From NCBI GenBank assembly GCA_041650515.1, contig JBAZLA010000001.1, positions 221,866-285,865 on the forward strand: a stretch of DNA of 64,000 nt, written 5' to 3'. Within the stretch, counting starts at the first letter, position 1, and each line of letters opens with the position of its first letter. Below are positions 1-64,000 of the stretch, one piece after another. The stretch comes from Patescibacteria group bacterium. Lineage in GTDB: Bacteria > Patescibacteriota > Patescibacteriia > JACRDY01. Both the position numbers and the translations under genes were made by a program. Below the pieces are notes generated by a model that was not told the DNA's origin, ran no database searches, and saw only the letters and a list, made by a program, of their open reading frames with translations.

Positions 1-72
1 GCCGAAGATGGTTTGCGCTGGAAGAATGATCGCCGTTTTGTCTTAAAATCGCGGCCCGATTTGATTCTTTGA
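1..72 (+). CDS. 3' end of a CDS cut by the window start; product unknown
   Basis: Frame 1 is open from the window edge (…AEDGLRWKNDRRFVLKSRPDLIL) to TGA at 70-72. Confidence 0.3.
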   Translation, partial: AEDGLRWKNDRRFVLKSRPDLIL

Positions 73-427
73 GTTAGTGACATAAACTTAACCCTATTAT
101 AATGAATTGTGATAAAAAAAGATAGTTGGGCCAAACAAAAAGAAAGCCCGTTTGTAGCTTCCTTTTTGAGTGGATTTTAATTCTATTCTTCGTCCTCTTC
201 AGTGTTTAGGTCAGTGGCCGAGTCTAAATCATCATCGGCCTCTGATTTTTCCTCATCATTGATGTCTTCGTCCATAGAAGAACCATCATCCTGAGAGTCA
301 TCATCATAGCTAAAAGTCATAGGTTTAGCTTATTTTTTAATAAAATCACCGCAGTTAAGGGTGATATTTAGTAATGATAGCAGATTATTCAAATTAAGTC
401 AAGAGGTAAATGCTATTAAAATGTTAT

Positions 428-901
428 TTATAGAGTGATATCCTGGGTGGCGCAGATTGCTGTTGCCAGGGCATCAGCGGCGTCGTCGGGGCTGGGAATA
501 TTTTTTAAATTGAGCAAAATTTTGACCATTTTTTGGATCTGGCTTTTCTCGGCTCGGCCGTAGGATGTAACCGCTTGTTTAATCTGGAGCGGTGTATATT
601 CGACGATCGGGATATTAGCTTGAATGGAGGTTAATAGAATTACCCCTCTAGCCTGACCAACCATCAGGGCTGTTTTAACATTTTTGCAGAAAAAGAGTTC
701 TTCGATGGCGATTTTGTTAGGTTGATATTTTTTAATTAAGGCTTTGAGCTCTCGGTGGATTATATTTAGTCGGTCAGCGAAATTTGTCTTGGCTGGAGTT
801 TTGATAACACCAAAAGTAATTAGCGATAGTTGGTTACCTTGTTTGCTAATCAGACCGTAGCCAGTTGAGGCGACGCCGGGATCAATACCCAAGATGATCA
901 T
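428..901 (-). CDS. ruvC: Crossover junction endodeoxyribonuclease RuvC
   Basis: 157 aa; N-terminus MIILGIDPGVASTGYGLI with the RuvC catalytic Asp motif; length and conservation typical of RuvC. Confidence 0.9.
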   Translation of the reverse strand: MIILGIDPGVASTGYGLISKQGNQLSLITFGVIKTPAKTNFADRLNIIHRELKALIKKYQPNKIAIEELFFCKNVKTALMVGQARGVILLTSIQANIPIVEYTPLQIKQAVTSYGRAEKSQIQKMVKILLNLKNIPSPDDAADALATAICATQDITL

Positions 902-905
902 TGGT

Positions 906-1997
906 TTATTTGATTTTATTTAACTTGCCAGAAGCAAAGATAAACTCGTAGTCACCAGCCGGGCAGTTAGCCGCCGTGTTTTTAATCTGGTATTTTAGGA
1001 TACTATTATCTAAGTAGGTGACAATAATGTCGTCGATTGGTTCGATATTTATTTTAGTTGTTGTGGGGTCGACGGCTGTACAAGGCAGAGGGACGTTGGC
1101 GGTTTTGTTTTGATTGAAGAAGGTGAAATAACCAGGTTCTTCTCCCATCAGATCCCAGGTAGATTGGCTGACCACAGTGTTCTCGTCGGCCGAGAAGGTG
1201 ATGGTTGGGTTACAACCGCCAGTGATTATGGTCTTACCAGTGGTAGATGATACTAGCCCAGCGCCGCAACCTTCGAAGACGCTGTTGTTATAGGCGAGAT
1301 AATTTTTTTTAGGGCTGAAAACCAGCTTTTGTTTTTTACCGTCGGTGGTTAAGACCGAAAAAACCTCAGCATTAAGAGCTAAAACTTTATTACCTTCGGC
1401 GTTACGGCCACGAAAGGATAGTCTTTTAAAAGTGATGGTGCCCTTAGTTTGATTGTTATAAATACCGTCTTGATAAACATCAATAATATCTTTTTCTGAG
1501 AGGCATTTATCAAATGGACTATTGAGATTATATTTTTTATTGATCGTCGGACATTGGTCAGATTCTACAAGTTTTGACCAGTAGACCTTGTTGACATCTT
1601 TTTGGTAGATAGCGACGACGTTCTGGCTGTAGGTTATTTTATAAGTATTGGGTGCGGTTTCTCCCGAGGCGGCTTCTTGGTAAGGCTCAACTTTGGTAAT
1701 TTCGCCCCAGTCTTTAGGTTTGGGGATTGATTTTTCATCCAGCATAATAAACTCGGTCTTTGGTTCGGGGACGGCGGCGGGTGTGTTTTCAAGAGTGGCT
1801 ATTTGTTTTTCGAGTTTGCTAACTATTTGTTGATAGCTACTTTTAACCGTATTGATGTTTTCTCGTTTGGTATTGTCTTGTAAGTTAAAGTATTGAACTA
1901 AACAGTAGGCTCCGCCGCCGATGATCAGCGCTGTGGCACTGGCGGTTATAACCATTAACCAAGTCTTGGTTATTTTGGATTTGGCTTTCCTGGGCAT
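906..1997 (-). CDS. Hypothetical membrane-anchored extracellular protein
   Basis: 363 aa ORF with a basic N-terminus followed by one TM helix (WLMVITASATALIIGGGAY); remainder hydrophilic with several Cys; no family recognised. Confidence 0.65.
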   Translation of the reverse strand: MPRKAKSKITKTWLMVITASATALIIGGGAYCLVQYFNLQDNTKRENINTVKSSYQQIVSKLEKQIATLENTPAAVPEPKTEFIMLDEKSIPKPKDWGEITKVEPYQEAASGETAPNTYKITYSQNVVAIYQKDVNKVYWSKLVESDQCPTINKKYNLNSPFDKCLSEKDIIDVYQDGIYNNQTKGTITFKRLSFRGRNAEGNKVLALNAEVFSVLTTDGKKQKLVFSPKKNYLAYNNSVFEGCGAGLVSSTTGKTIITGGCNPTITFSADENTVVSQSTWDLMGEEPGYFTFFNQNKTANVPLPCTAVDPTTTKINIEPIDDIIVTYLDNSILKYQIKNTAANCPAGDYEFIFASGKLNKIK

Positions 1998-2024
1998 TTT
2001 GTTTATATTTTTTAAATTTAGTTA

Positions 2025-2750
2025 TCAGACCGCCATGTTGCTCCAGAAGTTTTGGACATCTTCGTTATCATCCAAATCTTCATAGATTTTTTCTAACGCT
2101 GGCCGCAGTTTATCGTCGACGGATAGCGTTTCTTTAGCCTTATAGCCAATCTCGCTGTCCATAATAGTTAGTCGATTGTTCTCCAGCTCCGCCTTAACTT
2201 TTTGAACCTCAGTTGGTTTGGTATAAACCCAAATAGTGTCGTCATCGAGCCATTCAAAGTCTTCGGCGCCAGCGTCAATCGTTATTAATTCAGTTTCCTC
2301 TTTGTTTTTATCAGTTGGTTTGGTGGCTTTTATTCCACCAACCTTATCGAACATCCAAGAAACACTATTGGTGTTGCCTAGGTTGCCGTTATTCTCAGAA
2401 AAAATATGTTTAATTTCGGAAGCGGCGCGGTTACGATTATCAGTAACCACATCAACAATAAAAGCGCTGCCGCTTGGACCAAAACATTCATAAGTTAGCT
2501 CTTCTAGCGCTTGCCCAGCTAATTCGCCAGTGCCGCGTTTGATCGCCTTTTCAATATTATCCTTGGGCATATTGACCGCCCGCGCCTGATCCATAGCGAG
2601 CCGGAGTTTAAAATTCATATCAGGATTGCCGCCGCCTTCTTTGGCCGCTAAGGTAACTACTTTAGCTAGGCGGGCAAAGGTGTTGGCCTTTTTGGCATCA
2701 GTTGCGCCTTTTTGGCGTTTGATTTGGGCCCATTTACTATGTCCAGACAT
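2025..2750 (-). CDS. YebC/PmpR-family probable transcriptional regulatory protein
   Basis: 241 aa; N-terminus MSGHSKWAQIKRQKGATDAKKANTFARLAKVVTLAAKEGGGNP is the YebC family signature. Confidence 0.9.
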   Translation of the reverse strand: MSGHSKWAQIKRQKGATDAKKANTFARLAKVVTLAAKEGGGNPDMNFKLRLAMDQARAVNMPKDNIEKAIKRGTGELAGQALEELTYECFGPSGSAFIVDVVTDNRNRAASEIKHIFSENNGNLGNTNSVSWMFDKVGGIKATKPTDKNKEETELITIDAGAEDFEWLDDDTIWVYTKPTEVQKVKAELENNRLTIMDSEIGYKAKETLSVDDKLRPALEKIYEDLDDNEDVQNFWSNMAV

Positions 2751-2858
2751 AAATTGATTTGAAAGTTAAAATTCGAGTTTTTATATTTGTTATCTAATTT
2801 TAGCAGAAGCAGGACCAAAAATCAATTTATTAATTATCCTTTACTTTTATTTATAAAG

Positions 2859-3320
2859 ATGTTAGTTTCTAGGCACACATTTTTTCAGGAGGGCGCCGTT
2901 TTGGCAAAAAAAAGAGTTTTCAGCAAAGAGTCGGCAGCAGCATTCGGCGCTGCTTCCCAGGCAGTTTATCTATGCCTGGCGGATGCCAAGGGTCTGGTTT
3001 TTATCTCGGGTCAATTACCGATTCACCCCGAGACCGGCCAGATTCCCGATGGGATCAAAGCTCAGACTGAGCGGGCCTTGTGCAACGTCGAAGCCGTGCT
3101 CCGCGCTGCAGGCACGAACTTCTCCCGGGTGATGGAAATCACCGTGTTCCTGGCCAGTCTCCAGCTGGTTGAGGAATTTGAGGAAGTTTATCGAAGTTTC
3201 CTGGCTGGTTGGGGTGTTGATGGGGAGCGCGTTGCTTTCCCAGCTCGAACCATGGTCAAGGGCCTGCCCGCCGACGACCGGGCGCTGCTGATGATCAAAG
3301 CCACTGCTTACGTCAAGTAA
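2859..3320 (+). CDS. RidA/YjgF/L-PSP family reactive-intermediate deaminase
   Basis: RidA-like core (VFISGQLPIHPETGQIPDGIKAQTERALCNVEAVLRAAGTNFSRVMEITVFL). Start moved to the internal ATG at 2859. The gene is markedly GC-richer than its flanks. Confidence 0.75.
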   Translation: MLVSRHTFFQEGAVLAKKRVFSKESAAAFGAASQAVYLCLADAKGLVFISGQLPIHPETGQIPDGIKAQTERALCNVEAVLRAAGTNFSRVMEITVFLASLQLVEEFEEVYRSFLAGWGVDGERVAFPARTMVKGLPADDRALLMIKATAYVK

Positions 3321-3337
3321 GCGTTATTTTTCTCTCT

Positions 3338-3364
3338 AGACGAGCCCGGTCTCGTCTTTTTTCT
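3338..3364 (+). terminator. Rho-independent terminator (hairpin AGACGAG-CCCGGT-CTCGTCT followed by a T-run)
   Basis: Perfect 7-bp GC-rich stem followed by TTTTTTT, immediately after the RidA stop. Confidence 0.6.
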
Positions 3365-3435
3365 TTACAATTATTTTGGGGTATGTTAGGGTTGAAATTG
3401 GTTGAAGTTAGGTACTAAAAATAATCCCAAGCTTC

Positions 3436-4626
3436 ATGCTAGAAACAAAAATCAAAAAAGGACTAGTGAATTTTAATTCGCAGTCTCTCAAGAGCAAGAT
3501 TGTTAAGATTAGTAAGTTGTCTTTACCTGATTTTGTCACTCACCGGCCAGATTTAAATCAATTACAGCAGATTGCTCGTCGTTATAATCGTTTTTCTAAG
3601 ATAGTTTTGATTGCCAACGGCGGTTCGCGTAATACCGCCTTGGCTTTTTACCAAAGTTTAGCTCTGGAGCGAAACAGTAAGGAGCTATTTTTTGTTTCCT
3701 CGGGCCAGCCAGACTATTTAACTGCGGTCAAAAAACAATGCCCGCCACGTCAGACTCTAGTTTTAGTTATCTCAGAGTCGGGGACCAATATTAACAACAT
3801 TGAGCCCTATTTGGCTTTTATTAATTATCCTACTCTGGTGATTACTGAAAACTCCAAGGGGGTTATTTATCAGATTGCCCAGAAGCGTCATTTACAAATT
3901 GTTAAACATCCAGTGATGTCCGGGCGGTTCTCGGGTCGGACAAGCTGCGCTTTGTTGCCGGCGGCTTTGACGGGTTTAGATATTAAGAAAATCAATCAAG
4001 GAGCGGTGAGCGGTTATAAAAAACATCAACGTTCAGCTCTTGGATTGGCTAGCTATCTATATCTGTTATATCAAAAGCAGTATCAAGAAATCTTTGTCTC
4101 CGTTTATTCTAGTTATATTACTGGTTTTTTGCCGTTGTTGGTTCAGCTGATCCATGAAAGCACGGGCAAGGCTGGTAGGGGTTTTACTATCTTTGGTGAT
4201 GGTGCGCCCGAATCTCACCATCATACCAACCAACGTTTTTTTGGCGGCCAGCAGAATGTGATTGGGTTGTTTATTCTGCAGGACGATTATTTATCAGGTG
4301 ATAATCTAAAAATTAAAGTGCCAACGGATTTTAAAAAAATTGATTATCGAGGTGGTAAACTAGGTGATCTAAATGGTTTATTTTATAAGAAGGGTTTGCT
4401 GTTTGATTTTCTGGGTGTTCAGGCCCACGCTGATAAGAAAAATTTGCCTTACGCTATTATTAGAATCAAAAAATGGGATGAGCAGACTGCCGGTGAGTTT
4501 TTGGCTTTTATCCAATTGGTGACTTATTATCTGTGTTTATTGCTGGGAGTTAATCCTTTTGACCAGCCAGAAGTAGAATATGCTAAACAAGTCGGTTGGG
4601 AACTAAGAAAACGCTATGGTCGATAA
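3436..4626 (+). CDS. SIS-domain sugar-phosphate isomerase, glucose-6-phosphate isomerase-like
   Basis: 396 aa; IANGGSRNTALAFYQ and VLVISESGTNIN resemble the PGI GGS and SxSGTT motifs; adjacent to a cupin mannose-6-phosphate isomerase gene. Confidence 0.55.
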   Translation: MLETKIKKGLVNFNSQSLKSKIVKISKLSLPDFVTHRPDLNQLQQIARRYNRFSKIVLIANGGSRNTALAFYQSLALERNSKELFFVSSGQPDYLTAVKKQCPPRQTLVLVISESGTNINNIEPYLAFINYPTLVITENSKGVIYQIAQKRHLQIVKHPVMSGRFSGRTSCALLPAALTGLDIKKINQGAVSGYKKHQRSALGLASYLYLLYQKQYQEIFVSVYSSYITGFLPLLVQLIHESTGKAGRGFTIFGDGAPESHHHTNQRFFGGQQNVIGLFILQDDYLSGDNLKIKVPTDFKKIDYRGGKLGDLNGLFYKKGLLFDFLGVQAHADKKNLPYAIIRIKKWDEQTAGEFLAFIQLVTYYLCLLLGVNPFDQPEVEYAKQVGWELRKRYGR

Positions 4627-4978
4627 TGGTTTAAAAAATTATTTGCACGTTGAGAAGCCCTGGGGCAGTTTTGACCAATATACTTTGAATGAGGCGACGA
4701 CAGTCAAAATTCTCACTATTAAGACTGGCCAGCGATTAAGTTTGCAGTCGCACACTCAGCGGACGGAATTGTGGATTGCCCTTGATGTCGGTTTGGTAGT
4801 GATGGTTAACGACCAAGAGATTAAACTCCAAGTTGGTGAAAAAATTTTTATTCCAGTCGGTAGCAGCCATCGAGCCACTTTTCTGGGTCAGGGGCAGGGC
4901 CGCATTTTAGAAATTAGTTTTGGTCATTTTGATGAAATGGATATTACTCGTTATCAAGACGATTATCAACGTAACTAG
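4616..4978 (+). CDS. Cupin-type mannose-6-phosphate isomerase (ManC C-terminal-like cupin)
   Basis: 120 aa; HVEKPWGSFDQYTLNE…GQRLSLQSHTQRTELWIALDVG…GSSHRATF matches the type II PMI cupin signature. Confidence 0.75.
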   Translation: MVDNGLKNYLHVEKPWGSFDQYTLNEATTVKILTIKTGQRLSLQSHTQRTELWIALDVGLVVMVNDQEIKLQVGEKIFIPVGSSHRATFLGQGQGRILEISFGHFDEMDITRYQDDYQRN

Positions 4979-4990
4979 ACTTTTTTTGAA

Positions 4991-5047
4991 AATCCACTAA
5001 GTTGATTCTCCCACCCATGCTTGGGGAGAAAATTAGTGGATTTTTAT
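4991..5047 (+). terminator. Long composite hairpin plus T-run after the cupin gene
   Basis: AATCCACTAA…TTAGTGGATT is a perfect 10-bp outer stem with an inner TCTCCCA/GGGGAGA stem, followed by TTTTTATTT. Confidence 0.55.
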
Positions 5048-5110
5048 TTGGTGTAAATTCTCATTAGCAGTACAATATAAGTAGGTGTTGCTTACAAGGA
5101 GGGTGCCAAA

Positions 5111-5467
5111 ATGGATAGGCAGGTGGACTTCTACCGAGCGGATTCTTTCCCATTTGCCTTCTGTGATGGCAAGCGGGAACGCGGGGTTTTCCTCGCCGCG
5201 GACACTGACTACCGGATTGGTGATCTAGTGCGGATCGCTGGTGATGATTTTTCTATCACCGGCGTCGTGATTGGGCTAGGTGGCTTCAGTCAGTCGGGTG
5301 TTCTTATCAATGGCGTTTGGCTGAAGGTCAATCACTTCGCTTTGCGCCAAGCTGAGCTCGAAGCGGCTTTTGGCCCGACGCTAGCGGCTAGTCACGCCCG
5401 AATCAAGTACGGCCTGCTCTTAGTTCGTTACTTGGTTGGGCTCTGGCTAATTCGCCGTTGTCGCTAA
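5111..5467 (+). CDS. Hypothetical protein (GC-rich; paralog of the next gene)
   Basis: 118 aa; SFPFAFCDG…GVFLA block shared with the ORF at 5557-5961; strong RBS; GC content far above flanks. Confidence 0.55.
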   Translation: MDRQVDFYRADSFPFAFCDGKRERGVFLAADTDYRIGDLVRIAGDDFSITGVVIGLGGFSQSGVLINGVWLKVNHFALRQAELEAAFGPTLAASHARIKYGLLLVRYLVGLWLIRRCR

Positions 5468-5490
5468 GTCACCCGCGGGTGACTTTTTTA
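5468..5490 (+). terminator. Rho-independent terminator (GTCACCCGCGGGTGAC followed by TTTTTT)
   Basis: Perfect palindromic stem followed by a T-run directly after the stop codon. Confidence 0.65.
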
Positions 5491-5556
5491 TTTGGTTGAC
5501 ATTCTTTAATACTAGTAGTAATTTAAGGTATTAATCTTCACATAGGAGGATGAAGA

Positions 5557-5961
5557 ATGCCGGATGCTGGTTGGGAACAAACGGGGATCAAAATCTGGTT
5601 AGAGGGATCGTTCCCGTTCGTGTTCGATGATGGCCAGGGGGTACAGGGTGTCTTCTTTGCCACACTGACGCCGTATTGCGGCGAAATAGGCCATGACGTT
5701 GAGGTCCATGTACCGATTCTGGTTCAGAACGTTGAACTATCGGGTGGATCGGCGTCAGTTGTCGCGGAAAGTGAGCAAGGGTTGACAGCACTTGGATCAC
5801 TGATCGTCAGCGGGGTCCTATTTGATCTCGATCATAAGACCAAAGATGGCCGACAGCTCCCCGGGATTTGGGTTGATTTAGGTGCAAACTTCCCTGAGCA
5901 CGAGCGGACTCTAGTTGCCTTCTTCGGGCCAGTCAGACATCTACGACGCGATCTCCACTAA
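5557..5961 (+). CDS. Hypothetical protein (GC-rich; paralog of 5111-5467)
   Basis: 134 aa; GSFPFVFDDGQGVQGVFFA block parallels the upstream paralog; AGGAGG RBS 8 nt upstream of the ATG. Confidence 0.55.
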   Translation: MPDAGWEQTGIKIWLEGSFPFVFDDGQGVQGVFFATLTPYCGEIGHDVEVHVPILVQNVELSGGSASVVAESEQGLTALGSLIVSGVLFDLDHKTKDGRQLPGIWVDLGANFPEHERTLVAFFGPVRHLRRDLH

Positions 5962-6010
5962 GCTCAAAACGCGCGGTGGAGTTTTTTTATTTTTCCGCTA
6001 TAATAGAGGC

Positions 6011-7654
6011 ATGAAAATGATCCATAAGATTGAGAATTTTTTTGAGGAAAGCCATTATATTTGGTATTTTTTTATTTTTATTTTAGCTTTTTTTGTTTTT
6101 GGTTTTTTACAGTCGGCGCCCAGGTTTATGGATCCCGACTCGTTCTATCATGCCAAGATGGCAGTGCTATTGCGCGACCAGGGAGTAGTAACCAATTTCC
6201 CGTGGTTACCCTGGACAGTTCTAAATGATTATTATATTGACCAGCATTTTTTGTATCATGTTTTTTTGTTGCCCTTTGTCACTGTTCTCAACCCGTTGGT
6301 TGGTATTAAGTTGGCCACGGCGGTTTTTGCTGCTTTATTTTTGGTAACTTTCTACTGGTTTTTAAAGAAAAATCAAGTTAATTGGGCTTTGATTTTTACT
6401 TTATTTTTGTTTCTGACTAAGCCGTTGGTTTTTCGAATTAATCTAGCTAAGGTGCCGGCTTTGTCGCTGATTTTTCTCTTAATCGGGTTTTATTTTATTG
6501 TTCATAAACGCTATTGGTTCCTTTTTTTGTTTTCCTTTTTTTATGTTTATCTTTATGGCGGTTGGCCACTGATTTTGGTAGTTTTATTCTTTTACCTTTT
6601 GGTTTCGGTGGTGGCTGACTACTTGGCTGGCCGCCAGGAGCATCGACGGCAATTAGACAGTCACTATTATTTATTAATGATCAAGAAACCCTTGTTTGAT
6701 TTTTACCTGCTTTTGTCAGTTATCTTTAATCGCGCTTACCTCAAGTTAGTGGGTTCTTGCTTATCGGGTTTAGCCGTTGGTCTTATCTTTAATCCTTATT
6801 TTCCCAAAAATTTTAGGTTTTATTGGTACCAGTTGGTCCAGATCGGTGTTATTAATTTTCGCGATAAGGTTCGGGTGGGGATGGAGTGGCTACCCTATAG
6901 CTTTCAGTCGCTTTTGCTTGATAATTGTTTATTACTAATTTTATTATTAGTAGCGATGGCTCTTTTTGTTATTAATATCAAGAAACAAAGCCGTTTAGTT
7001 TGGGTGTCTTTTTTGTTGTCGCTATTTTTTCTGATTATTACTTTTAAGTCGCAACGCTATATTGAATACTTTATTCCTTTTGCTGTTATTTATTGTGCTT
7101 TGGTTGTTAGCCCGTATTTGTCCTCGCACCGGTTAAGACAGTATTCTAACTGGTGGCAGAATCTTGGTGCCAAAAAAACCGCTCTAGCTGTCAGTTTGGG
7201 TATATTTTGGTTTATGGCTATTGTGATGCTGGCGAGTAAAGACTTAGGTAACGTTTGGTATCTCTATCAAAATAGCGGCATTCCACTAAGAACGATGGAA
7301 CAAAGTAGCCAGTGGTTAGCTAATAATGTTTCACCGGGGGAAATAATTTTTCATAGTGATTGGGATGAGTTTCCACTTCTCTTTTATTACAATAGCAATA
7401 ATAATTATATCGCCGGCCTAGATCCGACTTTTATGTATAGCGCCGACCCGAAGCTCTATAAACTATTTGAAGCTATCACCGTTGGTAATTTAAAAACTGG
7501 TTTAGCAACCATAATCCAAAATGATTTTAAAGCTAGTTATGTTTTAGTTAATAAGACCGACCACCAAAGTTTAAAAATGACTTTTGAGTCGGCTAATCAT
7601 TTTGAACCGATGTATGAAGATGATGAAGCCAAAATTTATCAGATCAGTCTTTGA
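6011..7654 (+). CDS. Polytopic integral membrane protein, GT-C-fold glycosyltransferase-like (PMT/ArnT-like); speculative
   Basis: More than 10 predicted TM helices plus a C-terminal soluble domain. Start moved to the internal ATG at 6011 (MKMIHKIENFF). First of four consecutive large membrane proteins. Confidence 0.6.
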   Translation: MKMIHKIENFFEESHYIWYFFIFILAFFVFGFLQSAPRFMDPDSFYHAKMAVLLRDQGVVTNFPWLPWTVLNDYYIDQHFLYHVFLLPFVTVLNPLVGIKLATAVFAALFLVTFYWFLKKNQVNWALIFTLFLFLTKPLVFRINLAKVPALSLIFLLIGFYFIVHKRYWFLFLFSFFYVYLYGGWPLILVVLFFYLLVSVVADYLAGRQEHRRQLDSHYYLLMIKKPLFDFYLLLSVIFNRAYLKLVGSCLSGLAVGLIFNPYFPKNFRFYWYQLVQIGVINFRDKVRVGMEWLPYSFQSLLLDNCLLLILLLVAMALFVINIKKQSRLVWVSFLLSLFFLIITFKSQRYIEYFIPFAVIYCALVVSPYLSSHRLRQYSNWWQNLGAKKTALAVSLGIFWFMAIVMLASKDLGNVWYLYQNSGIPLRTMEQSSQWLANNVSPGEIIFHSDWDEFPLLFYYNSNNNYIAGLDPTFMYSADPKLYKLFEAITVGNLKTGLATIIQNDFKASYVLVNKTDHQSLKMTFESANHFEPMYEDDEAKIYQISL

Positions 7655-9068
7655 TAAATTAGTTCAACCTAGTTCTCGGCTGTTTTTATGGGGGCTGGTT
7701 TTAGCTGTTTTATATTTCTCATTTTATTTGGTCAAAATTGTTTTATTAAAGAACGACCAAAATAATTATCCGCCGAATAGTAGCTGGGCGGTGGCGGTTT
7801 TTGCCGGGTTGGTTGTTGTTTTATTAATAGTTTATTATTGGTCATCCAGAGTATTTTTGGAATATCCGAAACTGAAGCTGATTTTGTTTTTTTCAGCAGT
7901 GTTTAGCGTAATTCTGCTGTTTATCCAACCCTTTTGTTCGGCTGATCTTTTTCACTACATTTTATACCCCAAGATCGTCTTAGTTTATCACCATAACCCT
8001 TATATTACGCCATTGATTGACTACTCTGGAGATATTCTGTTTCGGCTCGGTAGTCCGATTAAGATGTGGCTTAATAGTCCCTTAGTTTATGGTCCAGTTT
8101 GGTTGCTGCTGTCGATAGTCTTCACTTTCTGGTCTCTGAGTAGTGTTGGTTTGGCCCTGTTTAGTTTTAAACTAATGGCCACCATTTTCTTTTTTGGGTG
8201 TTTATTATTGGTTTATAAAATATTAGATCATATTGGTAGTCGGAATAAAAATTTGGCCGTGGCCTTATTTGCTTGGTCGCCGTTGATTTTAATTGAGTCG
8301 GTTAACAATGGCCATAATGATATCGTGATGCTTTTTTTCTTGTTGCTGGCGTTCTTTTGTTTAGTCAAAGAAAAGTATTTTTGGGTGTTGCCTATTATAA
8401 TATTGTCTATCCTCATTAAGTATGTCCCGATTATTTTGGCACCGTTTATATTTTTATATTTATGGCGTCGTTGTCAGCGTGACCAGAAGCGGATACTAAT
8501 TTGGTCAGTATTCTTTTCTTTATCACTGTTTGTTTTGTTTTATTTACCATTCTGGCATGGCTGGTCGACGCTCCATGGTGCCATCTTTATGTCAGTTGAG
8601 TACAATCTGAAGGGCTTATCAATCTTGGGCTATATTATTCAGCCATTTTATGAATGGTTAAAAATGGACTTATTCTTCTCAGGGTTGGGTCCGCTAGGTT
8701 TTATTAGTTTAATTTGTCGTTTGGTTTTTGCTTATTTTTACTTCTATTTGCTCTTTAAAGTTCGTCCAAATAATATTAATGATTTATTAAAGCTTTGTTG
8801 CTGGGTCGTTGGCTTGGTTTTTTTGACTATCACTTTTTATTTACAGCCATGGTATTTTGTCGTACCATTAGGTCTGATGGTCTTAGTTGACTCTTGGCCC
8901 AAACGCTGGTTTATCTTGATTAATCTGTTTGCTTTCCTGATTTATTTTTTCTTTGTCTTCGAACTATTCTTTGTTTTTTGTCTGTTTTTTGTCTTAGATC
9001 TTTATTTTAATTGGTTTTTAATCAAAGAAATTAGACGAATAAAAAATGTTATCCTGGTTAAAAAATAA
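7584..9068 (+). CDS. Polytopic integral membrane protein, GT-C-like; start uncertain (7584/7614/7623)
   Basis: 494 aa; very hydrophobic multi-TM protein; overlaps the upstream gene end by 41-70 nt depending on start. Confidence 0.6.
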   Translation: MSRLIILNRCMKMMKPKFIRSVFDKLVQPSSRLFLWGLVLAVLYFSFYLVKIVLLKNDQNNYPPNSSWAVAVFAGLVVVLLIVYYWSSRVFLEYPKLKLILFFSAVFSVILLFIQPFCSADLFHYILYPKIVLVYHHNPYITPLIDYSGDILFRLGSPIKMWLNSPLVYGPVWLLLSIVFTFWSLSSVGLALFSFKLMATIFFFGCLLLVYKILDHIGSRNKNLAVALFAWSPLILIESVNNGHNDIVMLFFLLLAFFCLVKEKYFWVLPIIILSILIKYVPIILAPFIFLYLWRRCQRDQKRILIWSVFFSLSLFVLFYLPFWHGWSTLHGAIFMSVEYNLKGLSILGYIIQPFYEWLKMDLFFSGLGPLGFISLICRLVFAYFYFYLLFKVRPNNINDLLKLCCWVVGLVFLTITFYLQPWYFVVPLGLMVLVDSWPKRWFILINLFAFLIYFFFVFELFFVFCLFFVLDLYFNWFLIKEIRRIKNVILVKK

Positions 9069-10683
9069 AAAAGAACGGTTGATTATTAGTTTGATTATAC
9101 TAGCTGTTGTTTTGGTCTCAATAGCGCCTCTATTATATGGCTATTTTATTGCTGGTCCTCAAGATCATTTTTTGGGCGCGCCGTATCAGCTGGCTGCTGA
9201 TTATCCGGTCTATTTGTCAATGATTGAGCAGGGCCGTCAGGGTAATTTGGTGATGAAGAATCTATATACTCCTGAGCTACAAAATCCGTCATTAATATCG
9301 CCTTTGTGGCTACTGCTGGGTTTGGTTGGCCGGGTGACTAATTGGTCGAATGTTTTTCTTTTTCATTTGGCCCGAGTTATTGCTGCTATCTTTTTTTTGT
9401 ATTTCCTTTATTTTTTTGTTAGTTGTTTTTTTCAGAAGTTTCAATCTCGGTTGATGGTTTTTGTTTTATTAATATTCAGCTCAGGTTTAGGCTCGTTTTT
9501 TTTACCAGGAGAGAACGTCTGGGATGTCTCGGTTATATTTTTAAAAACGCCGACTGATTTTTGGGTTTCTGAGTCCAATACGTTTTTGACGATTTATCAC
9601 TCGGCTCTGTTTATTCTATCGCAGCTTTTAGTGGTGACTATTTTTTATCTATTTATTAATCGGTTGAGCAATCGTCGGATATTAGTTTTGGTTTTGTTAT
9701 CTTTAATTTTGGGAATTTTCCACCCTTACGATTTAGTTACCATTTACGCAGTCCTTTTTGTTTATTTGGTTTTCAATTTTGCTACTGATAATAAAGAATG
9801 GCACAAAATTAAAGCTTATTTGCCGATGGTTTTTGTTTCCAGTCTAGCCCTGGTTTATTATTATGTTATCACCAAATCAGAGATAGCCATTGGTGGTTGG
9901 TCAACTCAAAATTATAATATTTCGCCGCCATTGTTTGCTTATATTACTGGTTATGGTCTGGTATTATTTTTGGCCATTCTAGGCACTTTTTGGGTGATTA
10001 GGGGAAAGAAGGATCAATTTTATTTTTTGGTGATTTGGTTTTTGACGTCGGCTTTTTTATTGTATGCCCCAATCGCTTTCCAACGTCGGTTGAGTAGTGG
10101 CTTACATATACCCCTGGCTCTTTTAGCCGGGTTAGCTATCGAAAAAATTTGGCTCGAGACCAAACACCATTTTGTGTGGCGTTCGGTCTTAGCTTGGATT
10201 TTTATCCCGCTATTATTTTTGTCTAATATCGCCGTTATCAATCAGGATATTCATAACTATAATCAAAGAGATTATCCTTATTTTTTTCCTCAAGAATATT
10301 ATCAAAGCTTTTTATGGCTTAAAGATAACGTTGATCCAGCCGAGGTGACTCTGGCGTCGCCATCGATTGGTAATTTGATTCCAGCTTTCGCCGGTCGGAC
10401 TGTTTATGCTGGCCATGGTCACCAAACGGTTACGTATGCAGCTAAGATTCAGGAGCTAAGTAGCCAACTGATGGTCAGTAATACTAGCGACCAGGAACGG
10501 TTTGGGTTTTTTAAAAAATACCAAATTGAGTATTTTTGGTATTCGGATCGGGAGAAAATGATTAGCCAGTTTGATCCAGCTGCCGCGAGTTATTTAGAAC
10601 AAATTTATAGCAACTCCCAGGTAGAAATTTATCGAGTTAAAGATACTTATTCGCCAGCCGGCTGTGGTTGTCAGAAGTATTAG
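9046..10683 (+). CDS. Polytopic integral membrane protein, GT-C-like
   Basis: 545 aa; multi-TM N-terminal two thirds, soluble C-terminal domain. Confidence 0.6.
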   Translation: MLSWLKNKKERLIISLIILAVVLVSIAPLLYGYFIAGPQDHFLGAPYQLAADYPVYLSMIEQGRQGNLVMKNLYTPELQNPSLISPLWLLLGLVGRVTNWSNVFLFHLARVIAAIFFLYFLYFFVSCFFQKFQSRLMVFVLLIFSSGLGSFFLPGENVWDVSVIFLKTPTDFWVSESNTFLTIYHSALFILSQLLVVTIFYLFINRLSNRRILVLVLLSLILGIFHPYDLVTIYAVLFVYLVFNFATDNKEWHKIKAYLPMVFVSSLALVYYYVITKSEIAIGGWSTQNYNISPPLFAYITGYGLVLFLAILGTFWVIRGKKDQFYFLVIWFLTSAFLLYAPIAFQRRLSSGLHIPLALLAGLAIEKIWLETKHHFVWRSVLAWIFIPLLFLSNIAVINQDIHNYNQRDYPYFFPQEYYQSFLWLKDNVDPAEVTLASPSIGNLIPAFAGRTVYAGHGHQTVTYAAKIQELSSQLMVSNTSDQERFGFFKKYQIEYFWYSDREKMISQFDPAAASYLEQIYSNSQVEIYRVKDTYSPAGCGCQKY

Positions 10684-12572
10684 GGTAGCGTAATGGTTTG
10701 GATTATCTCTTTTTGATCAATCATATTTTTAACCCCGCGCCAGTCGCTGATTTCTAGACCGCCGCTGATTTTGACTAGGTTGATAGTTATTTGATCGGCG
10801 GTTTTTTGTATTTGCTCTGGTAGAACCAGTGAGTAGTCAAAACTAATTAGCTCATCAGGTTTTAATTCGTTGGCTTGATATAGGCCATAAGCAAAAGGCA
10901 AAAAACGAGAGTAAATTGTTTGGTCGTTAGAATCTTTGATTACTAACTCTAATTCGTAGTTGTCATCAATCATCTGGCTAGTTTGAAATTGACAAGAAAT
11001 CGGTAGTCGATAGTCAATAGCTGATGGCTGATAACAAGTAAAGATGTCAGCTGGCGGTTGGCTCTCAGTGATTGTGTAAAGCTGCTGTTGGTCGCTAGGA
11101 TAGTTTTTTTGCCAAAGGCTGATTAGGTCTTCAGTTTTGACCAAACCGAAGTCACCTTGATTGATGGTTTGTCTTAGACGGGCCGCGCCATCAGAATAGA
11201 ATGGTTGGTAAAAAGCGACAAAATTAAATTGGAGGTCATAGGTGATGAAGTCAGCGGAGTCGATTAATAAATATTCAGTATCAGCTGGCAGTTGATAGTC
11301 CAAGTTAGAATATTGGTGTTTGCCAATAAAAGCGTAGTGTAGGCTATAAAGCGTTGGTCGCGAAGAAAGAGGGGGCAAAAATTCGTAGGTAGCGGCGATA
11401 GCAGCCTGGGGCGGGATTTGATTTAGGAACTCTTGTTTAATCGGTTTAAGATTAATAGCGTCAGCTTGTTCGATTCTAATACCTAATCCCCAAGCATTAT
11501 AAATATTAGTAACTAGCCAAAGGATGATAATTAGTTGGCGATGCTTGTGATATTTGGTCAGAATTAGCTTTAGACTATAGACCGTGGCAATAAATAAGGG
11601 AATAACAAATAGGGCACCATAGTGAGTCTGGAAAACCAGAGCCCCGCCGCCTGGTCCGCCAATGGTCATCTGAGCTAGATTCCCTAGCAGTAATATCAGG
11701 TAGTGGGGGTTGAGTAGTGGCAGGAAGAGAAAGGGTGTGAGAAAACCCAAGACCATTTCTAAGTTGGCATAGGTCGATAGGTGGCTTAGAAGTAATAGTG
11801 GGTGAGAAAAAATATTTTTTATTATTTCTGGTATGGAGTTGCCTAGCCAGCCGTAATAAAATAAAAATTTATAATTACCAGCTGGGTTAAGGCTGGCGAT
11901 AATTTTTAATGAGGCCCAGAACCAGAATATGCTTAGAGCCACTAGGGTAGTAACCCAGGACCAGAGAATTCTTTGTTGGTGTTTATGACAATCAACGATA
12001 ATAAACAGCGCTAGACAAAAAATATACAGCGACACATCCTCGCGGGTCATTAAAGCCAGGATGATGAAAGTGACAAAAGGATAAAACTGGCGTTTTTGGT
12101 AAAAGTAATAAGCGAAGAAGAGTAAAAAAACAGCCAAAGGTACAAGGTGAAACTCATAGAGATTGATATTGTGGATGAAGGGATTGAATAAATAGGCAAA
12201 AGGCAAGAGCAAATAATACTCGGGTTTGGCAAAAACACTTTTGGCAATTAGGTAGAGTGGCCAGGCCGCTAGGGCTAAAAAAATGGTTTGGAGAATCAAA
12301 AGAGTAATGGGCGATTGATAGATTAGATAAAAAGGTAAGAGCAGCAGTACTATGGGATTAAAATGATCAGCTAGATATGATGGTTCGTGGATTGAAGCGG
12401 CTAAGAGCTGACCGTGGGCGCTATTATAAAAGACCTGGTTGATGATGGCCAGATCGAGAGCGTTATAGCCGAAGTTAGAGTACTTATAGATGCAGATTGA
12501 GCTAAAGATAATAATATAAAGGCCAATTATCAACCAGAGCAGTAGCCAATGGTGTTTTTTAAATATTGACAT
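10680..12572 (-). CDS. Large polytopic membrane protein with C-terminal extracytoplasmic domain
   Basis: 630 aa; about 12 TM helices then a ~250 aa hydrophilic tail; convergent with the three upstream membrane genes. Confidence 0.6.
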   Translation of the reverse strand: MSIFKKHHWLLLWLIIGLYIIIFSSICIYKYSNFGYNALDLAIINQVFYNSAHGQLLAASIHEPSYLADHFNPIVLLLLPFYLIYQSPITLLILQTIFLALAAWPLYLIAKSVFAKPEYYLLLPFAYLFNPFIHNINLYEFHLVPLAVFLLFFAYYFYQKRQFYPFVTFIILALMTREDVSLYIFCLALFIIVDCHKHQQRILWSWVTTLVALSIFWFWASLKIIASLNPAGNYKFLFYYGWLGNSIPEIIKNIFSHPLLLLSHLSTYANLEMVLGFLTPFLFLPLLNPHYLILLLGNLAQMTIGGPGGGALVFQTHYGALFVIPLFIATVYSLKLILTKYHKHRQLIIILWLVTNIYNAWGLGIRIEQADAINLKPIKQEFLNQIPPQAAIAATYEFLPPLSSRPTLYSLHYAFIGKHQYSNLDYQLPADTEYLLIDSADFITYDLQFNFVAFYQPFYSDGAARLRQTINQGDFGLVKTEDLISLWQKNYPSDQQQLYTITESQPPADIFTCYQPSAIDYRLPISCQFQTSQMIDDNYELELVIKDSNDQTIYSRFLPFAYGLYQANELKPDELISFDYSLVLPEQIQKTADQITINLVKISGGLEISDWRGVKNMIDQKEIIQTITLP

Positions 12573-12687
12573 AATTTTTAGTTTATCTTACACTTTCCTT
12601 TGCTATATTATAGAATATCAATTGAAAAATAGCTAAGACTTTGCTAGAATACCGGTACCTGTTTTTTAAAAGAATCGAAGGTAGTAA

Positions 12688-12759
12688 GCGGGTGTCGTAT
12701 AAAGGTTATTATGTATCCTTGCCAAGGATAAGACGGCGGTTCGATTCCGCTCACCCGCT
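12688..12759 (+). tRNA. tRNA-Gly (anticodon GCC), atypical D-arm, no encoded CCA
   Basis: Acceptor GCGGGTG/CACCCGC; anticodon stem TATCC/GGATA with loop TTGCCAA; T-arm GGCGG-TTCGATT-CCGCT. D-arm pairing is poor, so this could be a pseudo-tRNA. Confidence 0.5.
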
Positions 12760-12793
12760 TAGTGCCTTTGATTAATAATAATGTTACCTTTAA

Positions 12794-12877
12794 GCCCAGG
12801 TGGTGAAACTGGTATACACGAGGGACTTAAAATCCCTTGCCCTTACGGGCGTGAGGGTTCGATTCCCTCCCTGGGCA
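12794..12877 (+). tRNA. tRNA-Leu (anticodon TAA), long variable arm, no encoded CCA
   Basis: Acceptor GCCCAGG/CCTGGGC; anticodon stem AGGGA/TCCCT with loop CTTAAAA; variable stem-loop GCCCTTACGGGC; T-arm GAGGG-TTCGATT-CCCTC. Confidence 0.85.
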
Positions 12878-13075
12878 TTTGAAATTTAGGCAAGCTGGGA
12901 GTAACGCCGACTTAGTTAGTCAAGGGTTCCCACCCTACGGGTGGTCCTCCGAAGGGGGAGATTCCCTCCCTGGGCATTTGAAATTTAGGCAAGCTGGGAG
13001 TAACGCCGACTTAGTTAGTCAAGGGTTCCCACCCTACGGGTGGTCCCCCGAAGGTGGAGATTCCCTCCCTGGGCA
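12878..13075. repeat. Two tandem 99-bp direct repeats, each ending with the 17-nt 3' end of tRNA-Leu (GATTCCCTCCCTGGGCA)
   Basis: Unit 1 is 12878-12976 and unit 2 is 12977-13075; they differ at 2 positions. The 17-mer also ends the tRNA itself at 12861-12877. The 67-aa track ORF here is a repeat artefact. Confidence 0.9.
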
Positions 13076-13156
13076 CCATTAATGAACAGAAAATAAGCTT
13101 CTGTTTTTTTGTTTAGTTCTGTTGTATAATATCTTCAAAATAAAAAATTAAATAAT

Positions 13157-14047
13157 ATGCCAGCAGAGGATAACAAAGTAAGAAAACAAAAAAGCAACAA
13201 AGTAACTGGTTTAGCTAATGGACGGAGGAAGAGTAAAATTTCACCGGTTCTAGTTAAAACAAAAATTAAGACAAAGCCGTCGGTAAAAACTAGACTAGTT
13301 CAGCCAGCGCCTGTCGCGCTAGTCACTCTTAATAAATCTAGTTTATCTAATATCTCTACCCGATTGGACAAGAAAAAAATTACTATTTATCACTGGCCAG
13401 TGGTGGTGGCTTTTGTCGCTTTTGTTTTTGTGATTACTAGTTTGGTTATATCCATTAGTTTAAGTAACAGTCAACAGTTGACTGGTACAAAATTGATTAT
13501 TGAGGAAACCGCGTCTCTAGACACAGGAATATTGACCGTGGTCGCTGATTGTCAGAGTGATAGTGGTTGTGGACCTAAATATAAATTATGGTCACCAGAT
13601 TTTAAAAATTTTGTACCATTAGTTGGTGATATTAGTGATCAAGATAATGGTCTATTGATAAGAGTGGTTGGCCAGATTGTAGAGTTACCAGCGGTTGAGT
13701 ATGATCCAGCCAGCTATCGTGGGTCGACTCAGGCTTGGCAAGTGACGAGCTATCAAGTTTTAGATAAAATTTCCTATCGTGATTTTCTGGTTCAGAAATC
13801 ACGTGAGTATACTAATAAGAATTATCTGTGTTTTTTAATGCCCGGTCGTCAGGGTTCTTTTAGCCAAGGTATGCAGACGATTTTTGGTTGGGCGTTAGTT
13901 GATAATCAACCGATTCTTAAAGTTAGAATGACCGATATTTATAGCGTAGATGATCCGCAGCCTTATTATGAGCTTTGGTATGATGGTAATAGCGGCGAGT
14001 TGGTTAAGGAAATTTTTAGTCCAGTTGATGGTAATTTTTGTAACTAG
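13157..14047 (+). CDS. Hypothetical membrane-anchored protein (Lys-rich N-terminus, one TM, extracytoplasmic domain)
   Basis: 296 aa ORF; TM segment WPVVVAFVAFVFVITSLVISISL; no recognisable family. Confidence 0.6.
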   Translation: MPAEDNKVRKQKSNKVTGLANGRRKSKISPVLVKTKIKTKPSVKTRLVQPAPVALVTLNKSSLSNISTRLDKKKITIYHWPVVVAFVAFVFVITSLVISISLSNSQQLTGTKLIIEETASLDTGILTVVADCQSDSGCGPKYKLWSPDFKNFVPLVGDISDQDNGLLIRVVGQIVELPAVEYDPASYRGSTQAWQVTSYQVLDKISYRDFLVQKSREYTNKNYLCFLMPGRQGSFSQGMQTIFGWALVDNQPILKVRMTDIYSVDDPQPYYELWYDGNSGELVKEIFSPVDGNFCN

Positions 14048-14101
14048 CAGCAAGAGCATTGTTTCTCACAAACAGCCGTTAATTAATGGTTGTTTTTTGT
14101 T

Positions 14102-14130
14102 TTTAAAAAAAAGCGGACAAATGTCCGCCA
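14102..14130 (-). terminator. Rho-independent terminator for the minus-strand gene 14153-14539
   Basis: On the minus strand: GCGGACA-TT-TGTCCGC followed by TTTTTTTT. Confidence 0.6.
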
Positions 14131-14152
14131 GGGCGAGTCGGCTGAGGTTGCT

Positions 14153-14539
14153 TTACCAAGTGACCAGAGTGATCCCAATAATGGGCAGGCGATGATCGCT
14201 CGGGTTGTGGTCGATTAGCTCGGGCAGCCAAACTGTTGGTGTCAGTTGTTCTGGCCAAACCGAGCGAGATTGCACCGGCGGCAGCTCTAGCGGTCTGATA
14301 TAATGGACCACGTGGTTCCGTCGGATTGGCAGCCTACCAGTGATAGACTGCAGGGTCATCAAGTATAGTTGGTCGGCCAATTGGCTGGTTGGTCCGCCTG
14401 GTTGGATTTCCTCCCAGAAGAGAGTCTCCAATATATCACCCGTTCGGACCTCAACAGTTTGCGGCCCAGCCGAGCTTTCGCTGGCCCAGGTGACTAGCCC
14501 AATCAAAACCACGACGAGCACAATCAGTAGTCTCTTCAC
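14153..14539 (-). CDS. Hypothetical secreted protein (signal peptide), GC-rich
   Basis: 128 aa; N-terminal MKRLLIVLVVVLIGLVTWASESSA looks like a signal peptide; GC above flanks; RBS GGAGG upstream. Confidence 0.5.
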   Translation of the reverse strand: MKRLLIVLVVVLIGLVTWASESSAGPQTVEVRTGDILETLFWEEIQPGGPTSQLADQLYLMTLQSITGRLPIRRNHVVHYIRPLELPPVQSRSVWPEQLTPTVWLPELIDHNPSDHRLPIIGITLVTW

Positions 14540-14656
14540 GGCACCCTCCTGCAGTTGCGGTTATTTTTAATATAACATTTTCTAAGTTTAGTTAAAGTAA
14601 AATGTCAAGAAAATCCTTGTTTTTTTAATCCAGACAGACTAAACTAATAGGGAAGT

Positions 14657-15736
14657 ATGCCTAGAAAAAAACAAACAATAATCAAGCCGGCCGTCGCTGA
14701 TGACGGTCTGGAGCGAGTTACTAGTCCCGAGGAAAAGAATGAGGAGAGAGTTTTTGATTTAATTCTTCGGCCTCAGAATTTAGGTGAATATATTGGTCAG
14801 GAGAAGGTCAAAAAGAATCTAGAGATTTTTATGGCCGCGGCGCGGCAGCGCGGCGAGCCGATTGAGCATGTTTTACTCTACGGCCCGCCAGGACTGGGCA
14901 AAACTACCCTGGCGCATATTATTGCTAAAGAGATGGGCGTGAGTATCCGGGTGACTAGTGGCCCGGCGATTGAGCGTTCGGGCGACCTAGCGGCGATTTT
15001 AACCAATCTGGGCGAAGGTGACGTCTTATTTATTGATGAAATTCATCGTCTTAACAAGGTGATTGAAGAAATTCTGTATCCAGCGATGGAAGAGCATGCT
15101 CTAGATATTGTTATCGGCAAGGGACCATCGGCTCGCACACTACGGCTGCAGCTACCCCATTTTACAATTATTGGCGCGACGACTCGCATCGGCAGTATCT
15201 CCTCGCCACTGCGCGACCGGTTTGGGAATATCTATCATCTCAATTTTTATGAAGACCAAGAAATCCAACAGATTTTAGATCGCTCGGCCAAGATTTTAGG
15301 AGTTGGTTTAATCGACGAGGCTTGTCAGCAGATCGCCAGCCGGTCGCGTCAAACGCCACGGATTGCTAATCGATTGCTTAAACGAGTGCGCGACTATGCG
15401 GAAGTTAAAGCTGATGGTAAAATAGATAACGAGGTTGCTCAAGCTGCCCTGGCTATGTTGGAGGTAGATCATTTTGGTCTGGACGCGGTTGACCGTCGCT
15501 TATTAAAAACGATTATTGAAAAGTTTAATGGTGGACCAGTTGGGTTGGGCACGTTAGCGGCGGCTATTTCGGAGGAGATAGAAACTATTGAAGAAGTCTA
15601 TGAGCCATTTTTGATGCAGCTGGGATTATTAAATCGGACACCGCGTGGTCGGCTGGCGACTAAATTAGCCTATGAGCATCTTGGTAAAATTCCGCCTAAG
15701 AGTTTGGCCGACGACCAGTCACAATTAGGGATTTAA
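14657..15736 (+). CDS. ruvB: Holliday junction branch migration DNA helicase RuvB
   Basis: 359 aa; Walker [10 protein letters not shown]; RuvB N-terminal block [22 protein letters not shown]. Confidence 0.95.
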
Positions 15737-15775
15737 TTATCGTTATAGGCTACCTTTAGGAGATATAATAACCCG

Positions 15776-16048
15776 ATGGAGACCAATATGATTACACTTT
15801 CTATATTCCTCTATATTTATCTGTTCTTAGTTGTTATTTTTATTTTATTTGCGATGTTTGTTATCTACCATGTAATTAGATTTTCTTTTTGGGGGTTGCC
15901 GGCATTTTTGGCGACTTTTTTGTTTATTGCGGCGACAGTTATTATTTTATTTGTTACACTAGATTATTGTGCTAGGGTTGATTGGCAGCAGCCGATTCAG
16001 ATTTTACCTAGCGGCGGTTTGTTTAGTACCCAAGATTTAATCAAATAA
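15776..16048 (+). CDS. Small 2-TM membrane protein
   Basis: 90 aa; two hydrophobic helices; precedes the bPH_2-type gene. Confidence 0.45.
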   Translation: METNMITLSIFLYIYLFLVVIFILFAMFVIYHVIRFSFWGLPAFLATFLFIAATVIILFVTLDYCARVDWQQPIQILPSGGLFSTQDLIK

Positions 16049-16049
16049 T

Positions 16050-16613
16050 ATGTATCGTGAACGTCTTTATTTGCCCGACCATTTACCGAATGAAAAAGTC
16101 GAGTTCGTCCTGCGGCGACATCTTTTTGTTGCTTTTGGTGAAGGATTATTATTTATCGTTTTATTTGCTATTCCAGTTGGTTTCTATTATTTTTTTAAGA
16201 TTTTATTTCCCCATTTATTGGCTAGTGAGGTTGTCTATACTTTATTGTTGCTGTCCGTTAGTGTTTATTACCTTTATATTTTACTTTTTGCCTATACTAG
16301 TTTTATTGATTATTGGCTAGATATCTGGGTAGTGACCAATGAACGAATTATCAGTATCGAGCAGAGAGGATTATTCGCCCGTAAGTTTTCGGAGCAGCAA
16401 CTTTTCTTACTACAGGACGTTTCCTCTGAGGTTCATGGTATTTTGGCAACCCTTTTTCACTTTGGGATATTGTTGCCCAGTCAGCTGGCTCAAAACAGAA
16501 CGCCATATTTAAACAGGTGCCGCGGGCTGACCAGATTGCTGTACGAATCATGCAACTCGCTGAGGCCAGCCGAAAAAATCATCCTGGAGAGGGGTAGCTT
16601 TAATTATCTTTAA
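16050..16613 (+). CDS. bPH_2 (YdbS/YdbT-like bacterial PH domain) membrane protein; probable frameshift near 16465-16470
   Basis: 2 TM then PH-like …NERIISIEQRGLFARKFSEQQLFLLQDVSSEVHGILATLF. Skipping one G in CACTTTGGG gives DIVAQSAGSKQNAIFKQVPRADQIAVRIMQLAEASRKNHPGEG* (stop 16595-16597), a much better family-like C-terminus than the track ORF tail. Confidence 0.55.
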   Translation: MYRERLYLPDHLPNEKVEFVLRRHLFVAFGEGLLFIVLFAIPVGFYYFFKILFPHLLASEVVYTLLLLSVSVYYLYILLFAYTSFIDYWLDIWVVTNERIISIEQRGLFARKFSEQQLFLLQDVSSEVHGILATLFHFGILLPSQLAQNRTPYLNRCRGLTRLLYESCNSLRPAEKIILERGSFNYL

Positions 16614-16663
16614 ATAACATCAGATTTTAAAATAGAGCAGACAGCTCTTTTTTTAGAAATAAA

Positions 16664-16704
16664 AAAACCCGCACATCCGGTAGGACCGAACGGCGGGGGT
16701 TTTA
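16664..16704. terminator. Weak bidirectional hairpin (CCCGC…GCGGG) with A-run before and T-run after, between convergent genes
   Basis: AAAAAAACCCGCACATCCGGTAGGACCGAACGGCGGGGGTTTTAG lies between the + gene ending 16613 and the - gene ending 16735. Confidence 0.35.
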
Positions 16705-16734
16705 GTTTCCAGAGAGCGAAGAGGTCGAGCCGGA

Positions 16735-17769
16735 TTAAGTCCTGGCGCTGTCTCGTTTTTCGTTGCGCCAGAGCCGGTCGAGATCTTCCAAATAGCGGGG
16801 CTCCACCTGCTCGGCCTCGTAGTCGAGCTGGGCCGGGAACAGCAGGTTGCCGAGCGCCATCTGATCGGTGAGCGATTTGCCCTGGGTCCAGCCGAGGAAG
16901 ACGCGGGGGTCACGAACTGCGAACGTGGTCGAGGGCTGCTCGACCAGATCATGGCTCATGCCCACTTTCTTGTCTCGGAAGAACAAGCAGAAGTCGCCAC
17001 CCGCCGTGCGAACATTGGCTGTGAACTCGGGAGCTTCGGCCAGGCGCGCTTGGTTTCTCGGGCTCTGGTTGGCCAGATCGATGAATCTCGTCATGGCTTC
17101 GAGAACACTCGGCATCGCCTCGGCGTACTCCGGCACCGGTTCGAAGGTGGGAACGGTGATCGCCCTGCTCCAATCGAGTTCATCATCGAAGAGCGGACTC
17201 TGGGCGATCTGAGTGGCCGAGAGCTCGGCCTGGGGGACGACAAACACGTCGGTGATCAGGCCTTCGCGTGTTCGCTTGAAGACCACTTTGATCGGCGTGT
17301 CGCCGCCGTAGATGCCCTGGCGGATGATGCCGGTGGTGGTGCGAATCGCCAGGGCGATCGCGCTGGTCGCTTGGGTCTGGTCGTCCTGCAGGTAGAAGAA
17401 ACCGAAGCCGAACGGCGCCTTGCCATGCATCCGAGCCGGTGCGAAATAAGTGATGACCGGTTCGGCGTAGGCGGCCATGCCGACGTCAGGTAGGTCGATC
17501 AACTCCAGTGCGGCATAGATGCATTTCGGGTTGGTGCACTTGGCCACGAAGGCAGGGGCATAGACCTGGCCGCATTTTGGGCATTGGGCGCCCACCAGCC
17601 GGGCTTCCCGTAGGAGCGGGATGAGCCAGCGGCTTTGTTCTCCGGCAGTCACCATCTGGGGAAAGCCGAAGAGGCGGGGTTGGAGTAGAACTTCGATCCC
17701 GTCGCCGAGTTGTTTGAGCTCGGGGACGAGGGCCATAATCGCTTCAAGCAATTGTCTGTCGATGTACAT
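16735..17769 (-). CDS. Zn-ribbon/OB-fold (DUF35-like) protein with C-terminal extension; thiolase partner
   Basis: Start set to MYIDRQLL (ATG at 17769, GGAGG RBS upstream). CxxC…CxxC zinc ribbon CPKCGQVYAPAFVAKCTNPKC. About 62% GC. Immediately downstream of the thiolase-like gene. Confidence 0.6.
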   Translation of the reverse strand: MYIDRQLLEAIMALVPELKQLGDGIEVLLQPRLFGFPQMVTAGEQSRWLIPLLREARLVGAQCPKCGQVYAPAFVAKCTNPKCIYAALELIDLPDVGMAAYAEPVITYFAPARMHGKAPFGFGFFYLQDDQTQATSAIALAIRTTTGIIRQGIYGGDTPIKVVFKRTREGLITDVFVVPQAELSATQIAQSPLFDDELDWSRAITVPTFEPVPEYAEAMPSVLEAMTRFIDLANQSPRNQARLAEAPEFTANVRTAGGDFCLFFRDKKVGMSHDLVEQPSTTFAVRDPRVFLGWTQGKSLTDQMALGNLLFPAQLDYEAEQVEPRYLEDLDRLWRNEKRDSART

Positions 17770-17783
17770 GGTGGCTGGCCTCC

Positions 17784-19040
17784 TCACGCCGCTTCGAGGT
17801 GGAAGATTTGGACGCCGCCATAGACAGCGCCATCGCCGCCGGTTCCATGGACGAGGCCCCATTCGACTTCGTTTTCGACCATGTACCAATAGACCTCGTT
17901 GGCGCTCATGATGTTTGAAGCGCCGACTGCATGGCCGCAGCCATACAGGCCACTGGCGGGGTCGATAACCCATTTCGGGTTCGGACCGACGACCAGACCG
18001 TCGTAGACGATGTCCTGGACATGCCCGGGTTGGCACATCTTCAGGGCGAGGAAGCTGAGCAGGGTTTGGCCGCCAAAGGCGCCATGATGTCCGATCACAC
18101 CCACTTGATCCGGGCCGATGCCGGCCATATCGTAGGCGCGTTCGGCAGCGATGCGGTGGGAGCGAAATTCGCTGATGTCTTGGAACTGAGGGCCGCGGCC
18201 GGGAATGGTTGATTCACAGGCGTGGCCGACGCCGGCGACGCGAACAAGCGGTCGACCGGTTTGCGAAGCGATCTCTTTGGCCCGGGCGTGGTTGGCCATG
18301 CCGATGACGGCTCCGCCTTCCGAATAAACGCAAACTTCGCCGAGCCGAGTATCGCCGATGATCGGACGGGAGTCCATGATCCAGTCGGCGGTGACCTGTT
18401 CCCCGTAGCGTTGGGCTTTCGGGTTGTTCCGGCTGTGGGAGCAGATCTCCTCGACCATCAGGGCGCGCGCTCGCAACTCGAGATCGCGGGGGTACCGGTA
18501 CTTGTAGCCGTTGATTCTGAATTGGTAGCTGCCGGCGGCGCTGAAGCCCAGCTTGTCGTGCAGCCAGTAGAGCCAGGAAGCCGCGATGGTATCGATGACC
18601 ATCGGGGTGGTGGAGTGGGAGAGCGGGTCGTAGGCGTCTTGGCATTTCTCTACGCCGAGAGCCAGACCGATCTGATGGCGGCCGCTCCGAATAGCATCGT
18701 ACAGCCGGGTCATCGCGGCAAGGCCGGTTTGGCCGCCGGTGGCGACACGGTCGCATTCGATGTTGTTCGTGCCGAGCACCATGTTGGCGAACGACTCGGC
18801 GATGAAGTGGTTCTGGAAGCTGGGATTGTACATCGCATAGGAGATGAAGTCGACCAGACTCATGTTGAACCACGGCCCCATGCGTTCACAGAAGGCCGCG
18901 ATGAGATCCTGGGTGATGCCCAGGAAAGTCTTGTCGAAGTATCTCCCTTTCATTGGCGTGATTTCAGCGCCAAAGACGAAGACGTTTTCCATGGTTACAG
19001 TCCTTTCGTTACGGGTCTCCGTTCGGGGTTTTAGATACAT
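17784..19040 (-). CDS. Thiolase-like protein (SCP-x/Ltp-type thiolase superfamily)
   Basis: 418 aa; thiolase-fold blocks (…GQTGLAAMTRLYDAIRSGRHQIGLALGVEKC…, C-terminal GCGHAVGASN…); GC-rich; same operon as the DUF35-like gene. Confidence 0.75.
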   Translation of the reverse strand: MYLKPRTETRNERTVTMENVFVFGAEITPMKGRYFDKTFLGITQDLIAAFCERMGPWFNMSLVDFISYAMYNPSFQNHFIAESFANMVLGTNNIECDRVATGGQTGLAAMTRLYDAIRSGRHQIGLALGVEKCQDAYDPLSHSTTPMVIDTIAASWLYWLHDKLGFSAAGSYQFRINGYKYRYPRDLELRARALMVEEICSHSRNNPKAQRYGEQVTADWIMDSRPIIGDTRLGEVCVYSEGGAVIGMANHARAKEIASQTGRPLVRVAGVGHACESTIPGRGPQFQDISEFRSHRIAAERAYDMAGIGPDQVGVIGHHGAFGGQTLLSFLALKMCQPGHVQDIVYDGLVVGPNPKWVIDPASGLYGCGHAVGASNIMSANEVYWYMVENEVEWGLVHGTGGDGAVYGGVQIFHLEAA

Positions 19041-19269
19041 TCATTCGTCACGTCTAGCTCGGCGGTGCGCGATTCTTCAATATCTTTCTCCTTTCTCTCT
19101 GAAATGTTGTTGTAAAGAGCAAAACAAAACAACCCTCCAGTCCTCCTTTGGGGTTGTTTATTCCCAATAAGCTAAAACTAACTCTCTCTCTCGTTTGTCA
19201 AGCTAAGTCACTCGGCTGGAGTTTTAGCTAAAAAACCGGTAGAATATACAAGAAAGCAAGTTTCTCCCC

Positions 19270-19366
19270 GTCATTGCGAGCCCCTCGGTTCACTCGGGAT
19301 AAACTCCGCGAAGCAATCTCCCTAATTATTCAGGGGATTGCTCCGTCGCTCCGCTCCTCGCAATGG
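19270..19366 (+). promoter_or_regulatory. About 95-nt imperfect long hairpin in the flippase 5' leader whose 3' arm contains the ATG
   Basis: CATTGCGAG (19272-19280) pairs with CTCGCAATG (19357-19365, ATG at 19363). Inner helices are GCGAAGCAATC/GATTGC… and CCC/GGG. Confidence 0.35.
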
Positions 19367-20811
19367 AAAGAAAACAATATTTTATGTCATTAACTAGTAA
19401 AGTCGCTCAGAATACTATTATCCAAATAATTGGTAAGGTGGTTTCCACGGCCTTGGGTTTGGCGACAGTTGGTTTGATGACCCGCTACCTGGGTCGTGAG
19501 GGCTTTGGTTGGTACACGACGGTGACGGCTTTTTTACAATTTTTTGGCATTTTAGTGGATATGGGTTTATCCATGGTGATTATTCAGCTGATCTCCGAGA
19601 CGCCAGAAGAGACTGAGAAAATTACCAAAAATATTTTTACTTTTAGATTAATTTCGGCAATCATTTTTCTAGGTCTGGCGCCATTTGTGGTTTTGTTTTT
19701 TCCCTACCCCGCGATTATCAAATGGGGCGTGGCACTGACGGCATTGTCTTTTTTGTTTATTTCGCTTAATCAGATTATCATTAGCTTATTCCAAAAATAT
19801 CTGCGGATGGATAAGGTGGCCATCGCCGAGATTATCGGCCGGTTAGTTTTGTTGGCCGGGGTGATCTTGGTAGTTTATTTTGGTTGGGGGTTTTTGCCAG
19901 TAATGGGCATGATCGTTTTAGGTAGTTTAGTTAATTTGGTGGCTAACCTGTTTTTTGTCCGTCGTTATGTGACAATCGGTTTAGCTTTTGATTTTGCAGT
20001 TTGGAAAAAGGTTTGGCTGCGCACCTGGCCGATTGCCCTATCAATCGCTTTTAATTTGGTTTATTTTAAAGCTGATACAATTATCCTTTCGCTTTATTGG
20101 CCACAGACTGAGGTGGGTATTTACGGGGCGACCTATAAAGTTTTGGAAGTATTGACCCAGCTAACTTATCTATTTATGGGCTTAATTCTGCCGATTTATT
20201 CAGCCTATTGGGCTAGTCAGAATTTTGATAAATTTAAACAGGCGATCCAAAAAGCTTTTGATTTTACCTCAATAATCACCTGGCCGATGGTGGTCGGTGG
20301 TTTTTTCTTGGCCGGGCCGATTATGATTTTTGTCGCCGGGGCCGACTTTAGTGCCGCGGCGCCGATTCTCCAAATTTTAATTTTTGCCACTGGAACAATA
20401 TTTATAACTAATGTTTTTACTTACGCCGTAGTGGCTGCTAACTTGCAAAAAAAGATGCTTTGGGGTTTTATTCTGGCCGCGATCTTCGGCCTGGCCGGCT
20501 ATCTTCTCCTTATTCCCACTTATTCCTACTTTGGCGCTGCCGGGATGACCGTGGCGGTTGAGTGCTTTATTACTCTGTTTGCTTTTTTGGTGGTTTATCG
20601 GACACTTAAGTTTGTACCTTCTTTTATAATTTTTGGTAAGGCTTTATTAGCTAGTTTGGTGATGGGAGTAGCCGTGGCCTTCTTGGTCGTTTATCAGATC
20701 AACTTATTAGTAGTCATTGTCTTAGGCGCTTTAATTTATACTTTAATATTATTTCTCTTGGGCGGCTACCAAAAGGAAACCGTACGAGAGATTTTAAATT
20801 GGCGAGGGTAG
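19363..20811 (+). CDS. Oligosaccharide flippase (Wzx-like, MOP/PST family)
   Basis: 482 aa with about 14 TM helices; typical polysaccharide-biosynthesis-protein N-terminus (VAQNTIIQIIGKVVSTALGL); adjacent to an O-antigen ligase-like gene. Confidence 0.75.
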   Translation: MERKQYFMSLTSKVAQNTIIQIIGKVVSTALGLATVGLMTRYLGREGFGWYTTVTAFLQFFGILVDMGLSMVIIQLISETPEETEKITKNIFTFRLISAIIFLGLAPFVVLFFPYPAIIKWGVALTALSFLFISLNQIIISLFQKYLRMDKVAIAEIIGRLVLLAGVILVVYFGWGFLPVMGMIVLGSLVNLVANLFFVRRYVTIGLAFDFAVWKKVWLRTWPIALSIAFNLVYFKADTIILSLYWPQTEVGIYGATYKVLEVLTQLTYLFMGLILPIYSAYWASQNFDKFKQAIQKAFDFTSIITWPMVVGGFFLAGPIMIFVAGADFSAAAPILQILIFATGTIFITNVFTYAVVAANLQKKMLWGFILAAIFGLAGYLLLIPTYSYFGAAGMTVAVECFITLFAFLVVYRTLKFVPSFIIFGKALLASLVMGVAVAFLVVYQINLLVVIVLGALIYTLILFLLGGYQKETVREILNWRG

Positions 20812-20812
20812 T

Positions 20813-22129
20813 ATGTTGGAGGTAACTTTACTAATCATTTTTCTTTTGCTCTTTGGCTGGTTGAGCTGGCATAATCTACAGCGGGGACTATTTTTGGTTA
20901 TTGTTTTATTGCCGGTTTATTTGGTTCGTTTCCACTTAGGTCCGGTGCCGGTAACTTTATTGGAGTCAATGATCTGGATTTTATTTATCAACTGGTTTTT
21001 AAAATCACTGTTGCATATTCACCTTTGGCCCAGAAGCAAATTTATTGGCGCCGCTTTGGTCATTTTGTTTATTTCGTTTCTGGCGATATTTGTTTCATCT
21101 GACCTGCGGGCCGCCGCCGGGCTTTGGAAAGCCTACTTTTTGGCGCCGTTTTTATTTTTGGTAGTTTTTTCTGGTTTGGTTAAGAAGTCAGAACATATCC
21201 GGGAAGTGATTTTGGCTTTGGGTATCTCGGCTTTACTGGTTTCGATAATGGCAATAATCCAAAAATTAGCCGGTGGTTATTTAGTGCCGACTGCTTATTG
21301 GCTTTTAGGTGAAGGTGAAAGAGTAACTAGTTTTTATCCTTATCCTAACGCAGTGGGATTGTTTTTAGCGCCGATAGTTATATTGTATGTAGGTTTAGTG
21401 GTCAGTCGCTGGTGGCTGGTGGCTAATAAAAAAGGCTGGTCTTTGTTTTTTTCTATGTCGGTTATTATTACCGGTGTGCTGGCAATTATTTTAGCTAAAT
21501 CAGATGGGGCGCTGGTTGGTCTAGTTGCTGGTTTGGCGGTTTTGGGGCTGTTTTTTAAGAAAAGTCGTTGGTGGGTGGCTGGTTTGGCGATTTTGGGTGG
21601 GGTAGCTTTTCTAGCTAATTTAGTACCACAGTCGATCGTAGATACACTTTTATTTCGCGATTGGTCGGGCAAGATACGATTGTTAATGTGGCGAGAAACT
21701 TGGCAACTAATCCGGGATCACTGGTTCTTGGGCGTTGGTTTAGCGGGTTATCAAACAGCATTAGCATCTTATCACCAGGCTAAGGAGATTGAGATTTTTA
21801 TGTATCCGCATAATTTTATCTTTAACTTTTGGGTGGAGCTGGGTTTAGCTGGTTTATTGACTTTCCTTTATATTATTGGTAAGTTCTTTCGGCTGGGAGT
21901 GGCAGTCTTAAAGTCGAAAGCCTGCCCCGAGCCCTTCGGCTTCGCTCAGGGCTGGCTCCGCCGGGAGGTCAAAAATTTTAGAGTTGTTGGTGCAGCATTA
22001 TTAGCGGCGTTGGTGGTAATTTTAGTTCACGGCTTGGTGGACGTTCCGTATTTTAAGAATGATTTAGCGATATTGTGGTGGACTATTTTTGGTCTAATGA
22101 GCAGCCTTTATAATTTAAAAAATGTCTAG
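20813..22129 (+). CDS. O-antigen ligase/polymerase family (Wzy_C) membrane protein
   Basis: 438 aa multi-TM; Wzy_C-like motif YPHNFIFNFWVELGLAGL. Contains a GC-rich in-frame segment at 21915-21972. Confidence 0.65.
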   Translation: MLEVTLLIIFLLLFGWLSWHNLQRGLFLVIVLLPVYLVRFHLGPVPVTLLESMIWILFINWFLKSLLHIHLWPRSKFIGAALVILFISFLAIFVSSDLRAAAGLWKAYFLAPFLFLVVFSGLVKKSEHIREVILALGISALLVSIMAIIQKLAGGYLVPTAYWLLGEGERVTSFYPYPNAVGLFLAPIVILYVGLVVSRWWLVANKKGWSLFFSMSVIITGVLAIILAKSDGALVGLVAGLAVLGLFFKKSRWWVAGLAILGGVAFLANLVPQSIVDTLLFRDWSGKIRLLMWRETWQLIRDHWFLGVGLAGYQTALASYHQAKEIEIFMYPHNFIFNFWVELGLAGLLTFLYIIGKFFRLGVAVLKSKACPEPFGFAQGWLRREVKNFRVVGAALLAALVVILVHGLVDVPYFKNDLAILWWTIFGLMSSLYNLKNV

Positions 22130-22562
22130 CAATTTAAGTTTTTATGAAAAAGTTTGTACTACTTTCTGGCGAGCAGTTGGTGAGACGAATTTTGCTAAGT
22201 GGGGGTATAGTTGGTTTAGAGATTTTCTGCTTCGTTTAAAATTAATTAGACATTGTGGCCGTCAGAATTTTTTTCTTGGTAAGTTGAGAAGCGATAAAAC
22301 CAGTGATGATTTAGTTACTTATCTAAGAACTCTTGGTTTTGAAAAAGATTATTATGCCTGGATTGATGAAGGTGAAGAATTGAGTCTTAGAAAAATAGAT
22401 GAGATACGCTATCAATATCATTTGCGGCTGCATGTTGACCGTGAGGTCAGGGGGCATTATGAGTATGCTCCAGACCGAAGGCCGTTGGGACATTTTTTTA
22501 GCATTAACCAGGAGTCGAGAGAAAATGAATTTAGGAAAATGTTAGTTGATTTTTTAGAATAA
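22122..22562 (+). CDS. Hypothetical protein
   Basis: 146 aa ORF overlapping the upstream stop by 8 nt; no family recognised. Confidence 0.45.
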   Translation: MSSNLSFYEKVCTTFWRAVGETNFAKWGYSWFRDFLLRLKLIRHCGRQNFFLGKLRSDKTSDDLVTYLRTLGFEKDYYAWIDEGEELSLRKIDEIRYQYHLRLHVDREVRGHYEYAPDRRPLGHFFSINQESRENEFRKMLVDFLE

Positions 22563-22660
22563 AATTATGGAGAGGTGGCTGCTGAGCGGTTTCCGCCTAC
22601 GTCCCAATTTATTGGGACTTCGGCGGACAAGGAAAGTGCAGCCCTGCCCCGTAGCAGAGC

Positions 22661-22747
22661 GGAGACGTGTCAGAGTGGTCGAATGAGCCGCACTCGAAAT
22701 GCGGTGTACCCATAAGGGTACCGGAGGTTCGAATCCTCCCGTCTCCG
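22661..22747 (+). tRNA. tRNA-Ser (anticodon CGA), long variable arm, no encoded CCA
   Basis: Acceptor GGAGACG/CGTCTCC; anticodon stem CCGCA/TGCGG with loop CTCGAAA; variable arm GTACCCATAAGGGTACC; T-arm GGAGG-TTCGAAT-CCTCC. Flanked by the 14-nt inverted repeat CCCCGTAGCAGAGC / GCTCTGCTACGGGG. Confidence 0.85.
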
Positions 22748-22881
22748 CTCTGCTACGGGGGTCGAGAAAAAGTTGTTTTAGTGAAAGTCCTCGCGAGTTT
22801 GAATCTCGCCCCTTACGCTTAGTGCTGGACTTCACCGTTAGTTAGAAAGATTTAAATAATATTAACAAACTATTTGTTTTT

Positions 22882-23490
22882 ATGAAAAATCAGAAAGGAG
22901 TTGCTGTTGTTGCCGTGGTTGTTTTAGTTATTGCTGGATTAGCGGCGACATCGATAATGTATATTGCCGTCAAAGAGCCGGCCCTATTTAATTTAATTGA
23001 AGAAAAATTAGAAAGTATAGTTACTCCCAAAGCGCCGATTGGTGATCTAACGCCTACTCGTGATTTAGAAGGTACCTGGGTTTCCAGCCTTTCGGGCAAA
23101 GGGATGCAACTTTATGGCCAATTTGCCGTGGCCGGCGGAACAACCAAAATTTATGAAGATGGTGATATTGAGCTAAAGATTGATCGAGTAGAAAATAATA
23201 TTGCTTCCGGCCAAATCCGTTATCATAACGTGTGTGGTTATGGCCAGTCGATTGTTCCTAATATTGCTACGGTGACCGTGCCCAGGACTTGTTTTCCAGA
23301 TTTTGGTTTTCAGCCGGTTGAAATAAGAGTCAGCGCCACTGCTTTGGATTTCGGTACTATTAATACTGGTGAGCTAACTGCGACAATGCAAGGTAGCTAT
23401 ACTACTGATTTAATGTCTGGATCAATGACTTTGAGTGTTCCAGCTTACGGGGTGGTTAAGGGGGAATTCCATTTAATGCGAAAAAGATAA
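22882..23490 (+). CDS. Hypothetical membrane-anchored protein
   Basis: 202 aa; N-terminal TM VAVVAVVVLVIAGLAATSIMYIAV; no family recognised. Confidence 0.55.
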   Translation: MKNQKGVAVVAVVVLVIAGLAATSIMYIAVKEPALFNLIEEKLESIVTPKAPIGDLTPTRDLEGTWVSSLSGKGMQLYGQFAVAGGTTKIYEDGDIELKIDRVENNIASGQIRYHNVCGYGQSIVPNIATVTVPRTCFPDFGFQPVEIRVSATALDFGTINTGELTATMQGSYTTDLMSGSMTLSVPAYGVVKGEFHLMRKR

Positions 23491-23513
23491 TTTATTTTGA
23501 TGCTTTTGTTTAT

Positions 23514-23538
23514 AAAATCACCCGCGAGGGTGATTTTT
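23514..23538 (+). terminator. Rho-independent terminator (ATCACCC-GCGA-GGGTGAT followed by TTTTT)
   Basis: Perfect 7-bp stem and T-run 24 nt after the stop. Confidence 0.6.
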
Positions 23539-23608
23539 AGTTTAGATTTTTTTAATATTTGTTGTATTATACTAGGGGAGTGTATAGCTTAATTAAATAA
23601 ACAACCCT

Positions 23609-24322
23609 ATGTCCACTTTAATTTTTGACATCGAAACAATCGGCGAGAGCTGGAATGCGCTAGATGAAACGACGCAAGAAGTCCTAACTCGCTGGATTAA
23701 GAAGACTTCTGAAGACGAAGGCGCCTATCAAGCTAAACTAGCCGACCTCAAAAATGAGCTGGGTTTTTCGCCTTTTACCGGTGAGATCGTGGCGATCGGC
23801 GTGCTGGATTTAGAAAAAGACAAAGGCGCGGTTTATTATCAAGCCCCGGGTCAAAAAGACCAAGAAACTGAGAATAAAGGGATTAAGTTTAAACCGTTGA
23901 GCGAAAAAGAAATGTTGGAGCAGTTTTGGCAGGGCGTGAGTAAGTATCAGGATTTTGTCAGTTTTAATGGTCGTAGTTTTGATGTGCCTTATTTAATGAT
24001 TCGCTCGGCTATCAATCAAGTGCGACCCAGCAAAGATTTATTATCCAACCGTTATCTGAGTAGCCAAAAGTTTGAAGCTAAGCATATTGATCTCTTGGAT
24101 CAGCTAACTTTTTACGGCGCTTCTTGGACTCGTAAGCCGAGTTTGCATGTAGCTTGTCGCGCTTTTGGTATCCAAAGCCCTAAAGCTGGTGGTGTTACTG
24201 GTGATGACGTAGCTGGTTTATTCCGGGATAAAAAATATTTAGATATTGCCCGTTATAATGTTGGTGATTTACGGGCCACTAAAGCGTTGTATCAATACTG
24301 GCGAGATTATTTGAAGTTTTAG
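23609..24322 (+). CDS. RNase H-like 3'-5' exonuclease (PolB-exonuclease-related/COG3298-like)
   Basis: 237 aa; MSTLIFDIETIG (DxE exo motif I), …FNGRSFDVPYL…, …YNVGDLRATKALY (exo III-like). Confidence 0.65.
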   Translation: MSTLIFDIETIGESWNALDETTQEVLTRWIKKTSEDEGAYQAKLADLKNELGFSPFTGEIVAIGVLDLEKDKGAVYYQAPGQKDQETENKGIKFKPLSEKEMLEQFWQGVSKYQDFVSFNGRSFDVPYLMIRSAINQVRPSKDLLSNRYLSSQKFEAKHIDLLDQLTFYGASWTRKPSLHVACRAFGIQSPKAGGVTGDDVAGLFRDKKYLDIARYNVGDLRATKALYQYWRDYLKF

Positions 24323-24403
24323 GGGATTAGGATATAAAAGTGCTAAAAGTCGCCCCAGCTGGCGATTTTTGATATACTATAGATAGTTATTATTAATAAT
24401 CAT

Positions 24404-24874
24404 ATGAAAAAAGATTATCAGCCATTTGTTATTTTAGCTCTTATTTTAGTCGTCGTTGTGGGGGTAATTTTTTTACGTTTTTGGTTGGGCGGGCCAGAAG
24501 ACACTTGGCTTTGTAATAATGGTCAGTGGATTAGGCATGGCAATCCTAGTGAACCCCAGCCGACCAAGCCGTGTGGTGTCGCGGCTACACTTAATCTCAA
24601 TCCGTCTCCACTTGTCGAAGGTGCGGATGAATATTGCACTAATAAGGAAACGGGCGAACAGTTAAATTATGCCGCTGCTAAGGAGATCGCCGTCAGAAGT
24701 GATTGTGTTAAAGAGGGCATTTTGGAGAATGAACATTGGTGCAACGAGAATAGTGGTACTTGGTGGATCAAACTAGCTACGGCCAAAACCGGCTGCAATC
24801 CAGCTTGTGTTATAAATGTTGAGGATCAAAAGGCTGAGATCAATTGGATGTGTACCGGTTTGCAACCAAACTAA
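24404..24874 (+). CDS. Hypothetical Cys-rich membrane-anchored protein
   Basis: 156 aa; N-terminal TM; 8 Cys in the extracytoplasmic part. Confidence 0.5.
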   Translation: MKKDYQPFVILALILVVVVGVIFLRFWLGGPEDTWLCNNGQWIRHGNPSEPQPTKPCGVAATLNLNPSPLVEGADEYCTNKETGEQLNYAAAKEIAVRSDCVKEGILENEHWCNENSGTWWIKLATAKTGCNPACVINVEDQKAEINWMCTGLQPN

Positions 24875-24933
24875 TTAATATTTCCGCTATCGGCGGACCA
24901 GCCTTTGGCTGAAATAATTAAGAACCAAATTTT

Positions 24934-25506
24934 ATGTCTAATAAATCATTGATTATCAGTTTAGTAGTGTTAAGCTTGGTTATTAGCGGAGGAGCTATGG
25001 CAGCAGATAACGCTAACGTTAATGCCAACTCAGCTAAGGATAATATTAAGAAAAAAGTAGAAGAGCTCCGGGATAATGTTTGTAAGAACACGGAGTCAAG
25101 GATAGCTATCCGAGCCACCCGTTATAAGAACAACAAAGAGCGCCACGCCGCTGTCCATAACCAAATTAGAGAAAAGATTCAAAAGTTGATCAGTCGGCTA
25201 CAAGCTAAGGGCTACGATGTTGCTAAATTAAATGAAGATTTGGCTACTTTGGATAGTAAAATTAGTAAATTTGGTACTGACTACGAAATCTATATTAATC
25301 AGTTAACCGCCACCCAGGGCTACATTTGTGGTCAGTCAGAAGGTAAATTTATTGCCGCCCTTAAAGAAGCTAATACCTATCTTAAGTTAGTTCACCAAGA
25401 TAGTTTAGACATTCGGCTTTTTTATCAGCAGACTATTCGGCCGGATATCTTGGCCCTTAAAGAGCAGATCAAAGCGGCTTTGCCCGAAACCGGGAGTGTA
25501 GAATAA
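24934..25506 (+). CDS. Hypothetical secreted coiled-coil protein
   Basis: 190 aa; signal peptide (LIISLVVLSLVISGGAMA), then charged helical sequence. Confidence 0.5.
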   Translation: MSNKSLIISLVVLSLVISGGAMAADNANVNANSAKDNIKKKVEELRDNVCKNTESRIAIRATRYKNNKERHAAVHNQIREKIQKLISRLQAKGYDVAKLNEDLATLDSKISKFGTDYEIYINQLTATQGYICGQSEGKFIAALKEANTYLKLVHQDSLDIRLFYQQTIRPDILALKEQIKAALPETGSVE

Positions 25507-25531
25507 AATTAATTCATTTTAAATAATTAAT

Positions 25532-25810
25532 ATGAAAAAAAATATTTTTCTTTTGTCCACCTTGCTCATTTTAGTGATTTTGGTCCTAGCTGGCTGTGCA
25601 CCAACCGAGCGGCCGAATATTGCCCAGGAGGGTGGGTTGACTGGTCAGCTAAATAACGATATTGAACCGGTTGATGATATCAGCGGCGAAAATGATGATG
25701 GGGCAATCGATATTAATCAAGAAGTGGATGATCTAGATAAAGAAATTAACTCCATTAATAGTAATGACTTTGATCCTAATGATCTACCGTTGGAGAGTGA
25801 TAAATTTTAA
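25532..25810 (+). CDS. Small acidic lipoprotein (lipobox LAGC)
   Basis: 92 aa; signal peptide ending LVLAGC; Asp/Glu-rich mature part. Confidence 0.5.
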   Translation: MKKNIFLLSTLLILVILVLAGCAPTERPNIAQEGGLTGQLNNDIEPVDDISGENDDGAIDINQEVDDLDKEINSINSNDFDPNDLPLESDKF

Positions 25811-25887
25811 TCAAAATTGATTCAAGTTGGCTAGTCTAGACAAAGTAAGAATTAACGAATGTTATAACAGGGAAATACTTTAGTATA

Positions 25888-27414
25888 ATGAAATTTTTTG
25901 ATCAGACTAAAAAATATTCTGTCGGCTCGCTAGAGTTGGTTGTTTTTATTTGTGGCGCCGTGGTAATGGTTTTTGAATTGGCTGGCTCGCGGGTTTTAGC
26001 GCCATATCTGGGCACTTCAATTTATATTTGGACGTCGTTGATCGGCGTGATCTTGGGTAGTCTGAGCGTTGGTTATTGGCTAGGCGGAAAATTAGCTGAT
26101 AAGAAGTCGGAGATATGGTATTTGTCCCTAATCATTCTATTGGCCGCGGCCGCCATTGGTATAACCGTCATAATCAAAGATAAAGTCTTAATTTTTTTTC
26201 CGATCTCAACAACTAACTGGCAGTGGATTTCCTCTCTTATTTCTTTAATTTTATTTGCTCCTGCTAGCATTCTACTGGGCATGGTTTCGCCTTATGCTCT
26301 TAAGTTGCAGCTAAAAGATTTGGCCGTTTCGGGTCGGACGGCCGGCAGCCTTTATGCTATTTCTACTGTTGGCAGTATCGTCGGTACTTTTTTTGCTGGT
26401 TTCTATCTAATTCCGCATTTGGGTAATACCCAGATTCTTTTTTTACTAGCGGTTATTTTAATACTTACTTCGATTTTTGTCGCTCCCAAATCTTTAATCA
26501 AGACCAAGATTGCCTTGTTATTATTTTTAGTTTTTTTTTGGTGTTTAACCGGCTTAATTAGAAATATTACTTATCAGCGGTTGGGATTTTTAGACCTCGA
26601 CACACAGTATAATCGTATTTGGATATATCAAGGAGTTGACTTGGCAACCGGTCGGCCGGTTATTAATCTAGCCACCGATAAAATGTTTGCCCAGTCGGTT
26701 CGTTTTTTGGATAGTGACGAGTTGGTCGCAGAATATGCCAAATATTATCGTTTAGCTAAGCATTTTAATCCCAAGATTGAAAAATCCCTGATGCTTGGCG
26801 GTGGCGGGTATTCATATCCTCAAGATTATTTAAAAAATTTTCCATTAGCGACTATTGATGTGGTGGAGATTGATCCTAAAGTAACTGCACTAGCCAGAAC
26901 CTATTTTGGCTTGGAAGATAATCCGAGGCTAAAAATTTATCATGAAGATGGGCGGTTATTTTTAAATCAGGCTGAGGAAAAATATGATGTTATTTTTGGC
27001 GATGTTTTTAATTCCTTTGCGGCTGTTCCCTATCAGTTGGCTACTCAAGAAGCAATCAAAAGAGAGTATGAAATTTTAAATGATGGTGGGGTGGTGATTA
27101 TTAATATTGCTTCGGCTTTGGCGGGTGATCACGGCCGATTCTTACAGGCAGAATACATAACTTACCAAAGTGTTTTTCCTCAAGTGTATCTATTACCAGT
27201 ACAAGCGCCTCAAGACAGTCAGCAGTTGCAGAATATTATTTTAGTCGCGCTCAAATCAAATGATTTGCCATCTTGGCAAAGTACTGATCCAGAGTTAAAC
27301 GGTTACTTGCAGCACTTATGGGTTGAGCCGATTGCTGACAATTTGCCGGTTCTGGTGGATAATTACGCTCCAGTAGAATATTATCAGCGAAGCTTATTTA
27401 CCAATAAAGATTAA
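25888..27414 (+). CDS. Membrane-fused spermidine/spermine synthase family protein (polyamine aminopropyltransferase-like)
   Basis: 508 aa; about 7 N-terminal TM helices then an AdoMet-dependent aminopropyltransferase fold (MLGGGGYSYPQDYL…DVVEIDPKV…IYHEDGRLFL…YDVIFGD). Confidence 0.7.
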   Translation: MKFFDQTKKYSVGSLELVVFICGAVVMVFELAGSRVLAPYLGTSIYIWTSLIGVILGSLSVGYWLGGKLADKKSEIWYLSLIILLAAAAIGITVIIKDKVLIFFPISTTNWQWISSLISLILFAPASILLGMVSPYALKLQLKDLAVSGRTAGSLYAISTVGSIVGTFFAGFYLIPHLGNTQILFLLAVILILTSIFVAPKSLIKTKIALLLFLVFFWCLTGLIRNITYQRLGFLDLDTQYNRIWIYQGVDLATGRPVINLATDKMFAQSVRFLDSDELVAEYAKYYRLAKHFNPKIEKSLMLGGGGYSYPQDYLKNFPLATIDVVEIDPKVTALARTYFGLEDNPRLKIYHEDGRLFLNQAEEKYDVIFGDVFNSFAAVPYQLATQEAIKREYEILNDGGVVIINIASALAGDHGRFLQAEYITYQSVFPQVYLLPVQAPQDSQQLQNIILVALKSNDLPSWQSTDPELNGYLQHLWVEPIADNLPVLVDNYAPVEYYQRSLFTNKD

Positions 27415-27428
27415 CTTAAACAAAAAGT

Positions 27429-28268
27429 ATGCTGACGAAAAAGAATAAGACTATAGGTATTGTTATGCTGCTGCTAGCTATTCTGGTTGGTTGTTGGTGG
27501 TTACTGAATAAATCAAGTTTTAGTTTAGATGGCGGTAGCCAACGCCTTGAGCGGCCGATCCTAGTTGCTTCTGGTCATCCAGAATGGTCGCCGATTATGT
27601 GGCAGAGGGGTGATGAAATAATTGGTGTTGGCCCAGAGTTGGTAACTAAAATTTTTGATCAACTTGGTATTGATGTCAGTTCTGAGTATGCTGGTACCTG
27701 GGACGTGGTGCAAAAAAAAGCCAAGAGCGGCGAGATTGATGTTTTAGTAGCGGCTTACAAAACTAGTGAACGAGAAACCTACATGGATTATTCTGACGCT
27801 TACACTGTTGATCCGGTAGCGCTGTTTGTTAAAAAGGGCCAGAGTTTTACTTATAATAATTGGGATGATCTAGTTGGTAGGAATGGTGTGGCCACCATTG
27901 GTGATAGCTATGGTCAGCAATTTGATGATTTTCTTAAAACTAGTCTAACAGTTGAGCGGGTGGTAACTGCTCAAGAAGCATTTGAGAAAGTACTGGCTGG
28001 CCAAGCGGATTATTTCGTTTATGCTCTCTATTCTGGACAAAAGGCGATTGCCGATAATAATTATAGTGAACAAATTGAGATATTACCAAAATATGTTGCT
28101 CAGGAAAATTTTTATATCACGATTTCTAAAAAATCACCTTATAATAAATATCTGCCGCAGGTTAATGAATTGATTAAGCAATATCAAAAAGACGGGACAA
28201 TTATAAAGTTAATTAAGAAATATCAAGATCAGATTCTTTCTGGTTCAATTGATCTTGGCAATAATTAA
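27429..28268 (+). CDS. Substrate-binding protein (SBP family 3-like; amino-acid/polar-solute binding), orphan
   Basis: 279 aa; N-terminal TM/signal then a periplasmic-binding-protein type 2 fold pattern; no permease or ATPase adjacent. Confidence 0.55.
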   Translation: MLTKKNKTIGIVMLLLAILVGCWWLLNKSSFSLDGGSQRLERPILVASGHPEWSPIMWQRGDEIIGVGPELVTKIFDQLGIDVSSEYAGTWDVVQKKAKSGEIDVLVAAYKTSERETYMDYSDAYTVDPVALFVKKGQSFTYNNWDDLVGRNGVATIGDSYGQQFDDFLKTSLTVERVVTAQEAFEKVLAGQADYFVYALYSGQKAIADNNYSEQIEILPKYVAQENFYITISKKSPYNKYLPQVNELIKQYQKDGTIIKLIKKYQDQILSGSIDLGNN

Positions 28269-28278
28269 TTATTTTTTT

Positions 28279-28758
28279 ATGACCAAACAAAAAATTGGTT
28301 TGTTATTTGTTGCCATCTTAGTTTGTTTCGTCGCCGCGGCGATCGGATCGATTTTTACCACGCCAGCGATTCCAGTCTGGTACGCCAGTTTGATCAAACC
28401 TAGTTTTAGTCCGCCTAATTGGCTATTCGGTCCAGTCTGGTCGACTCTGTATCTATTGATGGGTATTGCACTATATTTGGTTTGGCGATTGGGTTGGGAT
28501 CAGAAAAAAGTTCGTTTGGCAGTGATTGTCTTTTTAGTTCATCTGGTTATTAATGCCCTGTGGAGTGTTTTATTTTTTGGTTTACATAGCCCGCTGCTGG
28601 GCTTAATTGGGATTTCGATTTTGTGGTTAATGATTATTTGGTTGATTTGGCGGTTTTGGTCGTTGCAACGGACGGCTGCCTATCTTCTTATTCCTTATTT
28701 ATTTTGGGTCTCTTTTGCCTCGGTGCTTAATTTTAGTATTTGGTGGCTGAATTCCTAA
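28279..28758 (+). CDS. tspO: TspO/MBR (tryptophan-rich sensory protein) family
   Basis: Start moved to MTKQKIGLLF (28279). 5 TM; FGPVWSTLYLLMGIALYLVWR…LIPYLFWVSFASVLNFSIWWLN matches the TspO signature. Confidence 0.85.
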   Translation: MTKQKIGLLFVAILVCFVAAAIGSIFTTPAIPVWYASLIKPSFSPPNWLFGPVWSTLYLLMGIALYLVWRLGWDQKKVRLAVIVFLVHLVINALWSVLFFGLHSPLLGLIGISILWLMIIWLIWRFWSLQRTAAYLLIPYLFWVSFASVLNFSIWWLNS

Positions 28759-28822
28759 AATTTTAAAATAGCTCGATCTGTAGTAGAATAAGAGCAGATT
28801 TAATTAATCTCTAAAATAGTTT

Positions 28823-29140
28823 ATGAATTTGTTTTATCTCTATATTTCTTGTATCGCTGTGTTGGATTTAGGTGGAATGTTGTCGGGTAAAATGTGGAAT
28901 ATTACCCGACAGCCGGTCTATCTGGTAGTAACTTGTTTAGCTTTTACGGTGGCTGGTTTTTTCTTCGCTTTATCATTGCGCTACGAAGGTATGGCGATTA
29001 CTAACATTTTTTGGATTGCTGTCTCTACTGTTTTAACCACCATTGCTGGGTACTTTGTTTTTAAAGAGCAGATTAGTTCGGTTCAGTTTATTGGTGTTTT
29101 AATAATAATTATTGGTGTTGCTTTGATTAACTGGCGCTAA
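28823..29140 (+). CDS. SMR/DMT-superfamily small membrane transporter (EmrE/ArnE-like)
   Basis: 105 aa, 3-4 TM helices; layout typical of small multidrug-resistance-type proteins. Confidence 0.6.
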   Translation: MNLFYLYISCIAVLDLGGMLSGKMWNITRQPVYLVVTCLAFTVAGFFFALSLRYEGMAITNIFWIAVSTVLTTIAGYFVFKEQISSVQFIGVLIIIIGVALINWR

Positions 29141-29145
29141 TAATT

Positions 29146-29472
29146 ATGAAAGATTTGTCTATCCAGCAGCTGACTAATCTAATAATGGCTCAGGCTAAGG
29201 TCAAGGGTTTTGGTACTAAGCCAATAGAGGTTGATGTGGCTGAGAAGATCGTTTTAGTCCATTCCGAAATAAGCGAGGCCTTCGAGGCTTATCGGCATAA
29301 GAAAATCAGAGGAGTTGATGCTTTTGAAGGTGAATTGTGCTCGGCTATTTTGCGGTTGTTGCATCTCTGTGGTGTTTTTGACATTAATGTTGAGCAGATG
29401 ATTCTAAAAAAAGTTAAGAGAAACAAAAGCCGTCAATGGCGCTGGCGGCAGATGAACGAGAAACATTCATAG
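29146..29472 (+). CDS. MazG-like nucleotide pyrophosphohydrolase domain protein
   Basis: 108 aa; LVHSEISEAFEAYRHK carries the MazG EExxE-type metal-binding motif. Confidence 0.6.
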   Translation: MKDLSIQQLTNLIMAQAKVKGFGTKPIEVDVAEKIVLVHSEISEAFEAYRHKKIRGVDAFEGELCSAILRLLHLCGVFDINVEQMILKKVKRNKSRQWRWRQMNEKHS

Positions 29473-29585
29473 CTGGTATTAAGCCGCTCATTGGGCGGTT
29501 TTATTGATCCATTGATTTAAGTCTAAATTTAGTGTAAAATAGCACTAATTAGTTAACTCAAACAAATATTAATAAATTTTATTCT

Positions 29586-31124
29586 ATGACTAATAAATTT
29601 ACCTCGACCGTTAGTACTACTTTTGCTGAATATCTGCTTTTGCCGCGGTTAACTACCAAACAGCATTCACCCGATAAAATCTCCTTGGCTACGCCGCTAG
29701 CTAGATACCGGCTAAAAGAAAAATCAAAGTTGTTTTTAAACGTTCCTTTTACCTCAGCGGTGATGCAAGCGGTTTCGGGACCAGATTTAGCGATTGCGTT
29801 AGCCCGCGAAGGCGGTTTGAGTTTTATTTATTGTTCACAGCCGATCGCCGAAGAGACTGCTATGGTTCTGCGAGTTAAGGATTATAAGGCGGGCTTTGTT
29901 ACCTCAAAGGCCAATCTTAAGCCGAGTAATACTTTAGCCGATGCGCTTAGGTTAACTGAAGAAACTGGCTATTCGACCATCGCGATTACCAAAAATGGCC
30001 AGCCTGATTCCGAGTTGTTGGGTATTTTGACGGATCAAGATTATTGGCTAGACTATGATTCACTTAATATTCCCTTGAGCAAATTAATGACGCCTTTTAC
30101 TAAATTGACTTATGGTTTGGCCGGCATTGCCTTGGATCAGGCCAATAAGATTCTGCGTGATTCTAAAAAATCTTGTATTCCGATTATTAATAACAAAAAA
30201 GAGCGCAAGTTAAAATTCTTAGTTTTTAAAAAAGATCGTGAGCAGCATTTGGAGCACTCTTTAGAGCTAATTGATGATCAAAAACGCTTATTAGTTGGGG
30301 CTGGTATTAATACCCGCGATTATTCTGAACGGGTACCCGAGTTAGTTAGGTCGGGTGCTGATGTTTTGGTAATTGATACTTCTGATGGCTATAATGAGTA
30401 TGTTAAAGATACAGTTACTTGGGTTAAAAAACACTACCCACAGATTCCGATTGGCGCCGGCAACGTGGTTGATGGGGCTGGTTTTAAATATTTGGCTAAT
30501 GCTGGTGCAGATTTTGTCAAAGTTGGTATCGGCGGCGGCTCAATCTGCATCACCCAAGAGGTTAAGGGTATCGGCCGCGGTCAGGTAACTGCTCTTTACG
30601 AGGTAGCCCAGGCCCGGGCTGAGTATTTGAAAAATAAAAAAGTCTATATCCCAATTTGTTCTGATGGCGGTTTGGTCCAAGACTCACACATCTTAATCGC
30701 TCTATCCCTGGGCGCTGATTTTGTAATGATGGGTCGTTATTTTGCCCGCTGTGCTGAGAGCCCGACCGAAGAGAAAATTTTGGGTGGTATGGGTCTGGTT
30801 AAGCCTTATTGGGGTGAGGGGTCAGACCGGGCGCGTAATTGGCAACGCTATCACAATAGTGAAGAAAACAATAATTTACCTTTTGAAGAAGGCGTCGATG
30901 GCTGGGTGCCCTTTGCGGGCAATCTATCAGATATAGTTCAAAAATCGGTTAAGATTACTAAATCGACTATGAGTAATTTAGGTTGTTTAAATATTGGTGA
31001 ATTGCATGAGAAGGTAATTCTAGAACGTCGTTCCTCCGCTTCCATCCATGAAGGCAAACCCCATGATGTCCAACTCCATGCCGATAATCTGGGTAGCTAC
31101 AAAAAACTTTATTGGGGTAAATAA
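29586..31124 (+). CDS. IMP dehydrogenase/GMP reductase family protein
   Basis: 512 aa; TIM-barrel catalytic loop [27 protein letters not shown] with catalytic Cys; phosphate-binding CSDGG…MMG; inserted subdomain between. Confidence 0.7.
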
Positions 31125-31130
31125 TTTTTT

Positions 31131-31739
31131 ATGTCTAGTAATCACCAACCCGGTTGCGGCCATTGCCCAGGCGGATTTGGTTTAGCCAGTCCTTTAGTTG
31201 AAGAGGAAAGGTTTTGGGTTGTTTGTGATCGTAATCCGCTTACCGAAGGACATATTCTAGTAATTCCACGTGAGCATATTTCTTGTGTTGGCAATTTAGT
31301 TGATGATGATTTTTTGCAACTTAAAAATTGGTATCAAAAAATTAGTCAGTTTATTTCAAATAATTATGGTCCGGTGGCGGTGTTTGAGCATGGCATCGCT
31401 GGTCAGACTGTGCCACATTGTCATGTCCATTTTTTGCCATTTAACGGCAATGTTGCTGATATTATTAGCCAAGCTGATAAATTAAAAGAAGTTAGTTCGC
31501 TAGACGAGTTACGTCGGGAGTTTGTAAACAAAGGTGAATATCTTTTTTTGGAAGTTGGCGGTAAACAGTATTTGGTTGATACCATTATTGGTTACCCACG
31601 ATTTTTTCGGGAATTATTCGCGGCCGCTTTAGGCGCACCAGAACGGGCTAATTGGCGAGTGGCGCGTCAAGATCCTGATATAAACAGTAAGATGGATAAC
31701 GAGATTAAGACTTTAGAAAATAAATGGAATGAAATTTAA
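31131..31739 (+). CDS. HIT (histidine triad) family hydrolase
   Basis: 202 aa; HILVIPREHIS and the triad HCHVHFLPF. Confidence 0.75.
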   Translation: MSSNHQPGCGHCPGGFGLASPLVEEERFWVVCDRNPLTEGHILVIPREHISCVGNLVDDDFLQLKNWYQKISQFISNNYGPVAVFEHGIAGQTVPHCHVHFLPFNGNVADIISQADKLKEVSSLDELRREFVNKGEYLFLEVGGKQYLVDTIIGYPRFFRELFAAALGAPERANWRVARQDPDINSKMDNEIKTLENKWNEI

Positions 31740-32058
31740 TCCACCCAAAAATTCTGATCGTTTTGTCTGGACTGCTCACGCCAAAGATAAGATGCGCTAT
31801 TACCAGTTGTCGGTTAGCCGCGTTTTACGCGTTTTTAATTATCCTAAACGGATTGAGGAAGGAATCGCTCCAAAGACGACGGCGGTGATGCAGCCAGCTA
31901 CTTATAAGCATACTTCGGAGATTTGGTTGATGTACCAGCTGGATGATAAAAAAAGAGTTAAAATAATCACGGCTTGGCGGTATCCAGCCAAAAGTCCGGT
32001 TGGTAAACAGATCCCGATTCCGGAGGAAATCAAAAAAGAATTAAAAATCTTAAATTGA
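31729..32058 (+). CDS. Hypothetical small protein (possibly DUF4258-like)
   Basis: 109 aa; WTAHAKDKMRYYQLSVSRVL resembles the HAxxRMxxRxI motif of DUF4258; weak. Confidence 0.4.
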   Translation: MKFNPPKNSDRFVWTAHAKDKMRYYQLSVSRVLRVFNYPKRIEEGIAPKTTAVMQPATYKHTSEIWLMYQLDDKKRVKIITAWRYPAKSPVGKQIPIPEEIKKELKILN

Positions 32059-32642
32059 TAATCAATTTTATGTTGGCAATCATCGCAACTAATATTTACC
32101 TGTTTATTCTGGCCGTGGTTTTAGCGATTTTAGAGATTCAGATTGAAGGTTCACATGGTTGGGCTAAAAATTTACCTACTTGGCGACCATCATCAGCAAA
32201 ATGGTATGTCCGGTGGTATCAAAAAATAATGGGCGGTAAAGAATGTACTGGCTATCATTTGGCTCTTTTTGGTTTTATATTTTTATTCTTTCACTCGCCC
32301 TATTTTTTTGGCGCACCGTTAACTTTAGAAAGTTGGCTGGAAACCTTGTCGCTTTATTTTATGTTTATGGTGGTTTGGGATTTTTTGTGGTTTGTCTTCA
32401 ACCCCGACTATCCAATCAAAAAATTTAAAAAAGAACATATCTGGTGGCACCGAAGATGGTGGTGGCTAGCGCCGGTGGAGTATTATTTTGGTTTTCTTAT
32501 TTCTTTTCTGGTCTTACTGCCGATCGTCAATTTAGATTTATTCTATTGGTGGTTGACTAATTTTGGTTTATTTTTTGTTGAGTCTTTAGTAGTGATTATC
32601 TTTACCCTGTTTATCATTAAAATTGATGACTGGCGTAAATAA
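32055..32642 (+). CDS. Hypothetical multi-TM membrane protein (Trp-rich)
   Basis: 195 aa; 4-5 TM; overlaps the upstream stop by 4 nt. Confidence 0.5.
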   Translation: MIINFMLAIIATNIYLFILAVVLAILEIQIEGSHGWAKNLPTWRPSSAKWYVRWYQKIMGGKECTGYHLALFGFIFLFFHSPYFFGAPLTLESWLETLSLYFMFMVVWDFLWFVFNPDYPIKKFKKEHIWWHRRWWWLAPVEYYFGFLISFLVLLPIVNLDLFYWWLTNFGLFFVESLVVIIFTLFIIKIDDWRK

Positions 32643-32644
32643 AT

Positions 32645-33439
32645 ATGGATAGCCTTTTCATTTGGAAATTGATTTTGGCTTTTTTAGTTGGTGGCGCCGG
32701 CATCGCTCTGACGACCGTTGCCGCTGAGCGATTTGGCAGTAAAGTGGGTGGTTTTATTGGGGGGTTGCCATCAACCTCTTTTCTCTCATTTTTGTTTATC
32801 GGTTTAGCCCAAGGGCCGTTAGCGGCCGCCGAAGCAACGACGGTTTTTCCTCTAATTCAAGCCATTGATGTCTTTTTTTTAGTGATCTTAGGCTGGTTGC
32901 TAAATAAAGGTCTAAAAACCGCCCTGGCCAGCTCATTTTTTGTTTGGTTAGTTTTTGCCATCTTGACTGTGCTCATGCAGCCGCATAATTTTTTCTTGCT
33001 TATTTTTTTGGGTCTAGCGATTTTTGTTGTTGCCATTTTTATTTTTAATAAAAAATTTGGTTATTTGACAGTCGGTGGCGAAAAAATTATCTATTCACCA
33101 CAACAAATCTTGGGCCGAGCGGTTTTTGGCGGTACGATTATTTTTATGGCGGTGCTTTTAAGTAAAATTGGCGGGCCGGTTTTTGGTGGTATCTTCTCCG
33201 CTTTTCCAGCGATGTTTACTTCGACTATGATCATTAGTTACCGCGCCAAAGGAATAAACTTTGCTCGGGCTTTAGTAAAGCCCTTAACCACCACGGCTAC
33301 GGTTACTTGTATTATCTATGGTATGGGTGTGCGTTATTTTTATCCCTCGCTGGGTTTAGCCCTGGGAACGATAGCTGCTTATTCTATCGCCGCCGCTAGC
33401 GCTTGGTTAACTTATAAATTTTTGTTAAACAAAATTTAG
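32645..33439 (+). CDS. Hypothetical multi-TM membrane protein
   Basis: 264 aa; about 8 TM helices. Confidence 0.5.
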   Translation: MDSLFIWKLILAFLVGGAGIALTTVAAERFGSKVGGFIGGLPSTSFLSFLFIGLAQGPLAAAEATTVFPLIQAIDVFFLVILGWLLNKGLKTALASSFFVWLVFAILTVLMQPHNFFLLIFLGLAIFVVAIFIFNKKFGYLTVGGEKIIYSPQQILGRAVFGGTIIFMAVLLSKIGGPVFGGIFSAFPAMFTSTMIISYRAKGINFARALVKPLTTTATVTCIIYGMGVRYFYPSLGLALGTIAAYSIAAASAWLTYKFLLNKI

Positions 33440-33440
33440 T

Positions 33441-34202
33441 ATGAATACCAATAAAATAATTAAAGAGTGGCAGACTGAGTTTAAAAGAATGGGTGATCCG
33501 GCGCGCGCGGTTAAGGAAAAAAGTTATGTTCGCAGTCCGTTTAAATTTTATGGCGTGGGCATGGCTGGTCGGGAGAAGATGGCTAAAAAGTTTTTTACAG
33601 ACCACCGAGATTGGAGTATTAAAGATTTATGGCAACTAGTTTGGCCGCTCTGGAATTCCGGCTGGCATGAGTTGCGCGGTTTAGCTTTGGATTTATTGGC
33701 TTTATATAATAAGAAGTTAGCTTACGCGGATTTGCCCTACTTGGAAAAGTTGCTGCGGACGTCAGTTAATTGGGACCAGGTGGATGAAATCTCGGCGCAT
33801 CTGGTGGGATCGGTTTTAGCTCGCGATGAAAGAGTTTATGCTGATCTTAAACGTTGGAGCACGGACAGAAATTTTTGGCTGCGTCGGGCCGCGATGCTTA
33901 GTCAGTTAATTTTATTTCGTCAAAATCTTGGCGATCGTCAATTATTTTATGGTTTTGCCACCAAGATGATGGATGAGTCTTGGCAAAATTTTGATTCCTG
34001 GGCTAAAAATCACCCGGAGAAAATGGGCCGTTGGTTTATCCGCAAGGCGATTGGCTGGGTGCTGCGAGAAATGTCCAAAAAATGGCCGGGGGAAGTTTTC
34101 CAATTTTTACGGAAAAATAAGACTAAACTATCACCGCTGAGTTTCAAAGAGGGCAGCCGTAAGTTGCCGGTTGAGTACAAGGAGAAGCTGGAGATTAGTT
34201 AG
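33441..34202 (+). CDS. DNA alkylation repair enzyme (AlkD-like HEAT-repeat glycosylase family)
   Basis: 253 aa; MNTNKIIKEWQTEFKRMGDPARAVKEKSYVRSPFKFYGVGMAGREKMAKKFF is characteristic of this family. Confidence 0.75.
   Translation: MNTNKIIKEWQTEFKRMGDPARAVKEKSYVRSPFKFYGVGMAGREKMAKKFFTDHRDWSIKDLWQLVWPLWNSGWHELRGLALDLLALYNKKLAYADLPYLEKLLRTSVNWDQVDEISAHLVGSVLARDERVYADLKRWSTDRNFWLRRAAMLSQLILFRQNLGDRQLFYGFATKMMDESWQNFDSWAKNHPEKMGRWFIRKAIGWVLREMSKKWPGEVFQFLRKNKTKLSPLSFKEGSRKLPVEYKEKLEIS
34146..34169. repeat. 24-bp direct repeat AAAGAGGGCAGCCGTAAGTTGCCG, copy 1, inside the 3' end of the AlkD-like gene
   Basis: Identical 24-mer recurs at 35720-35743 on the far side of the beta-helix gene. Confidence 0.85.
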
Positions 34203-35592
34203 TTTTATTTATTCTTACTTTATCGCAAAACTTCTTTTTTTCTGCAACATTAAGACAACTTCCATCGCAGTTTTTTTGGCAAGTATTTGAAGTATTATAA
34301 CAAGACGGTTCGATCTGATCTCTGTTCCTCAGACATCGATAGCCAGCGCACTTGTCGTTGCTAATTGAATAATCATTTTTTTGACTTATAAAACCGTCGT
34401 TATTGTGCCAAGTGAAATAATATTTTAACAAGCAGGAAAAATTATCGCACGATGATAGTTCGATCCCGCAATCACTAGTTTCCGCGATGTTATCTTTCTG
34501 CTCGGAAAAAATTGACCCGTTGTTTATACCGCAATAAATATCGTACAAACCATGATAAGGGGAACAAAAATCTTTTTGATGAGATGTGCAGGCGGTATTG
34601 TTAACTAAAGTGATATCCTTTACTCCATTAAGTACAATATTATTTGAATGATCGGTCTGCCCAAACTCATTAATGTATCCTCTTGAATCAATAATGTTAT
34701 TTTTTATAACAGCGTTAGATACTAATTCTGTTGGACGTGACCAATCTCCAACGGTAATGCCATAATTACTTTTGGCGATTTCGTTATTTATAATGTCAAC
34801 GTTTTTTGAATTATAGATACTTATTCCTTGATAAAAATTTGATATTCTGCAGTTTCTAACAACTACATTTTCTCTAGCAGGATGCCCAACATAATTGCCA
34901 ATATAGAAACCTAAACCGTTGTAGCTTGGTTTTATTTCCACCATTTTATGGCCCTGGCAATCAACAATCACATTGTTTTGACGGATGCCAATACCCTCGC
35001 CAGAAATACTTAAATCTTCAGTGAGTAGATATGTTCCCGGCTCTTTGATATCTAGGGATTCGTTTCGCGAAGATATTTCAAAAAACGGTGTACTGCACTT
35101 TTTTTGGCTGTCTACGCAGGAACCGCTGCCGGTTGTGCACCAGTAACAGCCAGATCTCCCGCACGCATTAATGTTTGATTTTTTTTCGCAAGAGGTTGGT
35201 ACTAGTTGATTAATCATAACATAGCTAAGTTGACCCTGGCTTTCGAGTTTTTTAAATGTACTTTCATAATCTAACGAGCCAGATGATGTCTTTTCCTTAT
35301 TAGGAAGAGCTGCCTTGGCTATGCCAATGTTGCTACTTTTGCCCGCTTCAAGAACTGGCTGGTTGTCGGCATTAGGAAGAGCTGCCTTGGCTATGCCAAT
35401 GTTGCTATCCCCATCCACTTCAGAGATTGGTTGACTATTTTTTATTTTATCGTTTTTATAGATAATAATTCCCAAGATCGTCGTTGCAATTACTATTGTT
35501 AAGACAATCAACCCAGTGATGGCTTTTATTTTATTGGACTTCGGGACTCGCAATATTGGTGTTTGGTTTAGTGGCATCATTGATTCATCCAT
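34195..35592 (-). CDS. Membrane-anchored right-handed parallel beta-helix repeat protein (pectate-lyase/NosD-like fold)
   Basis: 465 aa; N-terminal TM; repeated beta-helix rungs (VVVRNCRISNFYQGISIYNSKNVDIINNEIAKSNYGITVG…NNIIDSRGY); internal 37-bp DNA duplication (35299-35335 and 35371-35407) encodes NIGIAKAALPN twice. Confidence 0.65.
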   Translation of the reverse strand: MDESMMPLNQTPILRVPKSNKIKAITGLIVLTIVIATTILGIIIYKNDKIKNSQPISEVDGDSNIGIAKAALPNADNQPVLEAGKSSNIGIAKAALPNKEKTSSGSLDYESTFKKLESQGQLSYVMINQLVPTSCEKKSNINACGRSGCYWCTTGSGSCVDSQKKCSTPFFEISSRNESLDIKEPGTYLLTEDLSISGEGIGIRQNNVIVDCQGHKMVEIKPSYNGLGFYIGNYVGHPARENVVVRNCRISNFYQGISIYNSKNVDIINNEIAKSNYGITVGDWSRPTELVSNAVIKNNIIDSRGYINEFGQTDHSNNIVLNGVKDITLVNNTACTSHQKDFCSPYHGLYDIYCGINNGSIFSEQKDNIAETSDCGIELSSCDNFSCLLKYYFTWHNNDGFISQKNDYSISNDKCAGYRCLRNRDQIEPSCYNTSNTCQKNCDGSCLNVAEKKKFCDKVRINKTN

Positions 35593-35719
35593 ACTTTTTA
35601 AGTTAATCGTTAAATACCTAAATTAAACCCTTATTAAGTAGCTTTCCCTTTAATAGTATCAGACCCGGCCCTAAAAAGAAAAGAATAGGGTTGATTATAT
35701 CATCAGCGGTTTAAACTCT

Positions 35720-35743
35720 AAAGAGGGCAGCCGTAAGTTGCCG
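35720..35743. repeat. 24-bp direct repeat AAAGAGGGCAGCCGTAAGTTGCCG, copy 2, intergenic
   Basis: Exact copy of 34146-34169. Confidence 0.85.
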
Positions 35744-35875
35744 CTTAGCTATCAACGGCGATTGGGGATTAAGTAGTTAAATTTTGGCTTATTTAAGCTA
35801 AAAAAGAGTTACATAAATAAACTGTTGATGATTATTCATTTTTTTAATCTTTTCTGTTATAATAAAAGCAAGTCT

Positions 35876-36742
35876 ATGCAAAAAGTACGCAAAGTTATTA
35901 TCCCCGCCGCTGGTTTGGGCACCCGTTTATTACCGGCCACTAAAGCGCAGCCTAAAGAAATGCTGCCAATTGTTGATAAGCCGATTATTCAGTATGTAGT
36001 AGAAGAGGCGGTGGCCGCGGGGATTGAAGATGTGATTATTGTGACCGGTAGTAATAAACGGGCGATTGAGGACCATTTCGATTATAATTACGAGCTACAA
36101 AACCAACTAAAAAAACAGGGCAAACACCGCGAGCGTCAGGAAATTAAGAAGATTGCTGATTTAGCCAATTTTATTTATATCCGTCAAAAGGGTCCTTATG
36201 GTAATGGGACGCCAGTGTTAAATTGTGCCAATTTAATTGGCGATGAGCCTTTTGCGGTTCTATGGGCGGATGATTTGATAGTCGGCCAAAAACCAAGACT
36301 GAAGCAGTTAATTGAAGTCTATGAAAGGTACGGTGACCCAGTCTTAACCGCGATTAAAACCGATACCGCCGGTACCAAAAAATATGGCATGATTGAAGGT
36401 TTAAAAATAGAAGAGAATATTTTGCAGGTAAAAAACATTATTGAAAAGCCAGGACCAGCGGCGGCGCCTTCTCTCTGGGCAGCGGTTGGAGGCTATATTC
36501 TAACGCCGGATATTTTTCCAATTTTAAGAAAGACCAAATTAGGCCGAGGCGGTGAGCTTTGGTTAGTGGATGCAATTTTTGCCCTGGCCAAACGACGTCC
36601 GATTTATGCTTGTTTAGTGGATGGCCAGTATTATGATGCTGGTTCGCCTTTAGGATTACTTAAAACCAACGTCGATTTTGCCTTGATGGATAAAAATATT
36701 AGCGAAGATTTCAAAAAATACCTAAAACAAATTATTAAATAG
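35876..36742 (+). CDS. galU: UTP--glucose-1-phosphate uridylyltransferase
   Basis: Start moved to MQKVRKVIIPAAGLGTRLLPATKAQPKEMLPIVDKP (ATG 35876); canonical GalU N-terminal motif. Confidence 0.9.
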   Translation: MQKVRKVIIPAAGLGTRLLPATKAQPKEMLPIVDKPIIQYVVEEAVAAGIEDVIIVTGSNKRAIEDHFDYNYELQNQLKKQGKHRERQEIKKIADLANFIYIRQKGPYGNGTPVLNCANLIGDEPFAVLWADDLIVGQKPRLKQLIEVYERYGDPVLTAIKTDTAGTKKYGMIEGLKIEENILQVKNIIEKPGPAAAPSLWAAVGGYILTPDIFPILRKTKLGRGGELWLVDAIFALAKRRPIYACLVDGQYYDAGSPLGLLKTNVDFALMDKNISEDFKKYLKQIIK

Positions 36743-36745
36743 TTT

Positions 36746-38143
36746 ATGTTTAAAAGCCAAACCCAAATCAAAATTTTGACCATTTTTTTACTTTTTGTTT
36801 TTTTGATTACAGCTGGTTTAGGTTGCAAAACCCCTTCTCAGGATGTTCAGCAGGCGACTCAGCCAGTCACTTTAAAATTTTGGCGGGTTTGGGATGACAA
36901 TGAAGATTTTAGTGAAATCATTGCTGCTTATCAGGCGGCTCACCCTTATGTCAATATTGAATATCGACGTTTTCGTTATGAAGAATATGAGCAGGCCCTT
37001 GTTGAAGCTTTAGCTGAAGATCGTGGTCCGGATATTTTTTCGATCAGTAACACTTGGGTCAACCGCTATTTAAGCAAGATTGCTCCGTTGCCCGATCAAA
37101 CTACTATGCCCTATATTAGTACGGTTAAACATCTGGGCATTCAGGAAGAGACAGTTGTTGAGATGAAGTCTAAAAAATCTATCACCCCTCGGGGTGTTAG
37201 AGAAAAGTTTGCTGATGTGGTCGGTCAGGATGTTATTTGGCAAGACCCAGAAACTAATCAGGAAAAAGTGTGGGGTCTACCTCTAAGTGTTGATACTTTA
37301 GCTCTATTTTATAATATTGATTTACTCAATAATGCTGGCATTCCTGAGCCGGCTCGGACCTGGGTTGAGTTTCAGGATCATGTCAAAAAAATCGTTAAAC
37401 AAGATAAAAAAGGTAATATTACTCAAGCTGGGGCGGCCTTAGGTACGGCTGATAATGTTGTGCGGAGTTTTGATATTTTATCATTGTTAATGATGCAAAA
37501 TGGCACTCAGATGAACGCTGGCAATTCGGTTATTTTTAATAGCATCCCCGACAGTTTGAAAGGCCGCGAGATGCCGCCGGGTGAGGAGGCTCTAATCTTC
37601 TATACTGATTTTGCTTACCCAGCTAAAGAAGTGTATACTTGGAATGAGGAAATGCCCAGTTCCCTTGATGCTTTTATCCAGGGTCAGGTGGCCTATTTTT
37701 TCGGCTACGCTTATCATTTAACCGATATCACGAATCGAGCGCCAAAGTTGAGGTTTAATTATAAGACCATGCCGCAGATTGAAGGGAACCCTGAGATTAA
37801 CTTTGCTAATTATTGGATAGAGACGGTTTCGAAAAAGAGTGCTAATACTAATATTGCTTGGGATTTTATTCAATTTGCTACTTCTGCCGAGCAAGTTAAA
37901 AGCTATCTGGATAAAACCGAGCGGCCGACAGCGCTCAAGGAATTAATCAGTACGCAGATTAATGATGAAGCGATGGCGCCGTTTGCCAGCCAATTATTAA
38001 CTGCCAAGAGCTGGTATCGCGGGCGAGATTATGCCACCGCTGAGAAGCTTTTTAAAGACATGATTACAGCGGTAGTTAAGGCTCAAATGACTGTACCCGA
38101 GGCGATTGATCTAGCCGCTTCGCGGATTCAGCAAACGATGTAA
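36746..38143 (+). CDS. Extracellular solute-binding lipoprotein (SBP family 1, sugar-type), orphan
   Basis: 465 aa; signal peptide with lipobox (GLGC); periplasmic binding fold pattern; no permease adjacent. Confidence 0.6.
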   Translation: MFKSQTQIKILTIFLLFVFLITAGLGCKTPSQDVQQATQPVTLKFWRVWDDNEDFSEIIAAYQAAHPYVNIEYRRFRYEEYEQALVEALAEDRGPDIFSISNTWVNRYLSKIAPLPDQTTMPYISTVKHLGIQEETVVEMKSKKSITPRGVREKFADVVGQDVIWQDPETNQEKVWGLPLSVDTLALFYNIDLLNNAGIPEPARTWVEFQDHVKKIVKQDKKGNITQAGAALGTADNVVRSFDILSLLMMQNGTQMNAGNSVIFNSIPDSLKGREMPPGEEALIFYTDFAYPAKEVYTWNEEMPSSLDAFIQGQVAYFFGYAYHLTDITNRAPKLRFNYKTMPQIEGNPEINFANYWIETVSKKSANTNIAWDFIQFATSAEQVKSYLDKTERPTALKELISTQINDEAMAPFASQLLTAKSWYRGRDYATAEKLFKDMITAVVKAQMTVPEAIDLAASRIQQTM

Positions 38144-38172
38144 AAATAATTATCAAGTAAAAATATCTGACT

Positions 38173-38883
38173 ATGGTGGAAACTAAGATAATAAAAAGAT
38201 CGATCTGGCCCAGGCTGATTCTGGTGTTGTTGGTTGTTTTGGTAATTATTATTTTTAATTTTACCGTGGCTCGGGCTGGTTTTGATGGTTATACTTGTGA
38301 AAGTCAGTCGCAGCAGGCAACAATTTGTGTTGGTGGTTGCACCAGCGATTGTCTCAGTTGTTCTGAGACTTCGGATTGTTGTTTAGATGGTGGCAGCAGC
38401 TGTGATACTGGCAGTACCACTGATACTGGCAGTACCACTGATACTGGCAGTACCACTCCGCAAGCATTACCAAAGTGTCAGGCCGGTTGGTATTCTAAAC
38501 CAGTTGGTTTGTTCGCTGATGTTGATCCTAATTGTTACGCCTGTGGTGATTGTACTCTGTGTGATTTTTTGGCGGTGGCTAATGGTTTAGCTAAAATTAT
38601 TTTTTCGGTTTTTGGTGGTGTTGCTTTGGTGATGTTTCTATGGGGTGGTTTAAGCTTTATTTTGGCCGGGGGAGCGGCTGAGAAGATTACTAATGCCAAG
38701 AAGATTCTAATTAGTGCGGTTGTGGGTATTGTGATAATTTTAGCCGCTTGGGAAATAGTTCATTTGGTAATCATCGTTTTTTCTACTTCGCCAGAGCAAT
38801 TACATAAGGGTAATTTTGTCACTGAGTTATTTTCGAATAAAGAAGGTAAGGGTTTACCTTGGAACAATCCGACCTGTAAATAA
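38173..38883 (+). CDS. TrbC/VirB2-like (T4SS pilin-like) family protein, paralog 1, with Cys-rich and GSTTDT-repeat insert
   Basis: 236 aa; N-terminal TM; C-terminal block FGGVALVMFLWGGLSFILAGGAAEKITNAKKILISAVVGIVIILAAWEIV shared with the ten downstream genes. Confidence 0.7.
   Translation: MVETKIIKRSIWPRLILVLLVVLVIIIFNFTVARAGFDGYTCESQSQQATICVGGCTSDCLSCSETSDCCLDGGSSCDTGSTTDTGSTTDTGSTTPQALPKCQAGWYSKPVGLFADVDPNCYACGDCTLCDFLAVANGLAKIIFSVFGGVALVMFLWGGLSFILAGGAAEKITNAKKILISAVVGIVIILAAWEIVHLVIIVFSTSPEQLHKGNFVTELFSNKEGKGLPWNNPTCK
38404..38457. repeat. 18-bp in-frame tandem repeat x3 (GATACTGGCAGTACCACT; encodes GSTTDT)
   Basis: Three perfect copies head to tail inside paralog 1. Confidence 0.9.
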
Positions 38884-38886
38884 AGT

Positions 38887-39315
38887 ATGAATAAAGTCCA
38901 AAAAATCATTATTTTTAGTTTGTTAGTCTTTATTGGTCTAACTTTTCTGGTTAATCTAGCCGTGGCTTTTGAGCCATTAAAAAACCCCTTGAATATTGAG
39001 ATTAAGAGCCCCGCCCAGGTCTATGAGTTGATCGGTCGGGTATCTCAGGCGATTTTGGGTTTAGTTGGTTCAGCGGTTTTTGTGATGTTCATTTACGGTG
39101 GAATTACCTGGTTGCTATCTGGCGGTGCCGAAGAAAAGATCAAAAAGGCTCGAGGAACATTAGTTTGGTCGCTCTTTGGCTTATTAATTATATTCACTAG
39201 CTACGCCTTATTAAGTTTTACCATCCGTTATATTACTATTGCGACTGGCGTCAGCACCGAAGCTTTTAGTGACAGCGGTAGCGATCAACCAGGTCCGCCG
39301 GCTGGTGGGCAGTAA
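38887..39315 (+). CDS. TrbC/VirB2-like pilin-like family protein, paralog 2
   Basis: 142 aa; signal/TM; C-terminal VGSAVFVMFIYGGITWLLSGGAEEKIKKARGTLVWSLFGLLIIFTSYALLSF. Confidence 0.75.
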   Translation: MNKVQKIIIFSLLVFIGLTFLVNLAVAFEPLKNPLNIEIKSPAQVYELIGRVSQAILGLVGSAVFVMFIYGGITWLLSGGAEEKIKKARGTLVWSLFGLLIIFTSYALLSFTIRYITIATGVSTEAFSDSGSDQPGPPAGGQ

Positions 39316-39321
39316 TCTGTA

Positions 39322-39351
39322 TTGACAATTTGGGGTAAAAGATATTATAAT
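39322..39351 (+). promoter_or_regulatory. Sigma70-like promoter (TTGACA, 18-nt spacer, TATAAT) upstream of paralog 3
   Basis: Consensus hexamers at 39322-39327 and 39346-39351; followed by RBS AAAGGGGG. Confidence 0.45.
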
Positions 39352-39406
39352 ATAGAGGTATTAATTAGTTTATTAATTTAATCTCCACAAAGAAAGGGGG
39401 TGAAGT

Positions 39407-39766
39407 ATGAACAAAATTATTAAAGTATCGACCTTAGTTTTCCTTTTGGCCCTGTTAGTTGTCCCACATTTTGCTGGTGCCATCGACTTGGGCTTGGGTT
39501 ATGCCACGGCCACTGGTTTGACCAGTACGGATATTCGCGTAACCGTTTCTCGGATTATTAACGTCGCCCTAGGTCTTTTGGGTGTTATCGCAGTGGTGAT
39601 TATTTTAGTTGGCGGCTTCAAGTGGATGACGGCTGGTGGTAATGAAGAAAAAGTTACCGAAGCTAAAAAATTGATTGCGGCTGGTGTTATTGGTTTAGCA
39701 ATTATCTTAACTGCTTATGCCATCGCTGCCTTCGTGATCAACTCCTTGCTCAAGGCCGTACAATAG
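39407..39766 (+). CDS. TrbC/VirB2-like pilin-like family protein, paralog 3
   Basis: 119 aa; C-terminal LGVIAVVIILVGGFKWMTAGGNEEKVTEAKKLIAAGVIGLAIILTAYAIAAFV. Confidence 0.75.
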   Translation: MNKIIKVSTLVFLLALLVVPHFAGAIDLGLGYATATGLTSTDIRVTVSRIINVALGLLGVIAVVIILVGGFKWMTAGGNEEKVTEAKKLIAAGVIGLAIILTAYAIAAFVINSLLKAVQ

Positions 39767-39822
39767 TTAGTTTGAGTAATCATTGAAGTGTTTAATGCCT
39801 CAGCTGGGTAATTAAATTTTTG

Positions 39823-39937
39823 GGGGCCCAGCCCCTTTCTTACTCACGATGATCATAGTTTCGCCTAATAGGATAATTTGGCGCTAGCTGTAGGTAATAT
39901 TAACTACCCGTGGTTGAGAAAGGGGCGGGCCCCCCTA
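39823..39937. repeat. GC-rich ~30-bp imperfect inverted repeat with 55-bp spacer between pilin-like genes 3 and 4
   Basis: TTTTGGGGGCCCAGCCCCTTTCTTACTCACG … CGTGGTTGAGAAAGGGGCGGGCCCCCCTAAA; about 27 of 31 arm positions are complementary. Confidence 0.7.
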
Positions 39938-39948
39938 AATAAGCATTT

Positions 39949-40353
39949 ATGAATCGGAAAAATATTAATAAAGTGTTGTTTCTTGCGTTGGTTGGTATTT
40001 TGGTTTTGCCAGTGTTATGTCTAGCAGCGACTCAACCCGGTACGGCTGATTTTGGCTTAACATCAACAGCGAGCCAGGCTTATGGCACTAAGCCAGCGCA
40101 GACTGATCCGACGGTGATTACTGGCACCATCATTGGCGTGATTCTTTCTTCATTGGGTATTATTTTTATGATCCAGGTTATTTTGGCTGGCATCAAATGG
40201 CTGACCGCTCAAGGTAATGAAGAGAAAATCACTAGCGCTCGCAAGAGCTTGATTCATTCTATCATTGGTTTGGTTATTGTTCTGTCGGCCTATACTCTAG
40301 TCTACTTTGTGATGGGGCAGATACTTTTTCCAGCTATTGGTATCAAGAAATAA
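39949..40353 (+). CDS. TrbC/VirB2-like pilin-like family protein, paralog 4
   Basis: 134 aa; C-terminal LGIIFMIQVILAGIKWLTAQGNEEKITSARKSLIHSIIGLVIVLSAYTLVYFV. Confidence 0.75.
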   Translation: MNRKNINKVLFLALVGILVLPVLCLAATQPGTADFGLTSTASQAYGTKPAQTDPTVITGTIIGVILSSLGIIFMIQVILAGIKWLTAQGNEEKITSARKSLIHSIIGLVIVLSAYTLVYFVMGQILFPAIGIKK

Positions 40354-40366
40354 TTTTGTATAATAC

Positions 40367-40777
40367 ATGAAAGTTTTTTCGAACAAAATACTGATAATCA
40401 TAGTCACCTGGTTTCTTATAATTTTTGCTGTTCCAGCCGTGGCTACTGAGGTGCCGCCAACCTTATTAAATGCCCCCGAACAAGCCGGTGGTCTAGCTGT
40501 TAAGGCCGGTTATCCCGAGAAACCGCGGGCACCAGAAGAAGTGGTCGGCCGGCTGATTTCTTATGCGATGGGCGCTTTGGGCGTTGTTTTCTTTGTCCTG
40601 ATGGTTTATGGTGGTTGGCTGTGGCTAACAGCTAGCGGCAATGAAGAACAAATTACTAAAGCCAAGAAACTAATTATCGAAGCAGTTATTGGTCTAGCGA
40701 TTATTTTTGCCGCTTATGCCATCACCTACTTTGTGGTTAGTAAAGCTCTAAGTAGCATTACGCCCGAGACAGAGTAG
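40367..40777 (+). CDS. TrbC/VirB2-like pilin-like family protein, paralog 5
   Basis: 136 aa; C-terminal LGVVFFVLMVYGGWLWLTASGNEEQITKAKKLIIEAVIGLAIIFAAYAITYFV. Confidence 0.75.
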   Translation: MKVFSNKILIIIVTWFLIIFAVPAVATEVPPTLLNAPEQAGGLAVKAGYPEKPRAPEEVVGRLISYAMGALGVVFFVLMVYGGWLWLTASGNEEQITKAKKLIIEAVIGLAIIFAAYAITYFVVSKALSSITPETE

Positions 40778-40784
40778 TAATATT

Positions 40785-41243
40785 GTGATATTGATTATGG
40801 CTAATATTTTTAAAAAAATCTATTTTCTAGCTCTTGTATTTTTATTACTCCTACCCTTGGTGGGCGTTTTGGCCGGTGATAAGGATGAGTGGAAACCCGG
40901 TAAGCTAACCAATATTACCAGTGAGCTGGAGCGAACTGGTGGTGAACAAGGTATGGGTGTGGATGTTGAAAATTTGAGCAAAGACGAGGCGCTGTATAAA
41001 ATTATTGGTAAGTGGGTTAATTGGGTAACTTCTTTTTTGGGTGTAGTGTTTACTTTATTAATAATCTATGGCGGCTGGTTGTGGTTTTCGGCTAATGGTA
41101 ATGAAGAAAAAATTACCCAAGCTAAAAAAATTATTATTAATTCAGTGATTGCCCTGGCCATAGTGCTGTTTGCTTGGATAATTACATCGACCGTATTGTA
41201 TTATACAGCTAGTGCTTCAGTGACTTCCGTAAGTGGACAATAA
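40785..41243 (+). CDS. TrbC/VirB2-like pilin-like family protein, paralog 6
   Basis: 152 aa; C-terminal LGVVFTLLIIYGGWLWFSANGNEEKITQAKKIIINSVIALAIVLFAWIIT. Confidence 0.75.
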   Translation: MILIMANIFKKIYFLALVFLLLLPLVGVLAGDKDEWKPGKLTNITSELERTGGEQGMGVDVENLSKDEALYKIIGKWVNWVTSFLGVVFTLLIIYGGWLWFSANGNEEKITQAKKIIINSVIALAIVLFAWIITSTVLYYTASASVTSVSGQ

Positions 41244-41248
41244 TTTAT

Positions 41249-41734
41249 ATGATATATGTAACACAATATGGTTTTTTGAAAATTATCTCAATACTATTTT
41301 TAGTATTGTTTTTGTTTAATAGTTTGTTAACGCCGGCTCTAGCTGTTGAGAACGCTTTGTTGGATATTGAGAATATGGCAAAAACTGGTGCCCAAGTGGC
41401 GGGGGAAGGTGGTTATTATACTGGCGATGACCCGGCGGTTGGTGCTAAAGTTTGGGTAGAGAGTACTAGTTATATTATTAGAATAATTATAACCTTTGTT
41501 GGTGTTTTATTTTTTGTTTTGATGATCTATGGCGGGGTTTTATGGATGACGGCTGGTGGCAATGAAGAACAGGTTAAAAAAGCCAGAAGTATATTAATCC
41601 AAGCATTGGTTGGTATAGTGATTGTTTTTGCTGCCTATGCCGTTACTGTCCTAGTATTTTATGTCCTTGGCAGTGAAACCTCTGGTGTTTATAATGTTGG
41701 TGAGATGCCGACAGATACACCTGAAGTTGATTAG
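41249..41734 (+). CDS. TrbC/VirB2-like pilin-like family protein, paralog 7
   Basis: 161 aa; C-terminal VGVLFFVLMIYGGVLWMTAGGNEEQVKKARSILIQALVGIVIVFAAYAVTVLVF. Confidence 0.75.
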   Translation: MIYVTQYGFLKIISILFLVLFLFNSLLTPALAVENALLDIENMAKTGAQVAGEGGYYTGDDPAVGAKVWVESTSYIIRIIITFVGVLFFVLMIYGGVLWMTAGGNEEQVKKARSILIQALVGIVIVFAAYAVTVLVFYVLGSETSGVYNVGEMPTDTPEVD

Positions 41735-41800
41735 CGGTTGGGACCTAATATTCTGGTAAATTATTAGTTTAAAAATAGTAAGAGGGTTTTTAGCTAGTTT

Positions 41801-42244
41801 ATGTCTATAAAATACAGTTATAAAATTTGTCTTCTGACCTTGTTAGCTATGATGTTAATTTCGCCATTGATTGGCTGTCTAGCGGGGGAAGAGGTTGACC
41901 TTAATGCAACGGTAGTTGATAGTTTACGTAATTCCGCTGGTGTTAAGGGTGCTGGTTATAACACGGAGGCAACAGAGGAAGGAACGAATGGAAATATTAT
42001 AGTTATCTACCTTGGTAGAATAATCAAATACGCCTTGACTTTTTTGGGTGTAATTTTCTTTCTTTTTATGATTTATGGCGGTATCCGCTGGATGGTTGCT
42101 CAGGGTAATGAGGAACAGGTGACTGAGGCAAAAAAAATGATTAAAAGTAGTGTTATTGGTTTGGTTATTATTCTATCTGCCGGAATTGTCGCCTGGGTTG
42201 TTTTTGAATATTTATTTAAGGCGACCACTGGTCAATCCAGTTAA
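41801..42244 (+). CDS. TrbC/VirB2-like pilin-like family protein, paralog 8
   Basis: 147 aa; C-terminal LGVIFFLFMIYGGIRWMVAQGNEEQVTEAKKMIKSSVIGLVIILSAGIVAWVVF. Confidence 0.75.
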   Translation: MSIKYSYKICLLTLLAMMLISPLIGCLAGEEVDLNATVVDSLRNSAGVKGAGYNTEATEEGTNGNIIVIYLGRIIKYALTFLGVIFFLFMIYGGIRWMVAQGNEEQVTEAKKMIKSSVIGLVIILSAGIVAWVVFEYLFKATTGQSS

Positions 42245-42258
42245 GTTTATCTAAATTT

Positions 42259-42735
42259 GTGTTTATGTTGATCGAGACAAAAAAAATTAAATTTTTATTC
42301 TCATTTATTTTGTTGGTATTTTGTTTATTACCGTCATTATCTGTGATGGCTGTAGAGCAACCTCATCAGACTGCTACAGACTGGCATCGTGATTTTATAA
42401 CTGCTAGTGGTTTTGCTATACCCGGTACGACCGAGGGTGCTAATCTAGAAAGTGGAATCACCAATATTATCGCGCTTATTTTGTCAGTTGTTTTATCGAC
42501 CTTGGGCGCAATCTTTTTGATTCTAGTTCTTTATGCTGGTATTCTGTGGATGACCGCTGGTGGCAACCAAGAGCAGGTGACTAAGGCTAAGAAGCTGTTA
42601 ATTAATGCTACCATTGGTTTAACGATTGTTTTGTCGGCTTATGCTATTACCTATATTGTGATGGCCTGGCTGGGTAATGCCATTGGTTATGATACTGGCG
42701 ACGGCTTTACGGCTCCGCCAGCCGGCTCTCTATAA
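42259..42735 (+). CDS. TrbC/VirB2-like pilin-like family protein, paralog 9
   Basis: 158 aa; C-terminal LGAIFLILVLYAGILWMTAGGNQEQVTKAKKLLINATIGLTIVLSAYAITYIVM. Confidence 0.75.
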   Translation: MFMLIETKKIKFLFSFILLVFCLLPSLSVMAVEQPHQTATDWHRDFITASGFAIPGTTEGANLESGITNIIALILSVVLSTLGAIFLILVLYAGILWMTAGGNQEQVTKAKKLLINATIGLTIVLSAYAITYIVMAWLGNAIGYDTGDGFTAPPAGSL

Positions 42736-42765
42736 ATCAAGTTAACTCATTGTCTGATATAAAGT

Positions 42766-43194
42766 ATGTATAAACGAATCACTATTTTTATCCTGGGGTT
42801 GGTTTTATTATCTAATATGCTGGGCGTTGGATTGGCGGCTGCTGCTGATGGTGAAGACCCGACAATTATGGGCACGCTGGGCCCGATTGCCACCCAGGCG
42901 GGCTATAGCGAGGATACGCAAGAGATGAGTGTGTTTATCATTGTGGCTAATGTTTTGTCTATTCTTTTTACTACTCTGGGCGTCATCTTTATGCTTATTG
43001 TGCTCTATGCTGGTTTTCGCTGGATGACGGCTGGTGGTAATGAAGAAAAGGTTACCGAAGCTAAAAAACTACTGATTAACGCGACAATCGGCTTAGCCAT
43101 TGTTTTATTGGCTCTGAGTATTACCTATTTTGTTGGCGGCGCCCTAGGGCCAGCGATTGGCGAAGAGTATAATCCCGCTCAAGGTTTCTTTTAA
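42766..43194 (+). CDS. TrbC/VirB2-like pilin-like family protein, paralog 10
   Basis: 142 aa; C-terminal LGVIFMLIVLYAGFRWMTAGGNEEKVTEAKKLLINATIGLAIVLLALSITYFV. Confidence 0.75.
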   Translation: MYKRITIFILGLVLLSNMLGVGLAAAADGEDPTIMGTLGPIATQAGYSEDTQEMSVFIIVANVLSILFTTLGVIFMLIVLYAGFRWMTAGGNEEKVTEAKKLLINATIGLAIVLLALSITYFVGGALGPAIGEEYNPAQGFF

Positions 43195-43211
43195 ACTTAA
43201 ATATTTGCTTT

Positions 43212-43661
43212 ATGGCTAAAAAGATTTTCTTTTCGATAATTTTGTTGTTTACTCTATCGCTATTAGTAGCTCCGGCTTTGGTTTTTGCTGAAAAAGATGA
43301 CCTTGGCGTACCCTGGGAAGAAGGTGAAGCCACGGTTTGGGATCGAATGAGATTTGGCTTACAGCCGACTGAGAAGATCGCCTATGGTATTGAAGGCGAG
43401 GTCAGAATACCGCTACTGCTAGATACCGTAATGTATTTGGTGCAGGTATTTTTGACTACCCTGGGTGTTATTTTTGTGATTATTGTGGTCTATGCTGGTT
43501 TTCGTTGGATGACCGCTGGCGGCAACCAGGAGCAAGTGACTGAGGCTCGTAAACTATTGATCAACGCCACGATTGGTCTGGCAATTGTCATTATGTCTTT
43601 ATCTATTACCTATTTTATCGTTTACGCCCTATTGTATAGTTCTAGAGGCACCAAGAATTAA
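43212..43661 (+). CDS. TrbC/VirB2-like pilin-like family protein, paralog 11
   Basis: 149 aa; C-terminal LGVIFVIIVVYAGFRWMTAGGNQEQVTEARKLLINATIGLAIVIMSLSITYFIV. Confidence 0.75.
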   Translation: MAKKIFFSIILLFTLSLLVAPALVFAEKDDLGVPWEEGEATVWDRMRFGLQPTEKIAYGIEGEVRIPLLLDTVMYLVQVFLTTLGVIFVIIVVYAGFRWMTAGGNQEQVTEARKLLINATIGLAIVIMSLSITYFIVYALLYSSRGTKN

Positions 43662-43684
43662 CATTGGTCGTTTATAGTTTACCT

Positions 43685-43709
43685 AAAAAGCCCCTTCGGG
43701 GGCTTTTAT
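43685..43709. terminator. Bidirectional rho-independent terminator (AAAAAGCCCC-TTCG-GGGGCTTTT)
   Basis: Perfect GC stem with A-run before and T-run after, between the convergent pilin array (+) and the PFOR delta-subunit gene (-). Confidence 0.75.
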
Positions 43710-43726
43710 TGTAGAGGGTTATTATA

Positions 43727-43999
43727 TTACTTTTCATCCCTAATCATGGTAATTGCCGCAAAGGGGCAGACCTTAGCACAAAGACCACAACCTTTACAAA
43801 AATCATAGTCGGTGTCTCGATAATTTTTATTATTCTTATTTGTTTTGCCAGTTGGATAGATTATGCCCTCGGGGCAGCTTTGTTCACAAAGGCCGCAGCC
43901 GGTGCACTGATCATGCAAAAACACTGGCTTAAATGTCCGCCAATTGCCGGTTTTATTTTTGGTGCTCTCGCCCGCTGGAGTTGAAGGTTGATATTTCAT
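43727..43999 (-). CDS. porD: Pyruvate/2-oxoacid:ferredoxin oxidoreductase delta subunit (2[4Fe-4S] ferredoxin)
   Basis: 90 aa; two CxxCxxCxxxCP clusters (CTGCGLCEQSCP and CKGCGLCAKVCP); follows the gamma subunit. Confidence 0.8.
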   Translation of the reverse strand: MKYQPSTPAGESTKNKTGNWRTFKPVFLHDQCTGCGLCEQSCPEGIIYPTGKTNKNNKNYRDTDYDFCKGCGLCAKVCPFAAITMIRDEK

Positions 44000-44106
44000 A
44001 GTTTAGTTCGCAGTCCGTAGTCCACAGTCCCCCTCGACGAGACCGGCCCTGAGTTTAGCCGAAAGGCTCGGGGCAGGCATAGTAGAGGAACGTTGAACCG
44101 CCAAGG

Positions 44107-44670
44107 TTATTTATTTATAGTGGTATTAATTACATAGTTGTAAGCTTTTTGGGCTAGTCGGATGTTTTTAGCTGCCAGCTCTTTATTTTTTTCGTTGAAT
44201 TTTTCACTGATGGCTTGTTCTAAAGCTTTCAGACTAATTAGATTAGTGGCCGCGGCAAAAGCGCCTAATAAAGCGGTATTAATAATCGGTTTACCCAGGA
44301 TTTCTAGAGCTAGGCTAGTGGCTGGAATAGTAAAAACTTTAATATTTTTTGATAGGTTAAGGTTGTTTAGTTCTTTTTCGGAATTGATAATGACTATAGC
44401 TTGTTGTTTGATCCCATTTAGAGTACGCGGGTCGCTAATAAGGCTAGGATCCTGGATAATTAAAAAATCAGGTTGATAAATTTGGCTGCGGAGGCTGATT
44501 GGCTGGTCGCTGATTCGGCAATAGGCTTCGACTGGCGCGCCTTGTCGTTCGACACCAAAAAAAGGAAAAGCCTGAGCGTATTTATTTTGGTGGAAGGCAG
44601 CGATCGCGATTAGCTCAGCGGCGGTCACCACGCCTTGGCCACCCCGGCCATGAAGACGAACCTCGATCAT
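44107..44670 (-). CDS. porG: Pyruvate/2-oxoacid:ferredoxin oxidoreductase gamma subunit
   Basis: 187 aa; MIEVRLHGRGGQGVVTAAELIAIAAF…GVERQGAPV is the POR gamma signature. Confidence 0.8.
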   Translation of the reverse strand: MIEVRLHGRGGQGVVTAAELIAIAAFHQNKYAQAFPFFGVERQGAPVEAYCRISDQPISLRSQIYQPDFLIIQDPSLISDPRTLNGIKQQAIVIINSEKELNNLNLSKNIKVFTIPATSLALEILGKPIINTALLGAFAAATNLISLKALEQAISEKFNEKNKELAAKNIRLAQKAYNYVINTTINK

Positions 44671-44675
44671 AAGAT

Positions 44676-45443
44676 TTATTTAGCTTGTTGTAGTAAGTAG
44701 TTAATCGCCTCGCGCCAGCTAGCCAAAGTCTGGAAACCGGTCACTTTTTCGTTGTTGACAAAGAAGGTGGGTGTGCCGGCTGCGCCAGCCTGGTAAGCAG
44801 CGTTCAGGTCTTGGCTAATTTCGTTTTTGTATTTTTGACTATCGAGACATTGGTTAAAACGGCCGGTATCCAGTTGGGTCGCGGCGGCTAAACTTTTAAT
44901 TAGGTCGGTAGTTAGTTGTTCTTGGTTATCAAACATTTTGTCATGGAGGGACCAGAAAAAGACATCGCCCTGTTCCTTGGCGCATTGGCCGGCCAGGGCG
45001 GCGGTAATAGACATCTCGCTGACAATTGGGAAATCACGGAAAATAATCCGAATATCGCGAGGATAGAGTAAGTAGAGTTGCTTAATGATTGGATAGGATT
45101 GTTTACAGACTGGGCAGGTAAAATCAGCAAATTCCACAATAGTGATGGTGGCGGTTGTATTACCAAGCATCGGGTCGTCGTCAGTAGCAACATTAATCAA
45201 ACCTGGCTGGTTGGTTGACGACTGGCCAGTTAGTTGCTCCCAGTTGATTTGGCCTTGTTTATATTTGGAGAGGAGGTCGAGCGTCTGAAAAGCAACTGCC
45301 AGGCCAAAGGCCAAAACCAGCATTAAAACTATCAACAGCGGTATTTTCCACCACTTGGTTGGTTTTTTAGGTCTTAGTTGATAGGCTGGTGGTGTTGTTT
45401 GATCCAGACTAGGCATATAGGGTATTATAGCGGAAAAAGTCAT
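44676..45443 (-). CDS. DsbA-family thiol:disulfide oxidoreductase (membrane-anchored)
   Basis: 255 aa; N-terminal TM; thioredoxin-fold CxxC (FADFTCPVCKQSYP). Confidence 0.75.
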   Translation of the reverse strand: MTFSAIIPYMPSLDQTTPPAYQLRPKKPTKWWKIPLLIVLMLVLAFGLAVAFQTLDLLSKYKQGQINWEQLTGQSSTNQPGLINVATDDDPMLGNTTATITIVEFADFTCPVCKQSYPIIKQLYLLYPRDIRIIFRDFPIVSEMSITAALAGQCAKEQGDVFFWSLHDKMFDNQEQLTTDLIKSLAAATQLDTGRFNQCLDSQKYKNEISQDLNAAYQAGAAGTPTFFVNNEKVTGFQTLASWREAINYLLQQAK

Positions 45444-45534
45444 ATTTTAAAATCATCATTTGTTAGTAACATCATTTGCGATTGACAAAAAAATCGTTTT
45501 GTAATAGACTAGGGGGTAGTTTTTACTCTTATTT

Positions 45535-45747
45535 ATGGTTATTCTCTCAATCATCCAAGTTATTTTAGCGGTTTTGTTGGTTATTGCGATTCTACTCCAG
45601 AATCGTGGTGCTGGTATGGGCGCGGTTTTTGGTGGTGAAGGTAATGTCTATAAGACCAAACGCGGCGCCGAAAAAATCCTTTTTTGGTCAACCGTTGTTC
45701 TGTCAGTCGCTTTTTTGGTCGTTGCTTTATTAAACGTAATTTTATAG
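45535..45747 (+). CDS. secG: Preprotein translocase subunit SecG
   Basis: 70 aa; ILAVLLVIAILLQNRGAGMGAVFGG matches the SecG signature; 2 TM. Confidence 0.85.
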   Translation: MVILSIIQVILAVLLVIAILLQNRGAGMGAVFGGEGNVYKTKRGAEKILFWSTVVLSVAFLVVALLNVIL

Positions 45748-45790
45748 TTTTTAAGATAGCCTCTTTCTTCTCTTATTATTTTATTGCTCT

Positions 45791-47797
45791 GTGCCAGAAA
45801 ACAGCACTCCGACAGGTGAAATAGATAACGCTAAAAAGACAATCAAGAAAAAAGATTTTTTTTCTCTTTTTAAACGTCATCGACAATCAACTGAGGAGGA
45901 AAAACTAATGGAAAAACAAAAGCAAAAATCCGATCTTGATCGGCAGTTAGTTTTTGGTTTAACGAATCAGGCCAAAAAATCGGTTCCGACCTGGCAACAG
46001 ATTAAATATCTAAGTAAGGTTTTGAGTTTTAAAGAGAAGAAGGCTATTAAGATTTCAGTTATTATCATTATCTTCGCCGCTGTTTTCTTGGCCGTCAGTT
46101 TTTACTTCTTTTCTCTTAAACTGGTGCCGGCTTTTGGTGGGGAATATTCTGAAGGACTAGTCGGTAGCCCGAGATACATTAATCCAATTCTAGCCCAGAC
46201 CAATGATGTAGATATGGACCTGGCGGCAGTGATTTTTTCTGGTTTGATGAGACGTAACCAGAGTCAAGAGCTGCAGCCCGACTTGGTGGGCAGCTATCAG
46301 ATTTCTGAGGATCAGAAAGAATATACGTTTATTTTAAAAGAGGGGATCAAGTGGCACGATGGTCAGCCAGTGACCGTTGAGGATATTCTGTTTACCTTTG
46401 ATTTAATTAAGGACCAAGAAGTCGCCTCTCCTTTAGCGGTCAGTTTTAAAGGGGTTAGTATTGAGCAAATCGATGAATTAAGTTTTAAGTTTGTTCTATC
46501 CGAACCATTTACACCTTTTCTTAGTACTTTGACCTTTGGTATTTTACCTAAACATCTTTGGCAAGAGATCGATCCGGCCAACCTTCGTTTGGCTGATCTA
46601 AATCTTAAACCGATTGGTTGTGGTCCGTTCAAATTTTATTCTTTAAAAAAAGATAGTCTTGGTGAGATTAAGTCAATTGTTTTAAACCGTTATGATGATT
46701 ATCATTTTGGTCGAGCTTATCTAGATCAAATCACTTTTAAGTTTTATCCCGATCTTGGCTCGATTGAGCAAGCTTTGGTTAATAAAAACGTTCAAGGTGT
46801 AAGCTATTTGCCAAAAGAAGCTAAAGATAAAATTTTTGATAAGGGGTTGGATTCGGCTAAGGGTTATCATCTTTATCCTCTAAATTTTCCACAATATACC
46901 GCTGTTTTCTTTAATCAAAAAAATAGTGAAGTTCTGCAAGACAAAAATATTCGCCAGGCTCTCGCTCAAGCGACCGACCGATCGCGATTAGTTTGGCAAA
47001 CCCTTAGTGGTGACGCCGTGATTATTGATGGGCCGATTTTGCCGGGCTTTATTGGTTACTATCCCGAGATTAAAAAATATGACTATTTGCCGGAAGCGGC
47101 GGCGGCCTTATTAGATCAAGCTAAGTGGCAAGCGATTAGTCCCAATGATTTTATTACTTGGCAGCGGCAGCAGGAGAAGGCTAGTCTACCCGCCGACAGC
47201 GAGTACATTGATCAGAGCGATGAGGAGCGGTTAGCTGCGTTGGGTGGCCAGGAGTATTTTAGAAAAAAAGGTGACAAAATTTTAGAAATTACTCTGACCC
47301 TAGTTGATCGGGCCGAGAATGTCGAGGTGGCTAAAGTTATCCAAGAAAATTGGCAGATGATCGGCATACGAACAATTTTAAATATTGTACCAGCCGATAA
47401 TATTCGTAAAGATGTTATTAAACCACGTAATTATCAGGCTTTGATCTATGGTGAGATTGTTGGTGCGGATCCAGATCCTTATCCCTTTTGGCATTCTTCA
47501 CAGAATGTTGACCCAGGATTGAATTTAGCTATTTTTACTGATCGTCGGGTGGATAATTACATCGAAGCGGCTCGTCAGACCAGTGATACTAGTAAGCAGG
47601 AAGAAAATTACAAAAAATTTCAAGACATTTTAGCTGAGGAACTGCCAGCAATTTTTCTCTATAGCCCGACTTATAACTATGTTTTAAGTGAGCAGGTTAG
47701 AGGATTTAGCGTAGAGAATATTTCTAAACCGTCGGATAGGTTGGTTGATTTGACTCAGCGCTATATCAAAACTAAGCGGGTTTGGTCATCGAACTAA
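45791..47797 (+). CDS. ABC-type substrate-binding protein, family 5 (peptide/nickel-like), N-terminally membrane-anchored, orphan
   Basis: 668 aa; Lys-rich N-terminus plus TM; long SBP-5-like domain; no permease or ATPase adjacent. Confidence 0.65.
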   Translation: MPENSTPTGEIDNAKKTIKKKDFFSLFKRHRQSTEEEKLMEKQKQKSDLDRQLVFGLTNQAKKSVPTWQQIKYLSKVLSFKEKKAIKISVIIIIFAAVFLAVSFYFFSLKLVPAFGGEYSEGLVGSPRYINPILAQTNDVDMDLAAVIFSGLMRRNQSQELQPDLVGSYQISEDQKEYTFILKEGIKWHDGQPVTVEDILFTFDLIKDQEVASPLAVSFKGVSIEQIDELSFKFVLSEPFTPFLSTLTFGILPKHLWQEIDPANLRLADLNLKPIGCGPFKFYSLKKDSLGEIKSIVLNRYDDYHFGRAYLDQITFKFYPDLGSIEQALVNKNVQGVSYLPKEAKDKIFDKGLDSAKGYHLYPLNFPQYTAVFFNQKNSEVLQDKNIRQALAQATDRSRLVWQTLSGDAVIIDGPILPGFIGYYPEIKKYDYLPEAAAALLDQAKWQAISPNDFITWQRQQEKASLPADSEYIDQSDEERLAALGGQEYFRKKGDKILEITLTLVDRAENVEVAKVIQENWQMIGIRTILNIVPADNIRKDVIKPRNYQALIYGEIVGADPDPYPFWHSSQNVDPGLNLAIFTDRRVDNYIEAARQTSDTSKQEENYKKFQDILAEELPAIFLYSPTYNYVLSEQVRGFSVENISKPSDRLVDLTQRYIKTKRVWSSN

Positions 47798-47885
47798 AAA
47801 TTTTGTCCCAAGTATATTAGTTAGATGGTATTTGGTGGTTGGGTTTTAGTGATGGAGAATTGTGGAATTATCCGTCAACGCCTAC

Positions 47886-47967
47886 GCCGGTGTGGTGAAA
47901 TTGGTATACACGCACCGTTCAGGTCGGTGTGCCGTAAGGCGTGGAGGTTCGAGTCCTCTCACCGGCA
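47886..47967 (+). tRNA. tRNA-Leu (anticodon CAG), long variable arm, no encoded CCA
   Basis: Acceptor GCCGGTG/CACCGGC; anticodon stem CACCG/CGGTG with loop TTCAGGT; variable stem-loop GCCGTAAGGCGT; T-loop TTCGAGT; D-arm nearly identical to that of tRNA-Leu(TAA). Confidence 0.85.
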
Positions 47968-48128
47968 TAGACGTTGGTGGTGAACAAGCACTGTTGGTAG
48001 TGCCGTAATTGCAAGGCCGTAAAATTCCTCATCCTCTCCTGGGTAATTTATGCAAAGGAGTTATAAATTATGAAGTTGGTAGTTATAGATTGTTTGACTT
48101 TCGGCTTTATAATCTTATAATTTTTACT

Positions 48129-49928
48129 ATGGATCACAAACAAAAAACCCAAAAAGGGGCCAAGATTGACCACAAATTTTTAACTTCGCCAGCTTTAACA
48201 ATTGGCGATCGGCGGAGTTTTAATCTAGCGACTAAGGCTCTAGCTAACGCCGAGAAGAATTCTCGTGAAAAACTTAGAGTTATTCCTCTGGGCGGTATGG
48301 AAGAAGTCGGTCGTAATATGATGGTTTTGGAATATAATGACGACATTATTATTATTGACATGGGACTGCAGTTTCCTGAGGAAGATATGCCGGGGATTGA
48401 CTATATCATCCCTAATATCAGCTACTTGCGTGATAAGGTCAATAAAATTAGGGGAGTAATTATTACTCACGGTCATTACGATCATATTGGCGCGGTGCCT
48501 CATTTGATTGGTCAGTTGGGCAACCCAGTAATCTATACTGGGGCTTTAACGGCGGGTATCTTGAGAAAACGTCAAGAAGATTATCGTGGCGCGCCTAAAT
48601 TAAACCTAGCACAGATTGATGAGCGTTCCAAAATTAAACTGGGTCGGTCATTTCGGATAGAATTTTTTCGGGTCAATCATAATATTCCGGATAGTTTTGG
48701 TGTAGTGATCAAAACGCCGATTGGTACGATAGTGCATACTGGCGATTTTAAATTTGATGAAAATCCGGTTCATGATAAGCCGATTGATTTTAACCGGCTT
48801 AAAACTATCGCTAGAGATAAGATCTTGTTATTGATGTCGGATAGCACTAACGCCGAACATCCTGGCCACCAGCTTTCCGAAAGCCAGGTGGGGGTTGAGC
48901 TCTCGACTATATTAGCTGAGGCCAAGGGTCGGATTATTGCTGGTACCTTTGCTTCTAATCTATCGCGCGTCCAACTTTTGGTTGCCTTAGCCGAAGAGCA
49001 CGGCCGAAAAGTTTTAATTGAGGGTCGTAGTTTAAATGATAACTTAGAAATCGTTAGAGATTTGGGGTATACCAAAATAAAAAAGAATACGATTGTCAGC
49101 TGGCACGAAGCTAAAGATTTGCCCGATAATAAATTATTGATTATTTGTACTGGGGCCCAAGGTGAAAAAAATGCGGTTTTAATGCGCTTAGCCAACATGG
49201 AACATAAATATTTAAAACTTAAGAAGGGTGATACGATCATTTTTTCTTCTTCGGTTATTCCTGGTAATGAGCGAACGGTCCAGAGTCTTAAAGACACATT
49301 GTATCGTCACGGCGCTAAGGTTATTCATTATCAAATGATGGACATTCATGCTGGTGGCCATGCTAAACAGGAAGATCTAAAAAAACTGATCAATATCTTC
49401 CGTCCTAAGTTTTTTATGCCGATTGAAGCCAATTATTACATGTTGGTAATTCATGGCGAGGTGGCCCAACAGGCAGGAATCCCCGAGAAAAGTATTTTGA
49501 TCCCTAATAATGGCCAGATAGTAGAGATAACTAAAAATGGCGCTAAATTAAGTAGCCAGCAGGTACCCAGTGATTATGTTTTTGTGGATGGTTTGGGCGT
49601 GGGTGATATTTCGGAAATTGTTTTGCGCGACCGGCGAGTGATGGCTGAAGATGGCATGCTGGTAGTGATCGTGACGATTCGCCAAAAAACTGGCGAATTA
49701 GTGCAGAACCCCGATCTGATCTCGCGTGGTTTTATTTATATGAAGGAAAACAAGAATTTAGTTGAAGAAACCCGTAATAAAGTTAAGGTTTTACTCAAAG
49801 ATAAAGACCATCACTCACCAGCTTTTGAGAATTATCTTAAAAACAAGATCCGCAATGAGATTGGCGATTTTTTATGGAAGAAGACTAATCGTCGGCCAAT
49901 GATACTGCCGGTGCTGATTGAAGTCTAA
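48129..49928 (+). CDS. rnj: Ribonuclease J (beta-CASP metallo-beta-lactamase RNase)
   Basis: Start moved to MDHKQKTQKG (48129). MBL motif ITHGHYDHIGAVP; beta-CASP and C-terminal domains; about 600 aa. Confidence 0.9.
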   Translation: MDHKQKTQKGAKIDHKFLTSPALTIGDRRSFNLATKALANAEKNSREKLRVIPLGGMEEVGRNMMVLEYNDDIIIIDMGLQFPEEDMPGIDYIIPNISYLRDKVNKIRGVIITHGHYDHIGAVPHLIGQLGNPVIYTGALTAGILRKRQEDYRGAPKLNLAQIDERSKIKLGRSFRIEFFRVNHNIPDSFGVVIKTPIGTIVHTGDFKFDENPVHDKPIDFNRLKTIARDKILLLMSDSTNAEHPGHQLSESQVGVELSTILAEAKGRIIAGTFASNLSRVQLLVALAEEHGRKVLIEGRSLNDNLEIVRDLGYTKIKKNTIVSWHEAKDLPDNKLLIICTGAQGEKNAVLMRLANMEHKYLKLKKGDTIIFSSSVIPGNERTVQSLKDTLYRHGAKVIHYQMMDIHAGGHAKQEDLKKLINIFRPKFFMPIEANYYMLVIHGEVAQQAGIPEKSILIPNNGQIVEITKNGAKLSSQQVPSDYVFVDGLGVGDISEIVLRDRRVMAEDGMLVVIVTIRQKTGELVQNPDLISRGFIYMKENKNLVEETRNKVKVLLKDKDHHSPAFENYLKNKIRNEIGDFLWKKTNRRPMILPVLIEV

Positions 49929-50012
49929 TTAAGATAACAGGACGATAGGACGCTAGGACGGTAGGTAAATACAAATACCCGGTGGTCATATCGTCATAGT
50001 GTTCTAAATTAT

Positions 50013-50783
50013 ATGGAAATAACTATTTTAGGTTCAGGAAGCTATCAGCCAGAGCTTAGTCGGCACTCGGCTGGCTATTTGGTTCGAGCAGGCAAAAAAA
50101 ATCTAGTTTTTGATTTTGGTCGGGGAGCGGTTGACCAGCTGATGAAAGTTGGTGTTAATTATTATGATATCGACGCTATTTTTATCACTCATTTGCATTC
50201 TGACCATTGCTCTGACTTGTTAGCTGTTTTGCATATTCTACTTATTGAGCCAGCTTTCTTGTCTTTTAGAAAAAAGAAACTAGTTGTTTATGGTCCGGTA
50301 GGGTTTAATAAGGTAATGGCTAAGTTAATGGTGATATTTAATTTAACTAAGTATCGGCCACAGTATAAGATTGTTTTTAAAGAGATAAAAGATGGTCAGA
50401 GTGCTAGGATCGGCAGTTGCCAGATTAGGGGTTATAAGGTTAAACACTCGCGGACCTGGAATTGTTTAGCTTATCGGATTAGCGCCAATAAAAAAGTGTT
50501 GACCTATTCTGGTGATTCGGAGCAATGCCCGGGTTTATTAAAGGCTGCCCGAGGAGCGGATTTGGCAATTTTAGAAGCTAGCTGGCCAGAGAAATTTATT
50601 GCGGGCGGTCATATGAGCGCTAGCCAAGCAGCGGCTTTGGCTCAAAAAGCTGGAGTCAAGAGATTAGTTTTAAGCCACATGCATTCTTTTTATTTTAGAA
50701 AATATAATCCGCTGGCTGAAGCAAAAAAGAATTATCGTGATCAAGTAGTGGTTGCTAGAGATTTGATGGTAATTGATGTTTGA
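50013..50783 (+). CDS. MBL-fold metallo-hydrolase (RNase Z/ElaC-like), paralog A
   Basis: 256 aa; HxHxDH motif (ITHLHSDHC); paralogous to 53176-53952. Confidence 0.7.
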   Translation: MEITILGSGSYQPELSRHSAGYLVRAGKKNLVFDFGRGAVDQLMKVGVNYYDIDAIFITHLHSDHCSDLLAVLHILLIEPAFLSFRKKKLVVYGPVGFNKVMAKLMVIFNLTKYRPQYKIVFKEIKDGQSARIGSCQIRGYKVKHSRTWNCLAYRISANKKVLTYSGDSEQCPGLLKAARGADLAILEASWPEKFIAGGHMSASQAAALAQKAGVKRLVLSHMHSFYFRKYNPLAEAKKNYRDQVVVARDLMVIDV

Positions 50784-50825
50784 TAGTTGGGTATATTAGG
50801 ACCTAATTTTAAGACTAAAGTTATT

Positions 50826-50848
50826 ATCCCCGGATAGGGGATTTTATT
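50826..50848 (+). terminator. Rho-independent terminator (ATCCCC-GGATA-GGGGAT followed by TTT)
   Basis: Perfect 6-bp stem followed by TTTTATT after the MBL gene. Confidence 0.55.
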
Positions 50849-50849
50849 A

Positions 50850-51290
50850 TTGACAAAGAAGGTAATAAGTGTTAAGGTTAAAAATCATTTAGTGTTTTTT
50901 TTGGATCAAAAACAGGAGGTGTCTGGGATGACTACCAGGAAAGTGATTACGATCCATGCGCGCGAGCATGGCGGAACCCTGATTTTCCGGGTCTGGAACG
51001 GCCTCAAAGAGGCCTACGAGACCAATGGTTTGCCGGCGGCTGGGGTTTTCAAGTGGTTGATGGTTCAATGTATGGTTGAAAATATTCAACCTGCATCCGT
51101 CATCGATCTGCGAGACCTGGGGTTGGCTGACCTGACGCAGAAGATTACGGAGCTGTATGATCTGTGCGATGGGTTCGCCAAGCGGGCGCTCGGCATCGCT
51201 GAGCGGACCGGTGATTCGGCCGACGAGCAGGCTGACCTGCTCGATGAGGAAACCTGGCTGGACGGCCAGCCGGTGGTCGCGGCATTCTGA
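50850..51290 (+). CDS. Hypothetical protein, GC-rich (start probably MTTRKVITIH at 50928)
   Basis: 146 aa ORF; sequence after 50928 is about 60% GC, unlike flanks; GGAGG RBS before 50928; terminator at 51325. Confidence 0.5.
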   Translation: MTKKVISVKVKNHLVFFLDQKQEVSGMTTRKVITIHAREHGGTLIFRVWNGLKEAYETNGLPAAGVFKWLMVQCMVENIQPASVIDLRDLGLADLTQKITELYDLCDGFAKRALGIAERTGDSADEQADLLDEETWLDGQPVVAAF

Positions 51291-51324
51291 CGCCGCTTCC
51301 CCGTCGTCCGATTCTAGGAGGTTG

Positions 51325-51347
51325 GGCGTGCTTGCACGCCTTTTTTT
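51325..51347 (+). terminator. Rho-independent terminator (GGCGTG-CTTG-CACGCC followed by TTTTTTT)
   Basis: Perfect stem and T7 run. Confidence 0.7.
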
Positions 51348-51358
51348 ATATCAGTTAT

Positions 51359-51390
51359 CTGCTATTTGGTATCTGTTATTTGTTATTTGA
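51359..51390. repeat. Left arm of the imperfect inverted repeat flanking the four-helix-bundle gene
   Basis: CTGCTATTTGGTATCTGTTATTTGTTATTTGA is the reverse complement (with mismatches) of 51886-51920. Confidence 0.7.
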
Positions 51391-51397
51391 TTTGGTT

Positions 51398-51760
51398 TCA
51401 GCGGCGGAGGTTAAGATTAGTTCCTTTAATTAAGCCATTAATTAATTCTGGCAGCGAATTTAATTTATCAGTTATAGAATTATATTCTTTTAGACTAATT
51501 AATTCTCGGATTTTAGATTTTTCTATAAAGTCTTTGGTCTCAGCGACAGAACCACGGGCGTAGATATAAAATAATATCTTGTCCTTTTTATAATATCGGA
51601 ACCAACCTTCAGCTATGTTGCTCGATATAGAATCAGCCGACCTAATTAGCTGCTTGCCGATAGTGTCTTTAGCTAAGTAATCCCAGCGGCTGACGATATT
51701 CCAAATATCATTAGCCAACTCAAAACCCAAGATATAGGCATAATGTTCTTCTAATTTCAT
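51398..51760 (-). CDS. Four-helix-bundle protein (TIGR02436, 23S rRNA intervening-sequence protein family; Avd-like)
   Basis: 120 aa; LIRSADSISSNIAEGWFRYYKKDKILFYIYARGSVAETKDFIEK matches the family signature. Confidence 0.75.
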   Translation of the reverse strand: MKLEEHYAYILGFELANDIWNIVSRWDYLAKDTIGKQLIRSADSISSNIAEGWFRYYKKDKILFYIYARGSVAETKDFIEKSKIRELISLKEYNSITDKLNSLPELINGLIKGTNLNLRR

Positions 51761-51885
51761 ATATTTTAAGTGTGTATTATTGATTATTAAATAAATCTAA
51801 AATTTTATACTCAGCTTGAATAAGCGGTAAAATAATGATATTATAAAGGCATTAGTAAGTCAGCAAATAATCAAAATTCAGGTAT

Positions 51886-51920
51886 CAAATAGCAAATACC
51901 AAATAGCAAATACCAAATAA
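51886..51920. repeat. Right arm of the inverted repeat (tandem AAATAGCAAATACC units)
   Basis: CAAATAGCAAATACCAAATAGCAAATACCAAATAA; ends 3 nt before the trpS ATG. Confidence 0.7.
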
Positions 51921-51923
51921 TCT

Positions 51924-52907
51924 ATGGCTAAAAAACCAATTATTCTATCCGGTATCCAACCCAGTGGCGAGCTGCATATTGGCAATTATTTAGGTTCGCT
52001 CAAAAATTTTGTTGAGCTGCAGAATAGTGGGGATTATGACTGCTATTTTTTTGTGGCTGATCTGCACGCCATGACCGAGAATTATAATCCGTTGGAGTTG
52101 GCTAAAAAGACGCGCGGCGTAGTTCTTGACTATTTAGCGGCTGGTTTAGATCCGAAAAAATCAACTATTTTTATCCAATCGCAAGTGGTTGGCCATACTG
52201 AGTTGGCTTGGATTTTTAACACACTGTCACCAATGGGCGAGCTAGAGCGAATGACTCAGTATAAAGATAAGGCCGCGCGGCAGAAAGAGAATGTTAATGT
52301 TGGTTTATTTGTTTATCCGGTCTTACAAGCGGCGGATATTTTAATGTATCACGGTGAGCTGGTGCCAGTTGGTTATGATCAGTTACAGCACGTGGAGTTA
52401 ACCCGGAGCGAGGCGCGTTGGTTTAATAATAAATACGGCCAGACTTTTATTGAACCAAAACCATTATTAACTAAAACGCCTAAGATAATGAGTTTATTAG
52501 ATCCAGAAAAAAAAATGTCCAAGAGTTTGGGCCCTGGGCACTATATTGGTATTAATGAATCGCCGGTGGAGATTAAACAAAAATTAAAACGAGCCGTATC
52601 TGACGAGGGTCATGGCAATTCAGCTGGCGGTAAAAATTTGTTGTTGCTTTTGGAAAATTTTTCGCCCAAAGAAATAGTCAGTCACTTTCAGACTCAGCAA
52701 AAACAGGGTCAAATAAAATTCGGCGAGCTAAAAGAGCGCCTGGCTGATGATATTGCTAATTATTTTGCACCCTTTAGGGACAAGCGTCAGGAGCTAGAAA
52801 AAGATAAAAAACAGGTTGATTTGGTTATTAGCGGGGGAAATAAGAAAGCTCAGGTGGTAGCTGATAAAACCATTATTGAGGTGAAGAAGAAGGTTGGACT
52901 AATATAG
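51924..52907 (+). CDS. trpS: Tryptophan--tRNA ligase
   Basis: 327 aa; class I HIGH motif (GELHIGNYLG) and KMSKS; TrpS-like length. Confidence 0.9.
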   Translation: MAKKPIILSGIQPSGELHIGNYLGSLKNFVELQNSGDYDCYFFVADLHAMTENYNPLELAKKTRGVVLDYLAAGLDPKKSTIFIQSQVVGHTELAWIFNTLSPMGELERMTQYKDKAARQKENVNVGLFVYPVLQAADILMYHGELVPVGYDQLQHVELTRSEARWFNNKYGQTFIEPKPLLTKTPKIMSLLDPEKKMSKSLGPGHYIGINESPVEIKQKLKRAVSDEGHGNSAGGKNLLLLLENFSPKEIVSHFQTQQKQGQIKFGELKERLADDIANYFAPFRDKRQELEKDKKQVDLVISGGNKKAQVVADKTIIEVKKKVGLI

Positions 52908-52911
52908 ACAT

Positions 52912-53169
52912 ATGACAAAAAACAGAAAAATTGGGTTGGCTATAATTTTTATTCCATTAGCTATTATTTTTATATTATATTTAATTTATATTGTGGTGCC
53001 ATCTTGTGTCGAACCAACTTATTTACCAAACCAGGGATATACCTGTGCCAGCATAGGAGATACTGTGAAGTTTTTTATATTTTTAATGATATTTATTATT
53101 TGGATAATCTTAGGTGTACCGTTAGGAATTTATCTGATATTTAGGAAAAATAAACCATCAGTTAAGTGA
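52912..53169 (+). CDS. Small 2-TM membrane protein
   Basis: 85 aa; two hydrophobic helices. Confidence 0.45.
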   Translation: MTKNRKIGLAIIFIPLAIIFILYLIYIVVPSCVEPTYLPNQGYTCASIGDTVKFFIFLMIFIIWIILGVPLGIYLIFRKNKPSVK

Positions 53170-53175
53170 TTTTAT

Positions 53176-53952
53176 ATGAAGATTACTCTTTTAGGTACGG
53201 GGGCGCCTTATCCAGATCCACAAAGAAATGCGCCTGGGTTTTTATTAGAACACGATGAAGTGCCTTATTTAATCGACTGTGGTGGTGGGGTGTGCCACCA
53301 GCTAGCTAAGATTGGTTGCCCGGGAGCCAAATTAGATAATATTTTTATTAGTCACATTCACATTGATCACTGTGTCGAGTTTCCAGCTTTGGTTTTTAGT
53401 TCGTATTTAACTGGTAAAGAAGGCAGCTTCCATCTATTTGGTCCGGCCGGAGTCAAACATTGGGTCGAGAGCACTTTCAACACTACTTATGACTTCGCGC
53501 CGCAGATGATGCGCGATTTACGAAATAAGGAGATTAGCGTTATTACTCAAGAAGTTGAATCAGGTAAAATTTTTGAACAAGATGGTTTGGTAGTTGAGGC
53601 CGAACCAGTGGAACATGGTTTTCCCACTTTAGCTTATAAATTTACTGCCAATGGTAAAAGCGTAGTTTTTAGCGGTGATACCCAGCCCTGCGCTGGTTTG
53701 ACTAAAATTGCCCAAGGCGCGGATTTACTAATTATTGAGTGTTCTTTCCCAGAAGACATGGGCATTAAGCCAAATCATTTAATCCCATCGCAGGTTGGCC
53801 GGATTGCTCAAGCGGCTAAGGCTAAAAAAGTTTTGTTAGTTCATCTTTTTCCTTTTTGCCACGGCAAAGAAGAAGCGATATTAGCGGAAATTAAAAAACA
53901 TTATTCTGGACCAGTCGAGATTGGACAGGATTTGCAAGTGATGGAAGTTTAA
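53176..53952 (+). CDS. MBL-fold metallo-hydrolase (RNase Z/ElaC-like), paralog B
   Basis: 258 aa; ISHIHIDHC motif; collinear similarity to 50013-50783. Confidence 0.7.
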   Translation: MKITLLGTGAPYPDPQRNAPGFLLEHDEVPYLIDCGGGVCHQLAKIGCPGAKLDNIFISHIHIDHCVEFPALVFSSYLTGKEGSFHLFGPAGVKHWVESTFNTTYDFAPQMMRDLRNKEISVITQEVESGKIFEQDGLVVEAEPVEHGFPTLAYKFTANGKSVVFSGDTQPCAGLTKIAQGADLLIIECSFPEDMGIKPNHLIPSQVGRIAQAAKAKKVLLVHLFPFCHGKEEAILAEIKKHYSGPVEIGQDLQVMEV

Positions 53953-53973
53953 TTATTATTCAAATTAGATTTT

Positions 53974-54690
53974 ATGTTGTTGAATAAGAAGAAAATATTT
54001 ATCGTCGTTATTTGTTTGGTTATAGTTTTGGTTACTGTCTTTTTAGTGTCAGTCGTTATTTGTCTAGCTAAAAAGCAGCGTAGTTTAGTCATTGAGAATG
54101 GAAAAATGCTCCTGGCGATTAACGCTTTGGATAAAGAGGGTAAAATCTGTCAGAGCAGTTTAGATTATGAACGCTATGATGGCAAGTGGCACAATCTTGA
54201 TGAATTAGAAACGATAGCTGTGGTTGACGATAAATATTGGGTGGCGGCTAGTTTAATCAGTGGCGTACCTGGAACACGAGAATTGGTGGTTTTCAATATG
54301 ACGGATTCAGGTCGTGGGGTGATGTTTGCTGACCAAAATTTGTTTATTTATCTTAATGATTATCCTTTGATTGATGAGGCGGCTGGTAACATTTTTGCTT
54401 TTGGCTATTATAACGAGGAAAGAGATCTTTTTAAGTTAGATTTGAAAAATAGTCAGGCCACCAAGATTTTTTCTCCGAGCGACCAGTCTGGAGAACTCTT
54501 GGTGCAAGCAATATCCAAAGATAAAAAGTTTTTGCTGTTATATGAACATACTGGTTCGCCGTACGAATGTTATACTTGTACTGCTGAAGAGATGGAAGAT
54601 AAATCGTTAGGTTATAAAGCAGTTAGTATAGAAACTGGTAAAATTCAGTTGATTGAAGATTATACTCATTGGGAGGATGAAATAAAGTAG
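53974..54690 (+). CDS. Hypothetical membrane-anchored protein
   Basis: 238 aa; N-terminal TM; no family recognised. Confidence 0.55.
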   Translation: MLLNKKKIFIVVICLVIVLVTVFLVSVVICLAKKQRSLVIENGKMLLAINALDKEGKICQSSLDYERYDGKWHNLDELETIAVVDDKYWVAASLISGVPGTRELVVFNMTDSGRGVMFADQNLFIYLNDYPLIDEAAGNIFAFGYYNEERDLFKLDLKNSQATKIFSPSDQSGELLVQAISKDKKFLLLYEHTGSPYECYTCTAEEMEDKSLGYKAVSIETGKIQLIEDYTHWEDEIK

Positions 54691-54702
54691 TTATTTTAAA
54701 AA

Positions 54703-54732
54703 TAAAAAATCCGACGAATCGTCGGGTTTTTT
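54703..54732. terminator. Bidirectional rho-independent terminator (AAAAAAT-CCGACG-AAT-CGTCGG-GTTTTTT)
   Basis: Perfect stem with A/T runs; ends the + gene 53974-54690 and follows the 3' end of minus-strand rnpB. Confidence 0.75.
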
Positions 54733-54737
54733 AGTAT

Positions 54738-55205
54738 CTAAGTAGGGTAGTAAGCCGAATTCAGTCACGTAAAGGCTCGCTGGCGCTCGCCCACGCGACA
54801 AGTCCCAGCTTAGAATTATTGGACTTGTCCCGTAAACGAGCGTAGCGAGTTCTACGGGATGGTTATCTATCTAGGTCCGATGTTGCCACCGGACTCAAGC
54901 GAGCAACTAAATTGCTCTTGCACCAGGGAGGGTTTACCATCACATCCCGGTCGCCCGGGAGGAAGAAAAGTAGCTACTTTAAGAAATCATATGATTTTCT
55001 CAAGAAACACCTTTTCTCTTTTCACCTTTGGCCCGCCAAATTGGTGGGTTATCATTGTCTCTGTGACACTTTCCCTAAGATTACTCTTGGTCGCTGTTAG
55101 CGACTCCCATTAACTCCGATAAATCGGAGGGTGTTCGGACTTTCCTCCCCCATGATCCGTCAAATTGGCGGATTTTACGGGGGCAACCACCTTGCCTACT
55201 TAGAT
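54738..55205 (-). ncRNA. rnpB: RNase P RNA (bacterial type A)
   Basis: Minus strand carries GGGGGAGGAAAGTCCGAAC (P4 5' strand), …GACTGAATTCGGCTTAC (P4 3' strand), CACAGAGACAA (ACAGARA), and GGTAAACCCTCCCTGGTGCAAG. The P1 ends CTAAGTAGG and CCTACTTAG are complementary. Confidence 0.8.
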
Positions 55206-55248
55206 TTTGGTATTATACTTGGCTTATAGTTAGTTGTCAAGGCTTAGA

Positions 55249-55277
55249 TTGACTTTTAGCTCAAAATTGAATAGAAT
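55249..55277 (+). promoter_or_regulatory. Sigma70-like promoter (TTGACT, 17 nt, TAGAAT) upstream of the sugar transferase gene
   Basis: Hexamers at 55249-55254 and 55272-55277; a perfect 5'-UTR hairpin GGGCAAAC-ACAT-GGGTTTGCCC follows at 55292-55313. Confidence 0.4.
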
Positions 55278-55330
55278 AGAGGGCAGTTAGAGGGCAAACA
55301 CATGGGTTTGCCCCAACATGCCCAGACTCT

Positions 55331-56755
55331 ATGAAAAAAGCTGAATTAACCTTTACCGCCTTACTTTTGCCTGTCGATTATATGATGGTCGTCGGCGCGG
55401 GTATTATTGCTTATTTTTTGCGGTTTCAGTCATTTTTGAAAGAGGTCCGACCAGTAATTTTTGCTTTGCCTTTTGATCGCTATTTGGACATCGTTTTATT
55501 AATGGCTCTGGGCTGGTTGGTGGTTTTCATTTTTTCTGGTTTGTACAAAACTGCTGGTTCTCGTAAATTTTTGGCTGAATTTTCTCGGATAATTCTGGCT
55601 TGTTCCACTGCATCATTAGTGTTAATTTTGATCATTTTTTTCCGTAAAGAGGAGCTGTTCTCCTCTCGTTTTATTATCTTGGCGGTTTGGGTTCTTAGTA
55701 TTATTACGGTTACTGTCGGTCGGGCGCTGGTCCGAGGTATGCAGCGATTTTTGTTTACCACTGGTTATGGGGTTCATAATTTAGCTATTTTTGGCGCTGA
55801 TAAAACAACCCAAGACGTGGTAAATGAGATTAAACTAAAAAAATATTTAGGCTTTAGGGTGATTGGTGTTTTTTATAATTTTAATGGTGAGGAGAAGAAA
55901 ACTTTGCGGGTTTTATTGAATAATGGTCAGCTGGACGAGGTTATGCAAGTTGATCCGCGTTTACCCAAAGAACAAGTATTAGAATTGGTCGATTGGTGTA
56001 GTGAGAATCACGTTGTTTTTAAATATGCACCAGATTTATTTCAAGCTAAGGCTACTAATATTGATATTAGCACTATTGCTGGTGTACCGATCATCGAGCT
56101 GAAAAAAACTCCGCTTGACGGTTGGGGCAAAATCTTAAAGCGGGTTGTCGATTTTATTCTAGGCCTGATCATAACTATTATTTTATTGCCAGTGATGTTG
56201 GTGATCGCTGTTTTAATCAAACTAGATTCGCGTGGGCCGGTTATCTATAAAAATCAAAGAGTGTCACGCGAGGGTATATTTAATACTTATAAATTTCGTT
56301 CGATGAAGCTAGAATACTGCACCGGCTTGGGTTATGGCGGTCAGAAAGCCGAAGAATATGAGAGACAGTTGATTCAAGAAAAAAATCAGCGTCAAGGTCC
56401 GGTTTATAAAGTTTTAGCTGATCCGCGGCGAACCCGAGTAGGCCGTTTTTTAGAGCGAACTAGTCTGGACGAATTGCCGCAGTTTTTTAATGTTATATTG
56501 GGTAATATGAGCTTAGTGGGACCACGACCGCATCAACCGCGTGAGGTGGAGAAATATCAGCGTCATCATAAAGAAGTTTTGGCGATCAAACCGGGCGTCA
56601 CTGGGCTAGCGCAGATCTCTGGTCGGAGTGATCTTGATTTTGATGAAGAAGTCAAATTAGATACTTATTATATCGAAAATTGGAGTTTATTTCTGGATTT
56701 ATGGATTTTGTTTCGGACGCCGTTGGCAGTATTAATTCGAAAATCGCGAGTCTAA
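55331..56755 (+). CDS. Polyprenyl glycosylphosphotransferase (bacterial sugar transferase, WbaP/PglC-like)
   Basis: 474 aa; N-terminal TM helices; C-terminal [22 protein letters not shown] is the sugar transferase signature. Confidence 0.85.
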
Positions 56756-56769
56756 AAGTTGAATCTATT

Positions 56770-57882
56770 ATGAAAGTCGCTTTAGTTCATGATCATTTAG
56801 TCCAAGACGGTGGTGCCGAAAGAGTCTTGAAGATTTTTCAAGATATTTTTCCTAATGCTCCCATTTACACCCTGCTCTATAATGCCAAGACGATGGGTAA
56901 TGATTTTCGTCAGAAGGATATCCGGACTTCGTTTATTCAAGATTTACCCTGGGGGCTTAAGAAATATCAGTGGTATTTGCCGTTGATGCCAATGGCGACC
57001 GAGCGGCATGATCTGACTGGTTATGATTTAGTTATTTCTTCGGCTTCGGCAATGGCCAAAGGCGTGATTACTCATCCTAATACACTCCATATTTGTTATT
57101 GTCATACGCCGACGCGCTATCTTTGGACGGACACGCATAGTTATATCAAAGAGTTGAATGTTAACCGTGTCTTGAAGCGAATTATTCCTTTGTTTTTGAC
57201 CCGCTTGCGTAAGTGGGATCGATTAGCGGCCGATCGGGTAGATTATTATGTGGCTAATTCTAAAAACGTTGCTAAGCGGATTTATAAATATTATCGTCGG
57301 CAAAGCGAGGTGATCTATCCACCGGTTGAGATTGATAAATTTTATATTGCTGACCAGCTAAATCATTATTATTTAGCTGGTGGCCGGCTAGTACCTTATA
57401 AGCGGTTTGATATGGTGGTGCAGGCTTTTAATAAGCTAGGTATTCCTTTAAAAATCTTTGGTACTGGGCCAGAAGAAGCCAAACTAAAGAAAATGGCTAA
57501 ACCGCATATTGAGTTTTTGGGACGAGTATCACCTAAGCAACTAGCTGAATTGTATGCTCATGCTTTAGCCTATATCCATCCCCAGGAGGAAGATTTTGGT
57601 ATTACTTCGGTTGAAGCCATGGCTTCGGGTCGGCCGGTGATTGCTTATCCAGTCGGTGGGGCGTTAGAAACAGTAATTCCTGGTGTCACTGGCGAGTTTT
57701 TTGATGAGCAGACCTGGGAGAGCCTCGGCGATGCAGTAATTCGTTTCAAGCCAGAAAGTTATGACCCACAGACAATTCGGCAGCACGCTACTAAGTTTGG
57801 TGTTGATGAATTTAAAAATCGGATAATGGACTATATTGAAAAGACTTATCAGGAGTTTAAGGGGAATAAGTTAATCAAATAG
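56770..57882 (+). CDS. Glycosyltransferase family 4 (GT-B)
   Basis: Start moved to MKVALVHDHLVQDGGAERV (56770). C-terminal GT4 donor-binding region (…EDFGITSVEAMASGRPVIA). Confidence 0.8.
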   Translation: MKVALVHDHLVQDGGAERVLKIFQDIFPNAPIYTLLYNAKTMGNDFRQKDIRTSFIQDLPWGLKKYQWYLPLMPMATERHDLTGYDLVISSASAMAKGVITHPNTLHICYCHTPTRYLWTDTHSYIKELNVNRVLKRIIPLFLTRLRKWDRLAADRVDYYVANSKNVAKRIYKYYRRQSEVIYPPVEIDKFYIADQLNHYYLAGGRLVPYKRFDMVVQAFNKLGIPLKIFGTGPEEAKLKKMAKPHIEFLGRVSPKQLAELYAHALAYIHPQEEDFGITSVEAMASGRPVIAYPVGGALETVIPGVTGEFFDEQTWESLGDAVIRFKPESYDPQTIRQHATKFGVDEFKNRIMDYIEKTYQEFKGNKLIK

Positions 57883-57996
57883 TACCCTTCGGTTCGCTAC
57901 GCTCGCTCAGGCTCAGTGCACAGTACTGAGTACTTTAGTGAGCGGATTAAACTATCATTGAGTATTGCGTACTGAGCGTTAATCACTAAGCGCTAT

Positions 57997-59139
57997 ATGA
58001 TTATTGGAATCGATATTAGGCCTTTAATGGACCAAAACCGGAGTGGCGTGGGTGAATATGTTACTCAACTCTTGGATAATTTGTTTAAAATTGACCAAAC
58101 CAATCAGTATAAACTTTTTTATAATTCCTTTAGATCAGTAGCTGCCGATTTACCCAAGTGGGATTACCCAAATGTTAGATTTTATGGCTGGCGGTTGCCG
58201 AATAAACTGTTGAGTCTTTCCTTTTTGTTTTTGGGGTGGCCTAAAATAGACAAGCTGATTGGCGGTTGTGACGTTTTTATTATTCCCAATCTTTGTTATT
58301 TTTCTTTATCCAAAGGCTGCCACCAGGTGGGGATAGTTCATGATCTTTCTTTTGAATTGTATAAAGAATTTTATAAACGTAAGTGGCGTCTTTCTTATTG
58401 GCTAATCAACGCTCGGAATATTTTTAAAAGAGCCGATCAATTGGTAGCTGTTTCTCAAAACACCAAAGATGATTTGATTAAATGTTATGGTATCGCTGAG
58501 GAAAAAATTGAGGTCATCTATCCGGGAGTCCGCGAGCCGGTGTTACCAGATGGCGGTCGTCAGCAATTAGTCAATTTACCCGAGCGTTTTATTTTGATGC
58601 TTGGTACACGTGAGCCCAGAAAAAATTTAATCGGCATAGTTCGGGCTTTTGAAAGAATAAAAACCGAATCCGGAGATTTGGACCTCGGGCTAGTAATTGC
58701 CGGTGGCAGCGGTTGGCTGAATGCGGCAGTTGATCGGGCTATTAAGAAGAGTAATTTTAAAAAAGACATTAAGGTTTTGGGTTATGTCAGCGAAGAAGTA
58801 AAAACAGAACTTTATCGCCAGGCGGACGTTTTTATTTATCCTTCTTTCTATGAAGGTTTTGGTTTTTCACCCTTAGAAGCGATGCAGCAGGGCTGCCCGG
58901 TTATTACCAGTCTATCGCCAGCGACTGCCGAAATTGCCGGCGGCGCGGCGTTGTTGGTCAATCCGTATAACATTTCGGAAATGGCGGAAGCAATTGAAAA
59001 AATTACGAATTACGAATTAAGAATTAAAGATTTGTTAATTAATAAGGGTTTGGAGCGAGCCAAAGGGTTTAATTGGGAGACGACGGCAAGGAAGGTTTTG
59101 GATTTGATAAATAGTTTTGAATTTTTGGCTAAGAGTTGA
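57997..59139 (+). CDS. Glycosyltransferase family 4 (GT-B)
   Basis: 380 aa; EGFGFSPLEAMQQGCPVITS GT4 signature. Confidence 0.85.
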   Translation: MIIGIDIRPLMDQNRSGVGEYVTQLLDNLFKIDQTNQYKLFYNSFRSVAADLPKWDYPNVRFYGWRLPNKLLSLSFLFLGWPKIDKLIGGCDVFIIPNLCYFSLSKGCHQVGIVHDLSFELYKEFYKRKWRLSYWLINARNIFKRADQLVAVSQNTKDDLIKCYGIAEEKIEVIYPGVREPVLPDGGRQQLVNLPERFILMLGTREPRKNLIGIVRAFERIKTESGDLDLGLVIAGGSGWLNAAVDRAIKKSNFKKDIKVLGYVSEEVKTELYRQADVFIYPSFYEGFGFSPLEAMQQGCPVITSLSPATAEIAGGAALLVNPYNISEMAEAIEKITNYELRIKDLLINKGLERAKGFNWETTARKVLDLINSFEFLAKS

Positions 59140-59151
59140 AGTTAATCATTT

Positions 59152-60096
59152 TTGTTTAAAACTATGCAAAACGACAGTTATCTTAATTTGAATAATGGAG
59201 ACAAGATGCCGGTTATTGGTTTGGGAACCTGGAAATCATCCCCGGCAGAAGTGGGGTCGGCCGTTGAATATGCTTTATTAGAGTGCGGCTATAAGCATAT
59301 TGATTGTGCCGCTATTTATGGTAATGAAAAAGAAATCGGTTTGGCTTTTAAAAATGTTTTTAGTGACAAAAAAAATAGTCGGCAGGAGGTGTTTATTACC
59401 AGTAAATTATGGAATAACGCCCATGCTAAAGATGATGTCGCCATCGCCTGTAAAAATACTTTGCGGGATTTGCAGTTAGAATATCTTGATCTTTATCTGA
59501 TGCACTGGGGCGTTGCTACGTCGCTGGATTTAGGTCGGGAGCCGGTAGATAAGACGGGAAAACTAATCACGGCTAAGCTGCCAATTAGAGAAACCTGGGA
59601 AGCGATGGAAGAACTAGTTAAGCTTGGTTTGGTTCGATCGATTGGCGTAGCCAATTTTACTGCTCCGATGTTGGTTGATCTTTTTACTTACGCAAAAATT
59701 ATGCCGTCGGTTAATCAGGTTGAACTCCATCCGTATAACCAACAGTCCAGGCTGGTAGAATTTTGTCAGGATCATAAAATGGTGGTAACCGCCTACTCTC
59801 CCCTAGGTTCACCTGGTAATAACCCAGGCGATCAGCCGGTTTTGTTGGATGACCGGGTTATTAAAGAAATTGCCCAGAGCCATCAGAAGTCTCCAGCTCA
59901 AATTTTGATCCGCTGGGCCAGACAGCGTGAGACTATTGCTATACCAAAAACCGTTACGGCCGAACGGATCAAGGAAAATATAGCGGTTTTTGATTTTGAA
60001 TTGTCTTCAGCTGAAATGGATTCGGTCAGCGCTCTAGAAAGGGGTTATCGTTATGTTGATCCTTGGGATTGGTGGCGGATACCGTATTTTGATTAA
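59152..60096 (+). CDS. Aldo/keto reductase (AKR1-like NADPH-dependent oxidoreductase)
   Basis: 314 aa; GLGTWKS…IDCAAIYGNEKEIG and LDLYLMHW AKR signatures. Confidence 0.85.
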   Translation: MFKTMQNDSYLNLNNGDKMPVIGLGTWKSSPAEVGSAVEYALLECGYKHIDCAAIYGNEKEIGLAFKNVFSDKKNSRQEVFITSKLWNNAHAKDDVAIACKNTLRDLQLEYLDLYLMHWGVATSLDLGREPVDKTGKLITAKLPIRETWEAMEELVKLGLVRSIGVANFTAPMLVDLFTYAKIMPSVNQVELHPYNQQSRLVEFCQDHKMVVTAYSPLGSPGNNPGDQPVLLDDRVIKEIAQSHQKSPAQILIRWARQRETIAIPKTVTAERIKENIAVFDFELSSAEMDSVSALERGYRYVDPWDWWRIPYFD

Positions 60097-60130
60097 ATCA
60101 ATTTTGTTGAATAAAATAATTGTTAAGTTT

Positions 60131-61276
60131 ATGAGAATTCTTATTGATGCTCGATTATATGGCCCTCGTGGAGCTAAGGGTCTGGGTCGTTATGTCCAAG
60201 AATTAGTTTTGGGTTTGCAGAAGATAGATCAAGAAAATCAATACATTATTTTATTAACCAAAGATAATTGGGATGAATTTAGCGCCAGCGCTAATTTTCA
60301 GAAAGTTTTAGCGCCTTGGCGTTGGTATACTTTAGCCGAACAAATCTATCTACCAAGTTTGATTAAAAAGCAGCAACCAGACTTAGTCCATTTCCCCCAT
60401 TTTAATGTGCCGCTTTTTTATCATGGTCGGCTTATTATTACTATCCATGATTTGCTTCTTCGGACCTACCCTTCGCGGCGAGCAAGTACTTTAGGTCTAT
60501 ATAGGTATTGGTTAAAGAATCTGGCGTATCGACTGGTAGTCTGGTCAGCGGTGCGCCGAGCGCAGAAAATTATTGCTGTTTCCGAGTTTACTCGGTCAGA
60601 GATTGTTAAATATTATCCTTGGGCGGCTAGCAGAACTGAAATGGTTTATAATGGCTTAACTAAGCTAGAAAATTTAGTTGATTCATCAATCGACAAATCA
60701 GTGCTTTTAAGATATAATATAACAAAACCATTTTTACTTTATGTTGGCAACGCTTATCCGCATAAAAATTTGGAAAATTTGGTTTTGGCCTTTAAACAAA
60801 TCAGTCAAGAAGTTGATTATCAGTTGGTTTTCGCTGGCCAGAAAGATTATTTTTCCCAGCGGCTGGCTGATTTTACCCAGCAGCAAGGTTTGACTGATCA
60901 GCAGGTACTTTTTTTGGACTATGTGGCTGATGCTGATTTGGCAACATTGTATCAAACCGCTGCGCTGTATGTTTTTCCCTCGCTCTATGAAGGTTTTGGT
61001 TTGCCGTTGCTTGAGGCCATGAGCTGGGGTTTGCCGGTGGTCGGGTCAAAAGTTCCCTGCTTAGAAGAGATCGGCGGCCTGGCTTATGAAAAATTTTATC
61101 CCCAAAGTGTCAATGATATAGCCGACAAGATTGTTGCCTTATTAAATAATCCTACTCGTCAATCAGAGTTAAGAGAGTTAGGCCTAGAGCGAATAAAAAA
61201 ATTTGATTGGCCGGAGAGCATTAGTAAACATTTAGCTATTTATCGCCATGCCGCAGAAAAAAACAAAAATAAATAA
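60131..61276 (+). CDS. Glycosyltransferase family 4 (GT-B)
   Basis: Start moved to MRILIDARLYG (60131). C-terminal EGFGLPLLEAMSWGLPVVGS GT4 motif. Confidence 0.8.
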   Translation: MRILIDARLYGPRGAKGLGRYVQELVLGLQKIDQENQYIILLTKDNWDEFSASANFQKVLAPWRWYTLAEQIYLPSLIKKQQPDLVHFPHFNVPLFYHGRLIITIHDLLLRTYPSRRASTLGLYRYWLKNLAYRLVVWSAVRRAQKIIAVSEFTRSEIVKYYPWAASRTEMVYNGLTKLENLVDSSIDKSVLLRYNITKPFLLYVGNAYPHKNLENLVLAFKQISQEVDYQLVFAGQKDYFSQRLADFTQQQGLTDQQVLFLDYVADADLATLYQTAALYVFPSLYEGFGLPLLEAMSWGLPVVGSKVPCLEEIGGLAYEKFYPQSVNDIADKIVALLNNPTRQSELRELGLERIKKFDWPESISKHLAIYRHAAEKNKNK

Positions 61277-63719
61277 TTTAGAAGAACTGACGGCTAGATT
61301 AGAATCTGGTAAGGTTTCTGGTCGCACTAAGAAAAAAAATTTTACGCTCCAAGAGGTAAAAGTGCCGGTTAAAGTTAGCAATTATCTCAATCATTATATT
61401 TCTCCCCACTTAGTTGATCTTAAGTCTTTTTTTTCAGCGAGTAATCTTCCTGAAAAACTAGAGATTACTTATTCTGAGCCAGTTGAGGACTACTTTGAGG
61501 CAGCTAAAATTAGCCTAAGACCGAACGAGGAGGATAATTCTAATGATGCCGGGGAACTAGAAGTGGCTGAAGTTGATCTTTCGCCCGATGAGGTTATTAG
61601 CCAGGAAATGATTGGACCGGTCGAGGAATCAATCGTGGTTTTAGCTCCGATGGCAGGTAGTCTCTGGCGGCGAATATTAGTCACGCCAGTGAGAGCAACG
61701 CGTTGGGTTTTATGGGTGGCTGATCAGGGGGCTAATCGAGTCATTCAACCTCTACGCCGATTGCCTTTTACGCCCCAAAATAAGGCTTTATTGGCTTTCA
61801 TCGTGATGGCAGTTGTTTTAGTTTTACCGATTAGCGGCCTGACTTATTATAAGACGTTGCAGGATAAAAAGAACACTATCTTGAGCCAAACAGAAGCGGC
61901 AGTTGGCGATCTAAAAGAGGCAGAATTTTTGGCGGCTCAAGAGAGTTTTAATACTGCTAAAGAGGAATTAGACAGTATTAACGCTTTAGTGGCTGGCATT
62001 ATTCATTTGATTCCGGATACAGATAAAACCTTGACCTCGGGCCAAGCTTTGATAAAAATCGGCGAAAATTTGTCCCTAGTTGGTAACTCATTAGAGGAAG
62101 CCCTGGGATTTTTGACCGACGATTCTCAAAGCCTGGCGGCCAAAGTAGAGAAGCTTAAATTTAGTTTGGATTATTCGCTGCCCTTGGTTGAAGAAATTAA
62201 TCAAGAAATTATCAAAGTAGATATTAGTCTGATACCTCAAGATAAACGTCAGACATTTCAAACGGCTCTGGAGAAGATGCCTCAGATTGCTCAGAGTTTT
62301 AAATACTTTAGTGATGTTACTGGTTTGGTTGTTGATATCTTGGGCCAGAATGAACTCAAACGCTACTTACTAGTTTTTCAAAATAACAATGAGATCCGTC
62401 CAGCCGGTGGTTTTATTGGTAGTTTTGCTCTGCTTGATTTGGTTGATGGCCAAATCAAAAATTTAGAAATTCCCGGGGGCGGTTCTTATGATCTGCGAGC
62501 TGGCTTAAAAGAAAATTTTATTAGTCCAGAACCACTGCAGTTAGTTCGGGCTCGTTGGGAGTTTCAAGACAGTAATTGGTTTAGTGATTGGCCGACCGCG
62601 GCGAGTAAGATCATTTGGTTCTATAACCAATCTGGTGGGCCGACCGTTGATGGCGTGATTGCTCTTAATGCTGATTTGATGGAGAATTTATTAAAAATTG
62701 TTGGTTCGGTTGAGATGGCGGGGTATAGCCGTGATATTGATAGCGACAATTTTTTTGTGGAAACCCAGAAAATTGTTGAGCTGGAGTATGATCGGGCCGA
62801 GAATAAACCAAAACAGTTTATTGCTGATCTAGCTCCAGAAATGTTGGATAAAATATTCAAAGCCAACCGGCAACAATTAGTCGGCATTTTGTCCTTATTA
62901 AACCAATCGTTAACTAATAAAGATTTACAACTTTATTTTACTAATCCTGATACCCAGGCCGAAGTTAAAGATTTGGGTTGGAGCAATGAAATTGAAAAAA
63001 CCGATGGGGACTATTTGCTGGTCGTTAATGCTAATATTGGCGGTCAAAAAACCGATGCGGTGATTGAACAAAGTATTATGCATCAGGCTGACGTTAATGC
63101 AGACGGTAGCATCATTAACACCGTTACTGTTATCCGTAAACATTTAGGCCATAGTGGCGACCTATTCACTGGCGGTCGGAATGTTAACTACTTACGACTC
63201 TATGTTCCAGCGGGTAGTCAGTTAATTTCGGCTAGTGGTTTTGATTCCCCGGCCAAGGATTTATTTAAACCGGTTTTGGACAGTTATCAGCCAGATGATG
63301 ATTTGCAGCGATTGTCTGGTCTAGCGGTGACTAATCAGGAGCAGCAGGTGAGTATTAACCAGGAGTTTGGCAAAACTGTTTTTGGTGGTTGGACGCAGAC
63401 CGACCCTGGCACCGCTTCGGTGATAACCTTCAAATATCGATTACCTTTTAAAATAGATTTTGCTACCTACAAGACTAATATTGACTGGTTGGATAAGCTG
63501 GAAAATAAATTAGGTTGGGCGCCAACCACCGCTCAATATAGTCTTTTAGTTCAAAAACAATCAGGGGTATTTTCAGGTTTTTATAGTTTGGTTAACTACC
63601 CGAACGATTGGCGAGAGGTCTGGCATTATCCAGGGGATCTCCAGATCACGGGCAATGAAATCAAATATGGTCATTATTTAGACCAGGATAGAATTTATAG
63701 TCTAATGTTTATCAAATAA
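61248..63719 (+). CDS. Large hypothetical membrane-anchored extracytoplasmic protein in the glycan cluster (possibly DUF4012-like)
   Basis: 823 aa; one TM near residue 190 (LLAFIVMAVVLVLPISGL); long soluble domain; start may be downstream of 61276 (overlaps GT4 by 29 nt). Confidence 0.55.
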   Translation: MPQKKTKINNLEELTARLESGKVSGRTKKKNFTLQEVKVPVKVSNYLNHYISPHLVDLKSFFSASNLPEKLEITYSEPVEDYFEAAKISLRPNEEDNSNDAGELEVAEVDLSPDEVISQEMIGPVEESIVVLAPMAGSLWRRILVTPVRATRWVLWVADQGANRVIQPLRRLPFTPQNKALLAFIVMAVVLVLPISGLTYYKTLQDKKNTILSQTEAAVGDLKEAEFLAAQESFNTAKEELDSINALVAGIIHLIPDTDKTLTSGQALIKIGENLSLVGNSLEEALGFLTDDSQSLAAKVEKLKFSLDYSLPLVEEINQEIIKVDISLIPQDKRQTFQTALEKMPQIAQSFKYFSDVTGLVVDILGQNELKRYLLVFQNNNEIRPAGGFIGSFALLDLVDGQIKNLEIPGGGSYDLRAGLKENFISPEPLQLVRARWEFQDSNWFSDWPTAASKIIWFYNQSGGPTVDGVIALNADLMENLLKIVGSVEMAGYSRDIDSDNFFVETQKIVELEYDRAENKPKQFIADLAPEMLDKIFKANRQQLVGILSLLNQSLTNKDLQLYFTNPDTQAEVKDLGWSNEIEKTDGDYLLVVNANIGGQKTDAVIEQSIMHQADVNADGSIINTVTVIRKHLGHSGDLFTGGRNVNYLRLYVPAGSQLISASGFDSPAKDLFKPVLDSYQPDDDLQRLSGLAVTNQEQQVSINQEFGKTVFGGWTQTDPGTASVITFKYRLPFKIDFATYKTNIDWLDKLENKLGWAPTTAQYSLLVQKQSGVFSGFYSLVNYPNDWREVWHYPGDLQITGNEIKYGHYLDQDRIYSLMFIK

Positions 63720-63729
63720 TTTTTAAATT

Positions 63730-64000
63730 ATGAAGCGAAAAATTAGGGGAATGAAAGAATATACTAATATCTTGAGTGATAAAGAAATTAATCAAGACTT
63801 AGAAAATATTTATGAAGATGAGAATGGCGAAATGCCATCCATGTTCAGCCTCGAGCCTAAGAAGCGCAGTCGTCTGATGAGGTTTCTCATCTACCTAGGT
63901 GTTATTCTACTGCTTATAGTGATAGTAGCTTGGAGTGGTTTTTATCTTTTTAATCGTTATGCTCCAGAAAGTGTCCAGAAATTTTTGGGTGATGATGGTA
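63730..64000 (+). CDS. 5' part of a CDS running off the window end (membrane-anchored hypothetical)
   Basis: ATG at 63730 then open frame to the edge (MKRKIRGMKEYTNILSDKE…); TM segment LIYLGVILLLIVIVAWSGFYLF. Confidence 0.4.
   Translation, partial: MKRKIRGMKEYTNILSDKEINQDLENIYEDENGEMPSMFSLEPKKRSRLMRFLIYLGVILLLIVIVAWSGFYLFNRYAPESVQKFLGDDG

Follow-up and report, generated by a model that had tools for sequence, protein, structure and literature searches.

Genomic islands residing at tRNA genes are marked at their ends by the regenerated tDNA and by the displaced fragment of the same gene (PMC4383910). In the corresponding island survey, a 3' fragment was present in 3760 of 3919 islands and a T-stem-region attP in 1836, and the att cores of integrases typically start in the T-loop region and stop at the end of the gene (PMC4383910). 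At the ssrA gene of Dehalococcoides, 20-bp repeats have been described in arrays, with the T-loop as the insertion point, and the intervals devoid of integration genes have been regarded as decayed or cis-mobilizable (PMC3146451). The decay of ICEs and IMEs to elements retaining only their att sites, as well as their tandem accretion at the target, has also been reviewed (PMC5704250).

Here we describe a short repeat array lying at the 3' end of a tRNA-Leu(TAA) gene in a 64,000-nucleotide stretch of DNA from an uncultured Patescibacteria group bacterium (the whole of the analysed stretch is hereafter referred to as the window). To our knowledge, few mobile elements of Patescibacteria have been characterised so far.

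The array shares with the Islander islands and prophages an intact tRNA gene (12794-12877) followed by cognate, same-strand direct repeats of its own 3' end (at 12960 and 13059), each running from a canonical sublocation in the T-loop region (the fourth T-loop base) to the gene 3' end (the discriminator A), with the distal copy carrying the native flank. It differs from them in having neither integrase nor cargo, in the size of the insert (82 nt vs kilobases) and in the lack of a matching attP among the sequences searched; the only ORF found between the tDNA and the fragment, of 67 aa, belongs to no family. Since neither an integrase gene nor the content of an island was found there, the feature is to be called a remnant and not an island.

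The likeness to the Dehalococcoides ssrA locus concerns the presence of several repeats of about 20 bp, derived from the 3' end of an RNA gene, placed downstream of it in the same orientation and with the insertion point in the T-loop. However, the ssrA intervals are different multi-gene islands, many of which carry a serine integrase module, whereas the two intervals of the array are near-identical 82-nt copies, which points to duplication rather than to repeated integrations. CIMEs, which keep att-like repeats, have lost the recombination genes and are known in tandem arrangements at the target gene (PMC5704250), are similar in these respects; yet they are kilobase-scale and their parent element is recognisable. 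The array shows, at the sequence level only, attL-like and attR-like repeats in the absence of integration and transfer genes, and no parent element (ICE, IME or prophage) homologous to its insert was recognized among viral contigs, phages, plasmids and fetched loci. Lastly, tandem duplication of the minisatellite type accounts for a 99-bp period equal to the repeat-to-repeat distance and for the occurrence of one or two copies, but it covers the amplification of the array alone and not the origin of the 17-mer / 82 nt / 17-mer structure. We consider, with moderate confidence, that the feature is a very small new example of the known att-type tRNA-gene footprint, secondarily amplified.

Anatomy of the array and of its tRNA operon

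The window harbors on the + strand a two-gene tRNA operon in which tRNA-Gly(GCC) precedes tRNA-Leu(TAA), both genes being recognized by ARAGORN and Rfam (Table 1). The promoter-like site upstream of the operon is a candidate by consensus match alone, matching 10 of the 12 consensus positions. The AT-rich hairpin and T-run lying downstream of the array are a probable operon terminator, judging from sequence and predicted fold, even though the consensus terminator scan, which needs at least three G-C pairs, did not call the hairpin. Lying between these two signals, the array likely falls within the tRNA transcript, and its position between tRNA-Leu and the terminator-like hairpin would make it a 3' trailer, probably transcribed and removed on maturation of the tRNA 3' end.

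Table 1. Coordinates of the repeat array, of the tRNA operon embedding it and of the neighboring genes in the window.
Feature	Coordinates	Strand	Basis
DUF2079 membrane protein gene	10680-12572	-	
Promoter-like site, TTGAAA / 17-nt spacer / TAGAAT, TG extension, upstream of the tRNA operon	12622..12650	+	Consensus scan
tRNA-Gly(GCC), operon gene 1, without encoded CCA	12687..12760	+	ARAGORN; Rfam tRNA model 59.8 bits
tRNA-Leu(TAA), cloverleaf intact, followed by TTT and not CCA	12794..12877	+	ARAGORN; Rfam tRNA model 60.2 bits, full model
Repeat copy 1, attL-like core	12861..12877	+	Exact 17-mer; Rfam alignment for position
Insert copy 1, 82 nt, GC 0.54	12878..12959	+	Sequence, GC content, fold, hairpin scan
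Repeat copy 2	12960..12976	+	Exact 17-mer
Insert copy 2, with C at 13047 and T at 13055, where it departs from copy 1	12977..13058	+	
Repeat copy 3 + CCA, attR-like	13059..13078	+	Exact 17-mer; CCA at 13076-13078
AT-rich hairpin ACAGAA / TTCTGT + T-run, putative operon terminator	~13085..13111	+	Sequence, fold
296-aa protein gene, no Pfam family	13157-14047		
RuvB gene	14657-15736		

A previous inspection of this DNA (hereafter the sequence-only reading) had noticed two further copies of the 17-nt end of tRNA-Leu (at 12960 and 13059), each closing a 99-bp unit otherwise unrelated to the tRNA, and only two substitutions between these units. The exact search for the 17-mer (GATTCCCTCCCTGGGCA) agrees with this, revealing exactly three copies in the 64-kb window (starting at 12861, 12960 and 13059), and no match turned up in 100 dinucleotide-preserving shuffles, even with a tolerance of two mismatches. 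Tandem Repeats Finder delimited the array at 12861-13075, with a period of 99, 2.2 copies and 98% matches. The two units (12878-12976 and 12977-13075) are identical at 97 of 99 positions, and the two substitutions were located at 12948 (T) vs 13047 (C) and at 12956 (G) vs 13055 (T).

The boundaries of the repeat are sharp. According to the Rfam alignment, it begins at the fourth T-loop base (between TTC and GATT) and terminates exactly at the discriminator A; copy 1 comprises the final four nucleotides of the T-loop, the 3' strands of both the T-stem and the acceptor stem, and the discriminator A. TTT comes directly after copies 1 and 2, CCA and the terminator-like hairpin after copy 3 alone, which suggests that copy 3 with its CCA is probably the native tRNA 3' end, displaced. 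Moreover, at the junction between unit 1 and unit 2 the order is that expected of an attP, i.e., insert end, core, insert start. A faint similarity to the tRNA reaches upstream of the 17-mer, where AGGG, three mismatches and the 17-mer make up 21 matching positions out of 24; the claim that the unit is otherwise unrelated to the tRNA is refined in this respect, while it holds for the 82 nt as a whole, as reported below.

The insert has a GC content of 54%, vs 18-27% for the flanking spacers and 41% for the whole window. When its 82 nt were aligned to the first 67 nt of tRNA-Leu, the score was not significant, being equalled or exceeded in 1438 of 2000 shuffles, and neither ARAGORN nor the tRNA model of Rfam (E up to 10) found a tRNA or pseudo-tRNA in 12878-13075. 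Likewise, the comparison of the units with Rfam 15 gave nothing near the gathering score, but only chance-level matches not exceeding 16 bits (E above 1). The minimum-energy fold of the unit is cloverleaf-like, with three hairpins inside an 8-bp closing stem; it is not more stable than that of shuffled sequences (z = +0.29, 116 of 200 shuffles being at least equal). Insert copy 1 contains two adjacent hairpins (12930-12944 and 12945-12959), each with a 6-bp stem and a 3-nt loop, and the stretch AGGG / GGAGATT / CCCT retains a T-arm-like hairpin of 4 bp. The two substitutions distinguishing the units affect both partners of one predicted pair, which is U-G in unit 1 and C-U in unit 2.

Repeat search, BLAST and a covariance model alike gave no further copy of the unit in the 64-kb window, so that within it the unit does not behave as a dispersed extragenic repeat (REP/MITE-like). 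The covariance model of the unit matched a twin hairpin in the syntenic relative L012 (see below), but a twin-hairpin repeat family was rejected, and over 434 kb the distinct twin hairpins given by a geometric scan numbered only about 7, their contexts being unrelated (e.g., a secE leader in the locus L031). The sequence-only reading had named two findings that would speak against it, i.e., the unit being broadly dispersed and unrelated to tRNAs, or being invariant in number and folding into a conserved RNA; the window holds no further copy, the fold is as stable as expected by chance and without an Rfam match, and the units are two in the window and one in another assembly.

Concerning the coding potential, a Pfam scan of 20 window ORFs, among them those lying within about 5 kb of the array, revealed no recombinase or integrase, in agreement with the earlier statement that no integrase lies nearby. 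The 67-aa ORF over the array has a TTG start and remains open because 99 is divisible by three. It belongs to no Pfam family, and its only matches in the protein library are repeat-against-repeat and concern long SprB-like repeat proteins (about 22 bits per match); this ORF is, as had been stated, an artefact of the repeat. The insert gave no BLAST match in phage and plasmid collections, and five exact patterns covering the insert interior and both junctions matched nothing in IMG/VR; no donor element or attP junction was found in any of these collections. No 82-nt template or parent was revealed by BLAST among the 50-odd fetched loci.

Two IMG/VR contigs, L008 (702-724) and L009 (6371-6393), contain the exact 23-nt tRNA-Leu 3' end with no surrounding tRNA gene, and in L009 GCCCAG… stands before the 23-mer and might form a mini-helix with it. 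Both were rejected as donors, being high-GC and having no integrase nearby among the ORFs examined.

Other features of the window were also recorded. The tRNA-Ser(CGA) gene (22661-22748) is flanked on both sides by a perfect 14-nt inverted repeat (22647-22762; CCCCGTAGCAGAGC upstream and GCTCTGCTACGGGG downstream), which in the precursor would lengthen the acceptor stem to about 21 bp, giving a helix that might serve in processing. A GC-rich island (16671-18930), reaching a GC content of 0.72 per 60-nt window vs a window mean of 0.41, spans two minus-strand ORFs, one thiolase-like and the other with a weak, sub-threshold match to a rubredoxin-like zinc ribbon; it may represent a horizontally acquired block. 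About 8-10 paralogous ORFs of about 135-160 aa each are arranged in tandem at 39581-43661 with a period of about 460 nt and share 60-75% nucleotide identity. The bacterial class A RNase P RNA (54735-55202, - strand, 163 bits) is 468 nt long vs 367 model positions, which implies about 100 nt of insertions. Two further repeats lie within ORFs, i.e., a perfect 37-nt direct repeat with copies at 35299 and 35371 (72 nt apart; 35299-35407) and a tandem array of three to four 18-nt repeats (38386-38457).

Copy number and the same tRNA gene in other loci

One unit, vs the two of the window, is present in L001 (ENA ERZ27247363, a k = 141 assembly), which over about 13 kb shows no substitutions outside the array and a single one-position gap. 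The single unit of L001 corresponds to the second variant (13047 C, 13055 T), which is the sole variant there. Two substitutions in 99 nt separate the units, and the two assemblies have none outside the array; the duplication therefore predates the split between the one-unit and the two-unit states. The former represents either a recent deletion via recombination between the units or a collapse introduced by the assembler. In the Logan data for SRR8542065, both contigs break inside the array region, and one of them (L002) starts at 13017, i.e., at the first 31-mer that includes the variant base 13047. This is the start expected of a graph branch between unit variants, so that both variants are present in the SRR8542065 sample. 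The core structure (17-mer / 82 nt / 17-mer) was found in every assembly, so that the main finding does not depend on the copy number. The variation in the number of units that the sequence-only reading had proposed to look for among strains was thus observed between assemblies, with the reservation that the L001 state may be an assembler collapse.

The geometry consisting of a tRNA end, 65-95 nt and a 17-mer was not found in GTDB one-genome-per-species contigs or in JGI metagenome contigs, so that the structure is private to the species. A probe of 38 nt from the 5' half of tRNA-Leu retrieved 30 metagenome loci (about 24-25 distinct). In most of them the terminator comes straight after tRNA-Leu, in several with an encoded CCA in between. 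The plain order tRNA, CCA, terminator, observed in relatives such as L040, L026 and L037, is the same as that found 3' of repeat copy 3. Among the fetched loci showing tRNA-Leu, the closest by RuvB identity (78%) is L055, where the DUF2079 gene and tRNA-Gly are arranged as in the window and tRNA-Leu lies beyond an intervening gene, with its terminator 11 nt downstream; this is a distant relative with a rearranged locus. An empty site in a close relative was not seen among the loci fetched. The closest DUF2079 relative (L011, 74% identity) stops short of the tRNAs, two further DUF2079 contigs are without them, and the homologues of the 296-aa neighbor turned out not to be syntenic.

In three other Patescibacteria-type lineages the 3' end of the same tRNA appears to have been separately disturbed. 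In L019, an exact 23-nt repeat of the 3' end of its own tRNA-Leu, starting from the first T-loop base, lies 183 nt downstream, a few bases upstream of a GIY-YIG nuclease gene and amid a mosaic of tRNA-Leu fragments. In L014 (Ga0210018_1001261), a large serine recombinase gene with Resolvase, Recombinase and Zn_ribbon_recom domains (ORF 6532-8196, + strand) converges on tRNA-Leu(TAA) (about 8052-8140, - strand) and overlaps it in antisense, an arrangement also found in L024 and L032. In L012 (GCA_964393075.1), a syntenic relative whose DUF2079 protein is 50% identical, a self-consistent fragment resembling a T-arm and acceptor (GGGAGTTCGATTCTCCCCCCGGGCA) is located about 50 nt past tRNA-Leu and is non-cognate to that tRNA. 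As far as their sequences allow one to judge, these look like independent events at one hotspot, which is in agreement with the previous suggestion that this tRNA is an integration hotspot. The search for the unit that had been proposed together with it gave nothing in phages, plasmids or IMG/VR.

Some details of these loci deserve mention in their own right. The mosaic of L019 (Ga0265297_10000038, 1-1100, minus strand) is made of tRNA-Leu(TAA) pieces, beginning with a tRNA-Leu-like 5' half split by three GC-rich inserts (28-51 nt), one of which is in the anticodon loop; it continues with the intact tRNA-Leu, the 23-nt repeat of its 3' end and the GIY-YIG nuclease gene, and ends with the anticodon arm and insert repeated over 72 nt, a separate T-arm/acceptor fragment with CCA and a third partial copy of the 3' end. 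The whole looks like a tRNA-plus-nuclease cassette within an older insert-bearing tRNA gene. The arrangement in L014, L024 and L032 resembles that of integrases having the att site inside their own gene; a tblastn search of the insert with the L014 serine recombinase, aimed at a recombinase remnant, matched only the antisense strand of the tRNA, and the candidate was discarded. In L012, the acceptor strand of the fragment (CCCGGGC) is that of tRNA-Leu in other lineages, and the tRNA-Gly/tRNA-Leu leader and spacer (170-1090, minus strand) are crowded with GC-rich hairpins, among which the palindrome CCCGCCCGCC…GGGCGGG is found twice. The trailer of L012 was rejected as a homologue of the unit, showing no significant similarity beyond the tRNA-like tail.

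Origin of the array

The idea that we favor, to which we assign about an even chance of being correct, is that the array is the decayed remnant of a site-specific insertion at the 3' end of tRNA-Leu(TAA), followed by tandem duplication. From the observed anatomy, boundaries and composition of the array, the difference between one and two units and the absence of the unit elsewhere, we infer an integration event, a recombinase, an internal deletion and a mechanism of duplication. According to this scheme, in the starting state tRNA-Leu, CCA and the terminator would have followed one another in this order. An element that brought its own copy of the final 17 nt of the tRNA (from halfway through the T-loop to the discriminator) would have recombined with the gene, restoring a tRNA now without an encoded CCA and shifting the native 3' fragment, with CCA and terminator, downstream. 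Nearly the whole element, the recombinase gene included, would then have been deleted, leaving 82 GC-rich bases between att-like repeats. Unequal recombination or replication slippage between these repeats might have produced the 99-bp tandem array, and further units might be added or removed in the same way.

The sequence-only reading had recognized a footprint of the attL/attR type, and this is supported by the direct repeat, its onset in the T-loop, its end at the last base of the gene and the presence of CCA and terminator past the distal copy only. It had left open two versions of this idea. Stacked scars of separate integrations appear unlikely, the units being copies of one insert identical at 97 of 99 positions; given this near-identity, one insertion followed by tandem duplication is simpler than two integrations. 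As for a tandemly duplicated att-containing remnant, the geometry and the foreign GC content speak for it, while no donor, attP or integrase was found. Two further points weigh against the remnant: an insert of 82 nt demands a near-complete internal deletion sparing both junctions, and a GC-rich, hairpin-rich sequence in a tRNA operon would also suit a functional RNA.

Different explanations have to be weighed against this one. The array might be a repair patch, in which a break at the 3' end of tRNA-Leu (due, e.g., to a homing-type endonuclease) was filled from a foreign or ectopic template and then copied in tandem by slippage. The very small size of the insert and the Pfam scan without integrases fit such an event, as does the locus of L019, with its exact 23-nt repeat just upstream of a GIY-YIG gene in a mosaic of tRNA-Leu fragments; however, Pfam found no endonuclease gene near the array among the window ORFs, no 82-nt template emerged from phages, plasmids or fetched loci, and a random patch gives no reason for a start in the T-loop combined with an exact end at the discriminator. 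We regard a repair patch as rather unlikely. The array might instead be a decayed tandem duplicate of tRNA-Leu, i.e., a pseudo-tRNA of which only the 3' end has been kept identical (by gene conversion, for example). Short shared motifs can be seen by eye in the right order ahead of the 17-mer (GACTTA, CCCTACGGG, AGGG), and plainly decayed tRNA-Leu fragments exist in L019, but GACTTA and CCCTACGGG did not survive the shuffle test, the 82 nt resemble the tRNA body at chance level, the units are blank to ARAGORN and to the Rfam tRNA model, and the 3' flanks differ, being TTT in the proximal and CCA in the distal copy. The step from 17/17 identity to nothing is too sharp for decay: such an abrupt fall to chance suggests a recombination junction rather than the slow decay of a duplicated gene, so that this origin appears very improbable. 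The identity ending at the last base of the tRNA, together with CCA and terminator at the distal copy only, favors a recombination junction over both decay and a repair patch.

Another possibility is that each 99-nt unit is a structured RNA with three hairpins in a closing stem and a 3' end resembling a T-arm and acceptor, which would be made on one transcript with tRNA-Gly and tRNA-Leu; the enzymes maturing tRNA 3' ends would either release it or use it as an element for processing or stability. The units do lie between a promoter-like site and a terminator-like hairpin, as a GC-rich module in an AT-rich spacer; they are predicted to fold into a cloverleaf-like structure closed by an 8-bp stem, the 4-bp T-arm-like hairpin is kept, both inter-unit substitutions fall on the partners of one predicted pair, and L012 has a leader twin hairpin of like geometry as well as a T-arm-like module before its terminator. 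Nevertheless, the stability of the fold is that of shuffled sequences, Rfam gave no match even at E up to 10, and the unit is without homologues on which covariation could be read. In addition, past the tRNA-like tail the unit has no significant alignment with the L012 trailer, such twin hairpins are rare and occur in unrelated contexts, the module is lacking in L055 and most other loci, the variant common to both assemblies has a C-U mismatch in the hairpin and the one-unit state of L001, if real, means that the copy number is not fixed. Altogether, a functional trailer seems to us unlikely, and somewhat more so than a repair patch. The assembly itself might also be at fault, either because the tandem copy is spurious and the true state is one unit or because a longer or variable array is collapsed in L001. 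The single unit of L001 in otherwise identical DNA and the break of both SRR8542065 Logan contigs would fit an artefact, whereas the start of L002 at 13017 fits a branch between two real unit variants and the 17-mer / 82 nt / 17-mer core is present in both assemblies; we therefore deem an artefact improbable.

Significance of the array

The array is a small and probably neutral relic. It is improbable, but worth considering, that the 99-nt unit is a lineage-specific working module, either a small RNA with a tRNA tail or a minute att element. In the former case, the T-arm and the 3' end of the acceptor would have been borrowed, so that the tRNA-maturation enzymes might release or tag the unit from the transcript; in the latter, the element would be extremely small and its copy number might be altered by a recombinase encoded elsewhere in the genome.

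The remnant reading also offers concrete sequences to look for. The unit-to-unit junction (…CCGAAGGGGGA / GATTCCCTCCCTGGGCA / TTTGAAATTT…) could be used in the search for the missing integrative element or phage, and the insert/core/insert junction may be written as the consensus CCGAAGGKGGA-GATTCCCTCCCTGGGCA-TTTGAAATTTAGG. An empty site, deriving from excision or deletion, would read as the tRNA body joined straight to GGGCACCATTAATG. From a practical viewpoint, the 99-bp array, being variable, could act as a strain marker, and it is at the same time an assembly hazard, as shown by the two short-read Logan contigs of one sample that break there.

Finally, the att-like footprint described here and the separate events in other lineages mark tRNA-Leu(TAA) as a recombination hotspot.

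Follow-up and report, generated by a model that had tools for sequence, protein, structure and literature searches.

The window analysed here is a 64-kb stretch of DNA from a genome labelled Patescibacteria by NCBI. It contains a GC-rich segment extending from about 16,660 to 19,040-19,060, which carries a single operon on the minus strand, composed of two genes, here called A and B, followed by a terminator hairpin (Table 1). A preliminary description of this DNA had reported two co-directional minus-strand genes with a GGAGG motif between them, and both genes and motif are indeed present. The GGAGG lies directly after the TGA stop codon of A (17,786-17,784). Although the A ORF has another possible ATG upstream, at 19,040, the start at MENV is the one shared by homologues and used in the NCBI gene model.

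Table 1. Features of the GC-rich segment and of its host flanks (positions in the 64-kb window)
Feature	Position	Strand	Remarks
Low-coordinate flank: host bPH_2-like membrane protein gene (PF03703 in relatives)	16050..16613	+	
Intrinsic terminator of the island operon	16661..16697	-	GC-rich hairpin 16,668-16,697, then U7 16,661-16,667
Gene B	16735..17769	-	344 aa; helix + Zn ribbon + OB fold + predicted SCP2-fold domain
GGAGG, ribosome-binding site of B	17779..17783	-	9 nt before the ATG of B; sequence read directly
Gene A	17784..18992	-	402 aa; thiolase-fold protein
AAGGA, weak ribosome-binding site of A	19001..19005	-	8 nt before the ATG of A; sequence read directly
Intergenic region between A and the divergent host flippase gene	19041..19362	.	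GC ~39-53%, near host
High-coordinate flank: host Wzx/MurJ-type polysaccharide flippase gene	19363..20811	+	Pfam of identical Logan contig
Wzy_C (O-antigen ligase-like) gene	20,813-22,129		After the flippase gene; Pfam of identical Logan contig

The terminator begins 37 nt past the stop codon of B, and was missed by a pattern scan because of its nested stem. The RNA of 16,652-16,712 on the minus strand folds at -26.6 kcal/mol (z = -4.9), and none of 200 shuffled sequences folds as well. The promoter of the operon presumably lies in the intergenic region upstream of A, where a consensus promoter scan gave no minus-strand site. On the other side, the bPH_2-like gene is intact with respect to the insertion and has its own terminator-like hairpin (16,634-16,648, then T7); its C-terminus is frameshifted in the NCBI assembly by the loss of 1 bp near 16,463.

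The region 16,735-19,040 has a GC content of 60.7% against 40.7% for the rest of the 64 kb, which bears out the earlier description of about 2.4 kb at roughly 60% GC between flanks of about 40%. The two 1-kb windows across 17,001-19,000 both reach 0.61, while values elsewhere in the 64 kb range from 0.35 to 0.50, and 100-nt windows show GC climbing at ~16,650-16,750 and dropping at ~18,750-19,060. GC3 is 0.77 in both A and B versus 0.41-0.45 in the four flanking host genes, so that the deviation resides in synonymous positions. The tetranucleotide profile that had been proposed as a check also sets the segment apart, its L1 distance to the host profile being 0.731 (z = 22) as compared with 0.205 +/- 0.024 (maximum 0.294) for 114 other 2.3-kb windows. 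Most island frames contain long ORFs: in agreement with the spurious ORFs reported earlier, we counted eight overlapping ones, each 80 aa or longer, in other frames or strands, plus an upstream extension of the ORF of B. For an identical contig, the ENA annotation calls three of the plus-strand spurious ORFs, and neither A nor B.

Such an abrupt switch in composition might arise from an assembly chimera or a binning artefact that placed DNA of a GC-rich organism in a CPR contig, and the lack of mobility genes would fit this origin, as we found no integrase, transposase, tRNA, or direct or inverted flanking repeat at the junctions in the window. However, both junctions agree at 99.99% identity in three assemblies by different assemblers, i.e. 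the NCBI MAG, Logan (SRR8542065_17207) and ENA/MEGAHIT (k141_897830), although these may share the same reads. Moreover, the island comprises exactly one complete operon, its junctions fall in intergenic DNA between terminators and share no repeats, and host gene order resumes beyond it exactly as in relatives, so that two coincident mis-joins would be needed. A chimera is therefore unlikely, as the preliminary description had already considered, and we would give it only a very slight chance.

The arrangement RuvB ... flippase-Wzy is conserved without the island in the syntenic relatives available for comparison, which are distant (RuvB 72-79% identical). In the closest one (L065, RuvB 79% identical), RuvB, flippase and Wzy follow each other directly, and in two others (L066 and L067, RuvB 72%) RuvB is followed by TM90, TM182, 2.5 kb of unrelated genes, and the flippase; none has the pair. 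The segment thus behaves as an islet, with a discrete deviation in composition and codon usage, absence from the same site in these distant relatives, and a phylogeny incongruent with that of the host.

The nearest homologues are 52-55% identical for A, with a best value of 55% among 5.8 billion proteins, and 44-49% for B, for which the same set holds 28 homologues (best 49%), named 'uncharacterized OB-fold protein' at JGI. Congruent trees were obtained for A and B, in which the window pair is the sister group of five contigs forming one clade; four of these have a GC content of 57-68% and one (L063) has 45%, and two are labelled Acidobacteriota or 'uncultured bacterium'. Closest homologues in other CPR genomes of similar GC would have spoken against a transfer, but the closest ones lie outside CPR, mostly on contigs of 57-68% GC. 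The labelled relatives belong to Acidobacteriota, Thermodesulfobacteriota/Deltaproteobacteria, Chloroflexota, and Bacillota, with three loci carrying actinobacterial labels and no archaea among the taxon-labelled relatives, a distribution that does not bear out the link to Actinobacteria and archaea drawn earlier.

Nor is the pair unique to this CPR genome, since a different clade of it is present in four other CPR MAGs, assigned to Nealsonbacteria, Yanofskybacteria, Saccharibacteria, and Niyogibacteria. These homologous pairs might suggest that A and B descend vertically within CPR as native genes and owe their high GC to some other cause, for instance local selection or biased gene conversion. 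However, the trees and the low identity of their B proteins to that of the window (30-35%) separate the two groups, the pair is missing at this site in syntenic relatives, and the deviation in GC3 and tetranucleotides covers exactly one operon, which leaves native descent with next to no credibility. Rather, as the other CPR copies form a different clade, CPR gained the A-B pair at least twice. A precedent for its mobility in CPR is offered by a Niyogibacteria contig (L024), where the pair is flanked by tRNA-His and a tRNA cluster and lies a short way downstream of genes for a tyrosine integrase and a large serine recombinase.

Overall, composition, synteny and trees agree with the earlier proposal of a transfer from a high-GC donor into CPR, and the foreign origin of the segment, by horizontal transfer from a GC-rich source, is well supported. 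The donor would be an unsampled, GC-rich organism related to the Acidobacteriota-type clade; because it is unsampled (best identity 55%), direction and date of the transfer rest on composition. The transfer had been called recent, which holds only in a relative sense given that best identity and the RuvB distance of the nearest syntenic relatives (72-79%).

Protein A is identical to NCBI MFA5076019.1, annotated as 'thiolase family protein [Patescibacteria group bacterium]'. It scores 34.7 bits against Pfam Thiolase_C_1 (cutoff 28), and its AlphaFold model (pLDDT 83.8, pTM 0.88) superposes at TM ~0.8 on 6et9_C, 6hrv_B and 7yvy_A. Pfam and the model agree on the alpha-beta-alpha-beta-alpha thiolase fold in both N- and C-terminal halves; within that fold, A belongs to the DUF35-partnered/SCP2-thiolase branch. 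Its best match in both sequence and fold is the thiolase of the archaeal thiolase/HMGCS/DUF35 complex (6esq; phmmer 3.9e-21, profile 5.5e-44, Foldseek TM ~0.82), followed by SCP2-type thiolases, including eukaryotic SCPx (zebrafish 6hsj/6hrv).

These similarities, together with the DUF35-type partner, which recalls the archaeal complex, and database names such as 'thiolase family protein' and 'acetyl-CoA acetyltransferase', would be compatible with a working acetoacetyl-CoA/3-ketoacyl-CoA thiolase having B as its DUF35 scaffold. However, alignments to 6esq_A and 6hsj_A and a family alignment of 19 members plus a true thiolase indicate otherwise. The nucleophilic Cys loop AACASG of 6esq_A corresponds to TGGQTG in A, with Gly replacing Cys; HDCF of 6hsj_A corresponds to HGAF, with Ala replacing Cys; and the CxG loop MCVGGG corresponds to HGTGGD, where the Cys is missing. 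This is not a peculiarity of the window copy, as the nucleophilic position is Gly in 19/19 aligned family members, all of which also lack the acid/base cysteines of HDCF and CxG, whereas the true thiolase aligned with them carries these cysteines. At the HxAF motif, the nearest clade has HCAF and other relatives have HDAF, against HGAF in the window. Moreover, all 17 matches to NCBIfam thiolase models fall far under their cutoffs (best PRK06064, 114 bits versus 420), and no HMG-CoA synthase is adjacent to A-B, as the preliminary description had stated and the gene content around the pair confirms. A working thiolase is thus highly improbable: the assignment to the thiolase superfamily holds for the fold, while judging from its residues A is not a thiolase in the catalytic sense. 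Two histidines, H303 and H354, do not vary within the family and match the His of HDCF and that of the GH motif; from established thiolase knowledge, we take them to belong to the oxyanion holes.

Protein B consists of an N-terminal helix, a zinc ribbon plus OB fold resembling DUF35 (~40-185), and a predicted SCP2-fold domain (~210-344). The four cysteines of the ribbon are invariant in the family alignment and map to residues 61-63 and 86-92 in the model, aligning with 6esq_E and 3irb_A. The preliminary description had rightly recognized a four-Cys ribbon, but its spacing is CxxC...CxxxxC (C63-x2-C66 ... C78-x4-C83) rather than CxxC...CxxC; likewise, the extension past the OB region exists, but is of about 150-160 aa instead of ~180 and carries the SCP2 domain. 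B therefore has the rubredoxin-like four-Cys ribbon and the following OB fold that define DUF35, although it misses the Pfam gathering threshold (zf-ChsH2, 20.9 bits versus a cutoff of 23.2), gives no PF01796 match in a Pfam search, and no Pfam domain is precomputed for any of its 28 homologues. Through positions ~40-185, a profile of the B family retrieves canonical DUF35 proteins (~150 aa) with E-values from 1e-11 to 1e-6. In the AlphaFold model (pLDDT 86.5, pTM 0.79, and 90-97 pLDDT over most of 210-300), Foldseek matches the DUF35 part with probability 1.00 to 6esq_E/G and 9myr_B (TMt 0.60-0.67) and to 7pxp_E (0.48), over alignments spanning 122-154 columns.

The C-terminal domain matches the SCP2 fold of 3bn8_A (E 4.5e-4, TMt 0.68), as well as 3cnu, 3bdq, 2nbm, UbiJ-SCP2 6h6p, and the C-terminal domain of SdsA1. 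The likeness is at the fold level only, since Pfam SCP2 (PF02036) gives no match even at E <= 1. The model thus points to an SCP2 alpha/beta fold and a putative hydrophobic-ligand domain; no MaoC domain is present in B.

Several characterized systems share parts of this organization. The archaeal thiolase/DUF35 system likewise combines a thiolase-fold protein with a separate zinc-ribbon/OB protein, and the N-terminal half of B finds its best fold match in the 6esq_E/G chains of this system. However, the archaeal thiolase has the catalytic cysteines, the system includes an HMG-CoA synthase, and its 130-aa DUF35 protein lacks the extra ~135-aa SCP2 domain. In SCPx, thiolase and SCP2 form a single chain, whereas A-B spreads the same combination over two polypeptides with SCP2 on the DUF35 partner; A keeps the His of the HDCF motif of SCP2-type thiolases and lacks both catalytic cysteines. 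BbsAB (7pxp) and PhlABC/MucABC resemble A-B in being bacterial and in having thiolase-fold and DUF35 subunits encoded side by side, and provide fold matches for both A and B. However, BbsB and PhlC retain the catalytic Cys, the DUF35 partners have no SCP2 domain, and the bbs operon and phl cluster contexts are absent around A-B.

The Ltp2-ChsH2 (6ok1) and Sal-Shy (9myr) aldolases are like A-B in having Gly at the nucleophilic Cys position, as documented for Sal (CtSal) (PMC12329534), and a DUF35 module as partner, and 9myr_B is among the top fold matches of B. However, A is weaker in sequence to Ltp2/Sal (profile E ~1e-20) than to true thiolases (~1e-44), and the known signature of an aldolase-type mechanism is missing: in the YDHF/YDCY motif, equated with HDCF via the literature and the 6hsj alignment, Ltp2/Sal have Tyr first and His or Cys third, whereas A has Ala third and His first, the latter throughout its family (PMC12329534). 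Moreover, their DUF35 is fused to a MaoC hydratase (ChsH2/Shy) and not to SCP2, and their genes lie in steroid catabolic clusters, while no steroid-catabolism genes occur among the annotated neighbours of the pair in related loci.

Instead, gene neighbourhoods link the pair to acyl-CoA metabolism. Of the 55 further genome loci mapped, 53 have A directly upstream of B, while the remaining two lie on contigs that end just upstream of B. Adjacent genes encode an acyl-CoA dehydrogenase in ~18 loci and, in ~12, either an ACS/acetoacetate-CoA-ligase-like protein or a two-subunit CoA-transferase; a crotonase-type enoyl-CoA hydratase is nearby in a few. The Nealsonbacteria locus (L015) has A-B together with acetoacetate-CoA ligase, MeaB and ETF, and is of the same kind as the acyl-CoA genes of the CPR bacterium Parcunitrobacteria, whose beta-oxidation gene sets are unusual for the group and were considered to be highly divergent and not to be recent acquisitions (Castelle et al. 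2017, PMC5220378). In contrast, the window pair is compositionally foreign, does not represent a canonical beta-oxidation enzyme, and stands alone: no acyl-CoA dehydrogenase, CoA ligase/transferase, hydratase or ETF gene is present in the 64 kb, and A-B is an orphan pair in this host.

Our joint reading, to which we give a probability of roughly 0.85, is that the segment is an acquired two-gene operon from a GC-rich donor, encoding a complex of thiolase-fold A with DUF35-SCP2 B. A compact operon, equipped with ribosome-binding sites and a terminator of its own, would have been inserted between the membrane-protein gene and the flippase gene. Its products are a Cys-less thiolase-fold A and a B in which a four-Cys zinc ribbon/OB (DUF35) module is fused to an SCP2-type domain. 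To our knowledge, every solved thiolase-fold/DUF35 system, i.e. archaeal thiolase-HMGCS, BbsAB, PhlABC, Ltp2-ChsH2, and Sal-Shy, is a complex. By analogy, A and B would form a heteromer in which the DUF35 module of B docks on a dimer of A, giving the acyl-CoA cleft its shape, and the SCP2 module may hold the hydrophobic part of the substrate.

As to function, which we infer, A keeps its two active-site histidines but cannot form an acyl-enzyme, and would thus catalyse a non-thiolytic step on an acyl-CoA. Our preferred guess, a tentative one that we hold at well below even odds, is that A cleaves a C-C bond, in a retro-aldol or lyase-type reaction at a step downstream of acyl-CoA dehydrogenase.

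Alternatively, A-B might be mainly a lipid-binding or lipid-transfer device, made of SCP2 and a silent thiolase shell, that helps a lipid-auxotrophic CPR cell to use host lipids. The predicted SCP2 fold, the absence of thiolase and aldolase catalytic residues in A, the adjacent cell-envelope genes (flippase and Wzy), and the acquisition of the pair by several CPR lineages are all consistent with such a role. We consider it improbable, as ~100 columns at least 93% conserved over 118 A homologues, both active-site histidines included, form a pattern typical of enzymes, and as the pair is tied to acyl-CoA dehydrogenase and CoA-activating genes outside CPR.

A stronger contender, to be taken seriously even if we do not favour it, is that the transfer is real but A-B is a non-functional passenger, acquired by chance and decaying. 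Of the 100 positions at least 93% conserved in the 118 relatives, the window A has changed at 18, one of the changes being D57P in the IYNDIF motif, against 6 in the next worst relative and a median of 0; residues 301-350, which surround the HxAF motif, hold 24 lineage-specific changes. Relative to B, A has diverged ~2x as much as it has between its nearest relatives, a ratio compatible with loss of function, and the partner genes absent from the 64 kb point the same way. Moreover, GC-rich DNA has few stop codons, so that frames may stay open through this scarcity alone; as most island frames hold long ORFs, intactness is weak evidence of selection. However, both genes align end-to-end with their homologues and have no frameshifts, ribosome-binding sites and terminator are intact, and B retains 39 of 40 family-conserved residues, including the four zinc ligands. 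In addition, GC3 in A is 0.85 at changed versus 0.75 at retained codons, which suggests that most substitutions predate the transfer and occurred in a GC-rich background, rather than by decay in an AT-rich host.

The metabolic novelty that the preliminary description had attributed to this reduced genome is therefore unproven, considering the absent partner genes and the altered conserved positions of A. The orphan status of the acquired operon and the fast evolution of A imply that the pair may be inactive, repurposed, or reliant on genes elsewhere in the genome. In other genomes, acyl-CoA catabolic clusters are its usual setting, and the Ltp2/Sal aldolases illustrate that a Cys-less thiolase fold is able to cleave C-C bonds by a retro-aldol route.

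The GC-rich segment is the sole compositional outlier of the window: in a 1-kb scan of the whole stretch, 17,001-18,000 and 18,001-19,000 each reach 61% GC, while values elsewhere lie at 35-50%. In 100-nt windows, GC climbs from 0.37 to above 0.6 across 16,650-16,800 and drops back across about 18,750-19,060, giving 60.7% within 16,735-19,040 versus 40.7% in the rest of the window. Most of this contrast lies at synonymous sites: GC at the three codon positions is 0.61/0.44/0.77 in gene A and 0.64/0.43/0.77 in gene B, against a third-position value (GC3) of 0.41-0.45 in the host genes coding for RuvB, the adjacent membrane protein, the flippase and Wzy. The tetranucleotide profile of the island also lies far from that of the host (L1 distance 0.731, versus 0.205 +/- 0.024 and a maximum of 0.294 in 114 other 2.3-kb windows; z = 22), a deviation far beyond chance. 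GC, GC3 and tetranucleotide profile along the window therefore confirm a GC-rich island of host-unlike composition, as noted in the preliminary description.

As the codon-position GC pattern fits coding sequence, the two minus-strand frames can be taken as real genes, and they are arranged as an operon (see table). The hairpin that follows gene B has a folding energy of -26.6 kcal/mol (z = -4.9) and was equalled by none of 200 shuffled sequences. Homologues give no backing to an upstream ATG at 19,040 or to a GTG-started upstream extension of the gene B ORF, and we could not find any consensus sigma-70-type promoter for gene A on the minus strand at 19,041-19,362.

Features of the GC-rich operon in window coordinates
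Feature	Position	Strand	Basis
AAGGA, weak ribosome-binding site	8 nt before gene A ATG at 18,992	-	sequence
Gene A, 402 aa	ATG 18,992 to TGA 17,786-17,784	-	ORF
GGAGG	17,783-17,779, 9 nt before gene B ATG at 17,769	-	sequence
Gene B, 344 aa	ATG 17,769 to TAA 16,737-16,735	-	ORF
Terminator hairpin and U7	16,668-16,697, starting 37 nt past gene B stop	-	RNA fold

Eight ORFs of at least 80 aa in other frames overlap genes A and B, in line with the earlier view that the surplus ORFs are artefacts of GC-rich DNA. In an ENA contig carrying the same locus (L077; ERZ27247363 k141_897830, 10,903-12,986), genes A and B are missing from the annotation, which instead lists plus-strand ORFs of 180, 93 and 270 aa, none with a Pfam match. 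Here, the gene caller evidently chose antisense ORFs in a GC-rich islet embedded in an AT-rich genome. We had considered this locus as an empty site occupied by different genes, and rejected it: it is 99.99% identical to the window, and its plus-strand ORFs are mis-called.

Both junctions of the island agree in three assemblies, although reads are possibly shared among them. A 22-kb Logan contig (SRR8542065_17207) encodes the exact gene B product, matches window 13,017-27,736 at 99.993% with one indel, and spans both junctions, while the 90-kb ENA contig k141_897830, whose name is MEGAHIT-style, matches window 5,951-26,597 at 99.97-99.99%. No repeats were found at either junction, and a search of the island borders for direct or inverted repeats, target-site duplications and tRNA genes returned only chance-level matches of 12-25 nt. 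One junction is intergenic between convergent terminators and the other lies in a divergent intergenic region, and the host gene order picks up again after exactly one operon. The mis-assembly that had been put forward as the less likely option, i.e. a chimeric island, would demand two coincident mis-joins and is highly improbable given the concordant assemblies, the repeat-free junctions and the continuing host gene order.

Two differences between the contigs occur near the island. At 16,463, in a plus-strand ORF (16,050-16,613), the window has one base fewer than the Logan and ENA assemblies, which frameshifts the C-terminus of a bPH_2-like membrane protein (187 aa in the window versus 182 aa in the other two). 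Since the 182-aa form carries the C-terminal motif conserved among relatives (IFKQVP..ADQ..), the window form probably reflects a rare variant or an error in assembly or consensus. At 12,854-13,051, a 99-nt tandem duplication (copies 96% identical) starts within the 3' end of a tRNA-Leu(taa) gene (12,794-12,877) and is single-copy in the ENA contig. Either an integrative element that left an att-like scar or a difference in assembly could account for it, and we do not link it to the island because it lies 3.7 kb away, with core genes (RuvB) in between.

Other features of the window include a plus-strand tandem array of about ten small paralogous genes of 119-236 aa (38,173-43,661), of which all four tested match Pfam T4SS_pilin (PF18895; E 1e-7 to 1e-10). 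This array is visible in the sequence as an 8-copy family of 146-nt repeats spaced by about 460-480 nt, and its first gene contains an 18-nt tandem repeat (38,386-38,457). A GC-rich 49-nt inverted repeat pair (21,920-21,968 and 44,030-44,078; 78% complementary; GCCTGCCCCGAGCCCTTCGGCTTCGCTCAGGGC...) is possibly a dispersed repeat element of small size, and the 3' part of the Wzy_C ORF contains one of its arms, translated as ...KACPEPFGFAQGWLRRE... The minus strand at 54,735-55,202 encodes a bacterial class A RNase P RNA (163 bits), which at 468 nt exceeds its 367-position model and so carries insertions of about 100 nt.

NCBI labels the host 'Patescibacteria group bacterium' and lists the gene A product as MFA5076019.1, on a 287-kb contig. 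The empty-site comparison draws on distant syntenic relatives, found via the flippase gene, and these do not contain the pair: one locus (L065, RuvB 79% identical) has an uninterrupted RuvB-flippase-Wzy run, and two others (L066 and L067, RuvB 72%) have RuvB, two small membrane-protein genes, 2.5 kb of unrelated genes and the flippase. Among 5.8 billion proteins, the closest homologues are 51-55% identical for gene A (16 full-length clusters) and 44-49% for gene B. These nearest homologues are also A-B pairs; their contigs have 57-68% GC, apart from one at 45% GC, and two carry the label Acidobacteriota or 'uncultured bacterium'. The neighbour-joining trees built for A and for B agree with each other and place the window pair as a long-branched sister to this clade, which points to an unsampled GC-rich lineage as the donor. 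The clade itself is not confined to GC-rich genomes, since one member (L063/L064; JGI 3300045411 and Logan SRR35367209) sits on the 45% GC contig with a gene A GC3 of 0.46; there, the pair comes after an MFS transporter gene, near an S2-EF-Ts-PyrH-RRF cluster. Searches for a mobile vehicle gave no match, either with B against 72,556 plasmids (tblastn) or with the island against 50,697 phage records (blastn). Composition, absence from syntenic relatives and the trees together make the horizontal transfer from a high-GC donor proposed earlier well supported, at a probability of about 0.9. The island would thus be a clean gene gain from an unrelated phylum: one complete operon with precise boundaries and unameliorated composition. 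We found no paper on thiolase-like transfers into Patescibacteria.

A scan based on the B alignment, with one genome per species, recovered 56 loci, those with taxon labels belonging mostly to Acidobacteriota/Terriglobia, Thermodesulfobacteriota/Deltaproteobacteria, Chloroflexota and Bacillota. Four are CPR MAGs, labelled Nealsonbacteria (L015), Yanofskybacteria (L016), Saccharibacteria (L023) and Niyogibacteria (L024), and an A homologue precedes B in every one of them, so that to regard the pair as unique to the present CPR genome is an overstatement. These four copies fall beside Terriglobia sequences; identity among the four A proteins is 77-82%, and those of Terriglobia and other Acidobacteria are 79-81% identical to the Yanofskybacteria copy. 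Because this clade is different from that of the window pair, CPR have acquired the module at least twice. The GC of the four pairs is only slightly above that of their hosts (GC3 0.42-0.54); the window pair is the compositionally freshest CPR copy and so far the only one in its clade.

The surroundings of these CPR copies vary. In the Niyogibacteria (MHMQ01000004.1, 4,870-11,208), the pair has tRNA-His on one side and a Lys-Glu-Met tRNA cluster on the other, with a tyrosine integrase and a large serine recombinase immediately upstream, and the same tRNA cluster and ComEC are likewise present downstream in the Saccharibacteria-labelled locus (308-2,880); this site looks like an integration hot spot. 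In the Nealsonbacteria (JACPGX010000001.1, 1-7,429), A and B form one co-directional run with DUF2889, a bona fide acetoacetate-CoA ligase (scoring 937 bits where the cutoff is 639), MeaB and ETF beta/alpha, an acyl-CoA metabolic cluster larger than is usual for CPR. The Yanofskybacteria locus has a true thiolase divergently upstream and an ACS-like ligase downstream.

Gene A matches Pfam Thiolase_C_1, and Foldseek aligns its AlphaFold model (pLDDT 83.8, pTM 0.88) at a TM of about 0.8 with SCP2-type thiolases, a Pyrococcus thiolase and the archaeal thiolase from the thiolase/HMGCS/DUF35 complex. Against solved relatives, the A-family profile scores best with the archaeal thiolase 6esq_A (E = 5.5e-44) and SCP2-thiolase (5e-43), followed by PhlC (2e-26), BbsB (1e-25), SLP (1e-24), Sal (2e-20) and Ltp2 (9e-20). 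The functional label of thiolase is nevertheless wrong: all NCBIfam thiolase models score far below their cutoffs, and in alignments to thiolases AACASG is replaced by TGGQTG (Cys to Gly), HDCF by HGAF and the CxG loop by HGTGG. The catalytic cysteines are absent in all 19 aligned family members, whereas the true Yanofskybacteria thiolase in the same alignment has its cysteines. The Cys-less aldolases Ltp2 and Sal have a Tyr at the first position of the equivalent motif, YDHF/YDCY (PMC12329534), where gene A has a His, with an Ala at the third position. Lacking both the thiolase Cys and the Ltp2/Sal Tyr, the A family matches the catalytic signature of neither group. Retained, however, are H303 and H354, equivalent to the conserved active-site histidines of thiolases, and about 70 positions are invariant across 27 sequences. 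A mevalonate-pathway reading (thiolase/HMGCS/DUF35) is rejected, there being neither an HMGCS nearby nor a catalytic Cys, and membership in the steroid aldolase family is rejected on the motif test, these aldolases being retained as a mechanistic analogy. Two public annotations call the protein thiolase or acetyl-CoA acetyltransferase, labels through which metabolic reconstructions of CPR MAGs would gain a spurious step of beta-oxidation or the mevalonate pathway, and one gene caller missed both genes.

The AlphaFold model of gene B (pLDDT 86.5, pTM 0.79) comprises two modules. The first matches the DUF35 chains of every solved thiolase-fold complex (6esq_E/G, 9myr_B, 7pxp_E, MucB/PhlB-type), and the second has the SCP2 fold (AF1534 3bn8/3cnu, mosquito SCP-2L2, UbiJ-SCP2 and the C-terminal domain of the alkylsulfatase SdsA1). 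The C-terminal extension described earlier is therefore present, its nature being corrected to an SCP2-type domain. At the sequence level, the zinc ribbon alone is detectable, below threshold. The B profile has only 36 matches at E <= 1e-30 among 1.84 billion cluster representatives, many of them fragments, and reaches ordinary 150-aa DUF35 proteins only at 1e-11 to 1e-6 and over its N-terminal half. The DUF35-SCP2 fusion is a small, distinct family, and we found no paper that describes it. A compensated frameshift was considered for the divergent 7-residue insertion near the C-terminus of gene B and rejected, as inspection of the other two frames by eye revealed no family motif.

A lies directly upstream of B in 53 of 55 further mapped loci, the contig ending just upstream of B in the other two. 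Recurrent neighbours are a short/medium-chain-type acyl-CoA dehydrogenase (about 18 loci), a 650-aa ACS/acetoacetate-CoA-ligase-like enzyme or a two-subunit CoA-transferase (about 12) and a crotonase-type enoyl-CoA hydratase (few). Unbiased neighbour clustering of 50-odd loci gave no general partner beyond acyl-CoA dehydrogenase, ACS-like ligase and CoA-transferase, together with lineage-specific synteny in Syntrophomonadaceae (sigma factor, Rnf, molybdopterin oxidoreductase). The 64 kb of the window contain none of these usual partners, which leaves the proposed metabolic novelty for the host unproven.

On the established fold, domain make-up, missing catalytic residues, pairing and context, a mechanism can be proposed. 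By analogy with all solved thiolase-fold/DUF35 pairs, A and B would form a complex in which A may bind acyl-CoA via its preserved histidines and, since it has no Cys, would perform a non-thiolytic step after activation of the acid and dehydrogenation. Our favoured, if tentative, candidate is a retro-aldol/lyase-type C-C cleavage of a 3-hydroxy or otherwise blocked acyl-CoA, analogous to the Ltp2/Sal reaction except for a different acid/base set; decarboxylation, a scaffold role for another enzyme, and non-enzymatic lipid handling by the SCP2 module are the alternatives. More speculatively, and with considerable doubt, the pair may represent an uncharacterised two-component enzyme family (a Cys- and Tyr-less thiolase fold with a DUF35-SCP2 partner) that provides a new active-site solution for acyl-CoA C-C chemistry. 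The family would have been exchanged repeatedly among Acidobacteriota-type bacteria of soil and groundwater and no fewer than five CPR lineages, and would serve acyl/lipid processing or salvage in lipid-auxotrophic bacteria with reduced genomes.

The two genes of the window differ in their conservation. Gene B keeps 39 of 40 family-conserved residues and all zinc ligands. Of the 100 columns with at least 93% conservation across 118 homologues, gene A deviates at 18 (next most deviant 6, median 0), with changes that include D57P, P65A, G318K, G339P and G347S. Its private changes number 63 in a comparison within its own clade, where no other member has more than 7; a slightly looser count gives 82, of which 24 fall in residues 301-350 around the HxAF motif. 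The A/B divergence ratio is 0.86-1.0 for the window pair versus 0.42-0.57 among its nearest relatives, where A evolves about half as fast as B. Changed codons of gene A end in G or C more often than retained ones (GC3 0.85 versus 0.75), while amino acids with AT-rich codons rise modestly from 24 to 34. The codon bias suggests, and no more than suggests, that most of the divergence predates transfer, having accumulated while the gene was still in a GC-rich genome, and is not the product of decay in the AT-rich host.

The genomes of CPR/Patescibacteria are very small, and these bacteria are believed to obtain lipids and most of their building blocks from other cells. Clean, documented gains of genes from unrelated phyla show how metabolism in this group can expand. 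The A-B family is small and apparently uncharacterised, and extends the thiolase-fold/DUF35 series (thiolase-HMGCS, BbsAB, PhlABC, Ltp2, Sal) in a new direction, differing from these in having neither the catalytic Cys nor the aldolase Tyr and in a partner with an SCP2 domain. What is new is modest but real, namely an uncharacterised thiolase-fold/DUF35 variant that entered CPR genomes more than once; it overturns no current view and is worth follow-up by specialists in CPR genomics and thiolase enzymology. An active A-B complex would represent chemistry new to a well-studied scaffold; should the complex be inactive in this host, the locus would show foreign DNA at an early stage of residence in a streamlined genome.

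Follow-up and report, generated by a model that had tools for sequence, protein, structure and literature searches.

A 24-bp direct repeat brackets a putative insertion at the 3' end of an AlkD-family gene in a Patescibacteria genome

Genes and repeats at the locus

The stretch of DNA analysed here (the window, 64 kb from a Patescibacteria genome) includes a gene of the AlkD family of DNA alkylation repair proteins, an orphan gene on the opposite strand, and a galU-like nucleotidyltransferase gene, in that order (Table 1). The first of these is full-length by the measure of PF08713, the match (170.5 bits; gathering cut-off 21) extending over profile positions 2-213 of 213.

Table 1. Features of the AlkD-galU locus, in window coordinates. 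Terms that imply an insertion (junction, surrogate, displaced, cargo) follow the reading proposed in the text.
Feature	Position	Strand	Remarks
AlkD-family DNA alkylation repair gene	33441-34202	+	253 codons; PF08713, E 5e-50
Core copy 1, attL-like junction	34146-34169	+	encodes KEGSRKLP; codons 236-243 of the AlkD-family gene
Putative surrogate AlkD end	34170-34232	+	33 nt to stop plus ~30 nt past stop; homologous to displaced end
Putative inserted segment	34170-35719		1,550 bp (1,574 bp with one core); one gene and a promoter-like site, nothing else
Cargo gene, 465 aa	34195-35592	-	ORF; overlaps AlkD stop by 8 nt
In-frame tandem repeat in cargo linker	35299-35442	-	two ~72-nt units, 37 nt identical, rest diverged
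Promoter-like site facing cargo	35694-35722	-	10/12 with extended -10; consensus match only
Putative displaced AlkD 3' end (relic)	35702-35776	+	(ISGLNS)-KEGSRKLP-LSYQRRLGIK-TAG
Core copy 2, attR-like junction	35720-35743	+	non-coding; exact 24-mer
TGTTATAAT, promoter-like element	35855-35863	+	12 nt upstream of galU start
galU-like nucleotidyltransferase gene	35876-36742	+	PF00483, E 1.4e-27; probable ancestral downstream neighbour of AlkD

The last codons of the AlkD-family gene contain AAAGAGGGCAGCCGTAAGTTGCCG, a 24-bp sequence that occurs again, in the same orientation, beyond the orphan gene, 128 nt upstream of the start of its ORF (gene callers place that start at a later start codon). 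This perfect direct repeat, first pointed out in an initial annotation of the DNA, is exact, and the two occurrences are the only ones in the window. No further copy with 3 or fewer mismatches lies anywhere in the 64 kb (0 expected in 100 shuffles), and the 24-mer was not found in metagenome, reference-genome or viral DNA collections, so the worry voiced at that time, that it might be a common dispersed motif, can probably be put aside. By length, the pair ranks fifth among exact repeat pairs in the 64 kb. Dyad symmetry, tested as a signature of recombinase sites, is not above chance within the 24 bp (P 0.28). An artefact of assembly is an unlikely source of the repeat, because the region from 34100 to 35900 recurs as identical sequence in two other assemblies, an ENA k141 contig and a Logan contig.

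The orphan gene fills the space between the repeats from end to end, and there are no other ORFs of at least 60 aa within it. Between 19363 and 43661, 24 kb in which the genes otherwise run along the plus strand, it is the only minus-strand ORF of at least 120 aa. The signal from GC composition is weak (z = -1.25) and was dropped as a sign of foreign origin. The best promoter-like site of the region faces the gene; its -10 element (TG-TATAAT) lies inside the segment, while its -35 element (TTTAGA) straddles the border with the second copy of the repeat.

The product of the orphan gene is best read as a membrane-anchored, cysteine-rich beta-helix surface protein. Its sequence begins with an N-terminal membrane anchor (residues 25-43) and continues through a repeat linker, cysteine-rich segments (21 cysteines in all), a predicted parallel beta-helix core (approximately residues 180-320) and a C-terminal cysteine-rich module. 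The beta-helix assignment draws on matches that fall short of formal thresholds: 17.7 bits to the NosD profile, below the cut-off of 23.6, and likewise sub-threshold matches to parallel-beta-helix and TIGR profiles. An exhaustive phmmer search returned the protein itself and then only partial matches of about 32% identity, those to residues ~180-320 residing in proteins that carry PF13229 or PF05048. An AF2 single-sequence model has stacked strands, but with a pLDDT of 43.6. In a word-indexed protein search only the protein itself was recovered, making the gene an orphan among 1.8 billion representatives, and searches of viral and metagenome loci yielded neither homologs nor a donor.

Within this gene lies a second exact repeat, a pair of 37 bp (35299-35335 and 35371-35407) spaced 72 nt apart. 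The initial annotation took it for another product of the local repeat-driven change that it supposed to have shaped the locus. The duplication is real, but it is evidently the conserved half of a tandem repeat in the linker, in frame, whose other half is identical at 15/35 positions. The repeat unit amounts to about 24 residues, SNIGIAKAALPN occurring twice, so that the protein reads ...DSNIGIAKAALPNADNQPVLEAGKSSNIGIAKAALPNKEK..., and it is unrelated to the insertion discussed below. The Logan contig breaks inside this tandem repeat.

Gene order in related genomes

The initial annotation proposed looking for genomes in which the AlkD-like gene is followed directly by galU, and two such relatives were found, both Patescibacteria. 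In one (L003), syntenic with the window over more than 10 kb, galU begins 40 nt after AlkD with no gene intervening; in the other (L013), AlkD is likewise followed directly by galU. Because of these two genomes, the 1,550-bp segment with its single minus-strand gene can be taken as an insertion between AlkD and galU, with the 24-bp repeat at both junctions, much as the initial annotation had supposed. The downstream gene of the window is 80% identical to the gene following AlkD in L003 and 56% identical to that in L013. TGTTATAAT has a counterpart in L003, tgttataataaaa, which stands 11 nt before the galU ATG. Conserved in a genome with the empty arrangement, TGTTATAAT is part of the native right flank.

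Since both genomes are distant relatives, their AlkD proteins being 58% (L003) and 47% (L013) identical to that of the window, they reveal the ancestral gene order, not the sequence that preceded the insertion, and the exact attB was not recovered. In a collection of 5.8 billion proteins, no other AlkD comes closer than 60% identity, with the next at 58%. Exact-protein look-ups for closer relatives or strain variants led only to a genome of the same population, identical over 34100-35900, and no closely related empty site was found.

Two versions of the AlkD gene end

The end of the AlkD gene appears to be duplicated over a longer, diverged stretch, of which the 24-bp repeat is the perfect core, because the second copy, when read in the frame of the first, remains open as far as a TAG 33 nt past the core, at the same offset as the stop of the live gene. 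The live tail (KEGSRKLP-VEYKEKLEIS*) and the downstream tail (KEGSRKLP-LSYQRRLGIK*) share more than this offset. To the right of the core, 34170-34232 and 35744-35806 are identical in register at 35/63 positions (empirical P ~1e-5), 17/33 up to the stop and 18/30 beyond it, falling to the chance level further out. To the left, identity is at chance directly outside the core (11/45). Gapped local alignment of the flanks did not detect a similarity of about 55%; it was found by an in-register test with an empirical null. The two tails are thus homologous over about 87 nt but only about 55% identical outside the core.

The downstream tail can be recognized without reference to the live one. A profile of AlkD proteins from which that of the window had been left out, run against six-frame peptides of the window and 14 loci, matched only one place outside a gene, and this was the relic (10.6 bits, E 0.13). 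The match covers positions 220-241 of 258, at the C-terminal end of the profile. The sequence resembles genuine AlkD C-termini such as LEYQKLLKV* and DKYKKKLGIK*. It is secure from 35720 to 35776; the preceding stretch, 35702-35719, is only suggestive, its likeness to AlkD (ISGLNS) consisting of three residues.

With only about 55% identity outside the core, the two tails are best seen as different versions of the gene end rather than one end copied when the insertion took place. The statement in the initial annotation that the 3' end of AlkD was duplicated during insertion was for this reason imprecise. Of the mechanisms suggested there, insertion of a cassette through recombination fits the locus, while a long target-site duplication does not, as the left end of the insert is itself an AlkD-like tail with the same stop. 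In a transposition-type event, staggered cuts at the target would have been filled in, giving the 24-bp copies, and indeed these are perfect, in direct orientation, and immediately flank the insert. But this leaves unexplained the in-register mimic of the AlkD tail. Furthermore, the ends of the segment bear no notable inverted repeat (best terminal match 10/20, P 0.55), and the segment encodes no transposase or Cas1-like protein, observations by which an IS or MITE was also rejected. Transposase target duplications are usually shorter than 24 bp. All told, a target-site duplication seems highly improbable.

The homology of the tails over ~87 nt might instead be taken for the remains of an old local duplication, a paralogous relic of the AlkD end, between whose copies the beta-helix gene landed independently. 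Uniform decay to about 55% identity, however, could not leave 24 identical bases (0.59^24, ~3e-6), nor would one expect the left flank to drop to chance immediately outside the core, and neither L003 nor L013 has a second AlkD tail. There is accordingly very little to recommend such a history. Nor was a second AlkD copy or a displaced tail seen in any of 12 other AlkD loci.

Might the core be identical merely because it encodes a conserved motif? It is the best-conserved portion of AlkD tails, with a mean identity of 56% as compared with 44% in the flanks. Nonetheless, a core of 24/24 beside flanks of 21/51, as in the window, is probably not ordinary conservation, because in a between-genome comparison of AlkD tails (90 pairs) the core reaches 21/24 identity at most. 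Within the 58 pairs whose flanks are as diverged as those in the window, the maximum is 18/24. Even given the same residues, the chance of the same 8 codons is 1.4e-4. The first core codon is AAA (Lys) in both copies; Arg takes this place in 11/12 of the other AlkD tails compared.

These comparisons bear on the possibility that what entered was a chromosomal fragment from another Patescibacteria genome, one where the beta-helix gene already lay next to AlkD in convergent orientation, and that it replaced most of the resident AlkD by homology-facilitated illegitimate recombination. The left end would have been formed by homology in or upstream of AlkD and the right joint illegitimately, upstream of the last ~20 codons; the 24-bp identity would be conservation inherited by two AlkD alleles. 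Such an event requires no recombinase, consistent with none having been found, and it could draw on the relative conservation of the core motif. It would also account for the relic (ISGLNSKEGSRKLPLSYQRRLGIK*) reading as a single contiguous plausible AlkD C-terminus, as the live tail does too. But the combination of core and flanks lies beyond all 90 between-genome pairs, and the unusual Lys codon is common to both copies. The live gene, moreover, looks native rather than foreign: it is 58% identical to its syntenic counterpart in L003, a value comparable to those of neighbouring genes (59-80%), and of the 18 nt to the left of the core, 11 match L003 in the live gene, as opposed to 6 in the relic. 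(The right-hand tails, at 12-18 as against 7-17 matches of 33 with the relatives, do not distinguish which of them is native.) No donor or homolog of the cargo emerged from the databases. We consider replacement by a donor fragment unlikely.

A proposed route of insertion and its parallels

The anatomy of the locus is best read as the attL and attR junctions of an element that integrates into the 3' end of a gene and supplies a surrogate for the end it displaces. At a probability of roughly 0.6, we favor an insertion in which a circular DNA recombined with the chromosome at the 24-bp core, by a reciprocal (Campbell-type) crossover, and so placed the 1.55-kb cargo unit in the end of AlkD. The incoming circle would have carried the cargo gene, the same 24-bp sequence as the chromosome, and, beside it, a separate version of the AlkD gene end, 33 nt up to the stop and ~30 nt past it. 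A single reciprocal crossover within the core would insert the circle into the last codons of AlkD. The gene would then read through the core into the surrogate tail and stay full-length at 253 codons, its body native up to 34169 and its last 11 codons (34170-34202, VEYKEKLEIS*) presumably supplied by the insert. The original tail, still joined to galU, would come to lie 1,574 bp downstream, a non-coding relic starting with the second core.

The model predicts an empty site of the form ...CACCGCTGAGTTTC + core + CTTAGCTATCAACGGCG... and a circle junction of the form ...GCGGTTTAAACTCT + core + GTTGAGTACAAGGAG..., and AlkD before the insertion would have ended ...KEGSRKLPLSYQRRLGIK*, about 80 nt upstream of the TGTTATAAT that precedes galU. 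No circular form, second copy or homologous cassette was found in the collections searched.

As to the enzyme, a site-specific recombinase acting in trans seems the best candidate, because a 24/24 match between diverged tails is explained only if the mechanism either requires identity or produces it. It is also conceivable that a RecA-type crossover took place at these 24 bp just once. The insert itself has no integrase or recombinase, its sole ORF showing only the weak beta-helix matches, and the precomputed Pfam annotation, covering ~60 kb of the window, lists no recombinase or integrase family. A tRNA-Leu tandem repeat in the genome was considered as evidence for an integrase and set aside, as its units resemble degenerate tRNA copies rather than att scars.

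A close parallel is provided by icd of E. coli, within which phage 21-type prophages and e14 integrate (PMC12803456). When icd, e14 and icdC of E. coli K-12 were measured in the same way as the window, the left flanks were at chance (15/60) and the surrogate tail was identical at 153/165 positions and ended at the same stop, with 38/60 identity past it. As with e14 and phage 21, integration at AlkD would have taken place close to the end of a housekeeping gene, within its coding sequence, and a surrogate 3' end keeps the gene intact; the displaced original end would have become, like icdC, a non-coding relic at the far junction. The window thus has the core at both junctions, the surrogate and displaced ends, and the empty site in relatives, but lacks an integrase within the element. 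It differs from e14 in other respects as well. The host belongs to the Patescibacteria and the target to the AlkD family; e14 extends over 15.2 kb and carries intE and xisE, whereas the insert has 1.55 kb, one cargo gene and no recombinase; and the surrogate tail of e14 (165 nt, 93% identity) has a longest exact run of 29 nt, in contrast to a perfect core of 24 nt followed by ~55% identity over 63 nt. The footprint would then be of a known, prophage-like kind, here without a recombinase gene.

Decayed islands are common, and perhaps the segment is what remains of something larger, an integrated prophage or island with its own integrase, from which internal deletions have removed all but one cargo gene. 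This would produce the same att-type anatomy and explain the missing integrase. However, there is no room for a deleted part, because the cargo and its promoter-like site reach both ends of the insert: the cargo stop overlaps the surrogate tail by 8 nt, and the promoter-like -35 overlaps the second core. Nor does the insert contain a scar, spare sequence or fragments of pseudogenes. We regard such a remnant as quite improbable, more so than the donor fragment.

Islands at the 3' ends of tRNA and tmRNA genes are likewise flanked by direct repeats derived from the gene end, with the gene restored at one of the junctions. There, however, the target is an RNA gene, the repeat usually spans the complete duplicated 3' end and is nearly identical, and an integrase gene normally adjoins one junction, unlike the protein gene, diverged tail and lack of an adjoining integrase seen in the window. 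In its very small size and want of its own recombinase, the insert resembles integron cassettes and Xer-dependent modules (IMEX, pdif), which are tiny, often one gene and a short site, and depend on a recombinase encoded elsewhere. Integron cassettes insert at attI or attC near the integron integrase, are usually promoterless and have a palindromic attC; Xer modules use dif-like sites of 28 bp. The insert, by contrast, has a protein-gene end as its target, a putative promoter of its own and no significant dyad in the core. An integron gene cassette was rejected for the reasons that the target is the coding end of AlkD, no integrase is annotated in the window, the promoter-like site faces the cargo, and inverted repeats of note are lacking at the ends of the insert. 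A known RNA family was also considered and rejected, as was a diversity-generating retroelement, in that the mismatches of the right flank are of all kinds and in both directions, not confined to adenine; no reverse transcriptase family appears in the annotation of the window.

It is tempting to go further and suppose that the insert is a self-contained mobile cassette lacking a recombinase, made up of a surface-protein gene, its own promoter and an att site that mimics the AlkD end, and moved in trans by a recombinase from elsewhere in the genome or from a helper element. A single instance of such an insertion is known, and this supposition is speculative and probably wrong. If the unit were indeed mobile in trans, it would represent a very small kind of integrative cassette and a minimal form of surface-protein swapping in Patescibacteria, similar to that of integron cassettes, with the 3' end of a housekeeping gene as the docking site. 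If it arrived only once, it would still offer a textbook-style footprint.

Patescibacteria (CPR) combine very small genomes with a life spent attached to host cells, a lifestyle for which their variable surface proteins are believed to be important. To our knowledge, the ways in which they gain genes for such proteins are poorly documented. The locus provides what may be a base-resolved example of an orphan surface-protein gene added at the end of a housekeeping gene that was left undamaged, and in which the two junctions and the displaced end can still be read. For annotators there is a practical caution: the short AlkD-like fragment upstream of galU is likely to be a relic, not a gene.

Two versions of an AlkD gene end

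The 24-mer AAAGAGGGCAGCCGTAAGTTGCCG occurs, as the initial annotation had it, in two exact copies in direct orientation, which bracket an insert of 1,550 bp (34170-35719). No third copy was found in the 64-kb window at up to 3 mismatches (shuffled sequences also yield none), and exact repeat pairs of at least 24 nt number only five in the window, this one included. The whole region is identical in two further assemblies of the same population, so an assembly artefact is unlikely.

Features of the locus holding the repeated 24-mer (the core)
Feature	Position	Strand	Description
AlkD-family gene	33441-34202	+	253 codons; PF08713 (DNA-alkylation-repair) match end to end, E 5e-50
Core copy 1	34146-34169	+	codons 236-243 of the AlkD-family gene
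Cargo ORF	34195-35592	-	465 aa; sole ORF between the two core copies
Core copy 2	35720-35743	+	exact 24-mer
galU-like nucleotidyltransferase gene	35876-36742	+	next gene after core copy 2

The live AlkD gene ends ...SPLSF-KEGSRKLP-VEYKEKLEIS-TAG, and the second copy, read in the frame of the first, gives ...ISGLNS-KEGSRKLP-LSYQRRLGIK-TAG, each stop codon lying exactly 33 nt past its core. The right flanks of the two cores are identical at 17 of 33 positions up to the stop and at 18 of 30 past it (35/63 in total, P ~1e-5 by comparison with segment pairs drawn at random from the window), the similarity dropping to chance after 63 nt, and the left flanks match at chance level (4/18, 11/45). A profile made from 119 AlkD homologs, with this genome's own protein left out, was searched against the six-frame translations of the window and of 14 further loci. 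The matches were confined to genuine AlkD genes and the sequence beginning with core copy 2 (the relic), which aligned to profile positions 220-241 of 258, at the C terminus of the family. None of the other AlkD loci covered by this search has a displaced tail. The end of the relic is also like that of real AlkD proteins, for example LEYQKLLKV* and DKYKKKLGIK*. From the stop offset, the right-flank match, the profile match, and this likeness, it follows that copy 2 begins a displaced, alternative AlkD 3' end. The gene end is evidently duplicated over a longer, diverged stretch, of which the repeat is the perfect core.

For comparison with the core's identity, the equivalent 18 + 24 + 33 nt were taken from 12 other AlkD genes, giving 90 pairs between genomes. 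There the core is the best-conserved part, with a mean of 56% and a maximum of 21/24; for the 58 pairs with flanks as diverged as those of the window (at most 23/51), the maximum is 18/24. The window's own pair has 24/24 in the core and 21/51 in the flanks. Given the same eight residues and this genome's codon usage, the chance of the same eight codons is 1.4e-4, and the probability that 24 identical bases would survive uniform decay to the identity of the flanks is ~3e-6. Both core copies have AAA (Lys) at a position that encodes Arg in 11 of the 12 further AlkD tails in the comparison. The gene end therefore exists here in two different versions, which have one recently common core. A perfect core between diverged tails is what a crossover there leaves behind; slow divergence and ordinary conservation do not have this signature. 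The main rival, that a donor chromosomal fragment replaced resident sequence, leaves the 24/24 identity unexplained.

Empty sites in relatives

It had been proposed that relatives might be found in which AlkD is followed directly by galU, and this proved to be the case twice. In L003, a 323-kb contig from a related Patescibacteria genome that is syntenic with the window, galU starts 40 nt past the AlkD stop. Identities there are 67% for the ORF at 31729, 58% for AlkD, 80% for galU, and 60% for the solute-binding protein, with pilin-like genes next; the promoter-like TGTTATAAT directly upstream of galU is common to both. The same order is found in L013, a more distant Patescibacteria MAG (AlkD 47% identical). 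The cargo is the only minus-strand ORF of at least 120 aa in 19363-43661, and among 1.8 billion representatives it has no relatives beyond partial matches of ~32% identity. Its GC fraction is mildly low (0.370 vs 0.410 +/- 0.032, z = -1.25), and composition is evidence neither way. Insertion of the cargo segment, not loss in relatives, is supported, by empty sites in distant relatives only.

The neighbourhood upstream of AlkD is generally variable, in that window and L003 differ in most of their genes between conserved RNase_H_2-like/SBP_bac_3 genes and AlkD: spermine synthase, TspO, EamA, IMPDH, HIT, and DUF3147 in the window (23609-33439), and NUDIX, dCache, DUF2769, VTT, and flavodoxin in L003 (1-5981).

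Probable integration at the gene end

The locus reads, from left to right, native left flank, core, foreign-looking tail, insert, unrelated left flank, core, and a tail joined to the native neighbour. Such an attL/attR layout would result if a circular DNA and the chromosome, each carrying the same site, underwent one reciprocal crossover there. The left 18 nt match the L003 ortholog at 11/18 for the live gene and 6/18 for the relic, and AlkD identity to L003 is typical of neighbouring genes, which suggests that the live gene's left side is native; comparison of the right-hand tails with other AlkD genes does not discriminate polarity.

The insert contains no integrase, transposase, or any second ORF; less probably, it may be what is left of a larger element that decayed. 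Precomputed annotation of ~60 kb of the window lists no recombinase families, only RuvB and RuvC. Neither terminal inverted repeats of the insert (P 0.55), core dyad symmetry better than chance (P 0.28), nor a known RNA family at the junctions was found. A site-specific recombinase acting in trans is favoured, because the requirement of such an enzyme accounts for the perfect identity of the core where the arms have diverged; one RecA-type crossover at these 24 bp may instead have been responsible. The initial annotation offered two forms of insertion for the beta-helix gene. Recombination agrees with the crossover layout and the empty sites; a 24-bp target-site duplication is disfavoured, as it does not account for the surrogate tail, the live AlkD end carried by the insert.

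Both e14 and prophages of the phage 21 type have their integration site inside icd (PMC12803456). The e14 of E. coli K-12 begins within icd, 165 nt short of the gene's end, and has a 165-nt pseudogene, icdC, at its far end. Measured in the same way, icd and icdC have left flanks at chance (15/60), tails that align in register (153/165) and share their stop, and similarity past the stop (38/60), the same anatomy as in the window. The window differs in that its insert is only 1,550 bp, filled by the cargo gene. The evidence supports integration of the att type, in which an element enters the 3' end of a gene and provides a surrogate tail. Such integration is already known; what is new is that the unit has one gene only and lacks a recombinase, and that its host is a Patescibacteria bacterium. 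None of the other collections searched contains the cassette, its core, or its cargo, making this a single instance.

The cargo and other features of the window

The cargo stop overlaps the surrogate tail by 8 nt. Pointing toward the cargo is the region's best predicted promoter-like site, whose -35 lies across the boundary between insert and core 2. The product has one hydrophobic helix at residues 25-43 and then a linker, within which the internal 37-bp repeat reported earlier is an in-frame tandem repeat (SNIGIAKAALPN twice). The product has 21 cysteines. Its central region gives weak matches to NosD and parallel-beta-helix models, and at the C terminus is a Cys-rich module found also in other proteins, one with dockerin and PKD domains. 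The structure model was too poor in quality for use. The cargo is best described, from its predicted features, as a putative membrane-anchored extracellular beta-helix protein. Public gene calls begin it at the second in-frame ATG (35580, 461 aa) instead of 35592, which is why an exact look-up of the 465-aa form gave no match. A contig from an independent assembly (Logan SRR8542065) ends at window position ~35327, exactly inside the cargo's 72-nt tandem repeat. This is a typical repeat-induced contig end, though it might hint at copy-number variation of the repeat within the population.

A 99-bp tandem repeat (12861-13075; 2.2 copies, 98% identical, with an 87-nt exact pair) adjoins tRNA-Leu(taa) (12794-12877). 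It starts inside the tRNA 3' end. The final 17 nt of the tRNA (GATTCCCTCCCTGGGCA) close every unit, and the units hold hairpins like a long variable arm and a T arm; thus they resemble degenerate tandem tRNA copies. ARAGORN and Rfam called only the first, real tRNA, and the fold energy of the unit is no better than that of shuffles. The genes for galU and the solute-binding protein are followed directly by about eleven small paralogous genes (38887-43661) annotated PF18895 (T4SS_pilin), two of which, at 39623 and 43021, have a 29-nt exact repeat in common; in L003 the equivalent place holds only three genes of this kind. Directly before this array, ORF 38173-38883, Cys-rich and membrane-anchored, contains a perfect 18-bp tandem repeat (38403-38457, 3.1 copies) encoding TDTGST repeats. 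Three metallo-beta-lactamase-fold genes lie within 6 kb (48009-49928, 50013-50783, and 53176-53952), one being RNase J and two having precomputed matches to PF23023 (Anti-Pycsar Apyc1-like).
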